Source: Octopus vulgaris (Eukaryota). From it: a stretch of DNA of 64,000 bases. The notes beneath the pieces are model-generated. The model was given only the letters and a program-made list of their open reading frames with translations. It did no database searches and was not told the DNA's origin. Made by a program: the position numbers and the translations under genes. Position 1 is the stretch's first letter, and each line of letters begins with the position of its first letter. The stretch spans positions 62,001 through 126,000 of the forward strand of contig CATOCA020000008.1 of NCBI GenBank assembly GCA_951406725.2. The letters run 5' to 3'. This document shows positions 1 to 64,000 of this stretch, piece by piece.

Positions 1-395
1 ATTATATCGACCCCAGTGCATAATTGGTACTTATTTAATCGACCCCGAAAGGATGAAAGGCAAAGTCGACCTCGGCGGAATTTGAACTCAGAACGTAGCG
101 GCATACGAAATACCTATTTCTATTTCTTTACTACCCACAAGGGGCTAAACACAGAGAGGACAAACAATGACAGACAAACGGATTAAGTCGATTACATCGA
201 CCCCAGTGTGTAACTGGTACTTAATTTATCGACCGCGAAAGGATGAAAGGCAAAGTCGATCTCGTCGGAATTTGAACTCAGAACGTAACGGCAGACGAAA
301 TACAGCTACGCATTTCGCCCGGTATGCTAACATTTCTGCCAGCTTGCCGCTAAGCATTTCACCCGGCGTGCTGACGTTTCTGCCAGCTCGCCGCC
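1..395 (-). mobile_element. tRNA-derived SINE, head-to-tail dimer (family 1), cut by window edge
   Basis: Minus strand reads GGCGGCGAGCTGGCAGAAACG..AGC (A-box-like), GAGTTCAAATTCC (B box), GCCTTTCATCCTTTCGGGGTCGAT..AAGTACCAG body and a GCCCCTTGTGGGTAGTAAAGAAATA tail; the head is locally duplicated at ~310-395. Confidence 0.8.
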
Positions 396-1678
396 CTGTA
401 TTATAATCAAATGAATAATAAACATACGATGCATAACACTGGTCAACAGCCAAAATGCTTCTTACATATGAATATGTGCTTCTTACTAATTTTCTAGCGC
501 TGAATCCAGTTTTGACACTAATTTTTTGCTATCGGACCAGGATTTCTGTATATTGGATGGGACATATGTTCTGCGTACGGTCATTTCTATCCCTTTTTTA
601 AAATATGGTGAGCTATGTATATATACTAACCTAATGATTTATTTTGTTTTATTGGTTTTAACAATACTTCATATATTGAGAAAAATGGAAAAAGTCCTAA
701 AACGTTTTCCTGATTTTGCATCTACGCTTGTTCTGCTGGTGGTCCTCACATTGCAATGTCCAGCAGTAGTCTCCCAACATACGCAGAGTGAACTAACCCT
801 GATACCTGTTCTCCATTATCACAACGTCTTGGTGAAACTTTTCTCCGTGTCCATTACTGATGTCTCCTAGGTTATCTGGGAAGAAATCTTGCTGGCCAAT
901 CCTTTTTCAAGTAGTACTCCGCATCTGCTCTACTATTTCACAAATACAGAAAGCACATATGCTTTGTGTAACCAGTCAGAAGACCTAAAATAAGACTAAT
1001 CAATTTGAGATCCCCATAGTATTTCAAAATCACTAGAAATACAAGAATATTTTACCTTTGTATCTTTCACAAAAGTTTATCCTTCCCAGGTTGATTGTAA
1101 CCCCACTTGCTCTGTTTACGTCCGACCGAGTTCCCAAGCCATAGTCAACACTTCTATGTGTCACGCGGGACCTTGAAATATAACATCGCCTGGGAACAGT
1201 GCCCTTCCTTACAAATATTCAACCAGTGTCGTCACTCTGACGTGTTCTGTTGTAAAGAGGAGTTCAATCCATTATGTTCGTTAGCGGAAGTTAACTTCAA
1301 ACGAGACGGTATTGTACAAAAAATACACACATAAATAGTAAAACAATATAAGGCTTGGAGAAAAAATGCAAACAGAAAAATTGCAATTATATATATATAT
1401 ACATTTTGTAATGATCAATGAATGTTCACAGGGATTTCCGCCTCACCAACAAGAAATTCAATCACTGCTCTTTAAGGGAGTAGCCATTTTGAATTTTCTT
1501 TAGTAGTCTAAAAACCTGCAAAGTAAATATTTCAGAACGTAAATGATATAATTATTTAAAACTGGGAAAATTTTCAGTTACTTTTATCAAAAACTTTACA
1601 TGAAAATAAAAAAACGGCATTACTTTTTGATTCATCTTCGTACATATATATGTATGTATTTATATGAGTATATTTATG

Positions 1679-1717
<39 letters not shown>

Positions 1718-1721
<4 letters not shown>

Positions 1722-2162
1722 CTTTATAGCCCACAGGGGGCTAAACATAGAGCGGATAAACAAGGACAGAGAAAGGCAAAAGTCGATTACATCGACCCCA
1801 GTCCATAACTGGTACTTATTTAATCAACCCCGAAAAGATGAAAAGCAAATTCGACCTCGGTGGAATGTGAACTCAGAACGTAACGACAGACAAAATACCT
1901 ATTTCTTTATTACCCACAAGGGGCTAAACATAGAGGGGACAAACAAGGACAGACATAGGTATTAAGTCGATTACATCGACCCCAGTACGGAACTGGTAAT
2001 TAATTTATCGACTCCAGTGCGGAACTGGTACTTAATTTATCGACCCCGAAAGGATGAAAGGCAAAGTCAACCTCGGCGGAATTTGAATTCACAACGTAAC
2101 GCCAGACAAAATACCGCTAAGCATTTCGCCCGGCGTGCTCACGATTCTGCTAGCTCGCCGCC
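1718..2162 (-). mobile_element. tRNA-derived SINE dimer (family 1)
   Basis: Same head, body and tail as 1-395; two bodies and two tails; flanked by (AT)n on both sides. Confidence 0.8.
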
Positions 2163-2168
2163 TCATGC

Positions 2169-2263
<95 letters not shown>

Positions 2264-2319
2264 GATATATGGATATATGGATATATGTATATATATATAT
2301 ATATATGTATATGTATATG

Positions 2320-2353
<34 letters not shown>

Positions 2354-2582
2354 TAAATAATAATGCAATACGAGAGTATTGCTTTCCAGTAAAGAATAGC
2401 CCGTTAGGGAAAATTATACATAGAAGTAAATATATGGTACAACGAAGTACCGATATTTACTGGAAAATAGCGAACGTAATAAATACAACGCCAATGTATA
2501 GCTTCACCGCGTATGTACTAGCAAAAATGCGTGTGTGCAACAAACTTGAAAAAAATTGTCTTACCTCCAGGGAGAACATCTG

Positions 2583-5323
2583 AAAGATGATATACCTAGA
2601 AAGGGATAATGTGGTACCACTGACACCAACACACACACCACAAAAATATTTCTACTGAACGTAGGAGGGCTGCTGCGCGGCAACTGTAAAAGGAAAATCT
2701 CATTCCTGAGAGACCTTGTGGCATGCAATCAAGCTATATGCATGGCACTCATAGAAACGCATCTTGGACCCGATATAGGGGATGCAGAAATACACATACC
2801 GCAATATGCAGTCATACGCTCAGATAGAAAGTGAAGGAGCCATGGTGGAGTTGCAATGTACATCCGAGATGACCTCACGCTCCAGGTCCTGTTGTCATAT
2901 TCAAACTCAGTGTGTGACACTCAAATTGTACACATAAGACAACTGAATATCGTCATATGTACTACATATCGCCCACCAGATGCCCCCAAATCACTCAGGT
3001 ATGTCTGAAGACTGCCTAACAAAAATATAAGTTCTCACCAACCTGGAACAACACGACAGTGTATTCTTCATGGGTGACTTTAACTTCCCAATGTGGAATG
3101 ACCTGGGGGGACAGATGCTCCCAGGGATGACACACCATCAGCAGGCACAGGCAGAGTCCCTGCTCCATCTCACAAATGCCTCTTTCATGGAGCAAATAGT
3201 TCTGCAACCAACAAGGGCAGATAATATACTGGATCTCTGCTTCAAAAACAATATAGATATTATCCATAATGTTAAAGTGATGCCGACAACGATCTCGGAT
3301 CACAACATAATAGAGCTGTCTATGTAATGAACAAAAGCCCCCGTAGACACACGGCCTATACGAAGCATCCACAATCTCTCCAACTTAAACTTTCATAAAG
3401 CAAACTGGAAGTTGATTGAGAAAGAGATCCTCAAACAGGATTGGCCTAAATGTCTCTCCACACCGGACATTAACATGAAACACAAACACTTCATGTCCAT
3501 AATACAAGCCATATGTGACAAATATGTCCCAGTGTGCAGGGCCAGCACACACAAAAACAAAAACAGGATCCCTAGAGAAAGGAAGATTCTTATGAGACGA
3601 CGGACAAGGACTGCGAACCGCCCGAGCAACCACACCAAAAGTGGTGAGATGTCTCGGCTCGAGAGAATGCTAATGGAAATTGAGAAAAGTCTGCATCAAT
3701 CTCATGAAAAGGAGAGAGCAGATAAAGAAGCTTGGGTTATAGAAAATATAAAGTCAAACCCTAAAGCTTTCTTTAAGTTTGCCAAAGAGACAGCCACAGT
3801 GCACCAGAGAATAGGACCTCTCTTCCAAAAAGATGGCTCTCTCACAGGAAGTCCAAAGAGGATAAGTGAAATACTGAACGAACAGTTCCAAAGTGTATTC
3901 ACTACACTTCTAGGACACAGGCAAGTAAACAACCCAGAAGAATTCTTTGCCACTTTACCTGCGGCCAAAGAGGCAAAAATTGAGTACATCAACATTGAAG
4001 ATGATGATATCTCACTAGCCATAGATGAGATTGACACAAACTCAGCTGCTGGACCTGATGGATTTCCAGCGATCCTTCTCAAGTCGTGCAAATGAGCCCT
4101 TGCAAAACCGTTACAACTTCTTTTTCAGAGCTTTCTTGCAAATGATAAGCTCCCAGTCAAATTGAAAGAGGGGGTAATATGCCCTATCCATAAGGGAGGT
4201 AGCAGAGCAGATGCTAAAAATTATAGGCCTATCTCTCTGACCTCACACATCAGCAAAGTCATGGAACGAATAGTCCGCAAGAAACTAATCATGTTACTTG
4301 AAGAAAATGACTTGCTGACTGACACCCAGCATGGATTTCGACTAGGTAGAAGCTGCCTAACACAACTCCTGCAACACTATTACTGGGTGTTAAAACAGCT
4401 ACTAAATGGCTCAAATGTGGATGTGATATATCTCGACTTTGCAAAAGCCTTTGATAAAGTCGACCATGGTATGATTTGTCACAAACTGCATAGGCGGAGA
4501 CAGAAGACAGGCAGTGGTGTCCAATGGAGCCACCTCCAAGGAAACACAAATAACAGGCAGATTGGATACACTGGCCCGGGAAGAATTGCAATCCCTGAGT
4601 CAAAATCAGTGCGTGACCTGGGCATTGACATGAGCAATGATGCATCTTTCCAAGTGCATATTACTAATCTGGTGATAAAATGCAGACGGCTAGCTGGATG
4701 GATTCTCCGAACTTTCAGAACAAGAGAGAAGGAAACACTGATGGTTCTCTGGAAAACTTTCGTCCTCAGCCGCTTGGACTACTGCTCCCAACTATGGTCA
4801 CCACACAATTCAAAGAAGCTACACAAAGAAGATCGTCTCAATGCAAAATACAAAGAAGATCGTCTCAATGCAAAATATCAGCTTCTGGGAAAGACTGAAA
4901 GCATTAAACCTCTTCTCCCTAGAGCGAAGGCGGGAGAGATATGCGGTGATATACATCTGGAAAATCCCAAACTTTGGCATTCAAAGATTCCAAAATCACC
5001 ATCAAAATACAGGATTAGATACTGCAACAGCTTAGGTTTCAGAGGACCACAGCTCTTTACATCCCTAAATGCCTGAGAGACTTGCATGGTGTGGATGTGG
5101 GTTTCTTTAAAACTAAACTGGATCTCTTCTTGTCGGGGGTCCCAGATGAACCTACCTCACGACAGGAGACACAGATGCGGGCAGCGGCATCGAATTCCCT
5201 TGTTGACCAAGTGCCACGTATCAGAGGTGGATTCACATATTAGTGTAGCTCACTCAGCGGTGGTGCCCCAGCATGACCGCGGCCTTCGGGCTAAAACATT
5301 TTTAAGGATTTAAGGATTTAAGG

Positions 5324-5325
<2 letters not shown>
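2583..5325 (+). mobile_element. CR1-group LINE, degenerate ORF2 (APE endonuclease plus partial RT)
   Basis: APE motifs (LLNVGGL, ETHL, GDFNFP, LDL, SDH) and RT motifs (NYRPISLTSHISK, QHGFR, YLDFAKAFDKVDH). The GVPQG/YADD block present in the 10103 ORF is missing near 4490-4560. Stops and frameshifts present; (TTTAAGGA)n tail. Confidence 0.9.
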
Positions 5326-5405
<80 letters not shown>

Positions 5406-5642
5406 CGATCGTTTGAGCAGTCACTATTGACGAGCCTACGACTGATGAGCGAAACTAGTCTAATCTAATAATCCTAGGGACTCAAGCAGGACGGTTGGGT
5501 CCCCGGTCAGGAGCTTCTTACAACATTATGTGCTTTTAACTTATTTCTTGTAATATAGGTGATTTGGCACCCTCTGTCATCTTTATGGTATTATGTTACT
5601 TCTAGTTGTTTACATACATACATACATACATATATATATATT

Positions 5643-5674
<32 letters not shown>

Positions 5675-6013
5675 AGTTCAGTAAAATTTAGATTCAGATG
5701 AATATGGTACTTAAGTTAAAGGCACCAGAATTTAGTATGGTATTATCCATATAGTTCAAAATGGGGTGATTATAACCAAAATAAGCAACAAGGATATCCA
5801 AAGGTAATACAGTACGATCGTTCATGCGACTCCATTTCATTAAACAATGCAAGTATTACATCAGTTTTAAAATGTAGAGTAATCTTCAGCTGCATAAAAA
5901 TATAGAATTTAGTTAAATTCGAAGGATTCATTTGTATAATTTTCATTTTGTCCAAAACTTCCAAGAGGATAAGTAGATTGACAAAGAACATGTTTTATCA
6001 ACAACATCACAGT
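5675..6013 (-). mobile_element. Penelope-like terminal repeat fragment with hammerhead fold
   Basis: Near-identical to 31625-31960 and similar to the terminus at 44550-44770; minus strand ATGCAG-CTGAAGA...GAAC-GATC-GTA-CTGTAT at 5807-5895 (one A missing from GAAA). Confidence 0.6.
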
Positions 6014-6077
<64 letters not shown>

Positions 6078-6121
6078 TGGGCAAACGAAAGAAGGTCACT
6101 CAACACATTTATTGGGAGTTA

Positions 6122-6285
6122 CATGTATGGATCAAAACAGTTTGATTCAAATTCGTTGGTACTCAGGGAGTGATGCTAATTTTCAGCCATTTTAAATTTG
6201 AAATTCAAAGTGGCTGAAAATTAAAACCACGCTTGAAACTCTCGGAGTACCAACGAATTTGAATCAAGCAGTTTTGATTCACACG
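6122..6285. repeat. Short fold-back element (MITE-like)
   Basis: ATCAAAACAGTTTGATTCAAATTCGTTGGTACTC pairs with GAGTACCAACGAATTTGAATCAAGCAGTTTTGAT; inner AATTTTCAGCCA/TGGCTGAAAATT stem. Confidence 0.7.
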
Positions 6286-6545
6286 GACACAGACACACAC
6301 ACAGGCACACACACACATACACACACAATATATAATGTGTGTGTGTGTAGGTGTATGCATGTGTATATCTATGTGTGTTTGTTTCTATCTCAAGTTATAA
6401 TATCAATATAATATTTAAGCGAAGGATTAAATACTGTTTAGTAAAGTACATATTAACTTTTACAAGGAAATGGTTGACAGTGACATCGAAGTTTGGAGTT
6501 CATCAGTTTGATGAAGGCAAGCAAACAAGCGGAACATTCGAAGTG

Positions 6546-6611
<66 letters not shown>

Positions 6612-6957
6612 ATAGCATAATTAAACATCTTAAAATAATGCAAGGAAGCGCATTGTGAGCAGCGATATGAAATAAAATCGATGGTCTGGTCGATACCAGC
6701 TTCTTATCACACATCCACGCCTGTGTGTATTTATGTATGTATGTATGTATGTATGTATGTATGTATGTATGTATGTATGTACGTACGTACGTACGTATGT
6801 ATGTATGTATGTATGTATGTATGTATGTATGTATGTATGTATGTATGCGTGCGTATGTGTGTGTATATATATATTGATAGATAGGTACACTTGTAGATGT
6901 TATGTATCTATACATCACCTCTCTCTACACACGCATGTACACAAATATATGGGTGTG

Positions 6958-6993
<36 letters not shown>

Positions 6994-7150
6994 ATTGAGA
7001 GGAAATGAAAACTAGGAGAAATTCCTTCCCCTTTTTTTATAGGAGGAATTTCTCCTAGTTTTCATTCCCACGATGTCGGCGCGTGTGTATACTTATTGAA
7101 GTAGTTTGACTTTAGATTCGCATTAAAGCATGTGGCTTTTACGCACAGTA

Positions 7151-7184
<34 letters not shown>

Positions 7185-7199
7185 TTGTGTGTATGTTTC

Positions 7200-8115
7200 C
7201 CTCTACATAGAAAATAACTGGAAGGGATACATGGATGACTGTTTCATTCTTTGTCATGAATGTATAGAAAGACTTCAAGAATTCCAAGCACTTCTAAATG
7301 GACTTGACATAAACATTCAACTCACGATGGAATATAACCATCAACAACTTCCCTTCCTCGACATCCTCATTAAGAAATCTAACAACGTAATAGAAACAGA
7401 TATATACTATAAGCCCACAGACTCCAAGCAATATCTACCGTTCTACTCATGCCACCCCAGACACTTAGCAAAAAGGAAATGTACTATAGTTTCTAATGCA
7501 AGCACCAGAGACACACGATCACATGAACTAAAGGATACACTCATCACCAGGAACTACCCACCTTCACTAATTGACATATGCTTTCAACGTGCCCTTCAGC
7601 TCAACATCCATGAACTCAGACATCTCAAATTAAAGAAGGATTTACAACCAAAAACCCTACCATAATCTCCAAACATAATCCTCTAAACAATGAAGCTTCA
7701 AAACATTCCCCTGCTAAAAAAGGACCACAGAATGAACTTAATCCTCCAAATACACACCATTATAAAAAGCAACCCAAATCTATGAAAAGTCTCCTAACAC
7801 AAGCCCGAATACGCTCAACAACAATACAGAAGCCGTCAGTAACAAAATGCAGAAGACCCAACTGTGGGATATGCGTCAATTTAATTGAGGGATCAGAGTT
7901 CTACAAACAGGGACAACGTTTCGCAGTCAAAAGCAGCTTCACATGTGCTCCGGAGAACCTGATATACGCACTAACCTGCTCTGGGTGTCAGGAGCAATAC
8001 ATAGGCCAAACAAAAAACAGTCTTCGCCACCTCCTTCCTAACTTTACTACTATTGCTGTTTAGAATAACACCTTCGCAAATTTTACAAACAATACATTCA
8101 AAAGAGATGTCTCAA
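7200..8115 (+). mobile_element. Penelope-like element remnant (RT C-terminus plus GIY-YIG, Neptune-like)
   Basis: YMDD, LPFLD and DIYYKPTDSKQYL motifs (7132-7665 ORF); CxxxxCxxC linker and NLIYALTCSGCQEQYIGQT (7782-8063 ORF). Confidence 0.85.
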
Positions 8116-8465
8116 GAATTCATTCACTACTACCATCCACAACAAGTCACTTTCAGGGCACTTAACCATTTAACATCCTACTACTGTCATAGCACTCCCG
8201 CATTCTCCTCTTCCTCCTCCTCCTCCTCCTTCTTCTTCATCTTCTTCTTCTTCTTCTTCTTCTTCTTCTTCTTCTTCTTCTTCTTCTTCTTCTTCTTCTT
8301 CTTCTTCTTCTTCTTCTTCCTTTTCTTCCCTGCCAAGAATTCACAACCACCTCGAATCCATAAGAGTAAGCAAGAGAGACAGAGACAGACAAAAACAAGG
8401 AAAATGCCACTTGTATTTGACTACTATGCAAATATTCTTTAAAAAAAACTTTTCTTTTAATCCAC

Positions 8466-8541
<76 letters not shown>

Positions 8542-9146
8542 TAAAAATGGAGTTAACGCAGGTGTAAACAAGTATTTTTACTTTCTACACATGTTTCAAA
8601 AATTCCGCTGATACTATTCAAAAGAATAAATGGTATAAACAATGCAATCTTCTCTTCGGGAAAGTGAAAAAAACGAAACTCGTCAATACGACATTTTAGC
8701 AAAAAATGATGGATTTGTATAGCGATAGACAGAACGCTATTAATATTGTTTAAAAAAACCTTATATGATATAACGTCATTAATATTTAACAGTTTGTTAT
8801 TATGAGAGGATATAATTTGCAAGAGATTTTTTGTGTTTGAAAAACCTATCCTAACCTTATGTGAATTAATTATAGAGTAATATCTAGAATTGTTTGGAAA
8901 ATTCCTAGCAATAGCTTGACGAAACAGCAGTGGGAGATTAGATTTAATTTGTCTCCCGTAAGGAATTATTAACCAAATATTTTTACTAGTATTCATAGCG
9001 TAATTACTTTTGAAGGTGCTATATTTACTTTTAGATCGATAATAGGGGATTAAATAAGGGTTAATTTAGCTAATACCATCCAACCCTCTAGAAATATTAA
9101 TAACAAGGTTATTGTATCTGAAGTCAATTCCAATAGAATTAAATTT

Positions 9147-9536
9147 ATGTCAAGTAACTCTAAGATTAAAAATTCTATATACCAGTGTATAATCAGTACT
9201 CGTAATAAAGTACGATTTTACATTGGAAGCACATCGTTAGAGTTATCTAAAAGAATTTCTATCCATTACTCAACATTTAGGGATAGAAATAAACGGAATA
9301 GTACCGGTCTCAGCAAACTGATTTGGGATTTAAAAGACCACAATGAACAATTTCATTTAGAATGGTTGATCCTCTCAATTTCGATACCATATGACAAAGG
9401 CAAGAAATTCTGTCTTCTCTGCAATTCTGAGCTATTTTTCATTATTTTTTCTAAAAATACTCTAGTAAACACGGTTATAGAACGAGCATACAGATGTAAG
9501 CATTGGCAGAAACATACATTTAGTGCATATAAGTAG
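9147..9536 (+). CDS. GIY-YIG endonuclease domain (C-terminal fragment of Penelope-like ORF)
   Basis: SIYQC...FYIGST...RISIH...GLSKLIW...CLLCNSE...LVN...CKH. Confidence 0.8.
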   Translation: MSSNSKIKNSIYQCIISTRNKVRFYIGSTSLELSKRISIHYSTFRDRNKRNSTGLSKLIWDLKDHNEQFHLEWLILSISIPYDKGKKFCLLCNSELFFIIFSKNTLVNTVIERAYRCKHWQKHTFSAYK

Positions 9537-9730
9537 TCTCTATCATTATATAATTTAAACTTTAATTTCCTTTATATTTAACATTCACTATTAATATCCC
9601 TACTCTTTCTGTTAGCTACTTATGACGTTATATCATATAAGGTTTTTTTAAACAATATTAATAGCGTTCTGTCTATCGCTATACAAATCCATCATTTTTT
9701 GCTAAAATGTCGTATTGACGAGTTTCGTTT

Positions 9731-9826
9731 TTTTCACTTTCCCGAAGAGAAGATTGCATTGTTTATACCATTTATTCTTTTGAATAGTATCAGTGGAATT
9801 TTCGAAACATGTGTAGAAAGTAAAAA
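9731..9826 (+). ncRNA. Type I minimal hammerhead ribozyme in Penelope terminal repeat
   Basis: Stem I TTTTCACTTTC/GAAAGTAAAAA, core CCGAAGA, long stem II GAAGATT.CATTG/CAGTG.AATTTTC, then GAAAC-ATGT-GTA. Further copies near 8575-8670(-), 25712-25806(-) and 26777-26871(+). Confidence 0.7.
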
Positions 9827-10015
9827 TACTTGTTTAAACCTGCGTTAACTCCATTTTTTATTCATATTATTCAAAATATTCAACGTAAACACGAAGTTTC
9901 AACCTTTATAAACAAGGAGTTACAACATCTTTATTTGTGAGATTTTTGCTGCCCTGGTAACTATTTATTTATTTTTCCGTGTTAATTGTTAACAAGGTAA
10001 AAATTCACTCATCTA

Positions 10016-10056
<41 letters not shown>

Positions 10057-10065
10057 ATGTATATA

Positions 10066-12121
10066 TTGAAAGCAGTGAAAATCCCGCCTAAAAATAAAAC
10101 TGTTGGAAATCGAAAAATGTCTGCAACTCTCCCATGAAAAGGAAAGAGCAGACAAAGAAGCCTGGGCTATAGACAACATAAAATCTAACCCCAGAGCTTT
10201 CTACAGGTATGCCAAAGAAACAGCTACGGTGCACTGTAGAATAGGGCCACTCCTCGAAAAGGATGGCACACTTACAGGAAAACCAATGAGGGTAAGTGAA
10301 ATACTGAATGAGCAATTCAAGAGTGTTTTCACTCCACCCCTTGGGCATCTCCAAATCACCAATCCAACTGACTTTTTTACCACTGCAGATATAAAATCAG
10401 AGGCGGCGACGATAGATTACATCGATATAAAGGAAGACGATGTAATCAAGGCTATAGATGAAATGAAAACAGACTCAGCTACTGGCCCCGATGGATTCCC
10501 GGCAATCCTCCTAAAAGCATGTAAGAGAGTCCTAGCAAGACCACTGCAGTTCCTCTTTCAGAGCTTCCTTGCAGCTGGCAAACTCCCAAGAAAACTGAAG
10601 GAAGGTAAAATATGCCCCATTCATAAAGGAGGTAGCAGAGCGGAAGCCAAGAACTATAGACCTATCTCTCAGACCTCACACATCAGCAAGGTCATGGAAC
10701 GAATAGTCAGAAGGAAGCTGATCACCTTCCTTGAAGAGAATGACTTGCTGCCCGACACCCAACATGGTTTCCGACCAGGGAGAAGCTGTTTAACTCAGCT
10801 CCTACAACACTATGACTGGGTGCTGAAACGGCTGCTCAACCACTCAAATGTGGAAGTGATATATCTCGACTTTGCAAAGGCCTTTGATAAAGTCGATCAT
10901 GGAATGATATGTCACAAACTGCGCGATCTCAACATAGTTGGAAAACTAGGAGAATGGCTTCATGACTTTCTGAAAGATAGAAGTCAGGTGGTAGTGGCCA
11001 ATGGAGCCACTTCCATTAATACGCAAATAGTGAGCGGTGTTCCGCAGGGCACTGTTCTGGGACCACTACTGTTCATAATGGCCCTCTCAGACATGCCCTC
11101 AGCCACGCAGAGAGCCACGATCACAAGTTATGCAGATGATACAAAAGTTTCACAGGCAATACAGAACCCTGAAGACACTAAGCACCTGCAATGTGAGCTG
11201 GACGAAATATACAAGTGGGCTGAAAAGAATAGCATGCAGTTCAATGCTGAAAAGTTTCAAGCTTTATACTATCAGCATGCAAAACTGAATGCAATACCCA
11301 AGGAATACACTGGACCCGGAGGAATAGCAATCCCAGAGGCACAATCAGTGCGTGACCTAGGTATTTACATGAGTGATGACGCGACCTTTCGTGTACATGT
11401 TGGTAAATTGGCAATGAAATGTAGACGACTGGCCGGATGGATCCTCAGAACCTTTAGAACAAGAGAACAAGAAACCATGATGGTCCTCTGGAGGACACTT
11501 GTCCTAAGCCACTTTGACTACTGCTCTCAGTTATGGTCACCATCCAGTGTCAAGTTGATCACAGAGCTCGAGGCGATCCAACGTAGCTACACGAAGAAGA
11601 TAGCCTCTATGCAGAATGTAAGCTACTGGGAAAGACTCAAGAGATTAAAACTATATTCCCTGGAGCGTAGGCGGGAAAGATATGCCATAATATACATCTG
11701 GAAGATCCTGGAGGGACGTGTCCTGAACTTTGGCATCGAGAGTTACGCAAATGCCAGAACTGGGCGCCACTGCGTGGTGCCTAGGACTCCAAACTTGCCA
11801 TCAAGATGTAGGACAAGATTCTGTGATAGCCTGGGCTTCCGAGGCCCACCGCTCTTCAATATCCTCCCGAAGAACCTGAGAGACCTGCATGGGGTGGATG
11901 CAGATGTCTTTAAAATGAAGCTGGATCTCTTCCTGTCAGGTGTCCCAGATGAACCAACTTCACGGCAGGAGGGGCAGATGAGGGCAGCTGCATCGAACTC
12001 TCTCATGCACCAAATGGCAGTTGCTAGAAAGCTTTCGTGAAGTGAAACCAAGTAGCAACACCAAATGGCGGTGCCCCAGCATGGCCACAGCTCATAAGCT
12101 GAAACTAAAATCAATCAATCA

Positions 12122-12124
<3 letters not shown>
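10066..12124 (+). mobile_element. CR1-group LINE, 5'-truncated, probably young
   Basis: Uninterrupted RT ORF; 3' UTR GGCGGTGCCCCAGCATGGCC; (AATC)n tail; inserted between (AT)n tracts. Confidence 0.92.
10103..12040 (+). CDS. Non-LTR reverse transcriptase (ORF2 without endonuclease domain)
   Basis: NYRPIS, QHGFRPGRSC, YLDFAKAFDKVDH, SGVPQGTVLGPLLF, YADD, RDLG, SLERRRERY; 645 aa without a stop. Confidence 0.92.
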   Translation: MEIEKCLQLSHEKERADKEAWAIDNIKSNPRAFYRYAKETATVHCRIGPLLEKDGTLTGKPMRVSEILNEQFKSVFTPPLGHLQITNPTDFFTTADIKSEAATIDYIDIKEDDVIKAIDEMKTDSATGPDGFPAILLKACKRVLARPLQFLFQSFLAAGKLPRKLKEGKICPIHKGGSRAEAKNYRPISQTSHISKVMERIVRRKLITFLEENDLLPDTQHGFRPGRSCLTQLLQHYDWVLKRLLNHSNVEVIYLDFAKAFDKVDHGMICHKLRDLNIVGKLGEWLHDFLKDRSQVVVANGATSINTQIVSGVPQGTVLGPLLFIMALSDMPSATQRATITSYADDTKVSQAIQNPEDTKHLQCELDEIYKWAEKNSMQFNAEKFQALYYQHAKLNAIPKEYTGPGGIAIPEAQSVRDLGIYMSDDATFRVHVGKLAMKCRRLAGWILRTFRTREQETMMVLWRTLVLSHFDYCSQLWSPSSVKLITELEAIQRSYTKKIASMQNVSYWERLKRLKLYSLERRRERYAIIYIWKILEGRVLNFGIESYANARTGRHCVVPRTPNLPSRCRTRFCDSLGFRGPPLFNILPKNLRDLHGVDADVFKMKLDLFLSGVPDEPTSRQEGQMRAAASNSLMHQMAVARKLS

Positions 12125-12193
<69 letters not shown>

Positions 12194-12197
<4 letters not shown>

Positions 12198-12364
12198 TAA
12201 AAAAGAATTCCAACCTTGTCTGATTTTCACGTTTTATTTACAATCTTATAATGATATATTATAAGATAATATATTATAATTGAGTAAAATAAAATGAAAT
12301 AGTAGAATGTTAAATATTCATTCTGATTGAACTAGTACAAGGTTGGAATTCTTTTTATTAATAT
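12194..12364. repeat. Short inverted-repeat element in (AT)n
   Basis: TAATAAAAAAGAATTCCAACCTTGT pairs with ACAAGGTTGGAATTCTTTTTATTA. Confidence 0.7.
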
Positions 12365-12390
12365 ATTCTTCTATACACAATCACACACAC

Positions 12391-14090
<1,700 letters not shown>

Positions 14091-14092
14091 GT

Positions 14093-14390
14093 GGAGGCGC
14101 AATGGCCCAGTGGTTAGGACAGCAGACTCGCGGTCGTAGGATCGCGGTTTCGATTCCCAGACCGGGCGTTGTGAGTGTTTAATGAGCGAAAACACCTAAA
14201 AGCTCCACGAGGCTCCGGCAGGGGTGGTGATCCCTGCTGTACTCTTTCACCACACTTTCTTTTACTTTTTCTTCTGTTGGCCTGCTCGCTTAGCCAGCGG
14301 GGTGGCGTCATTTGAAGGCTAAAACAATGCGAACGCATTGTGACCAGCGATGTGTAACAACATCTGATGGTCTGGTCGGTCACATGATCA
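14093..14390 (+). mobile_element. tRNA-derived SINE (family 2)
   Basis: TGGCCCAGTGGTTAGG A box and GGTTTCGATTCCC B box followed by a non-tRNA body. Confidence 0.7.
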
Positions 14391-14824
14391 CGCCAAGTAA
14401 CTTGCAAGACAAAGATTCTTTGAGAGGGCAGGAGATATTGGAGGAGGGGATCTTGTGTCAGATGATGAAAGGTTAGAGGGACAGAAACAGGTGTCATGCT
14501 GTAGGGGAAGTACACGGTTACCCGGCCAAAGAGAGAGATAGAGAGAACGAAAGAGGGGAGGGGAGAGGAGAGAGAGAAAGGGAGAGAAAGAGAGGAGTGA
14601 GAGAGAGAAGGGGAGCGAGAGAGAGAGAGAACAACGAGGACAGATACAGGTGTGCTGCTATAAAGCGATACATAATTACCCAACCTGAGCAAGGAGCAGA
14701 AGGAGAGAGAGAGAGTGGGGGAAGTAGGAGTGCAAGAGAGAGCAGGAGAGAAATGGTGGTATAATGCCAGGTATATTTACAAGGGATGGAGATGAGAATA
14801 TAAATGGGATGGTCGAGTAAAAGA

Positions 14825-14880
<56 letters not shown>

Positions 14881-15129
14881 TGGCAAGTAGCCTCCTTGGT
14901 GTACGGTGATCCTAATATAACTGGTAGGGTATTGCCAGAGAAGCGCGAGTAGAGAGTGGTGGAGAGGATAGCAATGATGTACTGAACAGGGCCTTGAGGA
15001 CAGGAATGGGGACTGAGAGATAAGCATTGTGCATGAAGAAAGAGATGTGAGGAAGAAAAGAGATGTAGTTTAGTTTGTCGAGGGTAGGGTGTGTGAGAAG
15101 TTTACGCGGGTGGAAAACACAGTACTTCT

Positions 15130-15450
15130 AAAACTCAATTCCGCTGACGTGGGCGGAAGTCTTGTCAAGAACTTCTTATCACCAGACACCTCGATCCATT
15201 GTGACTTCTTCCGTGAGGCCCAACATCCTGATATCGGTCCTTACTACTTCATCTCATTTCTTCCTGGGTCCCTCTTCAGTCATTGGCACTTCTTTATACA
15301 ACTGTCCTCATTCATACACATCACATGTCCAAACCAACGTAGTCTTCCCTCTCGCATGCTACATTTCATTCCTCTTATGCCCAACTTTTCTCTCAATACA
15401 TTTGCACTTTGTCGTACATGCACACTGATGTTGCACATTCAACGGAGGCA
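15130..15450 (-). mobile_element. RTE-clade LINE 3' remnant
   Basis: Minus-strand translation MCNISVHVRQSANVLREKLGIRG...RLRWFGHV. Confidence 0.75.
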
Positions 15451-15470
15451 TGCACGCACACACGCACGCG

Positions 15471-15542
<72 letters not shown>

Positions 15543-17306
15543 TCTTATGAAAATGATGGACAAGGATTATGAACTGCCTGAACAATCACCTGAAAAATAG
15601 TGAAAACTCTTGCCTGGAGAGAGCGCTGTGGGAGATTGAGAAAAGTCTGCATCAATCTTACGAAAAAAAGAGAGCAGATAAAGAAGCCTGAATTATAGAA
15701 AATGTTAAGTCAAAGCCCAAAGAAACAGCCTCAGTCCGCTACAAGATACGGCCCGGCCCCTTTTCCAAAAAGATGGCTCCCTCACAAGAAACCCAGTAAG
15801 TGAAAGACTGAACGAACAGTTCCAAAGTGTGTTCACTATTCCTCTGGCATACAGGTAAATGAACAAACCAGCAGAAGTTTTGTCACTTTACCTGTGACCA
15901 AAGAGGCGAAAATTGATTACATCGGGATTAAAGAAGAAAATGTAACACTGACCATAAATGAGATTGATACAAACTCAGCTGCTGTAAAATCACTGCAGAT
16001 TCTCTTTCAGAGCTTTCTTGCAAGTGGTCAGCTCCCAGACAAACCGAAGGAAGGGATAATATACCCTATCCATAAAGGTGGAGGTAGAGCAGATGCTAAA
16101 AAGTACAGGCTTATTTCTCTGACTTCACACATCAGCAGAGTCATCGAACTAATAGTCGGAAAACTTGGAGAGTGGATACACGACTTTCTAAAAGATAGAC
16201 GTCAGGTAGTGGTGACCAATGGAGCCACTACAAAGGAAGCACAAATAGCAAGCGGTGTTCCACAGGGAACTGTTTTAGGGCCGCTACTATTTATTGTGGC
16301 TCTCTCAGACATGCCTTCAGCTGCTCAGATAGCTACGCAGATGACATAAAAGTCTCTCAAACAATTCGGAACACTGGAAATATTGCGCATGTACAAGGGA
16401 ACGCAAGATACAGGTAAGCTGAGGACAACAACATTCAGTTTAATGCAGGGAAATTCCAAGCGTTGCGCTGCCAGCACGCAAAGTTGAACGACATGCAGAC
16501 AGGAGACTCTGTCCAGGGAGGAATTGTAACCCCCGATTCAAAATCAGTGCGTGACGTGAGCATTGACATGAACAAGGCATCATTCCAGGTGCAGATTATT
16601 AATTTTGCTATAAAATACAGATGGCTAGCTAAATGGATCCTCCGAACATTCAGAACGAGAGGAAAGGAAACTATGATGATCCTATGGAGGACGCATGTCA
16701 TCAGCCGCTTGGACTACTGCTCCCAACTATGGTCACCGCACAATAAAAAATCCACAGCGGAACTCGAAGCAATCCAACGAAGCTACACTAAGAAAATCGT
16801 CTCAATGCGACGTATCAGCTCCTGGGAAAGGCTGAAAGAGTTAAGACTCTTTCCCTGGAATGAAGGCGGGAGAGATATGCAGTTGGAAGATCCTGGAAGG
16901 CCTTGTACCAAACGTTGGCATTGAAAGTTACACAAATAGCAGAACGGGGTGCCACTGCAGAGTGCTAAAGATCCTAGCATCGCCATCAAAATACAGGACC
17001 AGATATTGTAACAGCTTCGGTTTCAAGGACCCAAAGCTCTTCAATATCCTTCCAAAATTCCCGAGAAACTTGCACAGTATGGATGTAGGTACCTTCAAAA
17101 CAAAACTGGATCTCTTCCTGTTACGGGTTCCAGACGAACCTACCCCACGACAGGAAACACAGATGAGGGCAGCAGCATCAAACTCTCTCATTCCCAGAAT
17201 GCCACATGTCAGAAGAGGTTTCAAATACTGAAGGAGTAGCACAGTTAACAGTGGTGCTCCAGCATGACAACAACTTTACACCTGAAACAAGCTAAAGAGT
17301 TAGAGT
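15543..17306 (+). mobile_element. CR1-group LINE, degenerate
   Basis: SGVPQGTVLGPLLF, RLDYCSQLWSP, PDEPT..MRAAASNSL; many indels; 3' UTR GTGGTGCTCCAGCATG. Confidence 0.88.
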
Positions 17307-17329
17307 TTATCCATACAGACAGACATCCC

Positions 17330-17366
<37 letters not shown>

Positions 17367-17370
<4 letters not shown>

Positions 17371-20120
17371 CCTTAAATCTTTAAAAATGTTTTAGCCCGA
17401 AGGCCGCGGCCATGCTGGGTCACCACCGCTGAGTGAGTTACACTAATATGTGAATCCACCTCTGATACGTGGCACTTGATCAACAAGGGAGCTCGATGCT
17501 GCTGCCCGCATCTGCGTCACCTGTCGTGAGGTAGGTTCATCTGGAACTCCCGACAAGAAGAGATTCAGTTTAGTTTTAAAGAAACCCACATCCACACCAT
17601 GTAAGTCTCTTAGGCATTTAGGGAGGATGTTAAAGAGCTGTGGTCCTCTGAAACCCAAGCTGTTGTAGTATCTGGTCCTGTATTTTGATGGTGATTTTGG
17701 AATCTTTGGCACCATGCAGTGGCGCCCCGTTCTGCGGTTGGGGTAACTTTGAATGCCAAAGTTTGGGACAAGACCCTCCAGGATTTTCCAGATGTATATC
17801 ACCGCATATCTCTCCCGCCTCAGCTCTAGGGAGAAGAGGTTTAATACTTTCAGTCTTTCCCAGTAGCTGATATTTTGCATTGAGACGATCTTCTTTGTGT
17901 AGCTTCTTTGAATTGCTTCGAGTTCTGCTGTTAGTTTTATATTGTGTGGTGACCATAGTTGGGAGCAGTAGTCCAAGCGACTCTGCCTGTGCCTGCTGAT
18001 GGTGTGTCATCCCTGGGAGCATTGCCCTCCAGGCCATTCCACATTGGGGAAGTTAAAGACACCCATGAAGAATACACTGCCGTGTTGTTCAAGGTTGGTG
18101 AGGACTTCTTCTATTTTTGTTAGGCAGTCTTCAAACACGCCTGGGTGATTTGGGGCATCTGGTGGGCGATATGTAGTGCATATGACGATATTCAGTTGTC
18201 TTATGTGTACAATTTGAGTGTCACACACTGAATTTGAGTATGACAACAGGACTTGGGGCGTGAGGTCATCTCGGATGTACATTGCAACTCAAACATGGCT
18301 CCTCCACTTTCTATCTGAGCGTATGACTGCATATTGCGGTATGTGTATTTCTGCATCCCCTATATCGGGTCCAAGATGCGTTTCTGTGAGTGCCATGCAT
18401 ATAGCTTGATTGCATGTCACAAGGTCTCTCAGGAATGAGATTTTCCTTTTACAGTTGCCGCGCAGCAGCCCTCCTACGTTCAGTAGAAATATTTTTGAGG
18501 TATGTGTGTTGGTGTTGGTGTCAGTGGAGGCCATCCTGCATCTGTTGGTGTCAGTGGAGGCCATCCTGCCTTATGTGGTGGTAGTTCCAGCTTTGTGTTT
18601 GTAGCCAGGTCAGCTGCTGAACAATTTTTTGTGCCACGCACAAAAAAGATTGCTATTCAGCTGCTGCCCTTCTCACATCTGGATGAAGCTGGCCATTTCT
18701 TGGGCTACCGCGCACTACATCCGCATATCGTCTTTCAGGAGTGGTCAGTGCGCCCTTTTTCCTTCTTTTATATTTTTCTTTATCTTTTTGTTCTCCCCGA
18801 GGGAGGGATTTTTGTCTTGTGTCCATGCAGTTTTGGTAGGGCTTCTGATGTGTAAAGCGACAGTTCGCACCTTCGACGCCGTACCAGCAGTCCCCCTTCA
18901 GGTAGAATTTGCAGATGTTTCTGCCTTTTCCCTTATAGTTCTTGCTGGGGTTCTTTTGTTTTTTGTGAACAGGGTTTGTTTTAGCTTTAATTTTCTTGTC
19001 TTTTACCTCCTGTTTCCCATCAGTTTTAGGGTGTTTTTCTTTTTTTGCGGTCATCGCACCTCTTTGGTCTCCAGTTGTGTCATTGTTTCCCTTTGTTCTA
19101 GGTTCCTCGGTTTTGTCTTTTGTTGGGTCCTGGATGTTTTCTTTATCCTTTTGGCCTTCACTGATGCAGTCACCTCCTAGGATGATGTCCAGAGTGTCTA
19201 CGTGTCGCCTGATTAGAGCGTATGACCGGAGAAATTCTCGTTTTTTTCGCTGTATCTGGGCGGTGGTCCTTGAAAAATTATTGCTCTTCAACGCCGCTGC
19301 AATGATATTGTTCGGTGAGTCGCCCTCTGCAATCTTCCAGGCGCGGATGAACAGTTGCAACTCTCTCGCAGACAAGTTTCTTGACATTTTCGCCCGAGAT
19401 ACAGTGAGAGTGAAATTTACGAACAGAGAGAGAGAGAGGAAAGATAGGATGGTTGACCTGAGAGGGAGAGGAGAAAGGAGAAAAGCCAGGGGGGATAGAG
19501 AGAGAGAGAGAGATGAGGGGGTTGTCCTGAGAGAAGAGAGAAAGAAAGAATGAATGGCAGGTCAGCAGAGGGAGAGTGAGCGGGATAGGGGTATAGTAAA
19601 GAGAAAGTAAAGGGACAGGGAGGAAAAGAGAGACAAGAGGATGGACCTTAGGGGGAGCAGGGAGAAGAAGGGGAGAGGAAAAAATGGAGAGGGAGAGAGA
19701 GGGCGGGATAGAGGTACCCGAGAGTGAAGTAAAGGGACAGCGAGGGTGGTGTGGGGGAAGGAGACAGAGAGAGGAAAAAGAGACAAGGGGTGAACCTTAG
19801 AGGGAGCAGGGAGAGGAAAAGTAGGAAGAAAAAGGGGAGAGGGAAAGAGGGGGCGCGACAGAGGTGCAAGAGAGTGTAGTAAAGGGACAGGGAGGGTGGT
19901 GTATAGAAAGAAATAAGGGGACAGGAGAAGAGGGAAAGGGGTTTGACTTGTGAAGGAGCGGAGAGAAGAGAGGCAGAGAGAGGGAGGAAGAGTAACAGAG
20001 AAAGAGAAAAAGAGAGAGGGCGGGATATAGATACAAGAGAGAAAGAGTGAAGTAGAGGAACTGAGAGGGGGTGAGATGTGAGAAAGTTGATCTGAGAGAG
20101 AGTTGCAGAAAGAGAAAAGA
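17367..20120 (-). mobile_element. CR1-group LINE with 5' region and ORF1; RT removed by internal deletion
   Basis: 3' end nearly identical to the 2583-5325 copy; APE region (17980-18500) is joined directly to LDYCSQLWSP at ~17980; pyrimidine-rich repeated leader at 19420-20120 (5' boundary uncertain). Confidence 0.85.
18653..19387 (-). CDS. Putative LINE ORF1 with CCCH-like zinc finger
   Basis: 244-aa ORF upstream of the APE region; Lys-rich; CKFYLKGDCWYGVEGANCRFTH; RYADVVR motif. Confidence 0.65.
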   Translation of the reverse strand: MSRNLSARELQLFIRAWKIAEGDSPNNIIAAALKSNNFSRTTAQIQRKKREFLRSYALIRRHVDTLDIILGGDCISEGQKDKENIQDPTKDKTEEPRTKGNNDTTGDQRGAMTAKKEKHPKTDGKQEVKDKKIKAKTNPVHKKQKNPSKNYKGKGRNICKFYLKGDCWYGVEGANCRFTHQKPYQNCMDTRQKSLPRGEQKDKEKYKRRKKGALTTPERRYADVVRGSPRNGQLHPDVRRAAAE

Positions 20121-20121
20121 T

Positions 20122-20179
<58 letters not shown>

Positions 20180-20923
20180 ACCACGGACGAATCAATATAC
20201 AAGTCTATAAACAAACAAGTGTTAAAGATGAAATTGGGTGTATTTTTTATATCTTTTATATCTATAATCGCGATTATATCTATGTATTATCAGGCGATCT
20301 TAGAACCGATCGTCGATTATTAATAATAATAAATAATGTTTTTGATTGTTTTTTGTTTCTGTTTTTTTTTTTCTATCTTCTGGTTGAGAGAAACACTAAT
20401 AATAAATATTCTTCTTACCTTTCACTCCGTTTTATAAGAAAGAAAGATAAAATGACAGACCTTCGAATTTTCTGTATTCTTTATTTGTATTTTGTAAACA
20501 AAAGAAAAGAATAGAGTTCTTCGATGTATTTTGTAAACAAAAGAAAAGAATAGAATTCCGATGTTCGTATATGCAAAAAGTTTCAATATTTTCTTAAGCA
20601 ATTTGGTATTAGGCAGCAAATTTTCAAATCATGCAGATACACGACACCAAAAGCGAAAATATACTTCTCAAAAATACAGTGTCTTGTCGTTGCTTCACAG
20701 ACAAAAATTCACTTAGACTTCAGGAAGTAACACACGTGGTTTCAACACATGTGCTCGCTAGGTATGTATGTACGCGAGGTATGTTCTAGTCGCAAATACT
20801 ATATCAAAAGCGAAAATATTCTTCTCAAATACAGTGTCTTGTCGTACTTTCACTTATTTTTGCTTTACAGACAAATTTCAACACACGTCTTGTTACTTCG
20901 GCGCCATCTTGTAACATTATATA

Positions 20924-20983
<60 letters not shown>

Positions 20984-20984
20984 A

Positions 20985-21099
20985 TAGTGTTTTTCAGATG
21001 GCCAGATAATCGAAGAGATGGTGTTGTGGATTTCCACTTCGGCATCTGAAACTCAGAGTTTTATCTTGACTATTGAGTAATTGTAACATATTATTTTAC

Positions 21100-21103
<4 letters not shown>
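20985..21103 (+). repeat. Single arm of the 36879-37101 palindromic element
   Basis: GATAA-TCGAAGA-GATGG...CATCT-GAAACTCAGAGTT-TTATC matches the right arm at 36975-37100. Confidence 0.7.
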
Positions 21104-21169
<66 letters not shown>

Positions 21170-21412
21170 ATGCATAAACACTTACCTACCTACCTACCTA
21201 CCTACCTACCTACCTACCTACCTACCTACCTGCCTATCTATCTATCTATCTATCTATCTAATATAATGCTTACACGGGTTATTCACTGCAATCAGTTTTA
21301 AAGATGAGAACGTCTTTGGACCAGAAACACCGTCAACAATCTCGCCATCACCCCCACCTTGATATTCTCCTGTGGCATCAGTACCACCATTACCACTACC
21401 ATTACCACTACC

Positions 21413-21444
<32 letters not shown>

Positions 21445-21764
21445 CAACAACACTATCATCACTACTGTCACCACAATCGCCACCACCACCGTACCCTATT
21501 ACCCGCCGGCACTATTATTAACTTCTGTAATCAATAACAGATCATGCCAAACAAAACTAATTAGATGAACTCAGTGATCCATCATCGATAGTCAGAAATC
21601 TATCAAGTTGCTTTGTGTATCTCATTTCTTTATGATTGATTCTTAAGACATCTACTTTACGCTTCTGAGCTGCCCCTCTTTCTCTCTCCTACTCTCTCAC
21701 TCTCTCTCTAGCTGTCTGTCTATCTGTCTACCCTCTCTCTATTCATTTATCTCTTTATCTAATC

Positions 21765-21837
<73 letters not shown>

Positions 21838-21838
21838 C

Positions 21839-21934
<96 letters not shown>

Positions 21935-21952
21935 ATCTATCTAACTAACTAA

Positions 21953-22003
<51 letters not shown>

Positions 22004-22064
22004 CTTCTCTCTCTCTTTCTCGCTCTCTCTCTCTCTTTCTCTCTCTTTCTCGCTCTCTCTCTTT

Positions 22065-22108
<44 letters not shown>

Positions 22109-22199
22109 ACTCTCTCTCACTCTCTCTCCCCCTCTCTTAACGTCAACAGGAAAACTGAAGTCCCCAAGGCCAAGAATGGCGATCAATATAGTAAAAATC

Positions 22200-22850
22200 T
22201 AGAATGTGTGGAATTTGGGATGGACCAGTGCCACACATTGTTGCAGGATGCCCCAAGTTAGCTCAGTGAGAATATAGGAAATGGTGGCATGATCAAGTTG
22301 TGAAAGTTTTGCACTGGAAGCCTTGTCAGAAATGGAGAATTGAAGCTGGAAGTACTTGGTATAATCATCGGGTTGAGAGGGTGCTTGGGTCGAAGAAATG
22401 TAAAATTTTATGGTATTTTTCTATTCAAACGGACCAGAAGCTAAAAGAAACAATAAACCAGACATAACAATAATAGAAAAGGTGAAGTTGCTTACTGTTT
22501 GATCCATCGTGTCCGTTTGATCCCATGATTGCAAAGAAAGAAAATGAGAAACTAAAAAAACACATTTAAATTTTGAAATTGCAAAAATTTGGAATATGAA
22601 AATTGTAAAGGTTGTACCTTTAATAATTGGTGCAGTGGTAACTGTAAGTAAAGATATAGACAAATAGTTGAAGGAAATCGGAATAGAATCTCCTGTAGAG
22701 CTTCTACAGTGAGTTTGCTTCTTAGGGACACGAAAAATTATCAGGAAGGTTTTGAGCACTTGAAAAACTACTGAAAACTTATGGATATCTAAGGTTACAA
22801 ATAGTTACCCGCAACCCACATAAATTCACACATCTGAGACGAGTTGAATA
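22200..22850 (+). mobile_element. RLE-type (R4/Dong-like) non-LTR 3' remnant
   Basis: Degenerate KPDITIIEK and VVPLIIGAVGTVSK motifs typical of the restriction-like endonuclease C-terminus. Confidence 0.55.
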
Positions 22851-23001
22851 ATAACATTGTGTGTGTATATTTATACCGACAGGCATACACATACACACAT
22901 AAACACACATATATATGTAATGGGTGTGCGTGTGTGTGTGTGTGTGTGTGTGCGTGTGTGTGTATGTGTGTGTGTGTGTATGTGTGTGTGTGTGTGTGTG
23001 C

Positions 23002-23054
<53 letters not shown>

Positions 23055-23625
23055 TAATGCTGTTACATTCGCCAGGATTAATTCAGCTGATGAAATTCTG
23101 CGCGATTTCTGTAGGAAATAGTTTAATGAAAAGTTATGTTGCATTTCATTTCTGAATATATTGTTATTTGAGTGGGTCTGAATAGATACACACATATACA
23201 GGTTTACATTTACATTCCATGTACGCATCCACACACACACGCACACACACACACACACACACAAACATATAGACACACACTTCCACACACACACACGCAC
23301 ATACACACATATATACATACATACATACATACACACACATACACACACATACAGGCACATATATATAATAGAAATATTTATATTTCCAATTCTCTCTAAA
23401 GGAGACTACGGCAGCGGTACTGGATATTAATAGTTATCGCCAAGCTAATATGGCAGTCCAGAAAAATAGGACGAATGCGGCCGTTCATTAGCTCCAAGAG
23501 GCATGTATGTATAGGCAGGCACACACCTACCCACACATGCACAAACACAGACTCATACATTCACACACGCACGCACACACGCACAAACACGCACGCGCAC
23601 AAACATACACACACCTCTCACATAT

Positions 23626-23845
23626 ACGAAGGGGTGCTGAAAAGCTCCTGGCTTTGAGTAAAAGAAAATACTGGAGAATCTGTTAATTATGATTTTATTC
23701 AACATATTCCTTTCTCAGATTCACACACTTGTGGCAGTGGTCCTTCAGTTTTTCTAAGCCCTGTAAAAGAACTCGGAAGGTTGGGCCTCCAACTAGGCCT
23801 TTCGTGACACCTTGAAAGCCAGGAACTTTTCTGCACTCCCTCGTC
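23626..23845. mobile_element. Tc1/mariner-type MITE
   Basis: TIRs CGAAGGGGTGCTGAAAAGCTCCTGGCTTT / AAAGCCAGGAACTTTTCTGCACTCCCTCG; a partial copy lies at ~28535-28621. Confidence 0.75.
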
Positions 23846-24489
23846 TATGCACATGAAAACACATATAGATAGAAACCCCACCTTCATACACGCACATATT
23901 CACAAACATTCCCCGAGTTGATTCTGAAAAAAATAATTTCTTAAAAAATGTTCTTATTATTTGTATGAAACATTGAAGAGGTCGTGTTTTTAGACTATAA
24001 TTGACCAATTTTTCATTCCAGAATGAGCCTATCCTATCACAGACTCAACATACAAATTATATGCTAATAAGTGACAAATTAAATCATATATTCACACATA
24101 AATATTCAACAAACATTTAAATTAATAGTGGGTTGGGTTACACACACAAAAGAAAAAAATGAAAGAGACGAATATATTAATTTTATAAGCAACAAAAGTT
24201 TACTGTGAATATTGCGTTTTCTTTCTGACAGGTTGTGTGTATGTCTTATCGTTTGCTGGGTGAAATAATGTGACGCAGTCCCAATATACCCTCTTTCAAA
24301 GATCGGTAAAATAATAAACGCGGAGTACAGTCACACTGAAGATAAAAGAAAATGTTCAAGGATTAAGGGTACCAGGGCTCTTATACGTACAGACACACAA
24401 TCCCAATAATAATATAGTCTTCCTAAACCAAACAAAACGTTACGAGAATTGAGTCAGCCCAAAGAGCTTTCACTAAATAAAATTAAGGT

Positions 24490-24930
24490 GGTGTCAGATT
24501 TTGATTACTGGGAGCACCTTAAAACAAAGTCTTTATTTCCTCCTCCGCTCTACATCATGTGTACAATGTGGAGAATGTACCACCTGTATTACCCATAAGA
24601 CCTTAACAATAGATTCAGAACTCATTTAAGGCTGGGGTCATGTGCCATACATCCCCTATTCAATCCAGGCTCACAATACATATATTCACTGCCACACATT
24701 TTCTTTTCCTCACCCGGTCACAAGTCAAAGAAGAAAAAGATCCCCTCACTTTCAAACGAAACCGGGACAATTTTCTTCAAGGGATACCAGATAAGCCACC
24801 TATCCCTAGATACATCTCAATCAACAACTCCCTGGTTGAATGGGCCATGACACTACAAAACTTCGCTTAAAAATGATGGTGCTATTATGGCCTGCGCTAA
24901 TCTCTGACCGAAAAATATCTAAGTTCTCTA
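24490..24930 (+). mobile_element. CR1-group LINE 3' remnant
   Basis: DNFLQGIPDKPP...NNSLVEW terminus, like 31190-31519. Confidence 0.6.
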
Positions 24931-24949
24931 AGTCATGAACACACACACA

Positions 24950-24983
<34 letters not shown>

Positions 24984-25457
24984 TACACACGGACGCATAT
25001 AAGTATATATGTATGTGTATATATATATCTATGTACGCACACACGCTTGCGCAACATGAATTGAAAGAACGAGAAAATTCGTGTTTCAGATATTTCACTG
25101 CAATTGTTTCAGTAACCAATGATCAATAATTGATAATCGATTCAGATTAAATCAGCCACCAACAACATATTCAGATACGTATTTCAAAATCTAATCTGCA
25201 AATATGATTGGTGATTGATTTCATATGTATTAGTAATCGATTATCGATTATAGAAACGATTGTAGTAAAATATCTGTTATACCAACGATTTGATTTATTT
25301 CCTGATTGCTCTTTTACACATTTTGGTCCCTTAATCCATATTGATGCTCCAGTGGTAGCATTACACCCTTGTGCGAGTGGAATGTAGATATAATTCAACC
25401 TCCAGATTTCTACGGTAAATTGGTAAGCATTTAGCACATATACGTGTGTGTGTGTAC

Positions 25458-25524
<67 letters not shown>

Positions 25525-25529
<5 letters not shown>

Positions 25530-26906
25530 GAGTGTATTTTTACCTTGTTAACAATTAACACGGAAAAATAAATAAATAGTTACCAGGGCAGCAAAAATCT
25601 CACAAGTAAAGGTGTTGTAACTCCTTGTTTATAAAGGTATAAACTTCGTGTTTACGTTGAATATTTGAATAATATGAATAAAAAATGGAGTTAACGCAGG
25701 TGTAAACAAATATTTTTACTTTCGACACGTTTCGAAAATTCCACTGATACTATTCAAAAGAATAAATGGTATAAACAATGCAATCTTCTCTTCGGGAAAG
25801 TGAAAAAAACGAAACTCGTCAATACGACATTTTAGCAAAAAATGATGGATTTGTATAGCGATAGACAGAACGCTATTAATATTGTTTAAAAAAACCTTAT
25901 ATGATATAACGTCATAAGTAGCTAACAGAAAGAGTAGGGATATTAATAGTGAATGTTAAATATAAAGGAAATTAAAGTTTAAATTATATATAATGATAGA
26001 GACTACTTATATGCACTAAATGTATGTTTTTGCCAATGCTTACATCTTATATCTTCTCATAATAACAAACTGTTAAATATTAATACATTTACTAATACTA
26101 ACATTAATTTAGCTAATACCATCCAACCCTCTAGAAATATTAATAACAAGGTTATTGTATCTGAAGTCAATTCCAATAGAATTAAATTTATGTCAAGTAA
26201 CTCTAAGATTAAAAATTCTATATACCAGTGTATAATCAATACTCATATTAAAGTACGATTTTACATTGGAAGCACATCGTTAGAGTTATCTAAAAGAATT
26301 TCTATCCATTACTCAACATTTAGGGATAGAAATAAACGGAATAGTACCGGTCTCAGCAAACTGATTTGGGATTTAAAAGACCACAATGAACAATTTCATT
26401 TAGAATGGTTGATCCTCTCAATTTCGATACCATATGACAAAGGCAAGAAATTCTGTCTTCTCTGCAATTCTGAGCTATTCTTCATTATTTTTTCTAAAAA
26501 TACTCTAGTAAACACGGTTATAGAACGAGCATACAGATGTAAGCATTGGCAGAAACATACATTTAGTGCATATAAGTAGTCTCTATCATTATATATAATT
26601 TAAACTTTAATTTCCTTTATATTTAACATTCACTATTAATATCCCTACTCTTTCTGTTAGCTACTTATGACGTTATATCATATAAGGTTTTTTTTAAACA
26701 ATATTAATAGCGTTCTGTCTATCGCTATACAAATCCATCATTTTTTGCTAAAATGTCGTATTGACGAGTTTCGTTTTTTTCACTTTCCCGAAGAGAAGAT
26801 TGCATTGTTTATACCATTTATTCTTTTGAATAGTATCAGTGGAATTTTCGAAACATGTGCCGAAAGTAAAAATATTTGTTTACACCTGCGTTAACTCCAT
26901 TTTTTA

Positions 26907-26911
<5 letters not shown>
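25525..26911 (+). mobile_element. Second Naiad-like Penelope copy with inverted terminal repeat
   Basis: GIY-YIG ORF 26190-26579 differs from 9147-9536 at only a few residues; ~25675-26046 is the reverse complement of 26535-26911; both ends lie in (AT)n. Confidence 0.88.
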
Positions 26912-26957
<46 letters not shown>

Positions 26958-28989
26958 CATACATGTACACATGCGCGCGCACACACACACAACTTATACA
27001 AGTTAGGTTTGGATCATCATGTAACCAAGACCATGCATAATTTTATGTTTGGCAGACTGTAGGCGGTCATGTCACTTGCTAGAAATAGACACGAAATTTG
27101 CTTGAATTCACACCACCACCACTACCACCACATACACTGTAATCATTATCATCATCATCAACTAGTGAGTTTTAGCCATTAATGGCAGTTGGAATCTTGC
27201 ATTTGAAAGATTTTGACAGACAGCAACATATGGAACCCCACTCCTTTTTATTTGAGGGGGACAGGAGCAAGTGAAGACTATAAACAGCTGAATCTCTTGC
27301 TGGCACCAAGGCTCGAAGCTAAATTCCTTGATTTCTGAATCAACAAATCACAAAAAGAAAGGACGATTATGACACAAGTCGATAGAAAACGATGTTATCA
27401 ATGATCCAAGAAGCTCCTAAACAGTACACCAAACCAATTGAAGCGCCTAGATTTTGGACATTGAATGACCATTTCTATTGGTCTGCAATGACCGCTTGCC
27501 AGCAGACAGAATTAACCGATTGATTAGTGTCACTGGAAGATAAATGCATTGGTGACTCACTGACTGCGTGTTCTTATAGGCTTTCTGAAATTTTTAAGGA
27601 CAACTAACCTGGGAAACTCACAGGAGAATTTATACAATGAAGCACAAATTTTAGGTAATAAAATATGTTGGAAGCAAGAATCCACAGGAATGCAGGCCTG
27701 TCCAGTTTGTATTAAACCTATAAACTGTATATCACAGTATGAGAATAAATTCTATCAAAGTTGTAAACATATTCTTCTTTGGCTGAACGGGAGTCATTCA
27801 AGGGAAATTATCTGGAGTGTAAATAAACATCACAAATGTGATGCAGAATGGTTAAATGAGGTACGGAGTGAATAAGGGGTAAACAACTTAAAATCTCGGA
27901 AGAGTACCTCTTGTAATAGTTGTCTTAAAACTATTGGATGTGAGTGATTTGATGATAATCAGGCACTGGAAGCTACTGTTTTGTGTATAAGAACTCACGA
28001 ACTTGTTGAAGAAATAAAGGAAATTGAGTTTATTGCGACAGACAGGTTGGTAGTTAACATCCACCTTTTCTGGCTTGGAACCAGAAGATTCATATGGAGA
28101 AAAACTAAAGATCATAGCGGAAATCAATGACCTATTGCTTAGCAAACCAGAATAAAGAAGGGCCTCTGCGACTTGCCGAACAACTTCTGATCAACAAAAG
28201 TATCGTTAAGACAGCAAAGTTGTATGGCCGATGAAAATATGATGAAACTATAAGAAAGCGTTTCATGGATGTCTGAGGTTTTGACTGCTTTAGTTGATGC
28301 CTTTAAAAGACTCGTCTAACCTACTGCCACTAAGACTGCAATTTTGACAAAGAGAATCAGGTTATTCGAGGGTAACAGCTTGCTTGTTCAACCGTCCGTC
28401 CTGGTAATGAATCCTCCTTGGTTAGCTCTGGTGATAACTTGGAGAGAGGAGAGAGGCAGTAATCATATAAGTAGAAAGTTATGCACCCAACCTGCAGGTG
28501 AGAGGATCCCATATTGCATGAAAGAGCAACTTACCCTGTAAAAGAACTCGGAAAATTTGGCCTCCAACCAGGCCTTTCGCGATCCCCCTTAAAGCCAGAA
28601 ACTTTTCAGCAACCCTTCGTATGTTTTCTGTATTTTTAAAATAAGGTCGGGTCCCTTGGTAGACACATGTTTAGTTCTCGTTTCATGTAGTGTTGCAAGT
28701 GAAAAGATCGAATATGTGCCGGCGTGGCTGAGTGGTCAAGTCGTTTGCTTCATAAACATGTAGTTTTTGGTTGAATACTACAAACCAGCAATTTGGGTAG
28801 GGGTTTCCTATTAAGGCCCCTGGTCGATGAATATTTTGAGAATGATGATGGTAAATGGAAATCTGTCACGTGTATGTGCATGCGTGTGAGTGTCTTTGTG
28901 TTTATCTTTCACCGTTTGACGACCGATGTTGGTTTGTTTACCTTTCGGGAACTTAGTGACGTAGCAAAAAGTGTCTGATAAATGCATAT

Positions 28990-29401
28990 TTCTTTATTGC
29001 CCACAGGGGTCTAAACATAGAGGGGACAAACAAGGACAGACAAACGGATTAAGTGGATTATATCGACTCCAGTGCGTAACTGGTACTTTTTTAATCGACC
29101 CCGAAAGGATGAAAGGCAAAGTCGACCTCGGCGGAATTTGAACCCAGAACGTAGCGGCATACGAAATACCTATTTCTTTACTACCCATAAAGGGCTAAAC
29201 ACAGAGAGGACGAACAAGGACAGACAGACGGATTAAGTCGATTATATCGACCCCAGTGCGTAACTGGTACTTATTTAATCGACCCCGAAAGGATGAAAGG
29301 CAAAGTCGATCTCGGCGGAATTTGAACTCAGAACGTAACGGTAGACGAAATACGGTTATGCATTTCGCCCGGCGTGCTAATGATTCTGCCAACTCGCCGC
29401 C
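28990..29401 (-). mobile_element. tRNA-derived SINE dimer (family 1), complete
   Basis: Head with A and B boxes, body, tail, then a headless second body and tail. Confidence 0.85.
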
Positions 29402-30354
29402 TTTCTCATAAATGTGACAGTCTCAAGAGAAGTATTTTGGTCGACTTGATTGTCTCAACCGGTCAAGGCTCAAGCATGACTTCAGTTCATTGAGTGAAAC
29501 AAGAATAACAGAATAAAGTTGCAATTTGGCGACCTTGTATGTCTGATATAAATATATATGCGGAGCCATGGCGAATGCATTCGGGAATTTCGTGAATGTG
29601 AGGATAAAATATCTTAACAATAAGGACAACAAGAGAATTGTTTATATGTGAAACGTAAACTAAACAGTGAACTTTGCATAGAAATTTTATTAATGCTGAG
29701 AGATTTGTAGCAAATTATTGTCTTCAATGAGATAATATCTTCACACAAAGAAATGCAAGGTAAAGAGAATATATATCAGAGAAATAACAAGCAAAACACC
29801 TTCTCTATGACAATACTTTAAGAAAACGCTTAAAAATATAGAAAGTAGCGGAAGAATAGCCCTGCGAAACAGGTGAGATACCACGATTGTTATTTGATAA
29901 AGAATCAAAGGCAAACGGTAAAACATAATGGATAAACGTTAAAAGTTAATAATGGTGGACGTGGGAAAGTCTTTGTTTAACAAATTTGAACGACGCCCAA
30001 GCGAAAAGAAACTGCAATAAGTTATTCTGGATTATATTATTTAGTGACAAATATGCATATACACATAGACATACACACAATCATATATAAATACTCGCAT
30101 ACATGCATACATACACACACAAACATATTTAACAAAGCAAAATGCTTGATCATTGAAAGACTCACACATAGATGCACATACGCATGCATGTTTGACCAAA
30201 CCAGAAGTATACGCATTGAAGCACACACGCGCAGGTACGCACACATAGGCACACATATGCACACCCATACATGCCTGTTATCTTTTACTTGTTTCAGTCG
30301 TTGGACTGAGGTCATGCTGGAGCATACATAGACACACACACACATACATACATA

Positions 30355-31015
30355 TGGCGCCCAGTTCTGGCGTTTGTATGACATTCAATGCCGAAATGAG
30401 GTACTAGCCCTTCTAGAGTTTTCCATATGTAGATTAATGCATATCTCTCACATCTTTGCTCCAGGGAGTAAAGCTGCAGTTTTCTCAGCCTTTCCCTGTA
30501 GCTCATCCATGACACTGTTTCAATCTTGTCAGTGTAGTGGCGTTGGACTGCTTCAAGCTCCGCTGTTAGTTTGGCACTATGTAGTGACCATAACTGGGAG
30601 CAGCAATCCAGGCGGCTAAGATCAAAGTTCTCCATAGTGCCAACATAGTTTCTTGGCCTCTTGTCTTGAAGGACCTTAGTATCCATCCAGCCAGTTGTTT
30701 GCACTTTGCTGCCATCTTGGCAATGTGCATATGAAATGATACGTCATTGCACATACTGATCCCCAAGTCTTTCACTGCCTGTGACTCTGGGACATTGGCT
30801 GCAACTGCCTAACTACGGTCTTTGAGGAACATGAAGCCACTCCGCCAGTTTACTAGCAATGCCAATGTCTCGCAGCTTATGACATCTCATGCCATGACCA
30901 ACCTTATCAAATGCCTTTGGAAAGTCAAGGTATATCTCGCTGACATCTCAATGTTCAAGCAGCTGTTTCAAGACTCAGTCATAGTGGTGTAGTTGTGTGA
31001 GGCAGCGTCTTCCTA
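30355..31015 (-). mobile_element. CR1-group LINE remnant
   Basis: KDLG, LAGWILRSF, RLDCCSQLWS, YSLEQRCERY; YLDFPKAFDKV near 30900-30935. Confidence 0.8.
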
Positions 31016-31086
31016 TATCTAATTTTATATCAATATAGACAGATAGACAGACAAACAGATAGATAAATAGATAAATAGGCACAGCC

Positions 31087-31127
<41 letters not shown>

Positions 31128-31139
31128 GGGGGGGTGTAT

Positions 31140-31592
31140 AAACTCTATCTCAACTCTCACCAACTCGCCGGGAGCGCTACATCATTTGTGTGATGTGGAA
31201 AATATTCCATCAATATTGCACAAATGATGTTGGCATCAGTTTTAAAATCCATTCAAGACTTGGCACCTGTACTATCCACTCACTACAAAATTCGAACTCA
31301 GGACACATAACAGCATTACGTCACAATTACTTTACCTCAACCAGTCCAGCTCTATTTAATACTATACCAAAATACGTCAAAACGGAAACGGATCCCATAA
31401 AATTAAAAAGTTCACTGAACAAATTTCTTCAAAAAATCCCAGACCAACCTCCTACACCGGGATATGTCTCCAACAATTATAACTCTTTGCTAGACTGGGC
31501 CATGGTACCCCATATATGACTAAATGACTTCACCAGGGGGTGATATTAAGTTAGACATGGTTTGGGTCTATACTGTTCGAAACCTATCAAAG

Positions 31593-31593
<1 letters not shown>
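31140..31593 (+). mobile_element. CR1-group LINE 3' remnant
   Basis: RERY..MWKI...PALFNTIP...KFLQKIPDQPPTPGY...NSLLDW. Confidence 0.75.
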
Positions 31594-31624
<31 letters not shown>

Positions 31625-31627
<3 letters not shown>

Positions 31628-32281
31628 TTCAGTAAAATTTAGATTCAGATGAATATGGTACTTAAGTTAAAGGCACCAGAATTTGGTATGGTATTATCCA
31701 TATAATTCAAAATGGGGTGACTATAATCAAAATAAGCAACAAGGATATCCAAAGGTAATACAGTACGATCGTTTCATGCGACTAAATTTAATTAAACAAT
31801 GCAAGTATTACATCAGTTTTAAAATGTAGAGCAATCTTCAGATGCTTATGAATATAGAATTTAGTTAAATTGAAAAGATTCATTTTTATAGTTATTCCTT
31901 TTACCAACATCACAAAGAGGGTAAGTAGGTAGACAGAGAAACAAGTTTCATCAACAAAAACATGGTAGTAATTAATATTTTTTCATGGAGACACTACTTA
32001 TCATTGATTTTACTTTGCTATTTAGATTTACTACTGGGGGAGGGGTTTAATACTATTCTATCAGGTCTAGTGGAGAAAAATAAGAATATATCTTTTATAG
32101 ATAGAGAAAGAGCCAGTTTAAGTGGCAAAGCCATAAATCAAGTTCCCTTTGAAAGAACTCATTTGGTTCAGTTGAATATATTTCAGCTAAAATTAGTAGG
32201 CCAAAACTGATGGGGTGGGGAAGATAGAAACTTCTAATATTAACTACTTAACACCCATAATCCTAATCGAGATTTGAAATA
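31625..32281 (-). mobile_element. Penelope-like terminal region with hammerhead fold
   Basis: Longer copy of 5675-6013; CTGAAGA...GAAAC-GATC-GTA on the minus strand at ~31758-31847; runs into the large palindrome. Confidence 0.6.
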
Positions 32282-34055
32282 AATAGGTATAATTTAGATC
32301 GTTTTATTTTTCAAAGAATTCGAATAATTTTAGTATTTTATACAAAATAAGGATGGGGAATATAGAAATAATTTCATATCTATATAAATATAAATCAAAT
32401 TAATATAAATAGTAATTTATTGGTATTAATGAGTTAAATTAAAGGAATATGCTAAACATTTCATATATTTTCTACATGCTAATGATTTTAGAATGTATTT
32501 CTTGCGTTATATAATATATAGTGAATGATAACAGTATGGTTCTGTACAGGTTAAGTGTGAACCCAAGAGAAATGTATTATCAGTAATATGAAGATAGTTT
32601 TACATCATGAAAACAAGCCATTTTTTAACAAGAGAGATATTTGTTGCCAAAGCTGTTTCGCTATAAAATTGGTTAAGTGGGTTCAGCTTTGTCCCAGTAT
32701 TTTAAAGCGCTTCCCCGATAGAGGGCCTCTTTTTCATAGCATCGAAGTAGATCTTAGTTTAGGTTTAAAGTCCAAGTAAAATTAGAGAACTAATTATGTC
32801 TTCTTAGATGGCTTACTGCTGCTGTAGTGTTGTTTCCATCGGTGGCGTTGTTATTAATTTTAGCCATGATCGTGTTAACAAAATTCCACGCGATAAAAGG
32901 TATATGTTTTAAAATTAGTATAAATACGTTGGAAAGTAAAAGGTGTTACTCTTATTTGTAATTGGGGAAATAAACCCGTTACTGGTTTAGGCTGAAGGAG
33001 TCAGCATAAATATAGAAGAAAACGTTCAAAAAGAAATTTTAAACGGCTTTCTACTCCTGCACGTCTGATAGTGACAACGCCATCCTGTATGTATGTATGT
33101 ATGTATGTATGTATGTATGTATGTATGTATGTATGTATGTATGTATGTATGTATGTATGTATGTATGTATGTACGTACGTACTTACATACGCACGTACAT
33201 ACATACATACATACATACATACATACATACATACATACATACATACATACAGGATGGCGTTGTCACTATCAGACGTGCAGGAGTAGAAAGCCGTTTAAAA
33301 TTTCTTTTTGAACGTTTTCTTCTATATTTATGCTGACTCCTTCAGCCTAAACCAGTAACGGGTTTATTTCCCCAATTACAAATAAGAGTAACACCTTTTA
33401 CTTTCCAACGTATTTATACTAATTTTAAAACATATACCTTTTATCGCGTGGAATTTTGTTAACACGATCATGGCTAAAATTAATAACAACGCCACCGATG
33501 GAAACAACACTACAGCAGCAGTAAGCCATCTAAGAAGACATAATTAGTTCTCTAATTTTACTTGGACTTTAAACCTAAACTAAGATCTACTTCGATGCTA
33601 TGAAAAAGAGGCCCTCTATCGGGGAAGCGCTTTAAAATACTGGGACAAAGCTGAACCCACTTAACCAATTTTATAGCGAAACAGCTTTGGCAACAAATAT
33701 CTCTCTTGTTAAAAAATGGCTTGTTTTCATGATGTAAAACTATCTTCATATTACTGATAATACATTTCTCTTGGGTTCACACTTAACCTGTACAGAACCA
33801 TACTGTTATCATTCACTATATATTATATAACGCAAGAAATACATTCTAAAATCATTAGCATGTAGAAAATATATGAAATGTTTAGCATATTCCTTTAATT
33901 TAACTCATTAATACCAATAAATTACTATTTATATTAATTTGATTTATATTTATATAGATATGAAATTATTTCTATATTCCCCATCCTTATTTTGTATAAA
34001 ATACTAAAATTATTCGAATTCTTTGAAAAATAAAACGATCTAAATTATACCTATT
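32282..34055. repeat. ~1.77-kb palindrome centred on (TATG)n/(CATA)n
   Basis: 32282-33087 is the reverse complement of 33250-34055 (identical ORFs are called on opposite strands); the microsatellite flips orientation at ~33170-33200. Confidence 0.95.
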
Positions 34056-34339
34056 CCCAATTACAAATAAGAGTAGCACCTTTTACTTTTTATGTACGTA
34101 CGTACATACATACATACATACATACATACATACATACATACATACATACATACATACATACATACATACATACATACATACATACAGGAATATGTGTGTT
34201 TGTATGTATGCCTCTTAATTAAAATAAATCTTCAACTGAGGTGCGAGCCGGTTTCCAACAAAGATACAAGACTCCATCTTTGGGATGTAGTTAACACAGA
34301 CAAATTCACATTTGGAACTTGAAAAAAGTCTTGCATATT

Positions 34340-35477
34340 TTTACTATACAACTCACAGATTGCACTTGTAATGTAATCAATCATCCAGTCAATTTCTCTT
34401 TCTGAAGATCCCAGTTTATCCAGATTCTCTTTTAAGCATTTGCTAACAAAACGTAGTGCTCCAATTAATATTGGTATGTATATGAATTTATAGTCTGGAT
34501 ATAGAAGCTAGAGGTATCGAAGCAGTTGTACATAGATATTCTCTTTTCTTTGATTTTGAAAGAGATAATTATATCTGCAGGGTAGTTGACCTCTATGATG
34601 GTACATACCCGTATCCATCTGTCCCAAACAACAATATCTGGCATGTTATGTTTACATTTGACAGACGTTTTGATGGGAATGTTCCACCAGTATTCCTTGA
34701 GTTGGTGTTTATGAATGTTTTCTAAGTTTATTTCAGGTTTGTGCGGGTGGCATTGTAAATTGTTTTAGCAACAACATCGTACCGCATAGGGAGGTAATAC
34801 CGTGACGACATTTTAGGACAGCCGCTAATCACATGCGTAATGTCTTCCACAGAAACATGACATAGCCTACACATGCGATTGCACCTTGGGATTACAAGAG
34901 CGTCACTGTCCCTCTTGTTCACCAGGTACCTGGTGGAAATTTCCTGTTCCTGGATTGCAAACGCATAGCCTTCAAAGTGTGATGTGATGAAGTGGTATTG
35001 TATCCAAGAGAGGCTGCGCTTCGTATCAATTCTACTGTCTTTTTCAAGCTTCTGGGCAACATACCCATGCATGGTCTTTTTTTTGTATGCTGATTGCTTT
35101 CCACCCAAGTCTTCTCTCAGGTAAGAGAGCCAAGCTATTTTGGAGCTGTATAGGAGATCATCAGGATGAGAGTGCTTCTTGAGGAGTTCACTGCCAACTC
35201 GTTCAATGTTGCTCATGCCTCTTTTCAGCACTGTATTAATATATTTATTTTTGCTGCCGTTGTTTAGCAGGTGCTGCCTGGGTGATACCATACGGCATTC
35301 GAAGGCCGTCTGCACTAATTTCAGTCCTCTACCACCTTCACTTTTTCTGAGGGAGAGCCTGTCAGCATCACTGTTTCTGTGGAAGTTCCCAGTGGTTGTC
35401 AGGATTTTGCATGCTTTGATATCTATGGAGTGGATTTCCTCTACAGACCAATCAAGTATCCCAAATTTTGGGATCAT
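34340..35477 (-). mobile_element. RLE-type (R4/Dong-like) non-LTR retrotransposon 3' part
   Basis: RKSEGGRGL, CRLCHVSVEDITHVISGC (CCHC), MRYDVVAK, then HNMPDIVVWD; a second 3' remnant lies at 35647-35830. Confidence 0.8.
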
Positions 35478-36105
35478 TAGTATGTATGTATATGCACAAA
35501 CACATACACATGTATGTATGTATGTATGTATGTATGTATGTATGTATGTATGTATGTATGTATGTATGTATGTATGTATGTGCAGAGTTGTATGTTTTAT
35601 GTATATATTCTCTTAGAGTTACATATCTAAACATGCTCATATATATTTAAATGAAAAACTTCTGGAAAGTTTTACAGATTTTTACAGTTCCAGTGATGGA
35701 TTGGATCTGTAGTCTTCGAATTAACCTTCTCCTTTCTGGTTTTAAGAAGCCTAATTTCTTGGTATTTAGGCAGTGTGTTACATATCCCAGGGCCCTAACA
35801 ATTACGGGTATAAACCTGAACTTGTATGTATGCATGCATGCATGCATACAGATTCCATGATAAGATGGAAAGGATGTTCATAGTGTTGAAATGACAGTTT
35901 GATAGGTAAATGAATAAAGTTAGAGGCAACAATCTCGGAAAAAAATCAAAAGTCATTTACAACTGTTTCTAGAATAGTTGCGGAGTTCGTCACACTGCCT
36001 GATGTTGTAGGCATGTATGTATATTTTAGCACACACACTCTTTGTGGTGACTATGGAGTCGCTAAATGCTCTGGGGAGAGCTTGAAAAGTAAATTAGAAA
36101 TCTTA

Positions 36106-36525
36106 GGCGCAGGAGTGGCTATGTGGTAAGTAGCTTCCTTACCAACCACATGGTTCTGGGTTCAGTCCCACTGCGTGGCACCTCGGGCAAATGTCTTCTA
36201 CTATAGCTTAGGGCCGACCAAAGCCTTATGAGTGGATTTGGTAGACGGAAACTGAAAGAAGCCCGTCGTATATATATATGTATATGTATATATATGTGTG
36301 TATGTGTGTGTGTGTGTGTGTGTGTGTTTGTCCCCCAACATCGCTTGACAACCAATACTGGTGTGTTTATGTACTCGTAACTTAGCGGTTCGGCAAACAA
36401 GACCGATAGAATAAGTACTAAGCTTACAAAGAATAAGTCCTGGGGTCGATTTGCTCGACTAAAGGCGGTGCTCCAGCATGGCCGCAGTCAAAATGACTGA
36501 AACAAGTAGAAGAGTAAAAGAGTAA
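36106..36525 (+). mobile_element. tRNA-derived SINE with CORE-like segment (family 3)
   Basis: TGGCTATGTGGTAAG and GGTTCAGTCCC boxes, CACCTCGGGCAAATG CORE-like segment, internal microsatellite, tail GGCGGTGCTCCAGCATGGCC..CTGAAAC. Confidence 0.8.
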
Positions 36526-36878
36526 GAAAAGAATAATTTTCTGCCTTTTGCTCCAGACGTTAGAAAGCTGTCTGGCTGTTATCGGGTAACTTATTTTTAG
36601 AGGAACATGATATTTCTTGCCAAATGAATAAAATAAAGATATTGGCCGGCAATAAGTGTATGTGCATGTGTCAGTGTATCTATATAAATATACTTACACG
36701 CAATGGCAACGACTACGTGTGTATGTATGTATGTATGTATGTATGTATGTATGTATGTATGTATGTATGTATGTATGTATGTATGTATGTATGTATGTAT
36801 GTTTGTATATATATATATATATTGATAAAAATGGTAAGACAACAAAAGAAAGAGACCTCGATATTATGTAAATAGAGG

Positions 36879-37101
36879 AATTTATCTGTAAATGTAATAT
36901 GTGACAATTATTCGGTAGCCATGATAAAACTCCGAGTTTCGGATGCCGAGGTGGAAATCCACGCCGCCATCTCTTCATAGCATTTTTCCGATGGCCGGAT
37001 AACGGAAGAGATGGTGGTGTGGATTTCCACCTCGGCATCCGAAACACAGAGTTTTATCATGGCTACCGAATAATTGTCACGTATTACATTTACAGATAAA
37101 T
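36879..37101. repeat. ~220-bp fold-back element with hammerhead-like fold
   Basis: Arms of ~100 bp; right arm reads GATAA-CGGAAGA-GATG...CATCC-GAAAC...GTT-TTATC. Confidence 0.8.
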
Positions 37102-37750
37102 ATATATATATATATATATAAATAGATAGGTGAATGAATTATCCTATGTTTATCGTCAGCATGGAAAATTCTTTAAACCGATACCAGGGTAGCAAATTCA
37201 CGTCAGAAACACGGTTGAAGCGACCTGTCCATGGGTAGTTTGGCGTCTTAAAGACAATAATATAGAATGTAAGTTAGATTGGTTCATACTGTCTGTATCC
37301 TTTCCTTTTGATAAGGGCAGGAGATTTTGTAACATTTGCGACTCTGAACTCTTCCATATCCTCTTCTCTAAGGTTCCCCTTGTAAACACTCATAGAGAAA
37401 TCGTACAAATGTAAACACTGGCAGAAACATACTTTTTACTCATATAAATGATTACGATAGGCATTGTGGTTTGAACAATTAGCTTAACGTGCACTCCACT
37501 TCAATAACGAAATTCTTTCCTAAGCCTTTGAACATTCTTTTAATCAACGTACCCTTCCCTCTCCACTTGTTCCCTACCTATTATTCCTTTAACCCTTCTC
37601 TTCCTACTATCTAAATAAATGAGTGGAAATTTTACCGGTGAGTGTGTTAAATTATAAGGCCCTAAAAGAGAATAACTCTCCCCAGACACAACAGAATATA
37701 CTTCAACACACGAATCTTGCAAACCAAATCCAAAAACGAAATATATACAT

Positions 37751-37980
37751 ACTAGTATTATAACCAGATTTCATTCGGGTCTACTCGGGCCACATTTTAA
37801 AGAGGAGGAATTTTGTCCTAGAGGCCACGGCTTTCAATTGAGCAAACTCAAAGTTACCATGCAAACTCCCCAGCACTTTTAATAGAGGTGTGCAAATTTT
37901 CAGGTCAATCCGAACACATTTATTAACACTTTTGCCTGCACAACTGCTTGTGAGACAACGTCAGCCTTTTTCAGAAATAT

Positions 37981-37990
<10 letters not shown>
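37751..37990 (-). mobile_element. Non-autonomous Helitron-like element
   Basis: Minus strand ends in a short hairpin followed by CTAG|T at 37751. Confidence 0.45.
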
Positions 37991-38045
<55 letters not shown>

Positions 38046-38223
38046 ATAATAATTAAACTGCAGTTTCTGCAAGATTACTCGTAACACACGTGGGTATTTG
38101 AGGATAAATACGTATTATCATTCGGCTGTATATTTTTAGAAGTGTCGGTTGAATATCAGTTATGCGTTGACGCTTGATCGCGTACATATTTAATTCTAAC
38201 ACTCTCAACTCTATATTTGAAAT

Positions 38224-38291
38224 GCTGCACTGATGAGGTGAAATAAGTAAGTAAATATAACTTTACTTTAATCCCGAAACGCGTATGTAGC
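38224..38291 (+). ncRNA. Type I minimal hammerhead ribozyme, canonical core
   Basis: GCTGCA-CTGATGA-GG...CC-GAAAC-GC-GTA-TGTAGC; palindromic helix III (ACGCGT). Confidence 0.75.
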
Positions 38292-38470
38292 TAATCTGAG
38301 TCGTGTGGATTCGTTATTTTTTCTCTTTGCCTACGTAAAAAATGTGTGTTACTGTCTGGGAGATATTTATGGTAGTGGAGAAGGTATTTTAATTACTATT
38401 TCTAAATTCGGTGCGTGGCTAAGCAATTAGCTGAGCCCTGATTATAATTACGCTTATAATTACGCTTATA

Positions 38471-38622
38471 GGCGCAGGTAAGTAGCTTGTTTACCAACCA
38501 CATGGTTCCGGGTTCAATCCCACTGCGTGGCACCTTGGGCAAGTGTCTTCTACTATAGCCTCGGGCCAACCAAAGCCTTGTGAGTGGATTTGGTAGACGG
38601 AAACTGAAAGAAGCCCGTGGTA

Positions 38623-38677
<55 letters not shown>

Positions 38678-38885
38678 ATGTTTGCGTGTCTGTGTTTGTC
38701 CCCCTAGGATTGCTTGACAACAGATGCTGGTGTGTTTATGTCCCTGTCACTTAGCGGTTCGGCAAAAGAGACCGATAGAATAAGTACTGGGCTTACAAAG
38801 AATAAGTCCCGGGGTCGATTTGCTCGATTAAAGGCGGTGCTCCAGCATGGCCGCAGTCAAAATGACTGAAACAAGTAAAAAGAAA
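38471..38885 (+). mobile_element. tRNA-derived SINE (family 3)
   Basis: Colinear with 36106-36525; part of the A box is deleted. Confidence 0.8.
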
Positions 38886-38961
38886 AGAAAAAGAAAGAAT
38901 TATAGAATATTTATATATATATATGTAGAAGGTTGAAAAGGAACAGACGAGTTGATATATA

Positions 38962-39172
38962 TATATGGAAAAAAAAGTCAAGGTAGAAAATGTTAAAACG
39001 ATTTTATAAAAACATTTCAGTACCGGTTTCGGTCATTGAAACTTTTTCAACTATAAGTATGGAAAAGAATTAAATTTTGGAAAAATAAAATGAAAAGTAT
39101 TTTAAAGCTGGTACTGAAATGTTTTTTATAAAATTATTTTAGAATTTTCTACCTGGACTTTTTTCCATATAT
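38962..39172. repeat. Short fold-back element
   Basis: ATATGGAAAAAAAAGTCAAGGTAGAAAAT...CATTTCAGTACC pairs with GGTACTGAAATG...ATTTTCTACCTGGACTTTTTCCATAT. Confidence 0.7.
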
Positions 39173-39285
39173 ATATATATATACGGTTCAAATATACAAA
39201 AAAAAAACAAAAGATAGAGACAGGTGAGGGAACAACAAAGTGTATAAGTTTAATGATCTGGAAAAATGAAAAACATTTTGCTGTT

Positions 39286-39334
<49 letters not shown>

Positions 39335-39669
39335 GCATATTGTAGGGCATCCCCGTGAATTCGTAACAGACGAACTGTAGACTACGACTTTTACTGCGGA
39401 CATGAATTGCTTAAGGAAATACACACACACACACAAACACACACACACGATTTTATTGAACAATAGATTTGATGGCATTATGTTATTTCTATGGTTTGCA
39501 ATAGTTGTACTAACGTGTAAGTGACAAATCAAACACCTTACAGCGTGAAGACATGAATAAAAATTGTATGAATGCACGGTGCATTCACGTCCCAGCCATT
39601 TATTCGTAACCGAATGAATAGCAGGTGTAGTGTGTGAAGTAAATGCTTAAAGTATGTGATCCCTTCTCA

Positions 39670-39745
<76 letters not shown>

Positions 39746-40001
39746 TTGTGTGTGTGTGTGTGTGTGCGTGTATTAATGCTTCTTTTCATGTTCAGTTATA
39801 ATAAAAACAATTTTACATTTATCTCAATACTTTTCTAGAGTACAAATTTATTATTCTTTACTAAGAATATTATTAACAGTGACTTCGAAGTTTCGGTCAG
39901 CTAAGCCATCAGTATTATTCTTGTTAACGAATAATAAATTTGATATAAATACACGCACGTACGCGCGCGTGCGCGCACACACACACACACAAGTTTATGT
40001 A

Positions 40002-41291
40002 TTATGTTAGCAACTAAGTTCCCTCCATTTTTTTTTAGATTTTGGAATTTATTGCGTTTCTAAATTTTCGAATCTATTTTTTTTCGAGAATTCTATTTTT
40101 GAATCATTTTAGAATCTATTTTGTTTTCTTTTCTAGTTAATTTTAGTTAATTTTTGTTTATTTTCAGATCATTAAAATGGAATGTCAAGTTAAGAAAAAC
40201 GAGCATTTTCGACACCTCCTTTTTGCTTTTAATCAAGGTTCTAAGGCCGCAAAAGCTGCTCGCGACATTTGTGCTGTGTATGGAAAGGGTGCCATAGCTG
40301 AAGGAACCGCTCGTGATTGGTATGCCAAGTTCAAAAATGGAAATTTTGACTTCAAAGACGCACCTCGTTCTGGCCGTCCAGTTGAGTTTGATGAAGAGCA
40401 ATTAAGCCAACTTTAGCAGGAAAATTCTCGTCAAACGACAAGGGAACTGGCAGAGCAAATGGAATGCTCCCACACTGCTATAGAGAAGCATCTTCACTCG
40501 ATGGGAAAAGTTCAGAAGTATGGACCATGTGTTCCGCATGCTTTAAGTGACAACAACAAAAAGCAACGAGCATCAATCTCCGCTGGTTTGCTTGCTCGTC
40601 ACCGCTCAACTCATGGACATAAGCAACGATTTCTTTACCGAATCGTTACTGGCGACGAAAGATGGTATCTGTACATCGATATGACGTAGAGTAAGGAATG
40701 GCTTAGCCCCGGTAAACAAGCGACACCGCGCGTGAAACAAGATTTTTATCCCCGTAAAATGTTGTGCGTATAGTGTGACTGGGAAGGGATTATCCATTAT
40801 GAATTGCTTGAACGGAAACAAACGGTCAACGCGGAACTCTATGTTCAACAGATGGAACGACTCAACATGGCTATTCAAGGGAAAAGACCTAATCGGCAGC
40901 ATGGAGTTCTACTTCTGCACGACAACGCCTACCTTCATATCACCAATATGACCAACGAAGCCATTGAAACGCATGGCTGGGAAGTGCTGCCACACCCGCC
41001 GTACTCTCCTGATTTGGCACCAACGGATTTCCACCGCTTTCGATCTCTTTTAAATGCTATTTGCGGAGTTTCATTCGATACTGATGCAGAATTGAGAGCT
41101 TAGTTGGGTCAATTTTTCGAGTCGAAATCGGGTAAAGTCTACCAACGAGGTATTGAAAATCTTGTTGAACGTTGGGAAGATGTTGTAAACAACAAGGGTG
41201 AATATATTATTGATTAATTAGTTGTTATTTTTTAAAAACCTTTTAGAAATTTAAATTTAAAAAAACGGCAGGAACTTAGTTGCCAACCCAA
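40002..41291 (+). mobile_element. Full-length mariner transposon, transposase pseudogene
   Basis: TA-flanked TIRs (TTATGTTAGCAACTAAGTTCC / GGAACTTAGTTGCCAACCCAA); RSGRP, CVPHAL, VTGDERW, HDNA and YSPDLAPTDF motifs; in-frame stops. Confidence 0.93.
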
Positions 41292-41314
41292 TATGTATAT
41301 ATAAATATACGTAC

Positions 41315-41451
<137 letters not shown>

Positions 41452-41519
41452 TGCGTATAAGCTTGCATATAGGAACGCATTGAAAGACATTAACAACCTC
41501 CATTGTAAGCTCAGCATGG

Positions 41520-42800
41520 ACCTCGGACTACTGAATAAGACACATCTAACCACACCCCACACCCTAAATCATACACAGCTAACCCCATCCCACTTCATCC
41601 CGAAGGGCCATTAACAAAGCTTCTCCATCGTAATCTTTTATTTGACTGATCTTCCCCACAACATCAAATTTGAGTCGAATTAGCAAATGTATAATCAACC
41701 GAATTATTCCTCAAGTAAGGAGTGAGGTTAAGCTTCTCCATGGGAATCATGCCGGTGGCGTCATCATTTGGTTCCCACTCCCTTTCTGATAAACTCCCGC
41801 ACCCATTTCCTTCAATTTCTAATTACTATACTTCCGTATCACCTGACCTGTTAAATAAAGCCTTAATCTCTGTTAGAAAGTATGCACCTATCTCCTACTC
41901 TGACAGTTACATCATTCTGGCGGCTGGGAAAACACTAGGATAATTCGTCTGTGGATTTGTTTGATATAACCATGGGTTTATCCGACTCCACTTAGCTTAC
42001 TGACATGGTTGGCCTTTTTCTCCTTTCCCAGATTAATTAACACTTCCTCAATCTCTCCGGAGGTCTGTACAGGGATGACGCCCTCCTTATAGCCACCGGT
42101 TTATATCGACTATCACTCGAACGCAGCCGGAAAGCCCTCCACAGATTCTTGATGTTCAATATAAAAACGACTTAGTGGCGCTCAGATGATTTGAACTTAA
42201 GGTCCAAAATCTTTAAATCCACGGAGTAACAAGTGGTTATAGAAAGAATCCAGGTGAGAAGATATGGAGATCATGATGCAAGCAAACAACTAAAATCACC
42301 TGGGTTAGATATTCAAAATATGCATACATATATATATGTAAATAGAAAGATATCAATGACTGAAAAGATTCATACTAAATGTTTCTATATTGAGCAACTC
42401 CGGATTTCAAATGTTGACTCTATACCCTTTCCTTGGCTGAGCGCTACTTATAGATCACACTTGTGGATAAACGTTTCTTGGGTACATCTACAGAGAACAT
42501 CCCAATTCTACCTAGGGATCTCTAAATGGAGCTCTTACTACAGAAAACAAACGACTTTATAACTCGAATGGGGTGGAGGGCTGTCTTCTATGATCTCAAA
42601 TCCAATACCTCTAATCCCTTCGAGGACAAGAACTCTTACAATCGAAATATTCACAAAAATCACCCCTTAACTCTGCACTGTCTAACTTTGAAAAAGACCT
42701 ATTTCGAATGACAAAAATTATCGAGTTCTCTAATAAAACCAATTCTTTCCAGAAGGACCTCTCCAAGATTATATGCAACATAAAGAATTCTAACAAAACA
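41520..42800 (+). mobile_element. Scrambled Penelope-like RT remnants
   Basis: NYYTSVSPDLLNKAL and GLYRDD (41800-42080) resemble 47681-48496; FITRMGWRAVFY N-terminal piece near 42550. Confidence 0.6.
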
Positions 42801-42995
42801 TCTGGTGACATTATCAAGTAATTCCGACCGCACGGAAAGAACTCTCTGACTTGTAATACCATAACTTCTCTCATTAATTTTCTATGTCTTTGACTTCAGT
42901 GTAAGTTTGTTCTGTTAATACATAAATATCTCTGTATTTATATTTGGATATTCATCGTCTAAATTTTTCCGTCTTTGTTTTTCTATTTACATGTA

Positions 42996-43271
42996 CAGTG
43001 GCGGACTGGCCTGGTTGCCAGCTTGCCCGATGGCCATTAGAATCCATATATGGGGACTCATGTTAGTATCTAAGGGACCCATCCCCTCAAGTTTGAGAAT
43101 TTTTTTATTCACTCCTGGAAGAATGCATTAATTATTTCAGCCTGGCTGTGTTTGTAGACTGTTGAAAAGATTACCTTTAAAAAAAATTGAATGATAGCAT
43201 TGTAATTGCAGTTGCGGCTGGGCCCCCTTAGTCTCCTGGCAATCAATATTTTGAGACCCAACCCGCCAATG
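42996..43271. mobile_element. hAT-like MITE
   Basis: TIRs CAGTGGCGG / CCGCCAATG with an 8-bp TSD TACATGTA / TACATGTG. Confidence 0.65.
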
Positions 43272-43436
43272 TACATGTGTATATGTTTTGTATACCTAAC
43301 TCAAGCGGTTTTATTTGTTTATTTGCATAATCTCTATGTGTATGTATGTATGTGTGTATGTATGTATGTGTGTGTGTATGTATGTATGTATGTATGTATG
43401 TATGTATGTATGTATGTATGTATGTATGTATGTATG

Positions 43437-43491
<55 letters not shown>

Positions 43492-43998
43492 CAATAGATA
43501 AATATGAGTGTGGATGATTGTGTATAAAATACATTAATCAATGAAATTTCAAATTTCACGTTTCACGTTTTATTATTTGCAATTTTTACAATTTTACAAT
43601 TTTAAAGTATTGAAATAAACTAGTACTTTCATGCATTACACGATCTTCAGATTAATATAGTGACAGTTGTGTTTCACAATTCACAACTGTATATATTGAG
43701 AAAAAGAAGGCAGTCAGTATTTTGGATAATTCTTTATTGGCCCTCTCATTCGTTTTTGAACTCGCCAAGACAAAATCAAAATCAAAATGGTAAAAACAGA
43801 ACGTTTTGTTGTTCCTTTATATGAATCGGATGTTTTTTGTTTTGTTTAGAAGGGGAGAATATTATTTTTGATTTTTTTTGTGGGGGGAGGAGTGAGAGAA
43901 AGAAAAGCGAAGCGGAGGGGGTCGGATAGATAGATAGGGAGACAGGTTTCAGGACAATCAAGAAAGTGGAGAAAAAATAATAATAAAGACTGGGGAAA

Positions 43999-44056
<58 letters not shown>

Positions 44057-44403
44057 AGATACATACATACATACATACATACATACATACATACATACAT
44101 ACATACATACATACATACATAGGTAGATAGATAGAGAGAGAGAGGGGGAGTCTTCTTTTCAATTCCGTGTGGTCAATTCATTGAAATTTCATCTCTGTTT
44201 TTCTTTCTCCTTTCTTCTTTTTCTTTTTCCATTGTATACTTATCAACATATTTGAAACTAAGCACATTTCCTCACAAGGGTTGGTTACCTTTCAAAGAAA
44301 GTAGGATGAAAGAAATGATAAAAATGAGGTTGCAGTTATCACAGAAAAACAAAAAGGAGTTCAAAGCCCTATGAGAATGTATATTCTTCTACAATGTACC
44401 TTG

Positions 44404-44453
<50 letters not shown>

Positions 44454-44491
44454 CACACATACATACACACATATATACATACATATATATC

Positions 44492-44529
<38 letters not shown>

Positions 44530-46241
44530 AAAAGCAATAAAGATTCAAGTTAATTTAAATGAATTTACTTGAATATGGTACCTAACTTAGATGCACCAAA
44601 AAAACTATACTGATTTAACAATACAGTAATGTGGGGTGATTATAAGCGAGAATGAAGCAACAAGAATGGATAGGTTTTTAGTACAATCGTTTCATACAAG
44701 GACAGGTTTTATTAAAAGTTGCAAAAATTACAGCATATAAACGTGTCCCGTACTCATCAGCTAAAATACATGTGAGTTCTCTAGACATCCTAGTGGTTGA
44801 GGCTATACTCATGAAGTAATGTAGATAATTAAGTAACATAAACAGATTTCAAAAGTTCATTAAAGTTCTTTAAAGATGATGTACAGTCTTATCACAGAAT
44901 TTTAAAAAAGTCTTAATAGCATCACAGAGAAGGTGACCTAATCCATAGTGCACATATGAATTTCCAGAGATATGATGAGGGATTACATACTCACAGAAGA
45001 CAAATTTATCCATTGTTAATTACAACGAGGTGGGTTTCAATTCCTGCTTATTAGCATTACAGAGAGGGTGAATTAATCCTTTGTATAGATGCACAATTTC
45101 CAATGGTGTAGATGTAAATTTCCAAGGAATTTCATATTCACAGGCGATAAATTTATCAATGGTTGAACACAATGAGGTAGGTATCAATTCTTGCTATATG
45201 ATTAGGTATTTGCCACATTAATCACATTACTGCTATTTACAAGAGGCTGTAGCTATTTAACTTTTAAAGGCTGAAGGGCTTACTAGAGCTGTATAGAATA
45301 GAAAAGGGAAGGGCATAGAAGAAAAGAGAGAAAATAAAGGAGGAGGGAGCAAAAGGGGGAGGGGGACTCAAAGAGAAGAAAAAAGGAAAAAGAGAATAAG
45401 AAGAAGAAAAAGAAAAAAGAGAAAAGAGAAAGAAATAGGGAAGGAAGGGAAAAAAAGAAAAAAAGAAAAAAGAAGAAAGAAGAAAGAAAAAGAAAAAAAG
45501 AGGGTTCTAGTCATACAGAAGAATTAGTAGACGGCAAGTCTTGTTTTAATTTACAGGCATCTAGGAATTAGAGGAGAATATTATTCTTTGACCAGTTAAA
45601 ACAACTAATTTATTGCTGTTGAAATCAGCTATGAATTTAAAGAGAATCTAAAGAGATAACACAGTTAGGGGTTTAGGGGTCAGATGCTAAAATCACCAGA
45701 AAATACATTAGGAAAAACTAGGTATAATCTTATCACAAAGTCATTAAAATTTACTTATTTAATTTATTCATTTTATTGTCTTAAGGAGTTGCCGTTATTA
45801 TTCATACATTGACGGACTACAGGTCAAATCTTAGAAGATCATTTAAAAGGTGTTAGGGGATTGTCTATCATAATGAAGATAATCATATTATCACCGAGGG
45901 AATAGCCTAATTTATTTAATTTTGAAATAGAATTATGGGTCTATAGTAACTCATTTTAATTAATTAGAGTTATGCTAATTAAATTAGATTAAGTTAGGAA
46001 TTAAAATTAAAAATTACAATTAAGATTTAAAATTAAGAATTTAAAAATTGTGAGTTTGAAATTAAATAAAGCCTCAATTAAGCAGCGAATAAGTGCTATT
46101 CATTTCCCTGTTCTCAAAAAACTGATGCAGATATAAGGAAAAAGATAACTGTAGTGTGAGAACTCTTAGTTATCTACTTAAAGCAGTGCTATACCAGTAG
46201 AAATCAAGTTATATCTATCTATCTAGTTACGAATATTCTAA

Positions 46242-48496
46242 TCATTTAAAATATTTTAAAGTCTTCAATTTAGCGTGGACACAAACTTGACCTAGTTCGA
46301 TATGGTTATTCAATAGGTTTCTATGTTTTCTATGCTTTAGAATTTCATATGTCTCCATGGAGCATAGTTGGCAACCAACCCTACTATTTTTATACGGAAT
46401 TGCTCTCCTAACTATTTCCCAATTAAGGTTATAATTTTTATTATTATTTTTGAGTTCCCAGATTTTGTTTGAAAGTGTGGTGGTACCAGCTTTATGACGT
46501 AATTTAAAAGTCGAGATGTGATTTCTAACTCTGGCTAAAAAATTAATTGTACATCCAATGTAATAATATTTGTTATTCTCCGTGGATATGGTACATTTAT
46601 AGGTTACATTATTTTCCCCACATAGACCAGGTGCCGGGCATTTTGATTTTATTCTACACTTACACACAGGAGGAACACCTTCAGGCTTTGGATTATTCTT
46701 GGGTAGATGTTTTAGGTTCCTATTATTTTGATTATCATTTCTATAGTTGGTGCTGATATCTAAAGTATTGCTATTATTTCTTGATCCTTCTGTTTCATTA
46801 TTTAGATCTAAAGTCCTACCATGATTTCTTATATTATTGGTAATGTTAATATTATTGCTAGTCTTTTTATCCGACTGCATATTGTTGTTATAGATATCAC
46901 TAATATTTTCATTCTCCTTATTTTCACTATTTTCCCTATTTCTATTATTTCTATTATTAACATTATTACTTCTATTAATATCGGCATTGCTATTATTACT
47001 ATTAATGTTAATGTTATTAGTCATTCTGTGGTTACTAATTTCACCTATGTTTTGATAGTTACTATTGCTGTTTTTATTGTTGGTAGTATTATTACAATTG
47101 CTATTGGTATTCATGCTGATATTATTATTTTTATTTCTATCTTTCCTGGCTAGTTTAATGTTGTTATTATTAATCTTAGCTATTAAAGTAGACATATTTG
47201 GGAGGGTTGAATAAGAAATCCTAACTGTTTTCCTAGAAATAATTCTATGATATCTATGAGAGATAGGGAAATTTTTTTCCAGAATCACTTTGAATTTGTT
47301 CTGTATATCCGATTGTATCGCACAGTTGAAAGGAATATTCAGCCATAATATATCTTTTTTATTAAATTTAGGGTTCGTAGAATTATTACTATTCATCTCA
47401 CCGGAGTTATTGTATTTATTACCATTATTTTTATTTTTATTTGTGTGCATCTTAGGTTTATCTACTTCAATATTATCCGAGTTACCTATGTTCTGGTCAA
47501 TGTTTCTATTTGAATTGTTGGGCCTGTACGCTAGATTAGCGTTTACCGTTAGTTTAATTCTACTTTTATTTCGGGCTTGGTCTTTATTGCTGCTTACGTG
47601 ATTATTGATAACTTCATTATTAGGAATACGTGAGTTCCCCTTATCAACGAATGTAATCTTTTGGTTGTATCCAGCCTTAGTTAACGCCGCATTATAATGC
47701 TCAGAATGGGAGTAAAAATATCCTTATTGGATGATAATTTTGAAATTCTTAATGAAATATTTCTTACTAAAGATTCTATAATATTTGGGGGATGATTTGA
47801 TAATTTATTTACGTAATTCGTGATTTCACCTTCCTTTCTAAATGGGTAATGTAGCTTGGAGTTAAGGTCTAGCGTAATATCTAGGAAATTAACTATTTTA
47901 GTGCCCGGTTCATACGTTATACTGAGGTTGAAATCCCTAAAGAACTTATTAATTTTCTTTCTAATCCTTTCTATAACAGATTTATTATTACTAGGGATAA
48001 CAAACAGAGAATCATCCCTATATAGACCCCCCTGTAATTCTGGGATATCCTTGCTTATGCATTTTAATAGATATGCGCCTACTAGGTTGGTTACCTCAGC
48101 CGAATCACTGGAACCCATTGGTATATCAAAAAAATTAGGTGTATCTGCTCTAGTCCATAATTTATCTTCAAATTCTATAAATGTCTTCCTAGCTAGTAGC
48201 ACAATATTGATTTCTTCTTTAGATATGAGGGAGCGATTCATGGCAAATATTAGTGATTTGTTGAGTAAGATAGGGGAAATGCTAGAGTAATAACTATTAA
48301 TATCGAACTGAATAAAGGACAGACTACTAGTATTAGTTAGAGAGTTAAACCATTTTAGAACTTCATCGGTACTTAGCCATAGGTTTAAGGGGAGAGGAGG
48401 GGTTATTTGGGGTAGAACAGTATCCAAGATAGATTTACTAAGTCGGCCAATGTCCGACTTAGTTGGACAGATCAGCCTTACCGAAGGGTTTTCCAA
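46242..48496 (-). pseudogene. Penelope-like RT plus GIY-YIG polyprotein with one frameshift near 47710
   Basis: QFDINSYY, PMGSSDSAE, GLYRDD, NFLD, SNHPP; the shifted frame continues YNAALTKAGY; then CKCRIKSKCPAPGLC, VTYKC..YYIG, CQLC..E..LN..CVH. Confidence 0.88.
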
Positions 48497-48732
48497 GAAG
48501 GGTTTTCCATTTTTAATCCCTCATCATATCTCTGGAAATTCATATGTGCACTATGGATTAGGTCACCTTCTCTGTGATGCTATTAAGACTTTTTTAAAAT
48601 TCTGTGATAAGACTGTACATCATCTTTAAAGAACTTTAATGAACTTTTGAAATCTGTTTATGTTACTTAATTATCTACATTACTTCATGAGTATAGCCTC
48701 AACCACTAGGATGTCTAGAGAACTCACATGTA

Positions 48733-48823
48733 TTTTAGCTGATGAGTACGGGACACGTTTATATGCTGTAATTTTTGCAACTTTTAATAAAACCTGTCCT
48801 TGTATGAAACGATTGTACTAAAA
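48733..48823 (+). ncRNA. Type I minimal hammerhead ribozyme (element-sense copy at 44676-44766, minus strand)
   Basis: TTTTAG-CTGATGA-GTACGGGACA...TGTCCTTGTAT-GAAAC-GATT-GTA-CTAAAA. Confidence 0.78.
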
Positions 48824-49421
48824 ACCTATCCATTCTTGTTGCTTCATTCTCGCGTATATATATATATATATATATGAAGATAAACTTATATATATATCTA
48901 TTCGCGCACGCACACACACACATATGGAGAAAAGAAGTGTATGAAGTGTATTCCCACGCAATAGTGAAAATAGAAGAATTTGTTTATGCAAGTTGAGAAT
49001 GTACTTGAGAAATACAATGCGTGGTATTTTTCAATTTTGTAACAGATTTACTAAAATAATAAAACAGCTTCGACAATTTTTCGTTTTTCAATTGTCAATA
49101 AAAAATGTTTAAGTACAAAGGGAATATGCGGAAAAAAGCACGCTTAAAACATCATGTGTTCGTACAACTTCCTATATTTTATAAGTTTCACAGAGATAGA
49201 CAGTAATACAAGTTCAAATGTTCGATGAATTTCATAACAGTCATACATGACCGATAATTCAGTAACACGCACACACACACACACACATATGGATCAAAAC
49301 AGAGCCATACATGTAACTCTTGATAAATGTGTTGAGCGCCCTACTTTCATTTGTCCACTCACTCGTGTGTGTATGTGTGTGTGTGTGTATACATACATAC
49401 TACATACATACATACATATAT

Positions 49422-50556
49422 ATCTATATATATAAAACTCAACTTGTGTGTCTGTGTGTGTATCTGTGTGTGTGTCTGTGTATTTAACTTCCCGGCACAT
49501 CTCCTCCTAGCCAACAAATCGTAGAACCACCAAAAATGGGTCACTTAAAGTTTAGGCGACTGAAAATTGAACTGCGCTATTTCTGTTCCGAAATTCACCT
49601 CGCAAGTGCAAAAATCGATAATGTTGGTTCACCACGCATGCAAGCATGCGTAAATTGCATGAAAAATAAAAAATCTCTCTCTATATAAACGGCAGTTTGT
49701 CTGTGCGTGTTTCTGTGTGTCTGTTTGCTTGTACCCTCACCCTGACCACGGCTTTCAACCGATTCTGATGAAACTTGACACACACGTAGCCCAATGTCAT
49801 AATTCAAAACTAACGCAGCGAAAATTTTGAAAAGTTCCTCCAGTTCTGAAAAAAATCGATAAATTCGACATGGGGTCGAGAATCAGGAACACAAACCACA
49901 AACTGTGTAGGGGACGCAACTCCACCTTTTTTAACTATCAAAAAAAATTTACCATCATATTTTTCCATTTTTTTGCTGTTTTTTGGCTATAACTCTCTAA
50001 AAATGCTTTATAGTTATTTCCCTTACAAACCTGAGCAACGCCGGGCGATACTGCTAGTCAAGATATAAAAACGAATTGCCGTAAACATTGTAGAAATTCG
50101 GCAAAGAAATGAATTTTCGGGATGTAGCCTGGAGGGCTTTTTCGTATTAATCGTTTGGACTTTGTGAACACATACCAATTGTTTTCATAACATTTTTAAC
50201 GCTTTAAATTAATTGCGTTGAGTCTGCAGTTTGAATCACTTTAACCAAATTTTAGCAGGCCGAATTTTTGATCATCACGATATATCGCCAGCGACTCCCT
50301 GAAACTCTCACCTGAAATCCCCGTTGAGAAATACTGATCTAAAAGAATAATTCAACAATGCAATTATTTGATCAACAAAAATTTATGAAACGCTTCTACG
50401 TACTTCCTATTGAGGAAATGGAACACATAAGCGCAAAACTAGAGGGCATTAAATGCTTGATTTTAAAACCAAATTAATTGAATTTTGATTGAACTTCATC
50501 CAAGTTTAGCTTAATTCGTGCGTGCATAGAACGCACGAGCCGGGCATTACTGCTAG
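49422..50556 (+). mobile_element. Nested non-autonomous Helitron-like elements (inner ~49676-50057)
   Basis: Two TC(TA)TATAAA..GTCTGTG starts and two GCCGGGC..TACTGCTAG|T ends. Confidence 0.6.
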
Positions 50557-50581
50557 TATATATATATATATATATATATAT

Positions 50582-50860
50582 AAACAATTGCTTCGTGGAA
50601 GGTGTTTATAAGCCATTTAAAACACACACAAAAAACCTTTAGATTCACTTCAACATTTAAGTTTAATTTGTCAAAGTATTTTCGTCACTTTGAGACCGCG
50701 ACCTGTTCACTGACAGCATGGAATTTTGTCAGTGAACAGGTCGCGGTCTCAAAGCGACGAAAATATTTTGACAAATTAAACTTAAATATTGAGGTGAAAC
50801 TAACGGTTTTTGTGTGTTTTTGAATGGCTTATAAACACCTTCCACGCTGCAATTGCTTTT
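50582..50860. repeat. ~280-bp fold-back element with hammerhead-like fold
   Basis: Arms of ~130 bp around a spacer at 50716-50726. Confidence 0.85.
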
Positions 50861-51028
50861 GTTTCAGCTCACGATCTCAGATCAAGTCTCTTGCGATGCA
50901 AGTACATCTCATGTATATATATATATATATGTTTATACAGTTTGCGTAAGGTATTGGAGGATATACTATTTTTGGGTCATTGCTGCATTTTTTGCTAACT
51001 CTGTATAATCTTTGTTTCAGAAAATAAT

Positions 51029-51800
51029 AATGGCAGACCCTCAGCTTACCCGAGAAATGAAGAGGCATGCTGTTATTGTGGTTATAAAGGCTGAACATGA
51101 CGATTTAGAAATATCTTTATTTTTAAAAGTTGTCGGATCTTTTTAAAAGTTGTCTACAAAGTTTGTAAGGAACTAGAGACTGAAGATGGAAGCATATCAC
51201 CAATATCAAAGCGTTTTAAATGCTCTGAAATCATCAGAGCACCCGAATTTATCCAGCAAGTTCAACAGACCATTTGTTACAATCCCAGAAAGTCCATGAG
51301 GTCAATTGCAAAAGATCTTCATGTGTCAGAAGGAACAGTTAGAAATGTTGTCCACGAAGACATCAGGAAAGATCAATTTGTCAGAAAAAGCAAACGAAAA
51401 TCACTCATCACATCTAAAAGGTTCTTAACAAATTGAAAAATCCAGCAGAAGATTTGATTTGGTTTTTCTCAAACGAGAAAAACTTCGACCTGATCAAAAA
51501 AGTTAACAAAAGAAATGACAGACTTTTATGTGCAGACCCTTCTGAAGTTCCATGTGTTATGCATACAAAATTTCCTGCAACTGTCATGGTTTTAGGGGTT
51601 GTCAGTAATGAAGGACATATGATGCCTCCTTTCCACAAGGCCTTAAAGTTAACTTTGCCGACTACATTGAGGCCCTGGAAATAATTGTTAAGTTCTGGAT
51701 AATATGCGATTTCGCGTTGCACTGGTTCTGCGAGTTGCACTGGATAGAAAGTGTATGCAATGGAAGGCCATATCTGTTTCAGTAAGACTCTGCACTATCA
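51029..51800 (+). mobile_element. Tc1/mariner-superfamily transposase relic (possibly DD37D/maT-like)
   Basis: NPRKSMRSIAKDLHVSEGTVRNVVHED HTH, FSNEKNF, TKFPATVMVLGVVSNEG; frameshifted. Confidence 0.7.
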
Positions 51801-52475
51801 CACTCAAGCTAAAACTTGAGAACTACACAAGCTAAAACTTGAGAACTACACAACCAATTCCATTCAAATTTTACACATGCCTTACTTAGGGTCCATGTAG
51901 TTTCATGTTCAACTTCTTGCCTAGAGCGAGCTCATAGCAATATCATATCTTCTCCACTATTTCAGTATTACGTGTTAAAAGTGAAACAAAAACGTTTCTC
52001 TATTTTATGTCAGATACTTTCACTTTAACAATAAAAAAATAATAACAATTGAATTATATGTAGTAAGTAATAATTAAAATCAAACTAAAGTAGAATATAA
52101 TCGTAACAACAAAAGTAAAAATAGCAATTGGTATAAAATTGCATCAATGACTTGAACTTGAATAAGTGGTTGTACATGAATGGGAATAAATTAAAAATAT
52201 AATTAGCGTGCAGAAATGGAATAGTCCAGATGGATAATAAAAAATTAAATTAAAGAAAAGACTATTGTCTATAAAGTATACAATGTAGAGAAAAAGAAGA
52301 TTGAACGGCGGTGTTTTTTGCGCTCTGTAAAATTCGGTTGAAAAGGAAAAAAGAACAAAAAGTGAATTGTGGTTGTTGCGGAATTGGAACGTCGGTTGGT
52401 GCGGTTTCGCGTCGCACTGGTTCTGTGCGTCGCACGTTTTCTGTTCGGGAGGCCGTTTTTCGGTCTGAGGCGACT

Positions 52476-53796
52476 ATGAGCCGCCTCTACCAAACGGATG
52501 AGATGGAAGGGAGAAATTTCTCTGAAAATTCGTCGACATCTGAGGAGGAAAGCACCTACGCAGGTATAACGAAGAAGTCAACAGAAAAAGAGATAGACCT
52601 GGCTAAGTTGACGGACTTCCAGGAGTTCATGAAGGAGGAGGAGAACGGAGAGGTTGAGCTGTTGCCTCTAGCAGGGCGCGGAGACTGGTTCCATCGTAGA
52701 ACCATTAAATATAAAGTATTTATGAATGGAGGTAGAAAAATGGAAGTGATTAACATGGAAGCAATTGAAGAGGCTCTCAAACAGACAGGAGAAGAAATTG
52801 TGTACATGACAAAAGGATTACAATGTGGAACCATAACGGTACAATTTAAAAGTGAGAAAGCAGCCAGGAATGTAGCAGCCAAGGTGGTGAGTACAGAAAA
52901 GATTTACTTGTTCCCCTCGTATTTGAATAGAAGGACCACCAGAATTAGGGTGGTGGGAATACCTCCACACCTAGAGGGCGAATTAATAACGGCTGCGGTT
53001 ATCAAAGGAAATGAAGATAAAGTGGACATCCTCCACGCCATTATGAAATATGAGGGCTGGAGAGGCGTAACAGTGGAGCTGAACGTACAGGCAGAGACCG
53101 AGGTACTGGTGGACCTGACGGAAAGCATCAGACTGGGAGAAGTGATCATGAGAGTGTGGGTGGAGGGCAGGGCTCCACGTTGTTACAAGTGTGGCCTGAG
53201 GGGTCACATAAGAGCCTTCTGCCCTCCCCCCAGGGAAAGAAACGGATTCCGAACCAGAGAGAGAGAAGCAGAAACCAGAAGAGAAGGAAACAGAGGAAGA
53301 GAATACACAGAAATGGAAGGGAGCTGGAAGTAAGAGGAAGAGAAGAATTCATGGAAAAGAAAATAATATGGAACTCCAATCTACCCCAAACCACCCACAC
53401 CCTCTGAGTCCCACCCTATCCATGCAGACATTGAACCCACCCGCTCCCCCCAACAAGAAAACAAAAGAAAAAAAATTAACACATACACAAGAGATTGAAA
53501 TCGAACCCAGGCCGTACATTTGTACTATGACTGAACAGAAAGAAGTTAAAAGTCTAATGGAAGAGTATAAATGGTATGATGTTGGAGAGACTAGGTATGC
53601 TGTGATTGAAAAGAAGAACATAGGTGAGTTTATGGGGAGGTGTGAAAGGGAGAATTGGGAGGTGAAAGATATAAGAATGAGCGATGAATTCGTGGAAGAT
53701 ATGGATGAGTATTTCGGAGTAAGAATGGATATGGAATTTATTCGTATTGACAAAGAACATTCAAGTGACTATGAAAAACAAAGGACAGGTAAGTGA
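52476..53796 (+). pseudogene. Unit 1: chimeric ORF1-like CCHC protein, frameshifted
   Basis: ATG at 52476 (MSRLYQ); type-A N-half and type-B C-half; frameshifts at the C-run near 53230 and near 53390. Confidence 0.8.
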
Positions 53797-54131
53797 TGCT
53801 GACGGACGGGGCCGTTGGTATCACTTTCATTTATCATTTTTCGTTTAACAATTCATGTTCATAAAGTTTAATTATAATGTTCTATGTCCCCATGTTTTGT
53901 AATGTCCCCCTCTTCGTTGGCCCCTTGTGGGTAATAAAAAAAAAAATTCGAACAAGTTTTTTCCGGTCGTTTTTTTTTCGGCTCCTGAAATTCGGCTGAA
54001 AAAAGAACAAAAAGCGTTGTTGTTGTTGTGGAAATTCTGAACGGCGTTGACGCGGTTTCGCGTTTCGCTCGTTCAGCGCGTTACACTTTTTCTGTTTTGG
54101 CGGCCGTTTTCGGTCTGTCAGACAGAAGGAA

Positions 54132-55550
54132 ATGGACTACGAGTCTCTAACAGACTTGTCCACGACGGATGAGGAACTGGAACAGGCAATTGCAGTGAAG
54201 CTGATGGAGGAAAAGGCTGGAGTTTTCGAGTCTTTATCAGACTTGTCTACATCTGAGGAGGAGCTAGAAATAGCAGTGAGGAAAATGGATCAGAAGCTGG
54301 GTTATACCTATGCCGGTGTAACCAAGAAGGCGGAAGAGAAAGGGGTCGACATGGCCAAGTTGCCAAGTTACCAGAAATACATGAAAAAGGAAAGCGGTGA
54401 GGTGGAACTATCACCGACACCCAGGAGAAAAGAATGGTATGATAAGAGGACCATTGTTTACAGGGTGTTCGCAAACGAAAGGAAGAGGGTAGAAGTTGTA
54501 ACCATGGGATGGATAGAGGAAGCCCTGCGAAGAACTGAGGAGGAAATAAATTTTCTGACTCGAGGATCCAAGTACGGGACCGTAGTTGTGCACTTTAAAA
54601 GTGAATCTGTAGCGAGGAAGATGGCAGCGAAGGCGGTGAAGTCGGAAAAGGTAACACTGTTACCTACGTATTTAAACAGGAGGATTACACGAATAAGGGT
54701 GGAGGGAGTGCCACCAAACGTGGAGGCAGAATGGATTGTGGCGGCTGTGATCAGCGGCCACGAGGACGAAGTGGATATTCTCCATGCCTCGGTTAAGTCC
54801 GAGGGCTGGAGAGGCGTAACAGTGGAGCTGAACGTACAGGCAGAGACCGAGGTACTGGTGGACCTGACGGAAAGCATCAGACTGGGAGAAGTGATCATGA
54901 GAGTGTGGGTGGAGGGCAGGGCTCCACGTTGTTACAAGTGTGGCCTGAGGGGTCACATAAGAGCCTTCTGCCCTCCCCCAGGGAAAGAAATGGATCCCGA
55001 ACCAGAGAGAGAGAAGCAGAAACCAGAGGAGAAGGAAACAGAGGAAGAGAATACACAGAAATGGAAGGAAGCTGGAAGTAAGAGGAAGAGAAGAATATGT
55101 GGAAAAAAAGAAAATAATATGGAACTCCAATCTACCCCAAAACCTCCCACACCCTCTGAGTCCCACCCTATCCATGCAGACATTGAACCCACCCGCTCCC
55201 CCCAACAAGAAAACAAAAGAAAAAAAAAGAATACACACACACAAGAGATTGAAATCGAACCCAGGCCGTACATTTGTACTATGACTGAACAGAGGGAAGT
55301 TAAAAGTCTAATGGAAGAGTATAAATGGTATGATGTTGGAGAGACTAGGTATGCTGTGATTGAAAAGAAGAACATAGGTGAGTTTATGGGGAGGTGTGAA
55401 AGGGAGAATTGGGAGGTGAAAGATATAAGAATGAGCGATGAATTCGTGGAAAATATGAATGAGTATTTCGGAGTAAGAATGGATATGGAATTTATTCGTA
55501 TTGGCAAAGAACATTCAAGTGACTATGAAAAACAAAGGACAGGTAAGTGA
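54132..55550 (+). CDS. Unit 2: intact L1/Tx1 ORF1-like zinc-knuckle protein (type B), 472 aa
   Basis: TYAGVTKK, RRM-like region, RIRVEGVPP, VWVEGRAPRCYKCGLRGHIRAFC (CX2CX4HX4C), KRKRR. Confidence 0.85.
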   Translation: MDYESLTDLSTTDEELEQAIAVKLMEEKAGVFESLSDLSTSEEELEIAVRKMDQKLGYTYAGVTKKAEEKGVDMAKLPSYQKYMKKESGEVELSPTPRRKEWYDKRTIVYRVFANERKRVEVVTMGWIEEALRRTEEEINFLTRGSKYGTVVVHFKSESVARKMAAKAVKSEKVTLLPTYLNRRITRIRVEGVPPNVEAEWIVAAVISGHEDEVDILHASVKSEGWRGVTVELNVQAETEVLVDLTESIRLGEVIMRVWVEGRAPRCYKCGLRGHIRAFCPPPGKEMDPEPEREKQKPEEKETEEENTQKWKEAGSKRKRRICGKKENNMELQSTPKPPTPSESHPIHADIEPTRSPQQENKRKKKNTHTQEIEIEPRPYICTMTEQREVKSLMEEYKWYDVGETRYAVIEKKNIGEFMGRCERENWEVKDIRMSDEFVENMNEYFGVRMDMEFIRIGKEHSSDYEKQRTGK

Positions 55551-55766
55551 TGCTGACGGACGGGGCCGTTGGTATCGCTTTCATTTTATCATTTTTTTCG
55601 TTTAACAATACATGTTCATAAAGTTTAATTATAATGTTCTATGTCCCCATGTCTTTTGTTGTCCCCCTCTGTGTCGCCCCTTAGTGGGTAATAAAAAATC
55701 AGCTCGTTCAGCGCGTTACACTTTTTCTGTTTTGGCGGCCGTTTTCGGTCTGTCAGACAGAAGGAA

Positions 55767-57127
55767 ATGGACAACCCCTACCTGATGGGAGATACGGCTG
55801 CAGTTTTTGAGTCTTTAACAGACTTGTCTACGTCTGAGGAGGAGCTAGAAATAGCAGTGAGGAAAATGGATCAGAAGCTGGGTTATACCTATGCCGGTGT
55901 AACCAAGAAGGCGGAAGAGAAAGGGGTCGACATGGCCAAGTTGCCAAGTTACCAGAAATACATGAAAAAGGAAAGCGGTGAGGTGGAACTATCACCGACA
56001 CCCAGGAGAAAAGAATGGTATGATAAGAGGACCATTGTTTACAGGGTGTGCGCAAACGAAAGGAAGAGGGTAGAAGTTGTATCCATGGAATGGATAGAGG
56101 AAGCCCTGCGAAGAACTGAGGAGGAAATAAATTTTCTGACTCGAGGATCCAAGTACGGGACCGTAGTTGTGCACTTTAAAAGTGAATCTGCAGCGAGGAA
56201 GATGGCAGCGAAGGCGGTGAAGTCGGAAAAGGTAACACTGTTACCTACGTATTTAAACAGGAGGATTACACGAATAAGGGTGGAGGGAGTGCCACCAAAC
56301 GTGGAGGCAGAATGGATTGTGGCGGCTGTGATCAGCGGCCACGAGGACGAAGTGGATATTCTCCATGCCTCGGTTAAGTCCGAGGGCTGGAGAGGCGTAA
56401 CAGTGGAGCTGAACGTACAGGCAGAGACCGAGGTACTGGTGGACCTGACGGAAAGCATCAGACTGGGAGAAGTGATCATGAGAGTGTGGGTGGAGGGCAG
56501 GGCTCCACGTTGTTACAAGTGTGGCCTGAGGGGTCACATAAGAGCCTTCTGCCCTCCCCCAGGGAAAGAAATGGATACCGAACCAGAGAGAGAGAAGCAG
56601 AAACCAGAGGAGAAGGAAACAGAGGAAGAGAATACACAGAAATGGAAGGAAGCTGGAAGTAAGAGGAAGAGAAGAATACGTGGAAAAGAAAATAATATGG
56701 AACTCCAATCCACCCCAAAACCACCCACGCCCTCTGAGTCCCACCCTATCCATGCAGACATTGAACCCACCCGCTCCCCCCAACAAGAAAACAAAAGAAA
56801 AAAAAGAATACATACACACAAGAGATTGAAATCGAACCCAGGCCGTACATTTGTACTATGACTGAACAGAAAGAAGTTAAAAGTCTAATGGAAGAGTATA
56901 AATGGTATGATGTTGGAGAGACTAGGTATGCTGTGATTGAAAAGAAGAACATAGGTGAGTTTATGGGGAGGTGTGAAAGGGAGAATTGGGAGGTGAAAGA
57001 TATAAGAATGAGCGATGAATTCGTGGAAAATATGGATGAGTATTTCGGAGTAAGAATGGATATGGAATTTATTCGTATTGGCAAAGAACATTCAAGTGAC
57101 TATGAAAAACAAAGGACAAGTAAGTGA
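55767..57127 (+). pseudogene. Unit 3: type B with alternative N-terminus; frameshift in A-run near 56800
   Basis: ORFs 55767-56861 and 56858-57127 together match unit 2. Confidence 0.8.
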
Positions 57128-57443
57128 TGCTGACGGACGGGGCCGTTGGTATCGCTTTCATTTTATCATTTTTTTCGTTTAACAATTCATGTTCATAAAG
57201 TTTAATTATAATGTTCTATGTCCCCATGTTTTGTTATGTCCGCCATTCTTCGTAGCCCCTTAGTGGGTAATAAAGAAATACGCGGTTTTTTCGGCTCCTG
57301 AAAATTCGGTAAAAAAGAACAAAAAGCGTTGTTGTTGTTGTGGAAATTCTGAACGGCGTTGACGCGGTTTCGCGTTTCGCTCGTTCAGCGCGTTACACTT
57401 TTTCTGTTTTGGCGGCCGTTTTCGGTCTGTCAGACAGAAGGAG

Positions 57444-58859
57444 ATGGACTATGAGTCTCTAACAGACTTGTCCACGACAGATGAGGAACTGGAACAGGCA
57501 ATTGCAGTGAAGCTGATGGAGGAAAAGGCTGGAGTTTTTGAGTCTTTATCAGACTTGCCTATGTCTGAGAAGGAGCTAGAAATGGCAGCAAGGAAATTGG
57601 AAGACAAGCTGAGTTATACCTATGCCGGTGTAACCAAGAAGGCGGAAGAGAAAGGGGTCGACATGGCCAAGTTGCCAAGTTACCAGAAATACATGAAAAA
57701 GGAAAGCGGTGAGGTGGAACTATCACCGACACCCAGGAGAAAAGAATGGTATGATAAGAGGACCATTGTTTACAGGGTGTGCGCAAACGAAAGGAAGAGG
57801 GTAGAAGTTGTATCCATGGAATGGATAGAGGAAGCCCTGCGAAGAACTGAGGAGGAAATAAATTTTCTGACTCGAGGATCCAAGTACGGGACCGTAGTTG
57901 TGCACTTTAAAAGTGAATCTGCAGCGAGGAAGATGGCAGCGAAGGCGGTGAAGTCGGAAAAGGTAACACTGTTACCTACGTATTTAAACAGGAGGATTAC
58001 ACGAATAAGGGTGGAGGGAGTGCCACCAAACGTGGAGGCAGAATGGATTGTGGCGGCTGTGATCAGCGGCCACGAGGACGAAGTGGATATTCTCCATGCC
58101 TCGGTTAAGTCCGAGGGCTGGAGAGGCGTAACAGTGGAGCTGAACGTACAGGCAGAGACCGAGGTACTGGTGGACCTGACGGAAAGCATCAGACTGGGAG
58201 AAGTGATCATGAGAGTGTGGGTGGAGGGCAGGGCTCCACGTTGTTACAAGTGTGGCCTGAGGGGTCACATAAGAGCCTTCTGCCCTCCCCCAGGGAAAGA
58301 AACGGATTCCGAACCAGAGAGAGAGAAGCAGAAACCAGAGGAGAAGGAAACAGAGGAAGAGAATACACAGAAATGGAAGGAAGCTGGAAGTAAGAGGAAG
58401 AGAAGAATTCATGGAAAAGAAAATAATATGGAACTCCAATCTACCCCAAAACCACCCACACCCTCTGAGTCCCACCCTATCCATGCAGACATTGAACCCA
58501 CCCGCTCCCCCCCAACAAGAAAACAAAAGAAAAAAAAGAATACACATACACAAGAGATTGAAATCGAACCCAGGCCGTACATTTGTACTATGACTGAACA
58601 GAAAGAAGTTAAAAGTCTAATGGAAGAGTATAAATGGTATGATGTTGGAGAGACTAGGTATGCTGTGATTGAAAAGAAGAACATAGGTGAGTTTATGGGG
58701 AGGTGTGAAAGGGAGAATTGGGAGGTGAAAGATATAAGAATGAGCGATGAATTCGTGGAAAATATGGATGAGTATTTCGGAGTAAGAATGGATATGGAAT
58801 TTATTCGTATTGACAAAGAACATTCAAGTGACTATGAAAAACAAAGGACAGGTAAGTGA
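57444..58859 (+). CDS. Unit 4: intact ORF1-like zinc-knuckle protein (type B), 471 aa
   Basis: Colinear with unit 2, with no internal stop. Confidence 0.85.
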   Translation: MDYESLTDLSTTDEELEQAIAVKLMEEKAGVFESLSDLPMSEKELEMAARKLEDKLSYTYAGVTKKAEEKGVDMAKLPSYQKYMKKESGEVELSPTPRRKEWYDKRTIVYRVCANERKRVEVVSMEWIEEALRRTEEEINFLTRGSKYGTVVVHFKSESAARKMAAKAVKSEKVTLLPTYLNRRITRIRVEGVPPNVEAEWIVAAVISGHEDEVDILHASVKSEGWRGVTVELNVQAETEVLVDLTESIRLGEVIMRVWVEGRAPRCYKCGLRGHIRAFCPPPGKETDSEPEREKQKPEEKETEEENTQKWKEAGSKRKRRIHGKENNMELQSTPKPPTPSESHPIHADIEPTRSPPTRKQKKKKNTHTQEIEIEPRPYICTMTEQKEVKSLMEEYKWYDVGETRYAVIEKKNIGEFMGRCERENWEVKDIRMSDEFVENMDEYFGVRMDMEFIRIDKEHSSDYEKQRTGK

Positions 58860-59189
58860 TGCTGACGGACGGGGCCGTTGGTATCACTTTCATTTTATCA
58901 TTTTTCGTTTAACAATTCATGTTCATAAAGTTTAATTATAATGTTCTATGTCCCCATGTTTTGTAATGTCCCCCTCTTCGTTGGCCCCTTGTGGGTAATA
59001 AAAAATCACGTGTTTTTTTCGGCTCTGTGTTTTTTGCTCTCTGTGAAATTCGGTAAAAAGAAAAAAGAACAAAAAGTGAATGGTTGTTGGTGTAAAATTT
59101 TGAACATAGTTGATGAGGTTTCGCGTCTCACTGGTTCTGCGCGTTACACTTTTTCGGTTCGGGAGGCCGTTTCTCGGCCGGAGGCGACT

Positions 59190-60517
59190 ATGAGCCGCCT
59201 CCATCAAGCGGAGGAGATGGAAGGGAGAATTTACTCTGAAATTTCGACGGAAGTATCGACATCTGAGGAGGAGTTGGCGGTGAAAAAGATGGAAGGCACC
59301 TACGCAGGTGTAACGAAGAAGTCAACGGAAAAGAGATAGACTTGGCTAAGTTGGCGGGCCTCCAGGAATTTGTGAAGGAGGACGAGAACGGTGAAGTTGA
59401 GCTGCTGCATCCAGTAGGGTGCGGAGACTGGTTCCATCGTAGAACCATTAAATATAAAGTATTTATGAATGGAGGTAGAAAGATGGAAGTAATTAACATG
59501 GAAGCAATTGAAGAGGCTCTTAAGCAGACGGGAGAGGAAATTGTGTACATGACGAAAGGATTACAATACGGAACCATAACGGTGCAATTTAAAAGTGAAA
59601 AAGCAGCCAGGAATGTAGCAGCCAAGGTGGTGAGTACAGAAAAGATTTACTTGTTACCCTCGTATCTGAATAGGCGGACAACTAGAATTAGGTGGAGGGA
59701 ATACCTCCACACCTAGAGGGCGAATTAATAACGGCTGCGGTTATAAAAGGAAATGAAGATAAAGTGGACATCCTCCACGCCATTATGAAGTATGAAGGCG
59801 TGAGAGGTGCCACACTAGTTATGAACGTTCAAACGGAGGCGGATGTTATAGAGAAGATTACGGACAGCATAAAGACTGGAAATATTATTATGAGAGTGTG
59901 GGTGGAGGGTAGGGCGCCCAGGTGCTACAAGTGTGGCCAAAGGGGTCACATAAGAGCCTACTGCCCTCCCCCACCAAAGGAAAAAGAAAAGGAAAGCGTT
60001 GAGGAAGCCTCAGGAGAGGAAGAAAATAAACAGAAACAAACAGAGAAGAAAACGACAGAAGAAGAGGAGATGCAACAAGAGTGGAAAGAAGCGGGAACAA
60101 AGAGAAAAAGAAGGAAAAAGAAAAAACTGTGCGAAGCCCCAACCCACCCCGACACCACCCATACCCTTGGAGTCCCATCCTTCCCCTGCAAACAGTAATT
60201 CCACCCACTCCCCGCCTACAAGAAGAATAAAAACAGACACACAGAGCAAAGAAAGTCCCAAGACCCATTTTTTATTTGTTATACATGGGAGAGACGTACA
60301 AAACGTTAAAAAACTGGTGTTAACCAAGTGGTACGAACACGAAGATTGGAGCTACACGGCTGTGGATGGTGATGATACGGGTATATTGGCGACAAGGTTA
60401 GAGGAAGAGGGTGTGTGTTGGAAGTCAGTGGAAATGAAAGATGAATGGATAGAGAGGGCTAAAAGAAAAACGAATGTTGTGATGGTTAAAACAGGAATAC
60501 TAATTGAAAATGGGTGA
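59190..60517 (+). pseudogene. Unit 5: type A, frameshifted
   Basis: Nearly identical to unit 6 but split over four ORF calls by small indels in homopolymer-like tracts. Confidence 0.8.
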
Positions 60518-60846
60518 AGAAGGACAGATAAGTGATGCTGGCGGATGGGGCCGTCGGTATCGCTCTCATATATCATTTTCATATTCCATTTTGCTCATAT
60601 ATATGTAATTGTGATGTTCCATGTCCCCATGTCTTGTAATGTCCCCCTCTTCGTTGGCCCCTTGTGGGTAATAAAAAATCACGTGTTTTTTTGCTCTCTG
60701 TGAAATTCGGTAAAAAGAAAAAAGAACAAAAAGTGAATGGTTGTTGTTGTAAAATTTTGAACATAGTTGATGCGGTTTCGCGTCTCACTGGTTCTGCGCG
60801 TTACACTTTTTCGGTTCGGGAGGCCGTTTCTCGGCCGGAGGCGACT

Positions 60847-62175
60847 ATGAGCCGCCTCCATCAAGCGGAGGAGATGGAAGGGAGAATTTACTCTGAAATT
60901 TCGACGGAAGTATCGACATCTGAGGAGGAGTTGGCGGTGAAAAAGATGGAAGGCACCTACGCAGGTGTAACGAAGAAGTCAACGGAAAGAGAGATAGACT
61001 TGGCTAAGTTGGCGGGCCTCCAGGAGTTTGTGAAGGAGGACGAGAACGGTGAAGTCGAGCTGCTGCATCCAGTAGGGCGCGGAGACTGGTTCCATCGTAG
61101 AACCATTAAATATAAAGTATTTATGAATGGAGGTAGAAAGATGGAAGTAATCAACATGGAAGCAATTGAAGAGGCTCTCAAGCAGACAGGAGAGGAAATT
61201 GTGTACATGACAAAAGGATTACAATACGGAACGATAACGGTGCAATTTAAAAGCGAAAAAGCAGCCAGGAATGTAGCAGCCAAGGTGGTGAGTACAGAAA
61301 AGATTTACTTGTTACCCTCGTATCTGAATAGGCGGACAACTAGAATTAGGGTGGAGGGAATACCTCCACACCTAGAGGGCGAATTAATAACGGCTGCGGT
61401 TATAAAAGGAAATGAAGATAAAGTGGACATCCTCCACGCCATTATGAAGTATGAAGGCGTGAGAGGTGCCACACTAGTTATGAACGTTCAAGCGGAGGCG
61501 GATGTTATAGAGAGGATTACGGACAGCATAAAAACTGGAAATATTATTATGAGAGTGTGGGTGGAGGGTAGGGCGCCCAGGTGCTACAAGTGTGGCCAAA
61601 GGGGTCACATAAGAGCCTACTGCCCTCCCCCACCAAAGGAAAAAGAAAAGGAAAGCGTTGAGGAAGCCTCGGGAGAGGAAGAAAATAAACAGAAACAAAC
61701 AGAGAAGGAAACGACAGAAGAAGAGGAGATGCAACAAGAGTGGAAAGAAGCGGGAACAAAGAGAAAAAGAAGGAAAAAGAAAAACTGTGCGAAGCCCCAA
61801 CCCACCCCGACACCACCCATACCCTTGGAGTCCCATCCTTCCCCTGCAAACAGTAATTCCACCCACTCCCCGCCTACAAGAAGAATAAAAACAGACACAC
61901 AGAGCAAAGAAAGTCCCAAGACCCATTTTTTATTTGTTATACATAGGAAAGACATACAAAACGTTAAAAAACTGGTGTTAACCAAGTGGTACGAACACGA
62001 AGATTGGAGCTACACGGTTGTGGACAGTGATGATACGGGTATATTGGCGACAAGGTTAGAGGAAGAGGGTGTGTGTTGGAAGTCAGTGAAAATGAAAGAT
62101 GAATGGATAGAGAGGGCTAAAAGAAAAACGAATGTTGTGATAGGTGAAACAGGAATACAAATTGGAAATGGGTGA
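60847..62175 (+). CDS. Unit 6: intact ORF1-like zinc-knuckle protein (type A), 442 aa from ATG
   Basis: MSRLHQ start; TYAGVTKK; RIRVEGIPP; RCYKCGQRGHIRAYC; distinct C-terminal module (KWYEHEDWSY). Confidence 0.85.
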   Translation: MSRLHQAEEMEGRIYSEISTEVSTSEEELAVKKMEGTYAGVTKKSTEREIDLAKLAGLQEFVKEDENGEVELLHPVGRGDWFHRRTIKYKVFMNGGRKMEVINMEAIEEALKQTGEEIVYMTKGLQYGTITVQFKSEKAARNVAAKVVSTEKIYLLPSYLNRRTTRIRVEGIPPHLEGELITAAVIKGNEDKVDILHAIMKYEGVRGATLVMNVQAEADVIERITDSIKTGNIIMRVWVEGRAPRCYKCGQRGHIRAYCPPPPKEKEKESVEEASGEEENKQKQTEKETTEEEEMQQEWKEAGTKRKRRKKKNCAKPQPTPTPPIPLESHPSPANSNSTHSPPTRRIKTDTQSKESPKTHFLFVIHRKDIQNVKKLVLTKWYEHEDWSYTVVDSDDTGILATRLEEEGVCWKSVKMKDEWIERAKRKTNVVIGETGIQIGNG

Positions 62176-62502
62176 AGAAGGACAGACAAGTGATGCTGGC
62201 GGATGGGGCCGTCGGTATCACTCTCATATATCATTTTTCATATTCCATTTTGCTCATATATATGTAATTGTGATGTTCCATGTCCCCATGTCTTGTAATG
62301 TCCCCCTCTTCGTTGGCCCCTTGTGGGTAATAAAAAATCACGTGTTTTTTTCGGCTCCTGAAATTCGGTAAAAAAGAACAAAAAGCGTTGTTGTTGTTGT
62401 GGAAATTCTGAACGGCGTTGACGCGGTTTCGCGTTTCGCTCGTTCAGCGCGTTACACTTTTTCTGTTTTGGCGGCCGTTCTCGGTCTGTCGGACGGAAGG
62501 AG

Positions 62503-63296
62503 GTGGACTATGAGTCTCTGACAGACTTGTCCACGACAGATGAGGAGCTGGAACGGGCAATTGCAGTGAGGCTGATGGAAGAAAGGGCTGGAATTTTCGA
62601 GTCTTTATCAGACCTGCCTGCGTCTGAGAAGGAGCTAGAAATGGCAGCAAGGAATTTGGAGGGCCGGGCTCCACGTTGTTACAAGTGTGGCCTGAGGGGT
62701 CACATAAGAGCCTTCTGCCCTCCCCCAGGGAAAGAAATGGATTCCGAACCAGAGAGAGAGAAGCAGAAACCAGAGGAGAAGGAAACAGAGGAAGAGAATA
62801 CACAGAAATGGAAGGAAGCTGGAAGTAAGAGGAAGAGAAGAATGCGTGGAAAAGAAAATAATATGGAACACCAATCTACCCCAAAACCACCCACACCCTC
62901 TGAGTCCCACCCTATCCATGCAGACATTGAACCCACCCGCTCCCCCCAACAAGAAAACAAAAGAAAAAAAAAGAATACACACACAGACAAGAGATTGAAG
63001 TCGATATCAGGCCGTACATTTGTACTATGACTGAACAGAAAGAAGTTAAATGTCTAATGGAAGAGTATAAATGGTATGAAGTCGGTGAGACTAGGTATGC
63101 TGTGATTGAAAAGAAGAACATAGGTGAGTTTATGGTGAGGTGTGAAAGGGAGAATTGGGAGGTGAAAGATATAAGAATGAGCGATGAATTCGTGGAAAAT
63201 ATGGATGAGTATTTCGGAGTAAGAATGGATATGGAATTTATTCGTATTGGCAAAGAACATTCAAGGGACGATGAAAAACAAAGGACAGGTAAGTGA
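62503..63296 (+). pseudogene. Unit 7: type B with in-frame loss of the RRM-like region
   Basis: Start codon reads GTG; MAARNL is joined to EGRAPRC; later frameshift near 62980. Confidence 0.8.
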
Positions 63297-63642
63297 TGCT
63301 GACGGATGGGGCCGTTGGTATCACTTTCATTTTCTCATTTTTTCGTTTAACAATTCATTTTCCATAAAGTTTAATTATAAATGTTTTATGTCCCCATGTC
63401 TTTTGGTGTCCACTTCTGTGTCGCCCCTAGTGGGTAATAAAGAAATACAATGTAGAGAAAAAGAAGATTGAACGGCGGTGTTTTTTGCGCTCTGTAAAAT
63501 TCGGTTGAAAAGGAAAAAAGAACAAAAAGTGAATTGTGGTTGTTGCGGAATTGGAACGTCGGTTGGTGCGGTTTCGCGTCGCACTGGTTCTGTGCGTCGC
63601 ACGTTTTCTGTTCGGGAGGCCGTTTTTCGGTCTGAGGCGACT

Positions 63643-64000
63643 ATGAGCCGCCTCTACCAAACGGATGAGATGGAAGGAGAAATTTCTCTGAAAATTCGTC
63701 GACATCTGAGGAGGAGTTGGCGGTGAAAAAAATGGAAAGCACCTACGCAGGTATAACGAAGAAGTCAACAGAAAAAGAGATAGACCTGGCTAAGTTGACG
63801 GACTTCCAGGAGTTCATGAAGGAGGAGGAGAACGGAGAGGTTGAGCTGTTGCCTCTAGCAGGGCGCGGAGACTGGTTCCATCGTAGAACCATTAAATATA
63901 AAGTATTTATGAATGGAGGTAGAAAAATGGAAGTGATTAACATGGAAGCAATTGAAGAGGCTCTCAAACAGACAGGAGAAGAAATTGTGTACATGACAAA
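63643..64000 (+). pseudogene. Unit 8: type A 5' part, same leader as unit 1
   Basis: MSRLYQTDEMEG then a 1-bp deletion; truncated by the window end. Confidence 0.75.

Follow-up and report, generated by a model that had tools for sequence, protein, structure and literature searches.

Units of the array

The window, a 64,000-nt stretch of Octopus vulgaris contig CATOCA020000008.1, closes with eight ORF1-only units that lie head to tail on the same strand (Table 1), seven of them complete and the eighth interrupted by the window end, in agreement with the at least eight contiguous same-strand units proposed in the initial annotation. The complete units all close with a common tail and AATAAA (53931, 55688, 57267, 58995, 60668, 62327 and 63434), and each contains exactly one CX2CX4HX4C knuckle. 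Three reading frames are intact, as had been claimed, and the unit leaders are indeed CpG-rich, with an observed/expected ratio of 1.6–2.1 in 7/7 versus 0.69 in window positions 1–52000. The conserved 3' UTR hairpin is paired in 98% of cells across 51 distinct sequences, with a few compensatory changes, and the terminal 62 nt of the tail yielded no conserved structure.

Table 1. Positions of the array units and of the surrounding host repeat (window coordinates unless stated)
Feature	Position	Strand	Remarks
Host repeat, 5' half	51809..52306	+	non-autonomous Helitron-like, ~1.1 kb; own 5' terminus missing in this copy
TATA-like box in host repeat	52270..52276	+	LINE/type-D landing site 39 nt downstream, an alternative one 29 nt downstream
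Unit 1	52307..53947	+	chimera: 5' ~750 nt type B2, remainder type A
Unit 2, type A	53948..55701	+	intact ORF 54132-55550 (472 aa)
3' UTR hairpin, example	55547..55578	+	13-15 bp, conserved, preceded by a splice-donor-like motif; further copies at 53793, 57124, 58856, 60532, 62190, 63293
3' tail, example	55640..55700	+	~45-60 nt, AATAAA and a few bases at end; one per unit
Unit 3, type A	55702..57279	+	leader 5'-truncated; 1-nt homopolymer indel near 56776 breaks frame
Unit 4, type A	57280..59007	+	intact ORF 57444-58859 (471 aa)
Unit 5, type B1	59008..60680	+	three 1-nt indels
Unit 6, type B1	60681..62339	+	intact ORF 60847-62175 (442 aa)
Unit 7, type A	62340..63445	+	internal deletion of ~620 nt at ~62657; RRM region gone
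Host-sequence copy, 28 nt	63446..63473	+	repeats 52279-52306; long target duplication
Unit 8, type B2	63474..64000	+	extends beyond window
Host repeat, 3' half	contig ~133,876-134,350		beyond window

Within 52279–64000 we found no microsatellite, only weak 17–22-nt doublets, and this part of the earlier description stands; its companion, that foreign insertions are absent, does not, as 28 nt of host sequence recur in front of unit 8. The first copy of these 28 nt belongs to the host Helitron, so that the array does not begin at 52279 as annotated. The two protein types that had been distinguished become three in the window (A, B1 and B2), with unit 1 a B2/A chimera and unit 7 a deleted copy, and the units differ from one another by 2–40%. 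The chimeric head of unit 1 is a near copy (0.3–0.5%) of the head of unit 8, and the reading frame of unit 1 is broken 3' of the knuckle. The nearest copy of unit 2 lies on another contig, only 0.12% away.

The array continues beyond the window for two more units, 9 and 10, which are older, A-to-G hypermutated and of type A, and then reaches a two-ORF L1/Tx1-type LINE, giving the order host 5' part, ORF1-only units, LINE, host 3' part. This LINE, 4.2 kb past the window end, encodes APE and RT, is internally deleted, and has an ORF1 homologous to that of the units. The description of the locus as RT-less is therefore correct for the units, with no ORF2 homology in the array segments of the window, and incorrect for the array.

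The unit protein and the partner LINE

The protein of unit 6 has an acidic N-terminus, two predicted RRMs, a CCHC knuckle, a charged linker and an α/β C-terminal domain of ~85 aa. The structure check suggested in the initial annotation supports this reading, as the unit protein is predicted to fold as two RRMs plus a knuckle: the model has a pLDDT of 93, tandem-RRM proteins are among its matches (best E 1.2e-5), it aligns with the La RRM (Z 9.4, rmsd 2.4, 82 aligned), and a ZCCHC3-like atlas cluster is matched at 0.90. The knuckle scores slightly below the Pfam cut-off. Type I ORF1 proteins, the class of Khazina and Weichenrieder, are defined, as cited in PMC5203782, by at least one RRM plus a CCHC knuckle, and the modelled unit ORF1 falls within this class, as a predicted RNA-binding protein. 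A word-based protein search with the unit protein gave no match, and Pfam and PDB sequence searches gave weak knuckle matches only; a HMMER library search returned 361 relatives. The C-terminal domain, although confidently modelled (mean pLDDT 84), has no Foldseek match at E ≤0.001 and no atlas match, so that its fold is unclassified and not necessarily new.

The core of the unit ORF1 is 33–36% identical to that of the LINE ORF1. The ORF1-only families are deeply diverged (28–60% identical) and form a long lineage with 100/100 support, with no two-ORF member among those sampled. Comparisons between B subfamilies give a dN/dS of 0.08–0.20, and that of A with A2 gives 0.11; one hyperedited A copy yielded values as high as 0.56. 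The long-term selection previously proposed is thus borne out by values of ~0.1–0.2 between subfamilies, and is best read as acting on an active transposon lineage rather than on a host gene.

In the LINE family to which the partner belongs, ORF2 is 1131 aa long, contains APE, RT and zinc-binding domains, is intact in many young copies and matches human L1 ORF2p with an E of 7e-65; the 136 RT copies scored are 95–100% identical, many within frames of ~1132 aa. Judged by its APE, RT and C-terminal zinc motif, this is an L1/Tx1-type ORF2, and among the 120 matches listed one relative carries the name TX1 (38% identity). A target preference in Tx1 elements is taken, in the excerpt of PMC4494074, as more than 20% of flanks being of one kind, and the partner LINE has 14/20 such flanks. 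The units and the partner LINE have a landing site in common, and an alignment of nine unit types with three LINE copies reveals a 3' tail common to all unit types and two-ORF LINEs. The 3' UTR hairpin of the LINE is no more stable than shuffled sequences (z -0.26). Since the A/B tail is as close to the tail of L122, an older LINE family, as to that of the young LINE, or closer, the ORF2 donor for A/B is not pinned to the young LINE. ORF2 homology is absent from 220/237 segments, the remaining 17 being LINEs. With an ORF1 homologue, no ORF2 and a tail common with the partner, the units would qualify by sequence as ORF1-only non-LTR elements.

Landing site and growth of the stacks

The whole stack occupies one position within the Helitron-like repeat. 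Non-autonomous Helitrons have a 5' TC, a 3' CTAG with a subterminal hairpin, and insert between A and T without target duplication. These end features were seen in most of 19 other host copies, whereas the 5' end is absent from the window copy. A Helitron flank was seen directly at 42/60 loci picked by unit matches (42/52 of the closer matches versus 0/8 of the most distant) and at 14/20 loci picked by LINE RT matches, 9 of these 14 having ORF1-only neighbours. Exact empty sites numbered 284 and exact filled 3' junctions 90, with 0 in controls, and the same stacks are present at dozens of other places in the genome. Rfam gave no match at nine flank loci, and by this search the target does not correspond to any known RNA gene.

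The genome-wide copy count that had been suggested gave hundreds of copies over most chromosomes, among them 150 or more of type A at ≥96% and ~125 close B copies; frames of at least 420 aa are kept in 17/52 A copies and 75/123 B1/B2 copies. Sense-strand A>G clusters with an ADAR-like neighbour bias occur in 13/231 segments, while the same rule applied to T>C, G>A or C>T yields 0. As these ADAR-type clusters sit in genomic copies, they point to an RNA intermediate. Exact flanking duplications of at least 10 nt are found at 118/231 segments against a null of 1, a number that homogeneous arrays push upwards; most B2 units have a short target deletion instead of a duplication, and most junctions within the window match over 5–8 nt only. 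The dispersed copies thus carry the hallmarks of retrotransposition, with target duplications imperfect in about half of the segments. Expression was checked in eight sequencing runs, seven of them unlabelled or DNA, in which the unit signal tracked copy number or was indistinguishable from DNA, and one labelled RNA run from another organism, which gave one contig; overall the signal was DNA-like or coverage of the units was scant. Some gene models splice into units, a warning of annotation artefacts.

These data make it very probable that the units are ORF1-only non-LTR retrotransposons, which likely borrow the endonuclease and RT of a young L1/Tx1-type LINE and likely insert singly at a fixed position in a Helitron-like repeat, the head-to-tail stack likely growing at its 5' end. 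Of the two readings originally offered, this is the one upheld, that of a non-autonomous retroelement landing beside its own kind, given the RRM/knuckle fold, the tail and target of the partner LINE, purifying selection and editing marks. Target-derived sequence at junctions, the independence of units from their flanks, the rise in divergence from 5' to 3' and the position of ORF1-only units ahead of the LINE in 53/56 locus-level pairs also speak for this model. In the proposed mechanism the LINE ORF2 would bind the common 3' tail in trans and prime reverse transcription at a nick, and each insertion would duplicate ~12 nt of the target or of the previous unit's head, leaving a new landing site ahead of the latest arrival; some arrays would later expand locally. 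ORF1 would be retained because each family coats its own RNA, and it may help to choose the site, given that the landing point of A/B units lies ~10 nt upstream of the one used by the LINE and type D.

Whole stacks could instead arise in single events, by RT jumping from LINE RNA to ORF1-only RNAs or by copying of multi-unit read-through RNAs. Such events would fit the polarity of the loci, as the two-ORF LINE follows ORF1-only units in 53/56 locus-level pairs, the travel of junction tags between loci (a C2 tag lies inside the C3 array) and the occurrence of chimeric units. We nevertheless consider them unlikely, because target-derived sequence with locus-private variants lies between units (in L132, L135 and L136 all junctions of a locus repeat its own form of the 12-nt target), adjacent units differ in age and editing, and many stacks are without any LINE. 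Within this array the distance to the nearest copy rises from 0.1–0.7% in units 2–6 to 2–5% in units 7–10 (rho 0.94), a gradient that depends on the relatives sampled and includes edited sites in units 9–10.

Growth by local tandem duplication, in which one or two insertions are followed by unequal exchange between their target duplications, does operate elsewhere: over all arrays pooled, the nearest copy of 96/164 units lies in the unit's own array, so local expansion matters in other arrays, among them C5 (15/15), C2 (14/14) and C8 (11/13). The shared head of units 1 and 8 is of this kind too. For the present locus, however, this explanation is largely refuted and very unlikely, as 7/8 testable units are closer to copies at another locus (median 0.6% versus 2.1%) and three unit types are intermixed. 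Units less than 1.5% apart sit in 3' flanks ~6% apart (Spearman 0.07–0.24), and near-identical units must, given this difference between flanks, have inserted independently.

The other original reading, a co-opted RNA-binding gene family that was amplified, or else a silencing (small-RNA) locus acting on LINEs, would account for purifying selection and for the long lineage free of sampled two-ORF members, but is remoter still in view of the copy number across most chromosomes, the many broken frames, and ends and junctions of transposon type; hundreds of copies at many independent sites with target-derived junctions led us to drop it. A domesticated ORF1 gene of the L1TD1 kind would be one or a few fixed loci without transposon ends, and was ruled out on the same observations. 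We give scarcely any credence to the units being cargo caught once by a Helitron and spread by rolling-circle copying: many B2-bearing loci do have identical junctions, but the cargo is far younger than, and uncorrelated with, its flanks, which refutes this as the main route, at least five cargo types with many junction forms occupy the same site, and units with their own target duplications exist outside the Helitron. An assembly artefact is a negligible prospect, for although the array contig is short (142 kb) and unplaced, and several frame breaks are 1-nt homopolymer indels, the divergence between units, the identical architecture on chromosome-size contigs, the failure of two flank probes to find a near-identical or allelic duplicate of the contig, and the presence of unit sequence in independent runs all speak against it.

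What fixes the site can be stated less firmly. We lean towards a sequence or structure preference of the endonuclease alone, and tentatively entertain a role for a TATA-box promoter complex 30–40 nt upstream. A TATA lies at -26 to -36 in 5/12 non-Helitron sites (background ≤0.055, P ~3e-4, in an interval chosen post hoc), the 12 being what remained of 35 loci with 16 readable duplications after four with a repeat target or array-internal position were dropped, and including one site that lacks upstream sequence and was scored as a miss. This spacing of ~30 nt hints at promoter-guided targeting. It is doubtful, though conceivable, that the units form a guild of ancient ORF1-only families whose ORF1 is a targeting module steering the borrowed LINE ORF2 to a TATA-promoter start site, newcomers sitting right behind the promoter and displacing earlier arrivals downstream. 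If so, each stack would read as a dated series of entries, in order, in a contest for one promoter, and some entries would also bear the ADAR edits of the germline RNA.

Relation to known elements

The component parts are known individually from HAL1, TRE5-A.2, HeT-A and SINEU/Tx1-Mar, which we compare here as excerpts of the cited papers describe them. TRE5-A.2 of Dictyostelium is an ORF2-less derivative of TRE5-A.1 that is likewise non-autonomous, position-specific and tandem-forming, is mobilised in trans, and has an ORF1 through which the target is chosen and which binds TBP in vitro; it differs in its target ~47 bp upstream of Pol III genes, in being a single derivative near its parent and in its unrelated ORF1 (PMC5391098). 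The octopus units instead comprise several diverged families that target a transposon and form stacks as long as ~23 units. SINEU-3/Tx1-Mar of crocodilians and Tx1L in Tx1D of Xenopus have a site inside a non-autonomous DNA transposon common to a Tx1-clade LINE and its dependent, tandem copies enclose the target duplication and hitchhiking is excluded; their dependents, however, are non-coding SINEs, their targets Mariner or piggyBac, and long polar multi-family stacks are not described in the excerpt of PMC4494074. HeT-A and other ORF1-only telomeric Jockey elements, ~40% of the telomeric families in Drosophila, similarly persist, spawn new ORF1-only lineages, depend on an ORF2 from another family and lie in mixed head-to-tail arrays, but are of the Jockey clade, at chromosome ends and without an internal target (PMC13534243). 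The octopus arrays, checked for telomeric position, are interstitial on many contigs with host sequence on both sides, and the partner ORF2 is L1/Tx1-like. Mammalian HAL1 (half-L1) is a non-autonomous L1 derivative with ORF1p only and several origins, yet has a type II ORF1 and is dispersed and old, with neither fixed target nor stacking described in the excerpt (PMC5753468). R1 double insertions keep the target duplication at tandem junctions and expand locally later, but involve single autonomous families and mostly dimers (PMC5932611). For the combination of these parts we found no precedent in the literature searched; Repbase-type libraries and the supplement of PMC13282606, outside that search, may list the families.

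The edited copies are evidence, from the genome itself, that transposon RNA edited by ADAR undergoes reverse transcription in the germline of the octopus. The LINE, type D and types A/B would draw on a single enzyme source, yet LINE/type D and A/B land ~10 nt apart; what ORF1 may contribute to target choice bears on L1/Tx1 elements and on tools for site-specific insertion. Mixed head-to-tail arrays of long-lived, protein-coding ORF1-only parasites extend beyond fly telomeres and Dictyostelium tRNA genes, and in this animal genome they flourish at an interstitial site.

The array and its host repeat

A run of at least eight same-strand ORF1-only units with CpG-rich leaders, AATAAA ends and three intact reading frames had been described in the initial annotation; this observation is real and is explained. 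Eight units of ~1.7 kb each can be counted; seven finish in the same AATAAA-bearing tail, and the last is cut off by the window end. The leaders are CpG-rich, and the intact ORFs number three (472, 471 and 442 aa). Unit 1 is chimeric; the 5' end of unit 3 is truncated and its frame, like that of unit 5, is broken by 1-nt indels; unit 7 has an internal deletion. Near-identical protein fragments are assigned to Octopus vulgaris by their sources, which makes this an octopus genome. Past the window follow two more units, an internally deleted two-ORF LINE and then ~500 nt of another repeat, the same one that occupies the 490 nt 5' of the array. Joined, the halves of this host repeat form a 1.1–1.2-kb element with a 5' TC, a 3' hairpin and CTAG, lying between A and T, which are Helitron-like ends. 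Among 19 other top copies of its left half, 15 are empty, two hold ORF1-only units and two a LINE-type 5' end, all at the same spot. The genome holds 284 exact empty sites and 90 exact filled 3' junctions; controls gave none of either, and the search patterns were unequal in strictness. Other elements of the window are listed in the table; the 302-aa frame may represent the 5' portion of a further element.

Features of the window and tandem arrays of a sister LINE elsewhere in the genome
Feature	Position	Strand	Remarks
Array of ORF1-only units	52279–64000		all units on one strand
Leader-like stretch	51704–51741		38 nt, 87% like a unit leader; upstream of host repeat
Splice-donor-like motifs	53785, 55539, 58848, 63285		consensus-like 5' donor at ORF end of A/B2 units
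Presumed Penelope-like element	46242–48520	-	frames taken to be RT-like and GIY-YIG-like; Asn-rich insert
Related fragments of that element	7105–9536, 25983–26579
Unrelated LINE copy	10079–12040	+	RT frames up to 653 aa in these LINE copies
Unrelated LINE copies	3331–5076, 15804–18052		as above
302-aa frame	18653–19561	-	CCCH-like motif
Purine-rich tandem repeat	19620–19965		150-nt repeat, adjoins the 302-aa frame
Sister LINE arrays	C27:32.95–32.99 Mb, C30:10.43–10.45 Mb, C22:14.22–14.25 Mb, C58		other contigs of the same genome

Copies, junctions and choice of site

A genome-wide search for copies and adjoining ORF2 sequences, as the initial annotation had proposed, revealed many copies (at least 150 of type A at 96% or more, about 125 close copies of type B), with the two-ORF LINE an optional member of the stacks, 3' of the units. 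In 11 arrays and at 60 other loci the host 5' half comes first, then ORF1-only units, then optionally the LINE, and last the host 3' half; additional ORF1-only types C and D and older A and B subfamilies occupy the same arrays. Host flank was found at 42 of 60 loci (42/52 closer matches, 0/8 most distant); when 20 loci were picked by LINE RT, 14 had host flank, nine had ORF1-only neighbours and four lay in other targets. The LINE is 5.25 kb long with an ORF2 of 1131 aa containing APE/RT, also stacks on itself, and is a young family, judging by 136 scored RT copies at 95–100%. The full frame is kept in only about half of the young unit copies. Older B-type subfamilies lie repeatedly in other repeats (loci L126, L176, L189; L179, L180, L178), which suggests earlier target choices within one lineage. 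Tandem arrays of a sister two-ORF LINE (88% to the young family) repeat every 5.3 kb and occupy another target.

Tails, junctions, flanks and editing marks speak for retrotransposition into a fixed site. The last ~45 nt are common to all unit types and LINEs. LINE and D junctions carry about 12 nt of target sequence. In A and B1 the usual duplication is of the head of the unit they land in front of, some units bearing longer host tags (e.g. 63446–63473, a copy of host sequence), and B2 units mostly show short target loss. Exact matches of at least 10 nt were present in 118 of 231 segments and in 1 in the control; the window's own junctions match poorly. Locus-private target variants recur at every junction of three loci (L132, L135 and L136).

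Promoter targeting was examined as a candidate for what fixes the site. Of 12 independent non-Helitron sites, 5 have a TATA motif 26–36 nt upstream of the duplication (5/9 ORF1-only sites and 0/3 LINE sites; at one LINE site the distance is 39). The background is at most 0.055 and P about 3e-4, the 26–36-nt range having been set once the data had been inspected. In the Helitron host the motif is 39 nt upstream of the LINE site and 29 nt upstream of an alternative one. In TRE5-A of Dictyostelium the site is picked by ORF1, which binds TBP (PMC5391098). Behind a splice-donor-like motif the 3' UTR holds a conserved hairpin (51 distinct sequences, 98% paired; z -3.4 and -3.9) that may have a role in RNA recognition or in control of the 3' end. 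The same donor motif stands in the LINE directly before the ORF2 start codon, at the ORF1/ORF2 boundary (L071 and 15 other copies).

Sense-strand A-to-G changes, 15–65 per segment, mark 13 of 231 segments, including two that belong to this array immediately beyond the window end; under the same cluster rule none of the 231 qualified for three control changes. G is under-represented 5' of the changed sites (0.04 vs 0.23) and over-represented 3' of them (0.20 vs 0.10–0.16), a bias that matches ADAR and implies reverse transcription of edited RNA. Such clusters occur in single units with unedited neighbours (C38 ~127,140–130,220, L075, L115, L119, L120 and others).

Growth of the array

For 7 of 8 testable units the nearest copy is at another locus, the loci differing from unit to unit, and its distance rises along the array from 0.1–0.7% for units 2–6 to 2.1, 2.9, 4.4 and 4.8% for units 7–10 (rho 0.94). 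Across loci, 53 of 56 pairs have ORF1-only units 5' of the LINE, and 29 of 33 have A 5' of B2. The best-fitting account is that units arrived one after another at the 5' end. A purely sequential process with no local duplication is, however, disfavoured by the head of unit 1, a local copy of that of unit 8, by the 96 of 164 units whose closest copy is an array mate when all arrays are pooled, and by some nearly homogeneous arrays. Carriage of units by the Helitron is ruled out, since units <1.5% apart have 3' flanks about 6% apart and the two divergences are uncorrelated.

Known systems and the unit protein

HAL1 (PMC5753468) and TRE5-A.2 are ORF1-only dependent elements, and in Drosophila about 40% of the telomeric families are ORF1-only (PMC13534243). 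Tandems are also known from Tx1 LINEs and the SINEs that depend on them, which share a DNA transposon as target (PMC4494074), and from double insertions that later expanded (PMC5932611). A recent octopus repeat annotation names active L1-Tx1 families, and its main text mentions neither ORF1 nor nesting (PMC13282606). Each component feature is known; for the combination, no earlier description was found in the openly searchable literature.

The RRM and knuckle layout noticed initially was borne out by structure prediction, which models the protein core (pLDDT 93) as a pair of RRMs plus a CCHC knuckle, the same layout as the type I ORF1 (RRM and CCHC knuckle) tied to Tx1 elements (PMC5203782). 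The 85-aa C-terminal domain has a confident predicted fold with no match in structure and atlas searches. B1 and B2 share an RRM core and differ in their C-terminal modules, that of B2 being A-like, which amounts to an exchange of modules between families. In octopus gene models P0004–P0011 the unit C-terminal module is joined to host exons, e.g. of a CFAP65-like gene, either by real splicing or as an annotation artefact.

A and B cores are 59–60% identical to each other and 33–36% identical to the LINE ORF1. The tree unites A and B in a single clade (100/100), set off by a long stem from the two-ORF ORF1s that were sampled; C and D are placed elsewhere, and deeper branches are weakly supported. 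Long-term selection on the protein, proposed earlier from its diverged types, gains support between subfamilies (dN/dS 0.08–0.20 among B subfamilies, 0.11 for A vs A2, an A subfamily). For A vs B dS is saturated; among young copies within A or B1 the ratio is 0.55–0.62. Because of the low subfamily dN/dS and the long-stem A/B clade, the ORF1-only state appears to be old, and the protein has been maintained.

What the first reader, a model, noticed from the sequence alone, without database searches (positions are those of the whole stretch)
53885..53946. Array units and SINE family 1 share the same 3' tail
Seen: the reverse complement of 1900-1955 is TGTCTGTCCTTGTTTGTCCCCTCTATGTTTAGCCCCTTGTGGGTAATAAAGAAATA. 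Units 1, 4, 5 and 6 contain an identical 19-nt GCCCCTTGTGGGTAATAAA preceded by TGTCCCCCTCT, and units 3 and 7 end in the identical GTGGGTAATAAAGAAATA. Related SINE tails occur near 120-165, 1718-1770, 28990-29040 and 29170-29225. Known: SINEs borrow the 3' end recognised by the RT of a partner LINE, which is typical of stringent-type LINEs and not of mammalian L1. Inference: a three-part system of an unseen autonomous L1/Tx1-like RT donor, ORF1-only elements and a SINE, all using one RNA recognition tail. This argues that the units are, or were, retrotransposed in trans.
Basis: partly seen in the sequence, partly recalled or inferred. Interest (0 to 1): 0.8.

Follow-up and report, generated by a model that had tools for sequence, protein, structure and literature searches.

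The report
Octopus ORF1-only retroelements share SINE tail
A row of jumping-gene copies that make only an RNA-binding protein ends in the same short tail as a common short repeat of the octopus genome, which suggests that both borrow the copying enzyme of a third element not yet found, and the row sits inside the same gene of a relative.

Summary
Seven of seven complete array units and five of five complete SINE ends in the window share a 40-60 nt 3' tail, far above shuffled controls, and no SINE body lies upstream of the unit tails. The units (two subfamilies, A and B) encode a type I LINE ORF1 (two RRMs, one CCHC knuckle) of an octopod family, under purifying selection, with no endonuclease or RT. 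Varied junctions, one 5'-truncated unit and two apparent target duplications point to target-primed retrotransposition. New here: the array is inserted into the ORF1 coding sequence of another member of the same family. A 29-nt piece of that target recurs after unit 7, and public contigs show both the uninterrupted target and a B-type head joined at the same site. The RT donor was not found: no genome was held, and no RT in the window ends in this tail. L1/Tx1 is the likeliest donor by elimination, not by test. The proposed GCCC/GGGT hairpin is only 4 bp and shows no covariation. Verdict: real, a new variant of HAL1/HeT-A-like elements, three-part model unproven.

The parts
52237..52306 (+). 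Target: interrupted ORF1 coding sequence (start of RRM1, KEKTIVYKVYNVEKKKIE) of another member of the same family; part of a repeat that extends at least to 52100
   Evidence: HMM i-E 0.0013 and 60-67% identity over 15-20 aa to octopus homologs; best of 127,900 six-frame 17-mers on a homolog-only PSSM, 37.7 bits; high summed contig depth and loose ends
52278..52306 (+). Target piece T, left copy of apparent target-site duplication (22-29 nt)
   Evidence: exact repeat starting at 63445; loose ends match the window to 52306 and then continue as target
52307..53948 (+). Unit U1: chimera, subfamily A' 5' half and subfamily B 3' half, switch at 53051-53054; ORF frameshifted in this assembly
53791..53826 (+). 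15-bp 3' UTR hairpin right after the ORF1 stop, in all 7 units, absent from the SINE
   Evidence: z -4.95, -3.75, -3.86 in U1, U5, U6; 98.1% of cells paired, 3 of 15 pairs vary on one side, none on both
53877..53948 (+). Shared 3' tail of U1 (the finding), with AATAAA and an A-run
53949..55701 (+). Unit U2, subfamily B, intact 472-aa ORF (54132-55550); tail 55634-55701
55702..57280 (+). Unit U3, subfamily B, lacks about 100 nt of the 5' end; tail 57211-57280 ends AAAGAAATA like the SINE
57281..59008 (+). Unit U4, subfamily B, intact 471-aa ORF (57444-58859); tail 58941-59008
59009..60681 (+). Unit U5, subfamily A, frameshifted; begins with 17 nt of a B-type head (59009-59025) that recur at 62341-62357, an apparent target duplication around U5-U6; tail 60613-60681
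60682..62340 (+). Unit U6, subfamily A, intact 442-aa ORF (60847-62175): RRM-RRM-CCHC, low-complexity linker, small C-terminal domain; tail 62272-62340
62341..63447 (+). Unit U7, subfamily B with internal deletion of both RRMs; tail 63381-63447 ends AAAGAAATA
63445..63473 (+). Target piece T, second copy, sandwiched between U7 and U8
63474..64000 (+). Unit U8, subfamily A', cut by the window end; against U1's 5' region 1 mismatch (in the flank) in 542 aligned letters, a 1-nt and a 21-nt indel
1900..2165 (-). SINE, full length, tail ends at 1900
1717..1899 (-). SINE from position 51 to tail, directly after the previous copy
121..350 (-). SINE, near full length, followed by a position-51 copy (114-5, cut by the window start)
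29171..29402 (-). SINE, full length
28987..29170 (-). SINE from position 51 to tail, directly after the previous copy

Best explanation
[quoted passage not shown] They and the tRNA-type SINE are copied in trans by the EN-RT of an unseen autonomous LINE, most likely of the L1/Tx1 group, which recognises the common 3' tail. Shown: shared tail, ORF1-only content, selection on ORF1, varied junctions, duplicated target pieces, insertion inside a relative's ORF1. Inferred: target-primed reverse transcription, with priming favoured where the DNA resembles the RNA end (target ATAAAGTATA against tail ATAAAGAAATA). That would make the end of an earlier copy the best next target, so that head-to-tail arrays grow by repeated insertion and are then reshuffled by template switching or recombination. 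Also inferred: identity and clade of the RT donor, and that the unit's ORF1p helps its own RNA compete for the donor's ORF2p.
For: Tail homology is limited to the last 40-60 nt and ends at the SINE's own end in U3 and U7. ORF1 model at pLDDT 94 matches tandem-RRM proteins (Foldseek E 1.3e-5; VIA Z 9.5, rmsd 2.3 over 79 residues for RRM1) and has one CCHC knuckle; RRM before CCHC defines type I ORF1 (PMC4120745, passages), and such variants in non-mammalian animals go with the Tx1 clade (PMC5203782, passages). 416 relatives at E<=1e-3; 14 of 20 looked up carry a name, all octopods; no RT or EN family in 21 of 21 longer hits. A versus B: dN 0.29, dS 2.6. Piece T recurs after U7 and 17 nt recur around U5-U6; U3 is 5'-truncated. 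Public contigs add three other tail-to-head linkers and a T-to-B-head joint. Tandem copies sandwiching a TSD are described for Tx1-mobilised SINEU-3 (PMC4494074, passages). O. vulgaris has 56 Mb of L1-Tx1, 13 recently active families, and only 0.5 Mb of I-clade LINE (PMC13282606).
Against: No RT-encoding sequence ending in the tail was found: the tail profile hits only the 12 known ends in the window, and none of the 24 loose ends shown (576 hidden) could be read as ORF2. The terminal hairpin is in the minimum-energy fold of 4 of 5 SINE tails but 0 of 4 unit tails, without covariation. The last 45 nt are identical between B-type U4 and A-type U5/U6 although dS is saturated, so tails move between families and their sharing does not date or root them. 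U1 and U8 are nearly identical over 540 nt, so DNA-level duplication also shaped the array. No dispersed single copy with both flanks was seen.
Confidence: 0.6

Rival explanations
1. Tail piracy: an L1/Tx1-derived ORF1 transcript took the SINE's tail (or the tail of the SINE's partner) by RT template switching. Units and SINE share an RT donor, but the donor is of another clade (RTE, CR1, Dong-R4) and unrelated to this ORF1.
For: Tails are exchanged between unit subfamilies, and U1 has a sharp A'/B switch within 3 nt. The SINE lacks the units' 15-bp hairpin. None of the animal pairs in the 58-pair SINE/LINE table is L1 or Tx1 (PMC3747384, Table 1 read). Tail swapping is common in mollusc SINEs (PMC4824008, PMC11481361, passages).
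Against: No SINE body remnant in any unit. The CR1-like elements of the window end in a different sequence. Purifying selection on ORF1 is easiest to explain if ORF1p works with a cognate ORF2p.
Confidence: 0.2
2. The units are a domesticated or satellite-like gene array amplified only by unequal crossing over; a SINE end was captured once as polyadenylation signal.
For: Head-to-tail layout, 96-98% identity among B copies and between U5 and U6, near identity of U1 and U8, AATAAA in the tail, selection on ORF1.
Against: A and B units are interspersed with different junctions; apparent target duplications; 5' truncation; insertion into another ORF1; 4 of 7 complete units broken in this assembly (some breaks lie in homopolymers and may be sequencing errors); B copies differ by 4 non-synonymous and 0 synonymous changes; no SINE body.
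Confidence: 0.1
3. The flank is not an insertion target but a deleted earlier unit, and T travels as a 5' leader of master copies; there is no site preference.
For: U1 and U8 share the same T-to-head junction. The T-to-B joint rests on one contig with 24 letters on its shorter side and could be a deletion allele of this locus. Target-derived 5' extensions are known for SINEU-2B (PMC4494074, passage).
Against: T is in frame with the upstream ORF1-like flank, and contigs continue past T in register with the family profile. A' and B heads join T at different points (52306 and 52295).
Confidence: 0.1

Closest known systems
HAL1 (half-L1) of mammals; Ag-Sponge (CR1-derived) of mosquito
   Same: Non-autonomous LINE derivative that encodes ORF1p only (PMC5786205 and PMC5753468, passages).
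   Different: Type I ORF1 (RRM-RRM-CCHC) instead of the L1 type II ORF1; a sequence tail shared with a SINE instead of poly(A) alone; tandem array nested in a relative's ORF1.
HeT-A of Drosophila
   Same: ORF1-only element that depends on an RT donor; head-to-tail arrays (recalled).
   Different: One knuckle, not the three of Jockey ORF1. The 5' ends face 52 kb of ordinary DNA, whereas HeT-A 5' ends face the chromosome tip (recalled).
Tx1-Mar with SINEU-3 of crocodilians; Xenopus Tx1 in Tx1D
   Same: Preference for another transposon as target; tandem copies sandwiching a TSD (PMC4494074, passages and section 15).
   Different: The passenger here codes for a protein and the target is an ORF1 of its own family; for SINEU-1 no LINE sharing the 3' end was found, while here a tail is shared with a coding element; no RT is in hand to place it in Tx1.
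Stringent SINE/LINE pairs (UnaSINE/UnaL2; maize ZmSINE2/LINE1-1_ZM; Chlamydomonas SINEX-3/L1-1_CR)
   Same: Homology limited to the last tens of bases; 35-61 bp at 72-95% in bivalves (PMC11481361, passage), as here.
   Different: The L1-clade pairs listed are from plants and algae, none from animals (PMC3747384 Table 1); here the autonomous member is missing and the stem-loop is unproven.

Membership tests
ORF1-only non-autonomous LINE (HAL1/HeT-A/Ag-Sponge kind) | Single ORF of ORF1 type, no endonuclease or RT | tested here: met
   units of 1.1-1.75 kb
ORF1-only non-autonomous LINE (HAL1/HeT-A/Ag-Sponge kind) | Marks of target-primed insertion (TSD, 5' truncation, A-rich end) | tested here: met
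   22-29 nt repeat at 52278 and 63445; 17 nt at 59009 and 62341; U3 truncated. The right end of the array lies outside the window.
ORF1-only non-autonomous LINE (HAL1/HeT-A/Ag-Sponge kind) | 3' end shared with an autonomous LINE | not testable with these tools
   no genome held; window holds no such LINE
HAL1 proper | L1 type II ORF1 (coiled coil, RRM, CTD; Transposase_22) | tested here: not met
   no Transposase_22 hit in 142 of 142 members; fold is two RRMs plus knuckle
Tx1 clade / L1 group | RT phylogeny | not testable with these tools
   no RT linked to the units was found
Tx1 clade / L1 group | Type I ORF1 (RRM upstream of CCHC) | tested here: met
   not diagnostic, also in I, Jockey, R1, L2
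Tx1 clade / L1 group | Target-sequence preference | tested here: inconclusive
   A' and B heads both follow T, but only this locus and one contig joint
HeT-A-like telomeric element | Array at the chromosome end with 5' ends pointing outward (recalled) | tested here: not met
   5' side is followed by 52 kb of interstitial DNA
tRNA-derived SINE | tRNA-like head with A and B boxes | tested here: inconclusive
   GTTCAAATTC (B-box-like, consensus recalled) and TGGCAGAA seen directly; ARAGORN 0 genes; Rfam no match at gathering score
DeuSINE / Nin-DC SINE | Deu/Nin central domain | not tested
   resemblance recalled only; SINEBase supplements could not be read
Stringent SINE/LINE pair | Conserved 3' stem-loop with compensatory changes | tested here: inconclusive
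   4 pairs, 93.8% of cells paired, 0 two-sided changes in 12 rows; consensus -4.45 kcal/mol

The most novel reading that the evidence does not exclude
The interrupted, more abundant ORF1 relative is the autonomous L1/Tx1 helper itself. The ORF1-only units are hyperparasites that take the helper's RT through the shared tail and insert at a fixed site in the helper's ORF1, so that they disable helper copies while supplying ORF1p in trans, and so limit the enzyme that also drives a main octopus SINE.
Probability: 0.12. Interest if true: 0.8.

Novelty: new variant of a known kind. Interest (0 to 1): 0.5.

Why it matters
SINEs make up about 12% of the Octopus vulgaris genome (PMC13282606), and I found no paper that names the LINE partner of this one. 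The tail gives a direct handle: one search of an assembly names the RT donor. If it is L1/Tx1, it would be an animal case of stringent 3'-tail recognition in a group where the 58-pair table of PMC3747384 lists only plant and algal pairs, with two passengers, one coding and one not, competing for one RT. Insertion of ORF1-only elements into a relative's ORF1 would add a new target class to the Tx1 repertoire. The family also contaminates octopus gene sets: relatives are annotated as uncharacterised genes or fused into host gene models.

Tried and rejected
No own genome was available. Word-index protein searches found nothing at near length, at 1508-4305 aa or at 827-2360 aa; they also missed relatives that one search found, so they are weak evidence against a fused ORF1-ORF2. 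Related-locus search with the broad alignment could not be seeded; with the narrow one, 0 of 538 metagenome candidates were confirmed. Tail patterns had 0 matches in viral contigs, metagenomes (this pattern fits only the longer unit variant, not the SINE tail) and prokaryote genomes. Four look-ups of earlier findings returned nothing. Rfam: 0 matches at gathering score; E-value mode on 50400-54300 gave only sub-threshold hairpin hits. Expression: no RNA holder listed; RNA labels there are guesses, so nothing is claimed. A resemblance between the SINE's inner palindrome and the units' hairpin in the forced alignment was rejected: it does not beat shuffles. The second helix was misregistered and was redone. 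The second peptide score (13.5 bits) is for a composite of two loose-end consensuses and is not used. ZCCHC3 as Tx1-derived relative: Atlas rows scored 0.89-0.90 with 159-160 shared features, a lead only, and PMC10351740 (passages) does not mention Tx1. A loose end before 53908 in run X2 (2 contigs, median 132 nt, agreement 0.63) shows another sequence upstream of the tail but could not be identified. A covariance model was not built: 4 pairs without covariation add nothing to the profile HMM. SINEBase supplements were not readable, and the O. vulgaris consensus library of PMC13282606 is deposited outside the library; both may already name these families.

Full report
Observation. Every sequence statement of the finding checks out. 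The SINE tail used as a single query finds the five SINE tails and all seven complete unit ends, and nothing else at E up to 10. Against the S1900 copy, BLAST identity of the unit ends is 86-96% over 28-42 nt, or 79% over 61 nt for U2. In 21 SINE-unit comparisons the tail score beat all 500 dinucleotide shuffles 19 times, and all but 1 or 2 in the other two. The SINE body scored within the null against the 335 nt upstream of the unit tails in 21 of 21 comparisons. A profile of the 12 tails finds no 13th copy: next best E 0.35, reversed-window control best E 2.4. So the homology is real, confined to the last 40-60 nt, and not a leftover of a longer SINE insertion.

The units. Eight units run head to tail from about 52307 to the window end. 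Subfamily B (U2, U3, U4, U7) and subfamily A (U5, U6; variant A' in U8 and the 5' half of U1) are about 65% identical in DNA. U2, U4 and U6 have intact ORFs of 472, 471 and 442 aa. U1, U3, U5 and U7 are broken in this assembly; some breaks are in homopolymers where public contigs differ from U1 (table 4), so some may be sequencing errors. Pfam sees only a weak zinc knuckle. A profile search found 416 relatives at E up to 1e-3. Of 20 looked up, 14 carry names, all from Octopus vulgaris, O. bimaculoides, O. sinensis or Argonauta, which places the window in an octopod. The AlphaFold model of the N-terminal 227 residues (142 sequences, pLDDT 94) matches tandem-RRM proteins. RRM followed by CCHC is the type I ORF1 of non-LTR retrotransposons (PMC4120745, passages). 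None of 21 longer relatives has an RT or endonuclease family; three are fused to LDL-receptor, C2H2 or WD40 host domains, probably by gene prediction. Between A and B dN is 0.29 and dS 2.6 (saturated), while B copies differ by 4 non-synonymous and 0 synonymous changes: selection on masters, drift in copies, as expected for a retrotransposon.

3' end. After the stop codon all seven units have a 15-bp hairpin (53791-53826 in U1; z -3.75 to -4.95 in the three folded; 98% paired, three one-sided changes, none two-sided) that the SINE lacks. The GCCC/GGGT stem in the shared tail is the consensus fold and 93.8% of cells pair, but no pair covaries. It is in the best fold of 4 of 5 SINE tails and 0 of 4 unit tails. 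It may be the recognition element, but this is not shown. The last 45 nt of B-type U4 equal those of A-type U5 and U6, while B-type U2, U3 and U7 differ: tails have moved between subfamilies.

Junctions. The letters between tail and head differ from junction to junction, U3 lacks about 100 nt of 5' end, and U1 switches from A' to B between 53051 and 53054. U5 starts with 17 nt of a B head that recur at the start of U7, as if U5-U6 had been inserted at the U4/U7 junction with a target duplication. The letters before U1 (from 52278) recur right after the tail of U7 (from 63445). Logan contigs of four runs from four studies (X1, X6, X2, X7, chosen from 24 listed, of which 20 rows from 8 studies hold half or more of U2's words) add two other linkers between tail and A' head in X1, a third in X2, and in X6 one contig that joins the flank at 52295 straight to a B head. 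Tandem copies that sandwich a TSD are what sequential insertion at one site gives for SINEU-3 (PMC4494074, passages).

The target. The flank is itself repeated: summed contig depth over 52100-52279 is about 250,000 in X6 against 7,000-31,000 over B parts and 1,300-5,400 over the A' part; in X1 it is only about 1.5 times the B level (the tool warns that this is no copy number). It reads KEKTIVYKVYNVEKKKIE, the first strand of RRM1 of the same ORF1 family: HMM i-E 0.0013, and rank 1 of 127,900 six-frame 17-mers on a matrix built from the 140 homologs alone, ahead of the units' own motifs (37.7 against 33.9 bits; best outside the array and its flank 10.1). Loose ends at this point give the uninterrupted target (30 contigs in X1, agreement 0.57; 5 in X6, agreement 0.99). 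The X6 consensus repeats window letters 52302-52306 and continues in frame with residues that fit profile columns 61-69 (10.9 bits, reached by 3 in 10,000 non-array 9-mers; the last residue is inferred from two bases), whereas the window continues into the unit head (-19.5 bits). The array therefore interrupts the ORF1 of a third, degenerate family member. The site resembles the tail end (ATAAAGTATA against ATAAAGAAATA, seen directly).

Mechanism. Most likely (0.6): ORF1-only elements and the SINE are both copied by one LINE's EN-RT through the common tail. Priming at sites that resemble the RNA end makes earlier tails and T preferred targets, arrays grow by repeated insertion, and template switches or recombination make chimeras. 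The donor's clade is inferred. In O. vulgaris the abundant LINEs are RTE, Dong-R4, CR1 and L1-Tx1, with I at 0.5 Mb (PMC13282606, main text parts 1-2 of 3 and supplement read). RTE and R4 lack an ORF1 (recalled), an ORF in the window with CCCH-type finger hits is unrelated to this family, and RRM/CCHC ORF1 variants in non-mammalian animals go with Tx1 (PMC5203782, passages). The rivals are tail piracy from a SINE served by another clade (0.2), a DNA-level gene array (0.1), and T as a travelling leader with no site preference (0.1). The donor itself was not found: no genome was held, the CR1-like elements of the window end differently, and only 24 of 600 loose ends were shown.

Known and new. 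ORF1-only LINE derivatives are known (HeT-A, HAL1, Ag-Sponge; PMC5786205, passages), as are shared SINE/LINE tails and Tx1 targeting of other transposons. The element is not HAL1 proper and not telomeric HeT-A. I found no description of octopus ORF1-only elements, of this SINE's partner, or of insertion into a relative's ORF1 in ten full-text searches; the library lacks most subscription papers and Repbase or Dfam entries, which may hold these families. Of the other papers I saw passages only: PMC4824008, PMC4758252, PMC3531059, PMC11481361, PMC5753468, PMC3899998, PMC10351740, PMC8967140; of PMC3747384 passages and the tables section, part 1 of 2; of PMC4494074 passages and section 15.

Verdict. 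A real feature and a new variant of a known kind. Interest 0.5: the parts have precedents, but the combination gives a direct test for the partner of an octopus SINE and points to an unusual target.

Noticed in passing
window 5-400, 1717-2165, 28987-29402 (minus strand): All three SINE loci are dimers with the same junction: a tail followed directly by SINE position 51. At 351-400 an extra SINE head (positions 1-52) lies upstream, as if one SINE had inserted at position 51 of another. This suggests a dimeric subfamily or a preferred site in the head.
   Followed up: partly
window 51702-51739: A 38-nt piece resembling the units' 5' UTR (84-87% over 36-38 nt to A-type heads) sits between CTGGATA direct repeats inside a mariner-like transposase remnant (label recalled), 570 nt before the array; perhaps a templated insertion.
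   Followed up: partly
window 50582-50858: A 279-nt palindromic element (89% self-complementary), MITE-like.
   Followed up: no
window 32282-34055, 12737-13803, 44641-48858: Long near-perfect inverted repeats: 884 nt at 99% with a 6-nt spacer, 369 nt at 100%, 345 nt at 100%; fold-back elements or assembly artefacts.
   Followed up: no
window 3475-5330, 10286-12110, 16493-17310, 17300-19387, 30312-30686: Several CR1-like LINE copies (label recalled), one with a 584-aa RT ORF (RVT_1 E 4e-31); they share their own 3' motif GGTGGTGCCCCAGCATGGCC, unrelated to the finding's tail. An ORF with CCCH-finger hits lies at 18653-19387 (minus strand).
   Followed up: partly
window 7171-9536, 26190-26579, 46242-48241: Penelope-like RT and GIY-YIG fragments (labels recalled from the translations).
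   Followed up: no
window 55254-55547, 61915-62172: The unit ORFs end in a small C-terminal domain of about 90 aa, 23% identical between A and B, with no Pfam hit above cut-off; not folded.
   Followed up: no
proteins P0064, P0093, P0128 (and P0100): Pieces of this ORF1 family are joined to LDL-receptor, C2H2 and WD40 domains in predicted proteins (P0064, P0128 and P0100 are named octopus records): probably mis-prediction, possibly exonisation.
   Followed up: no
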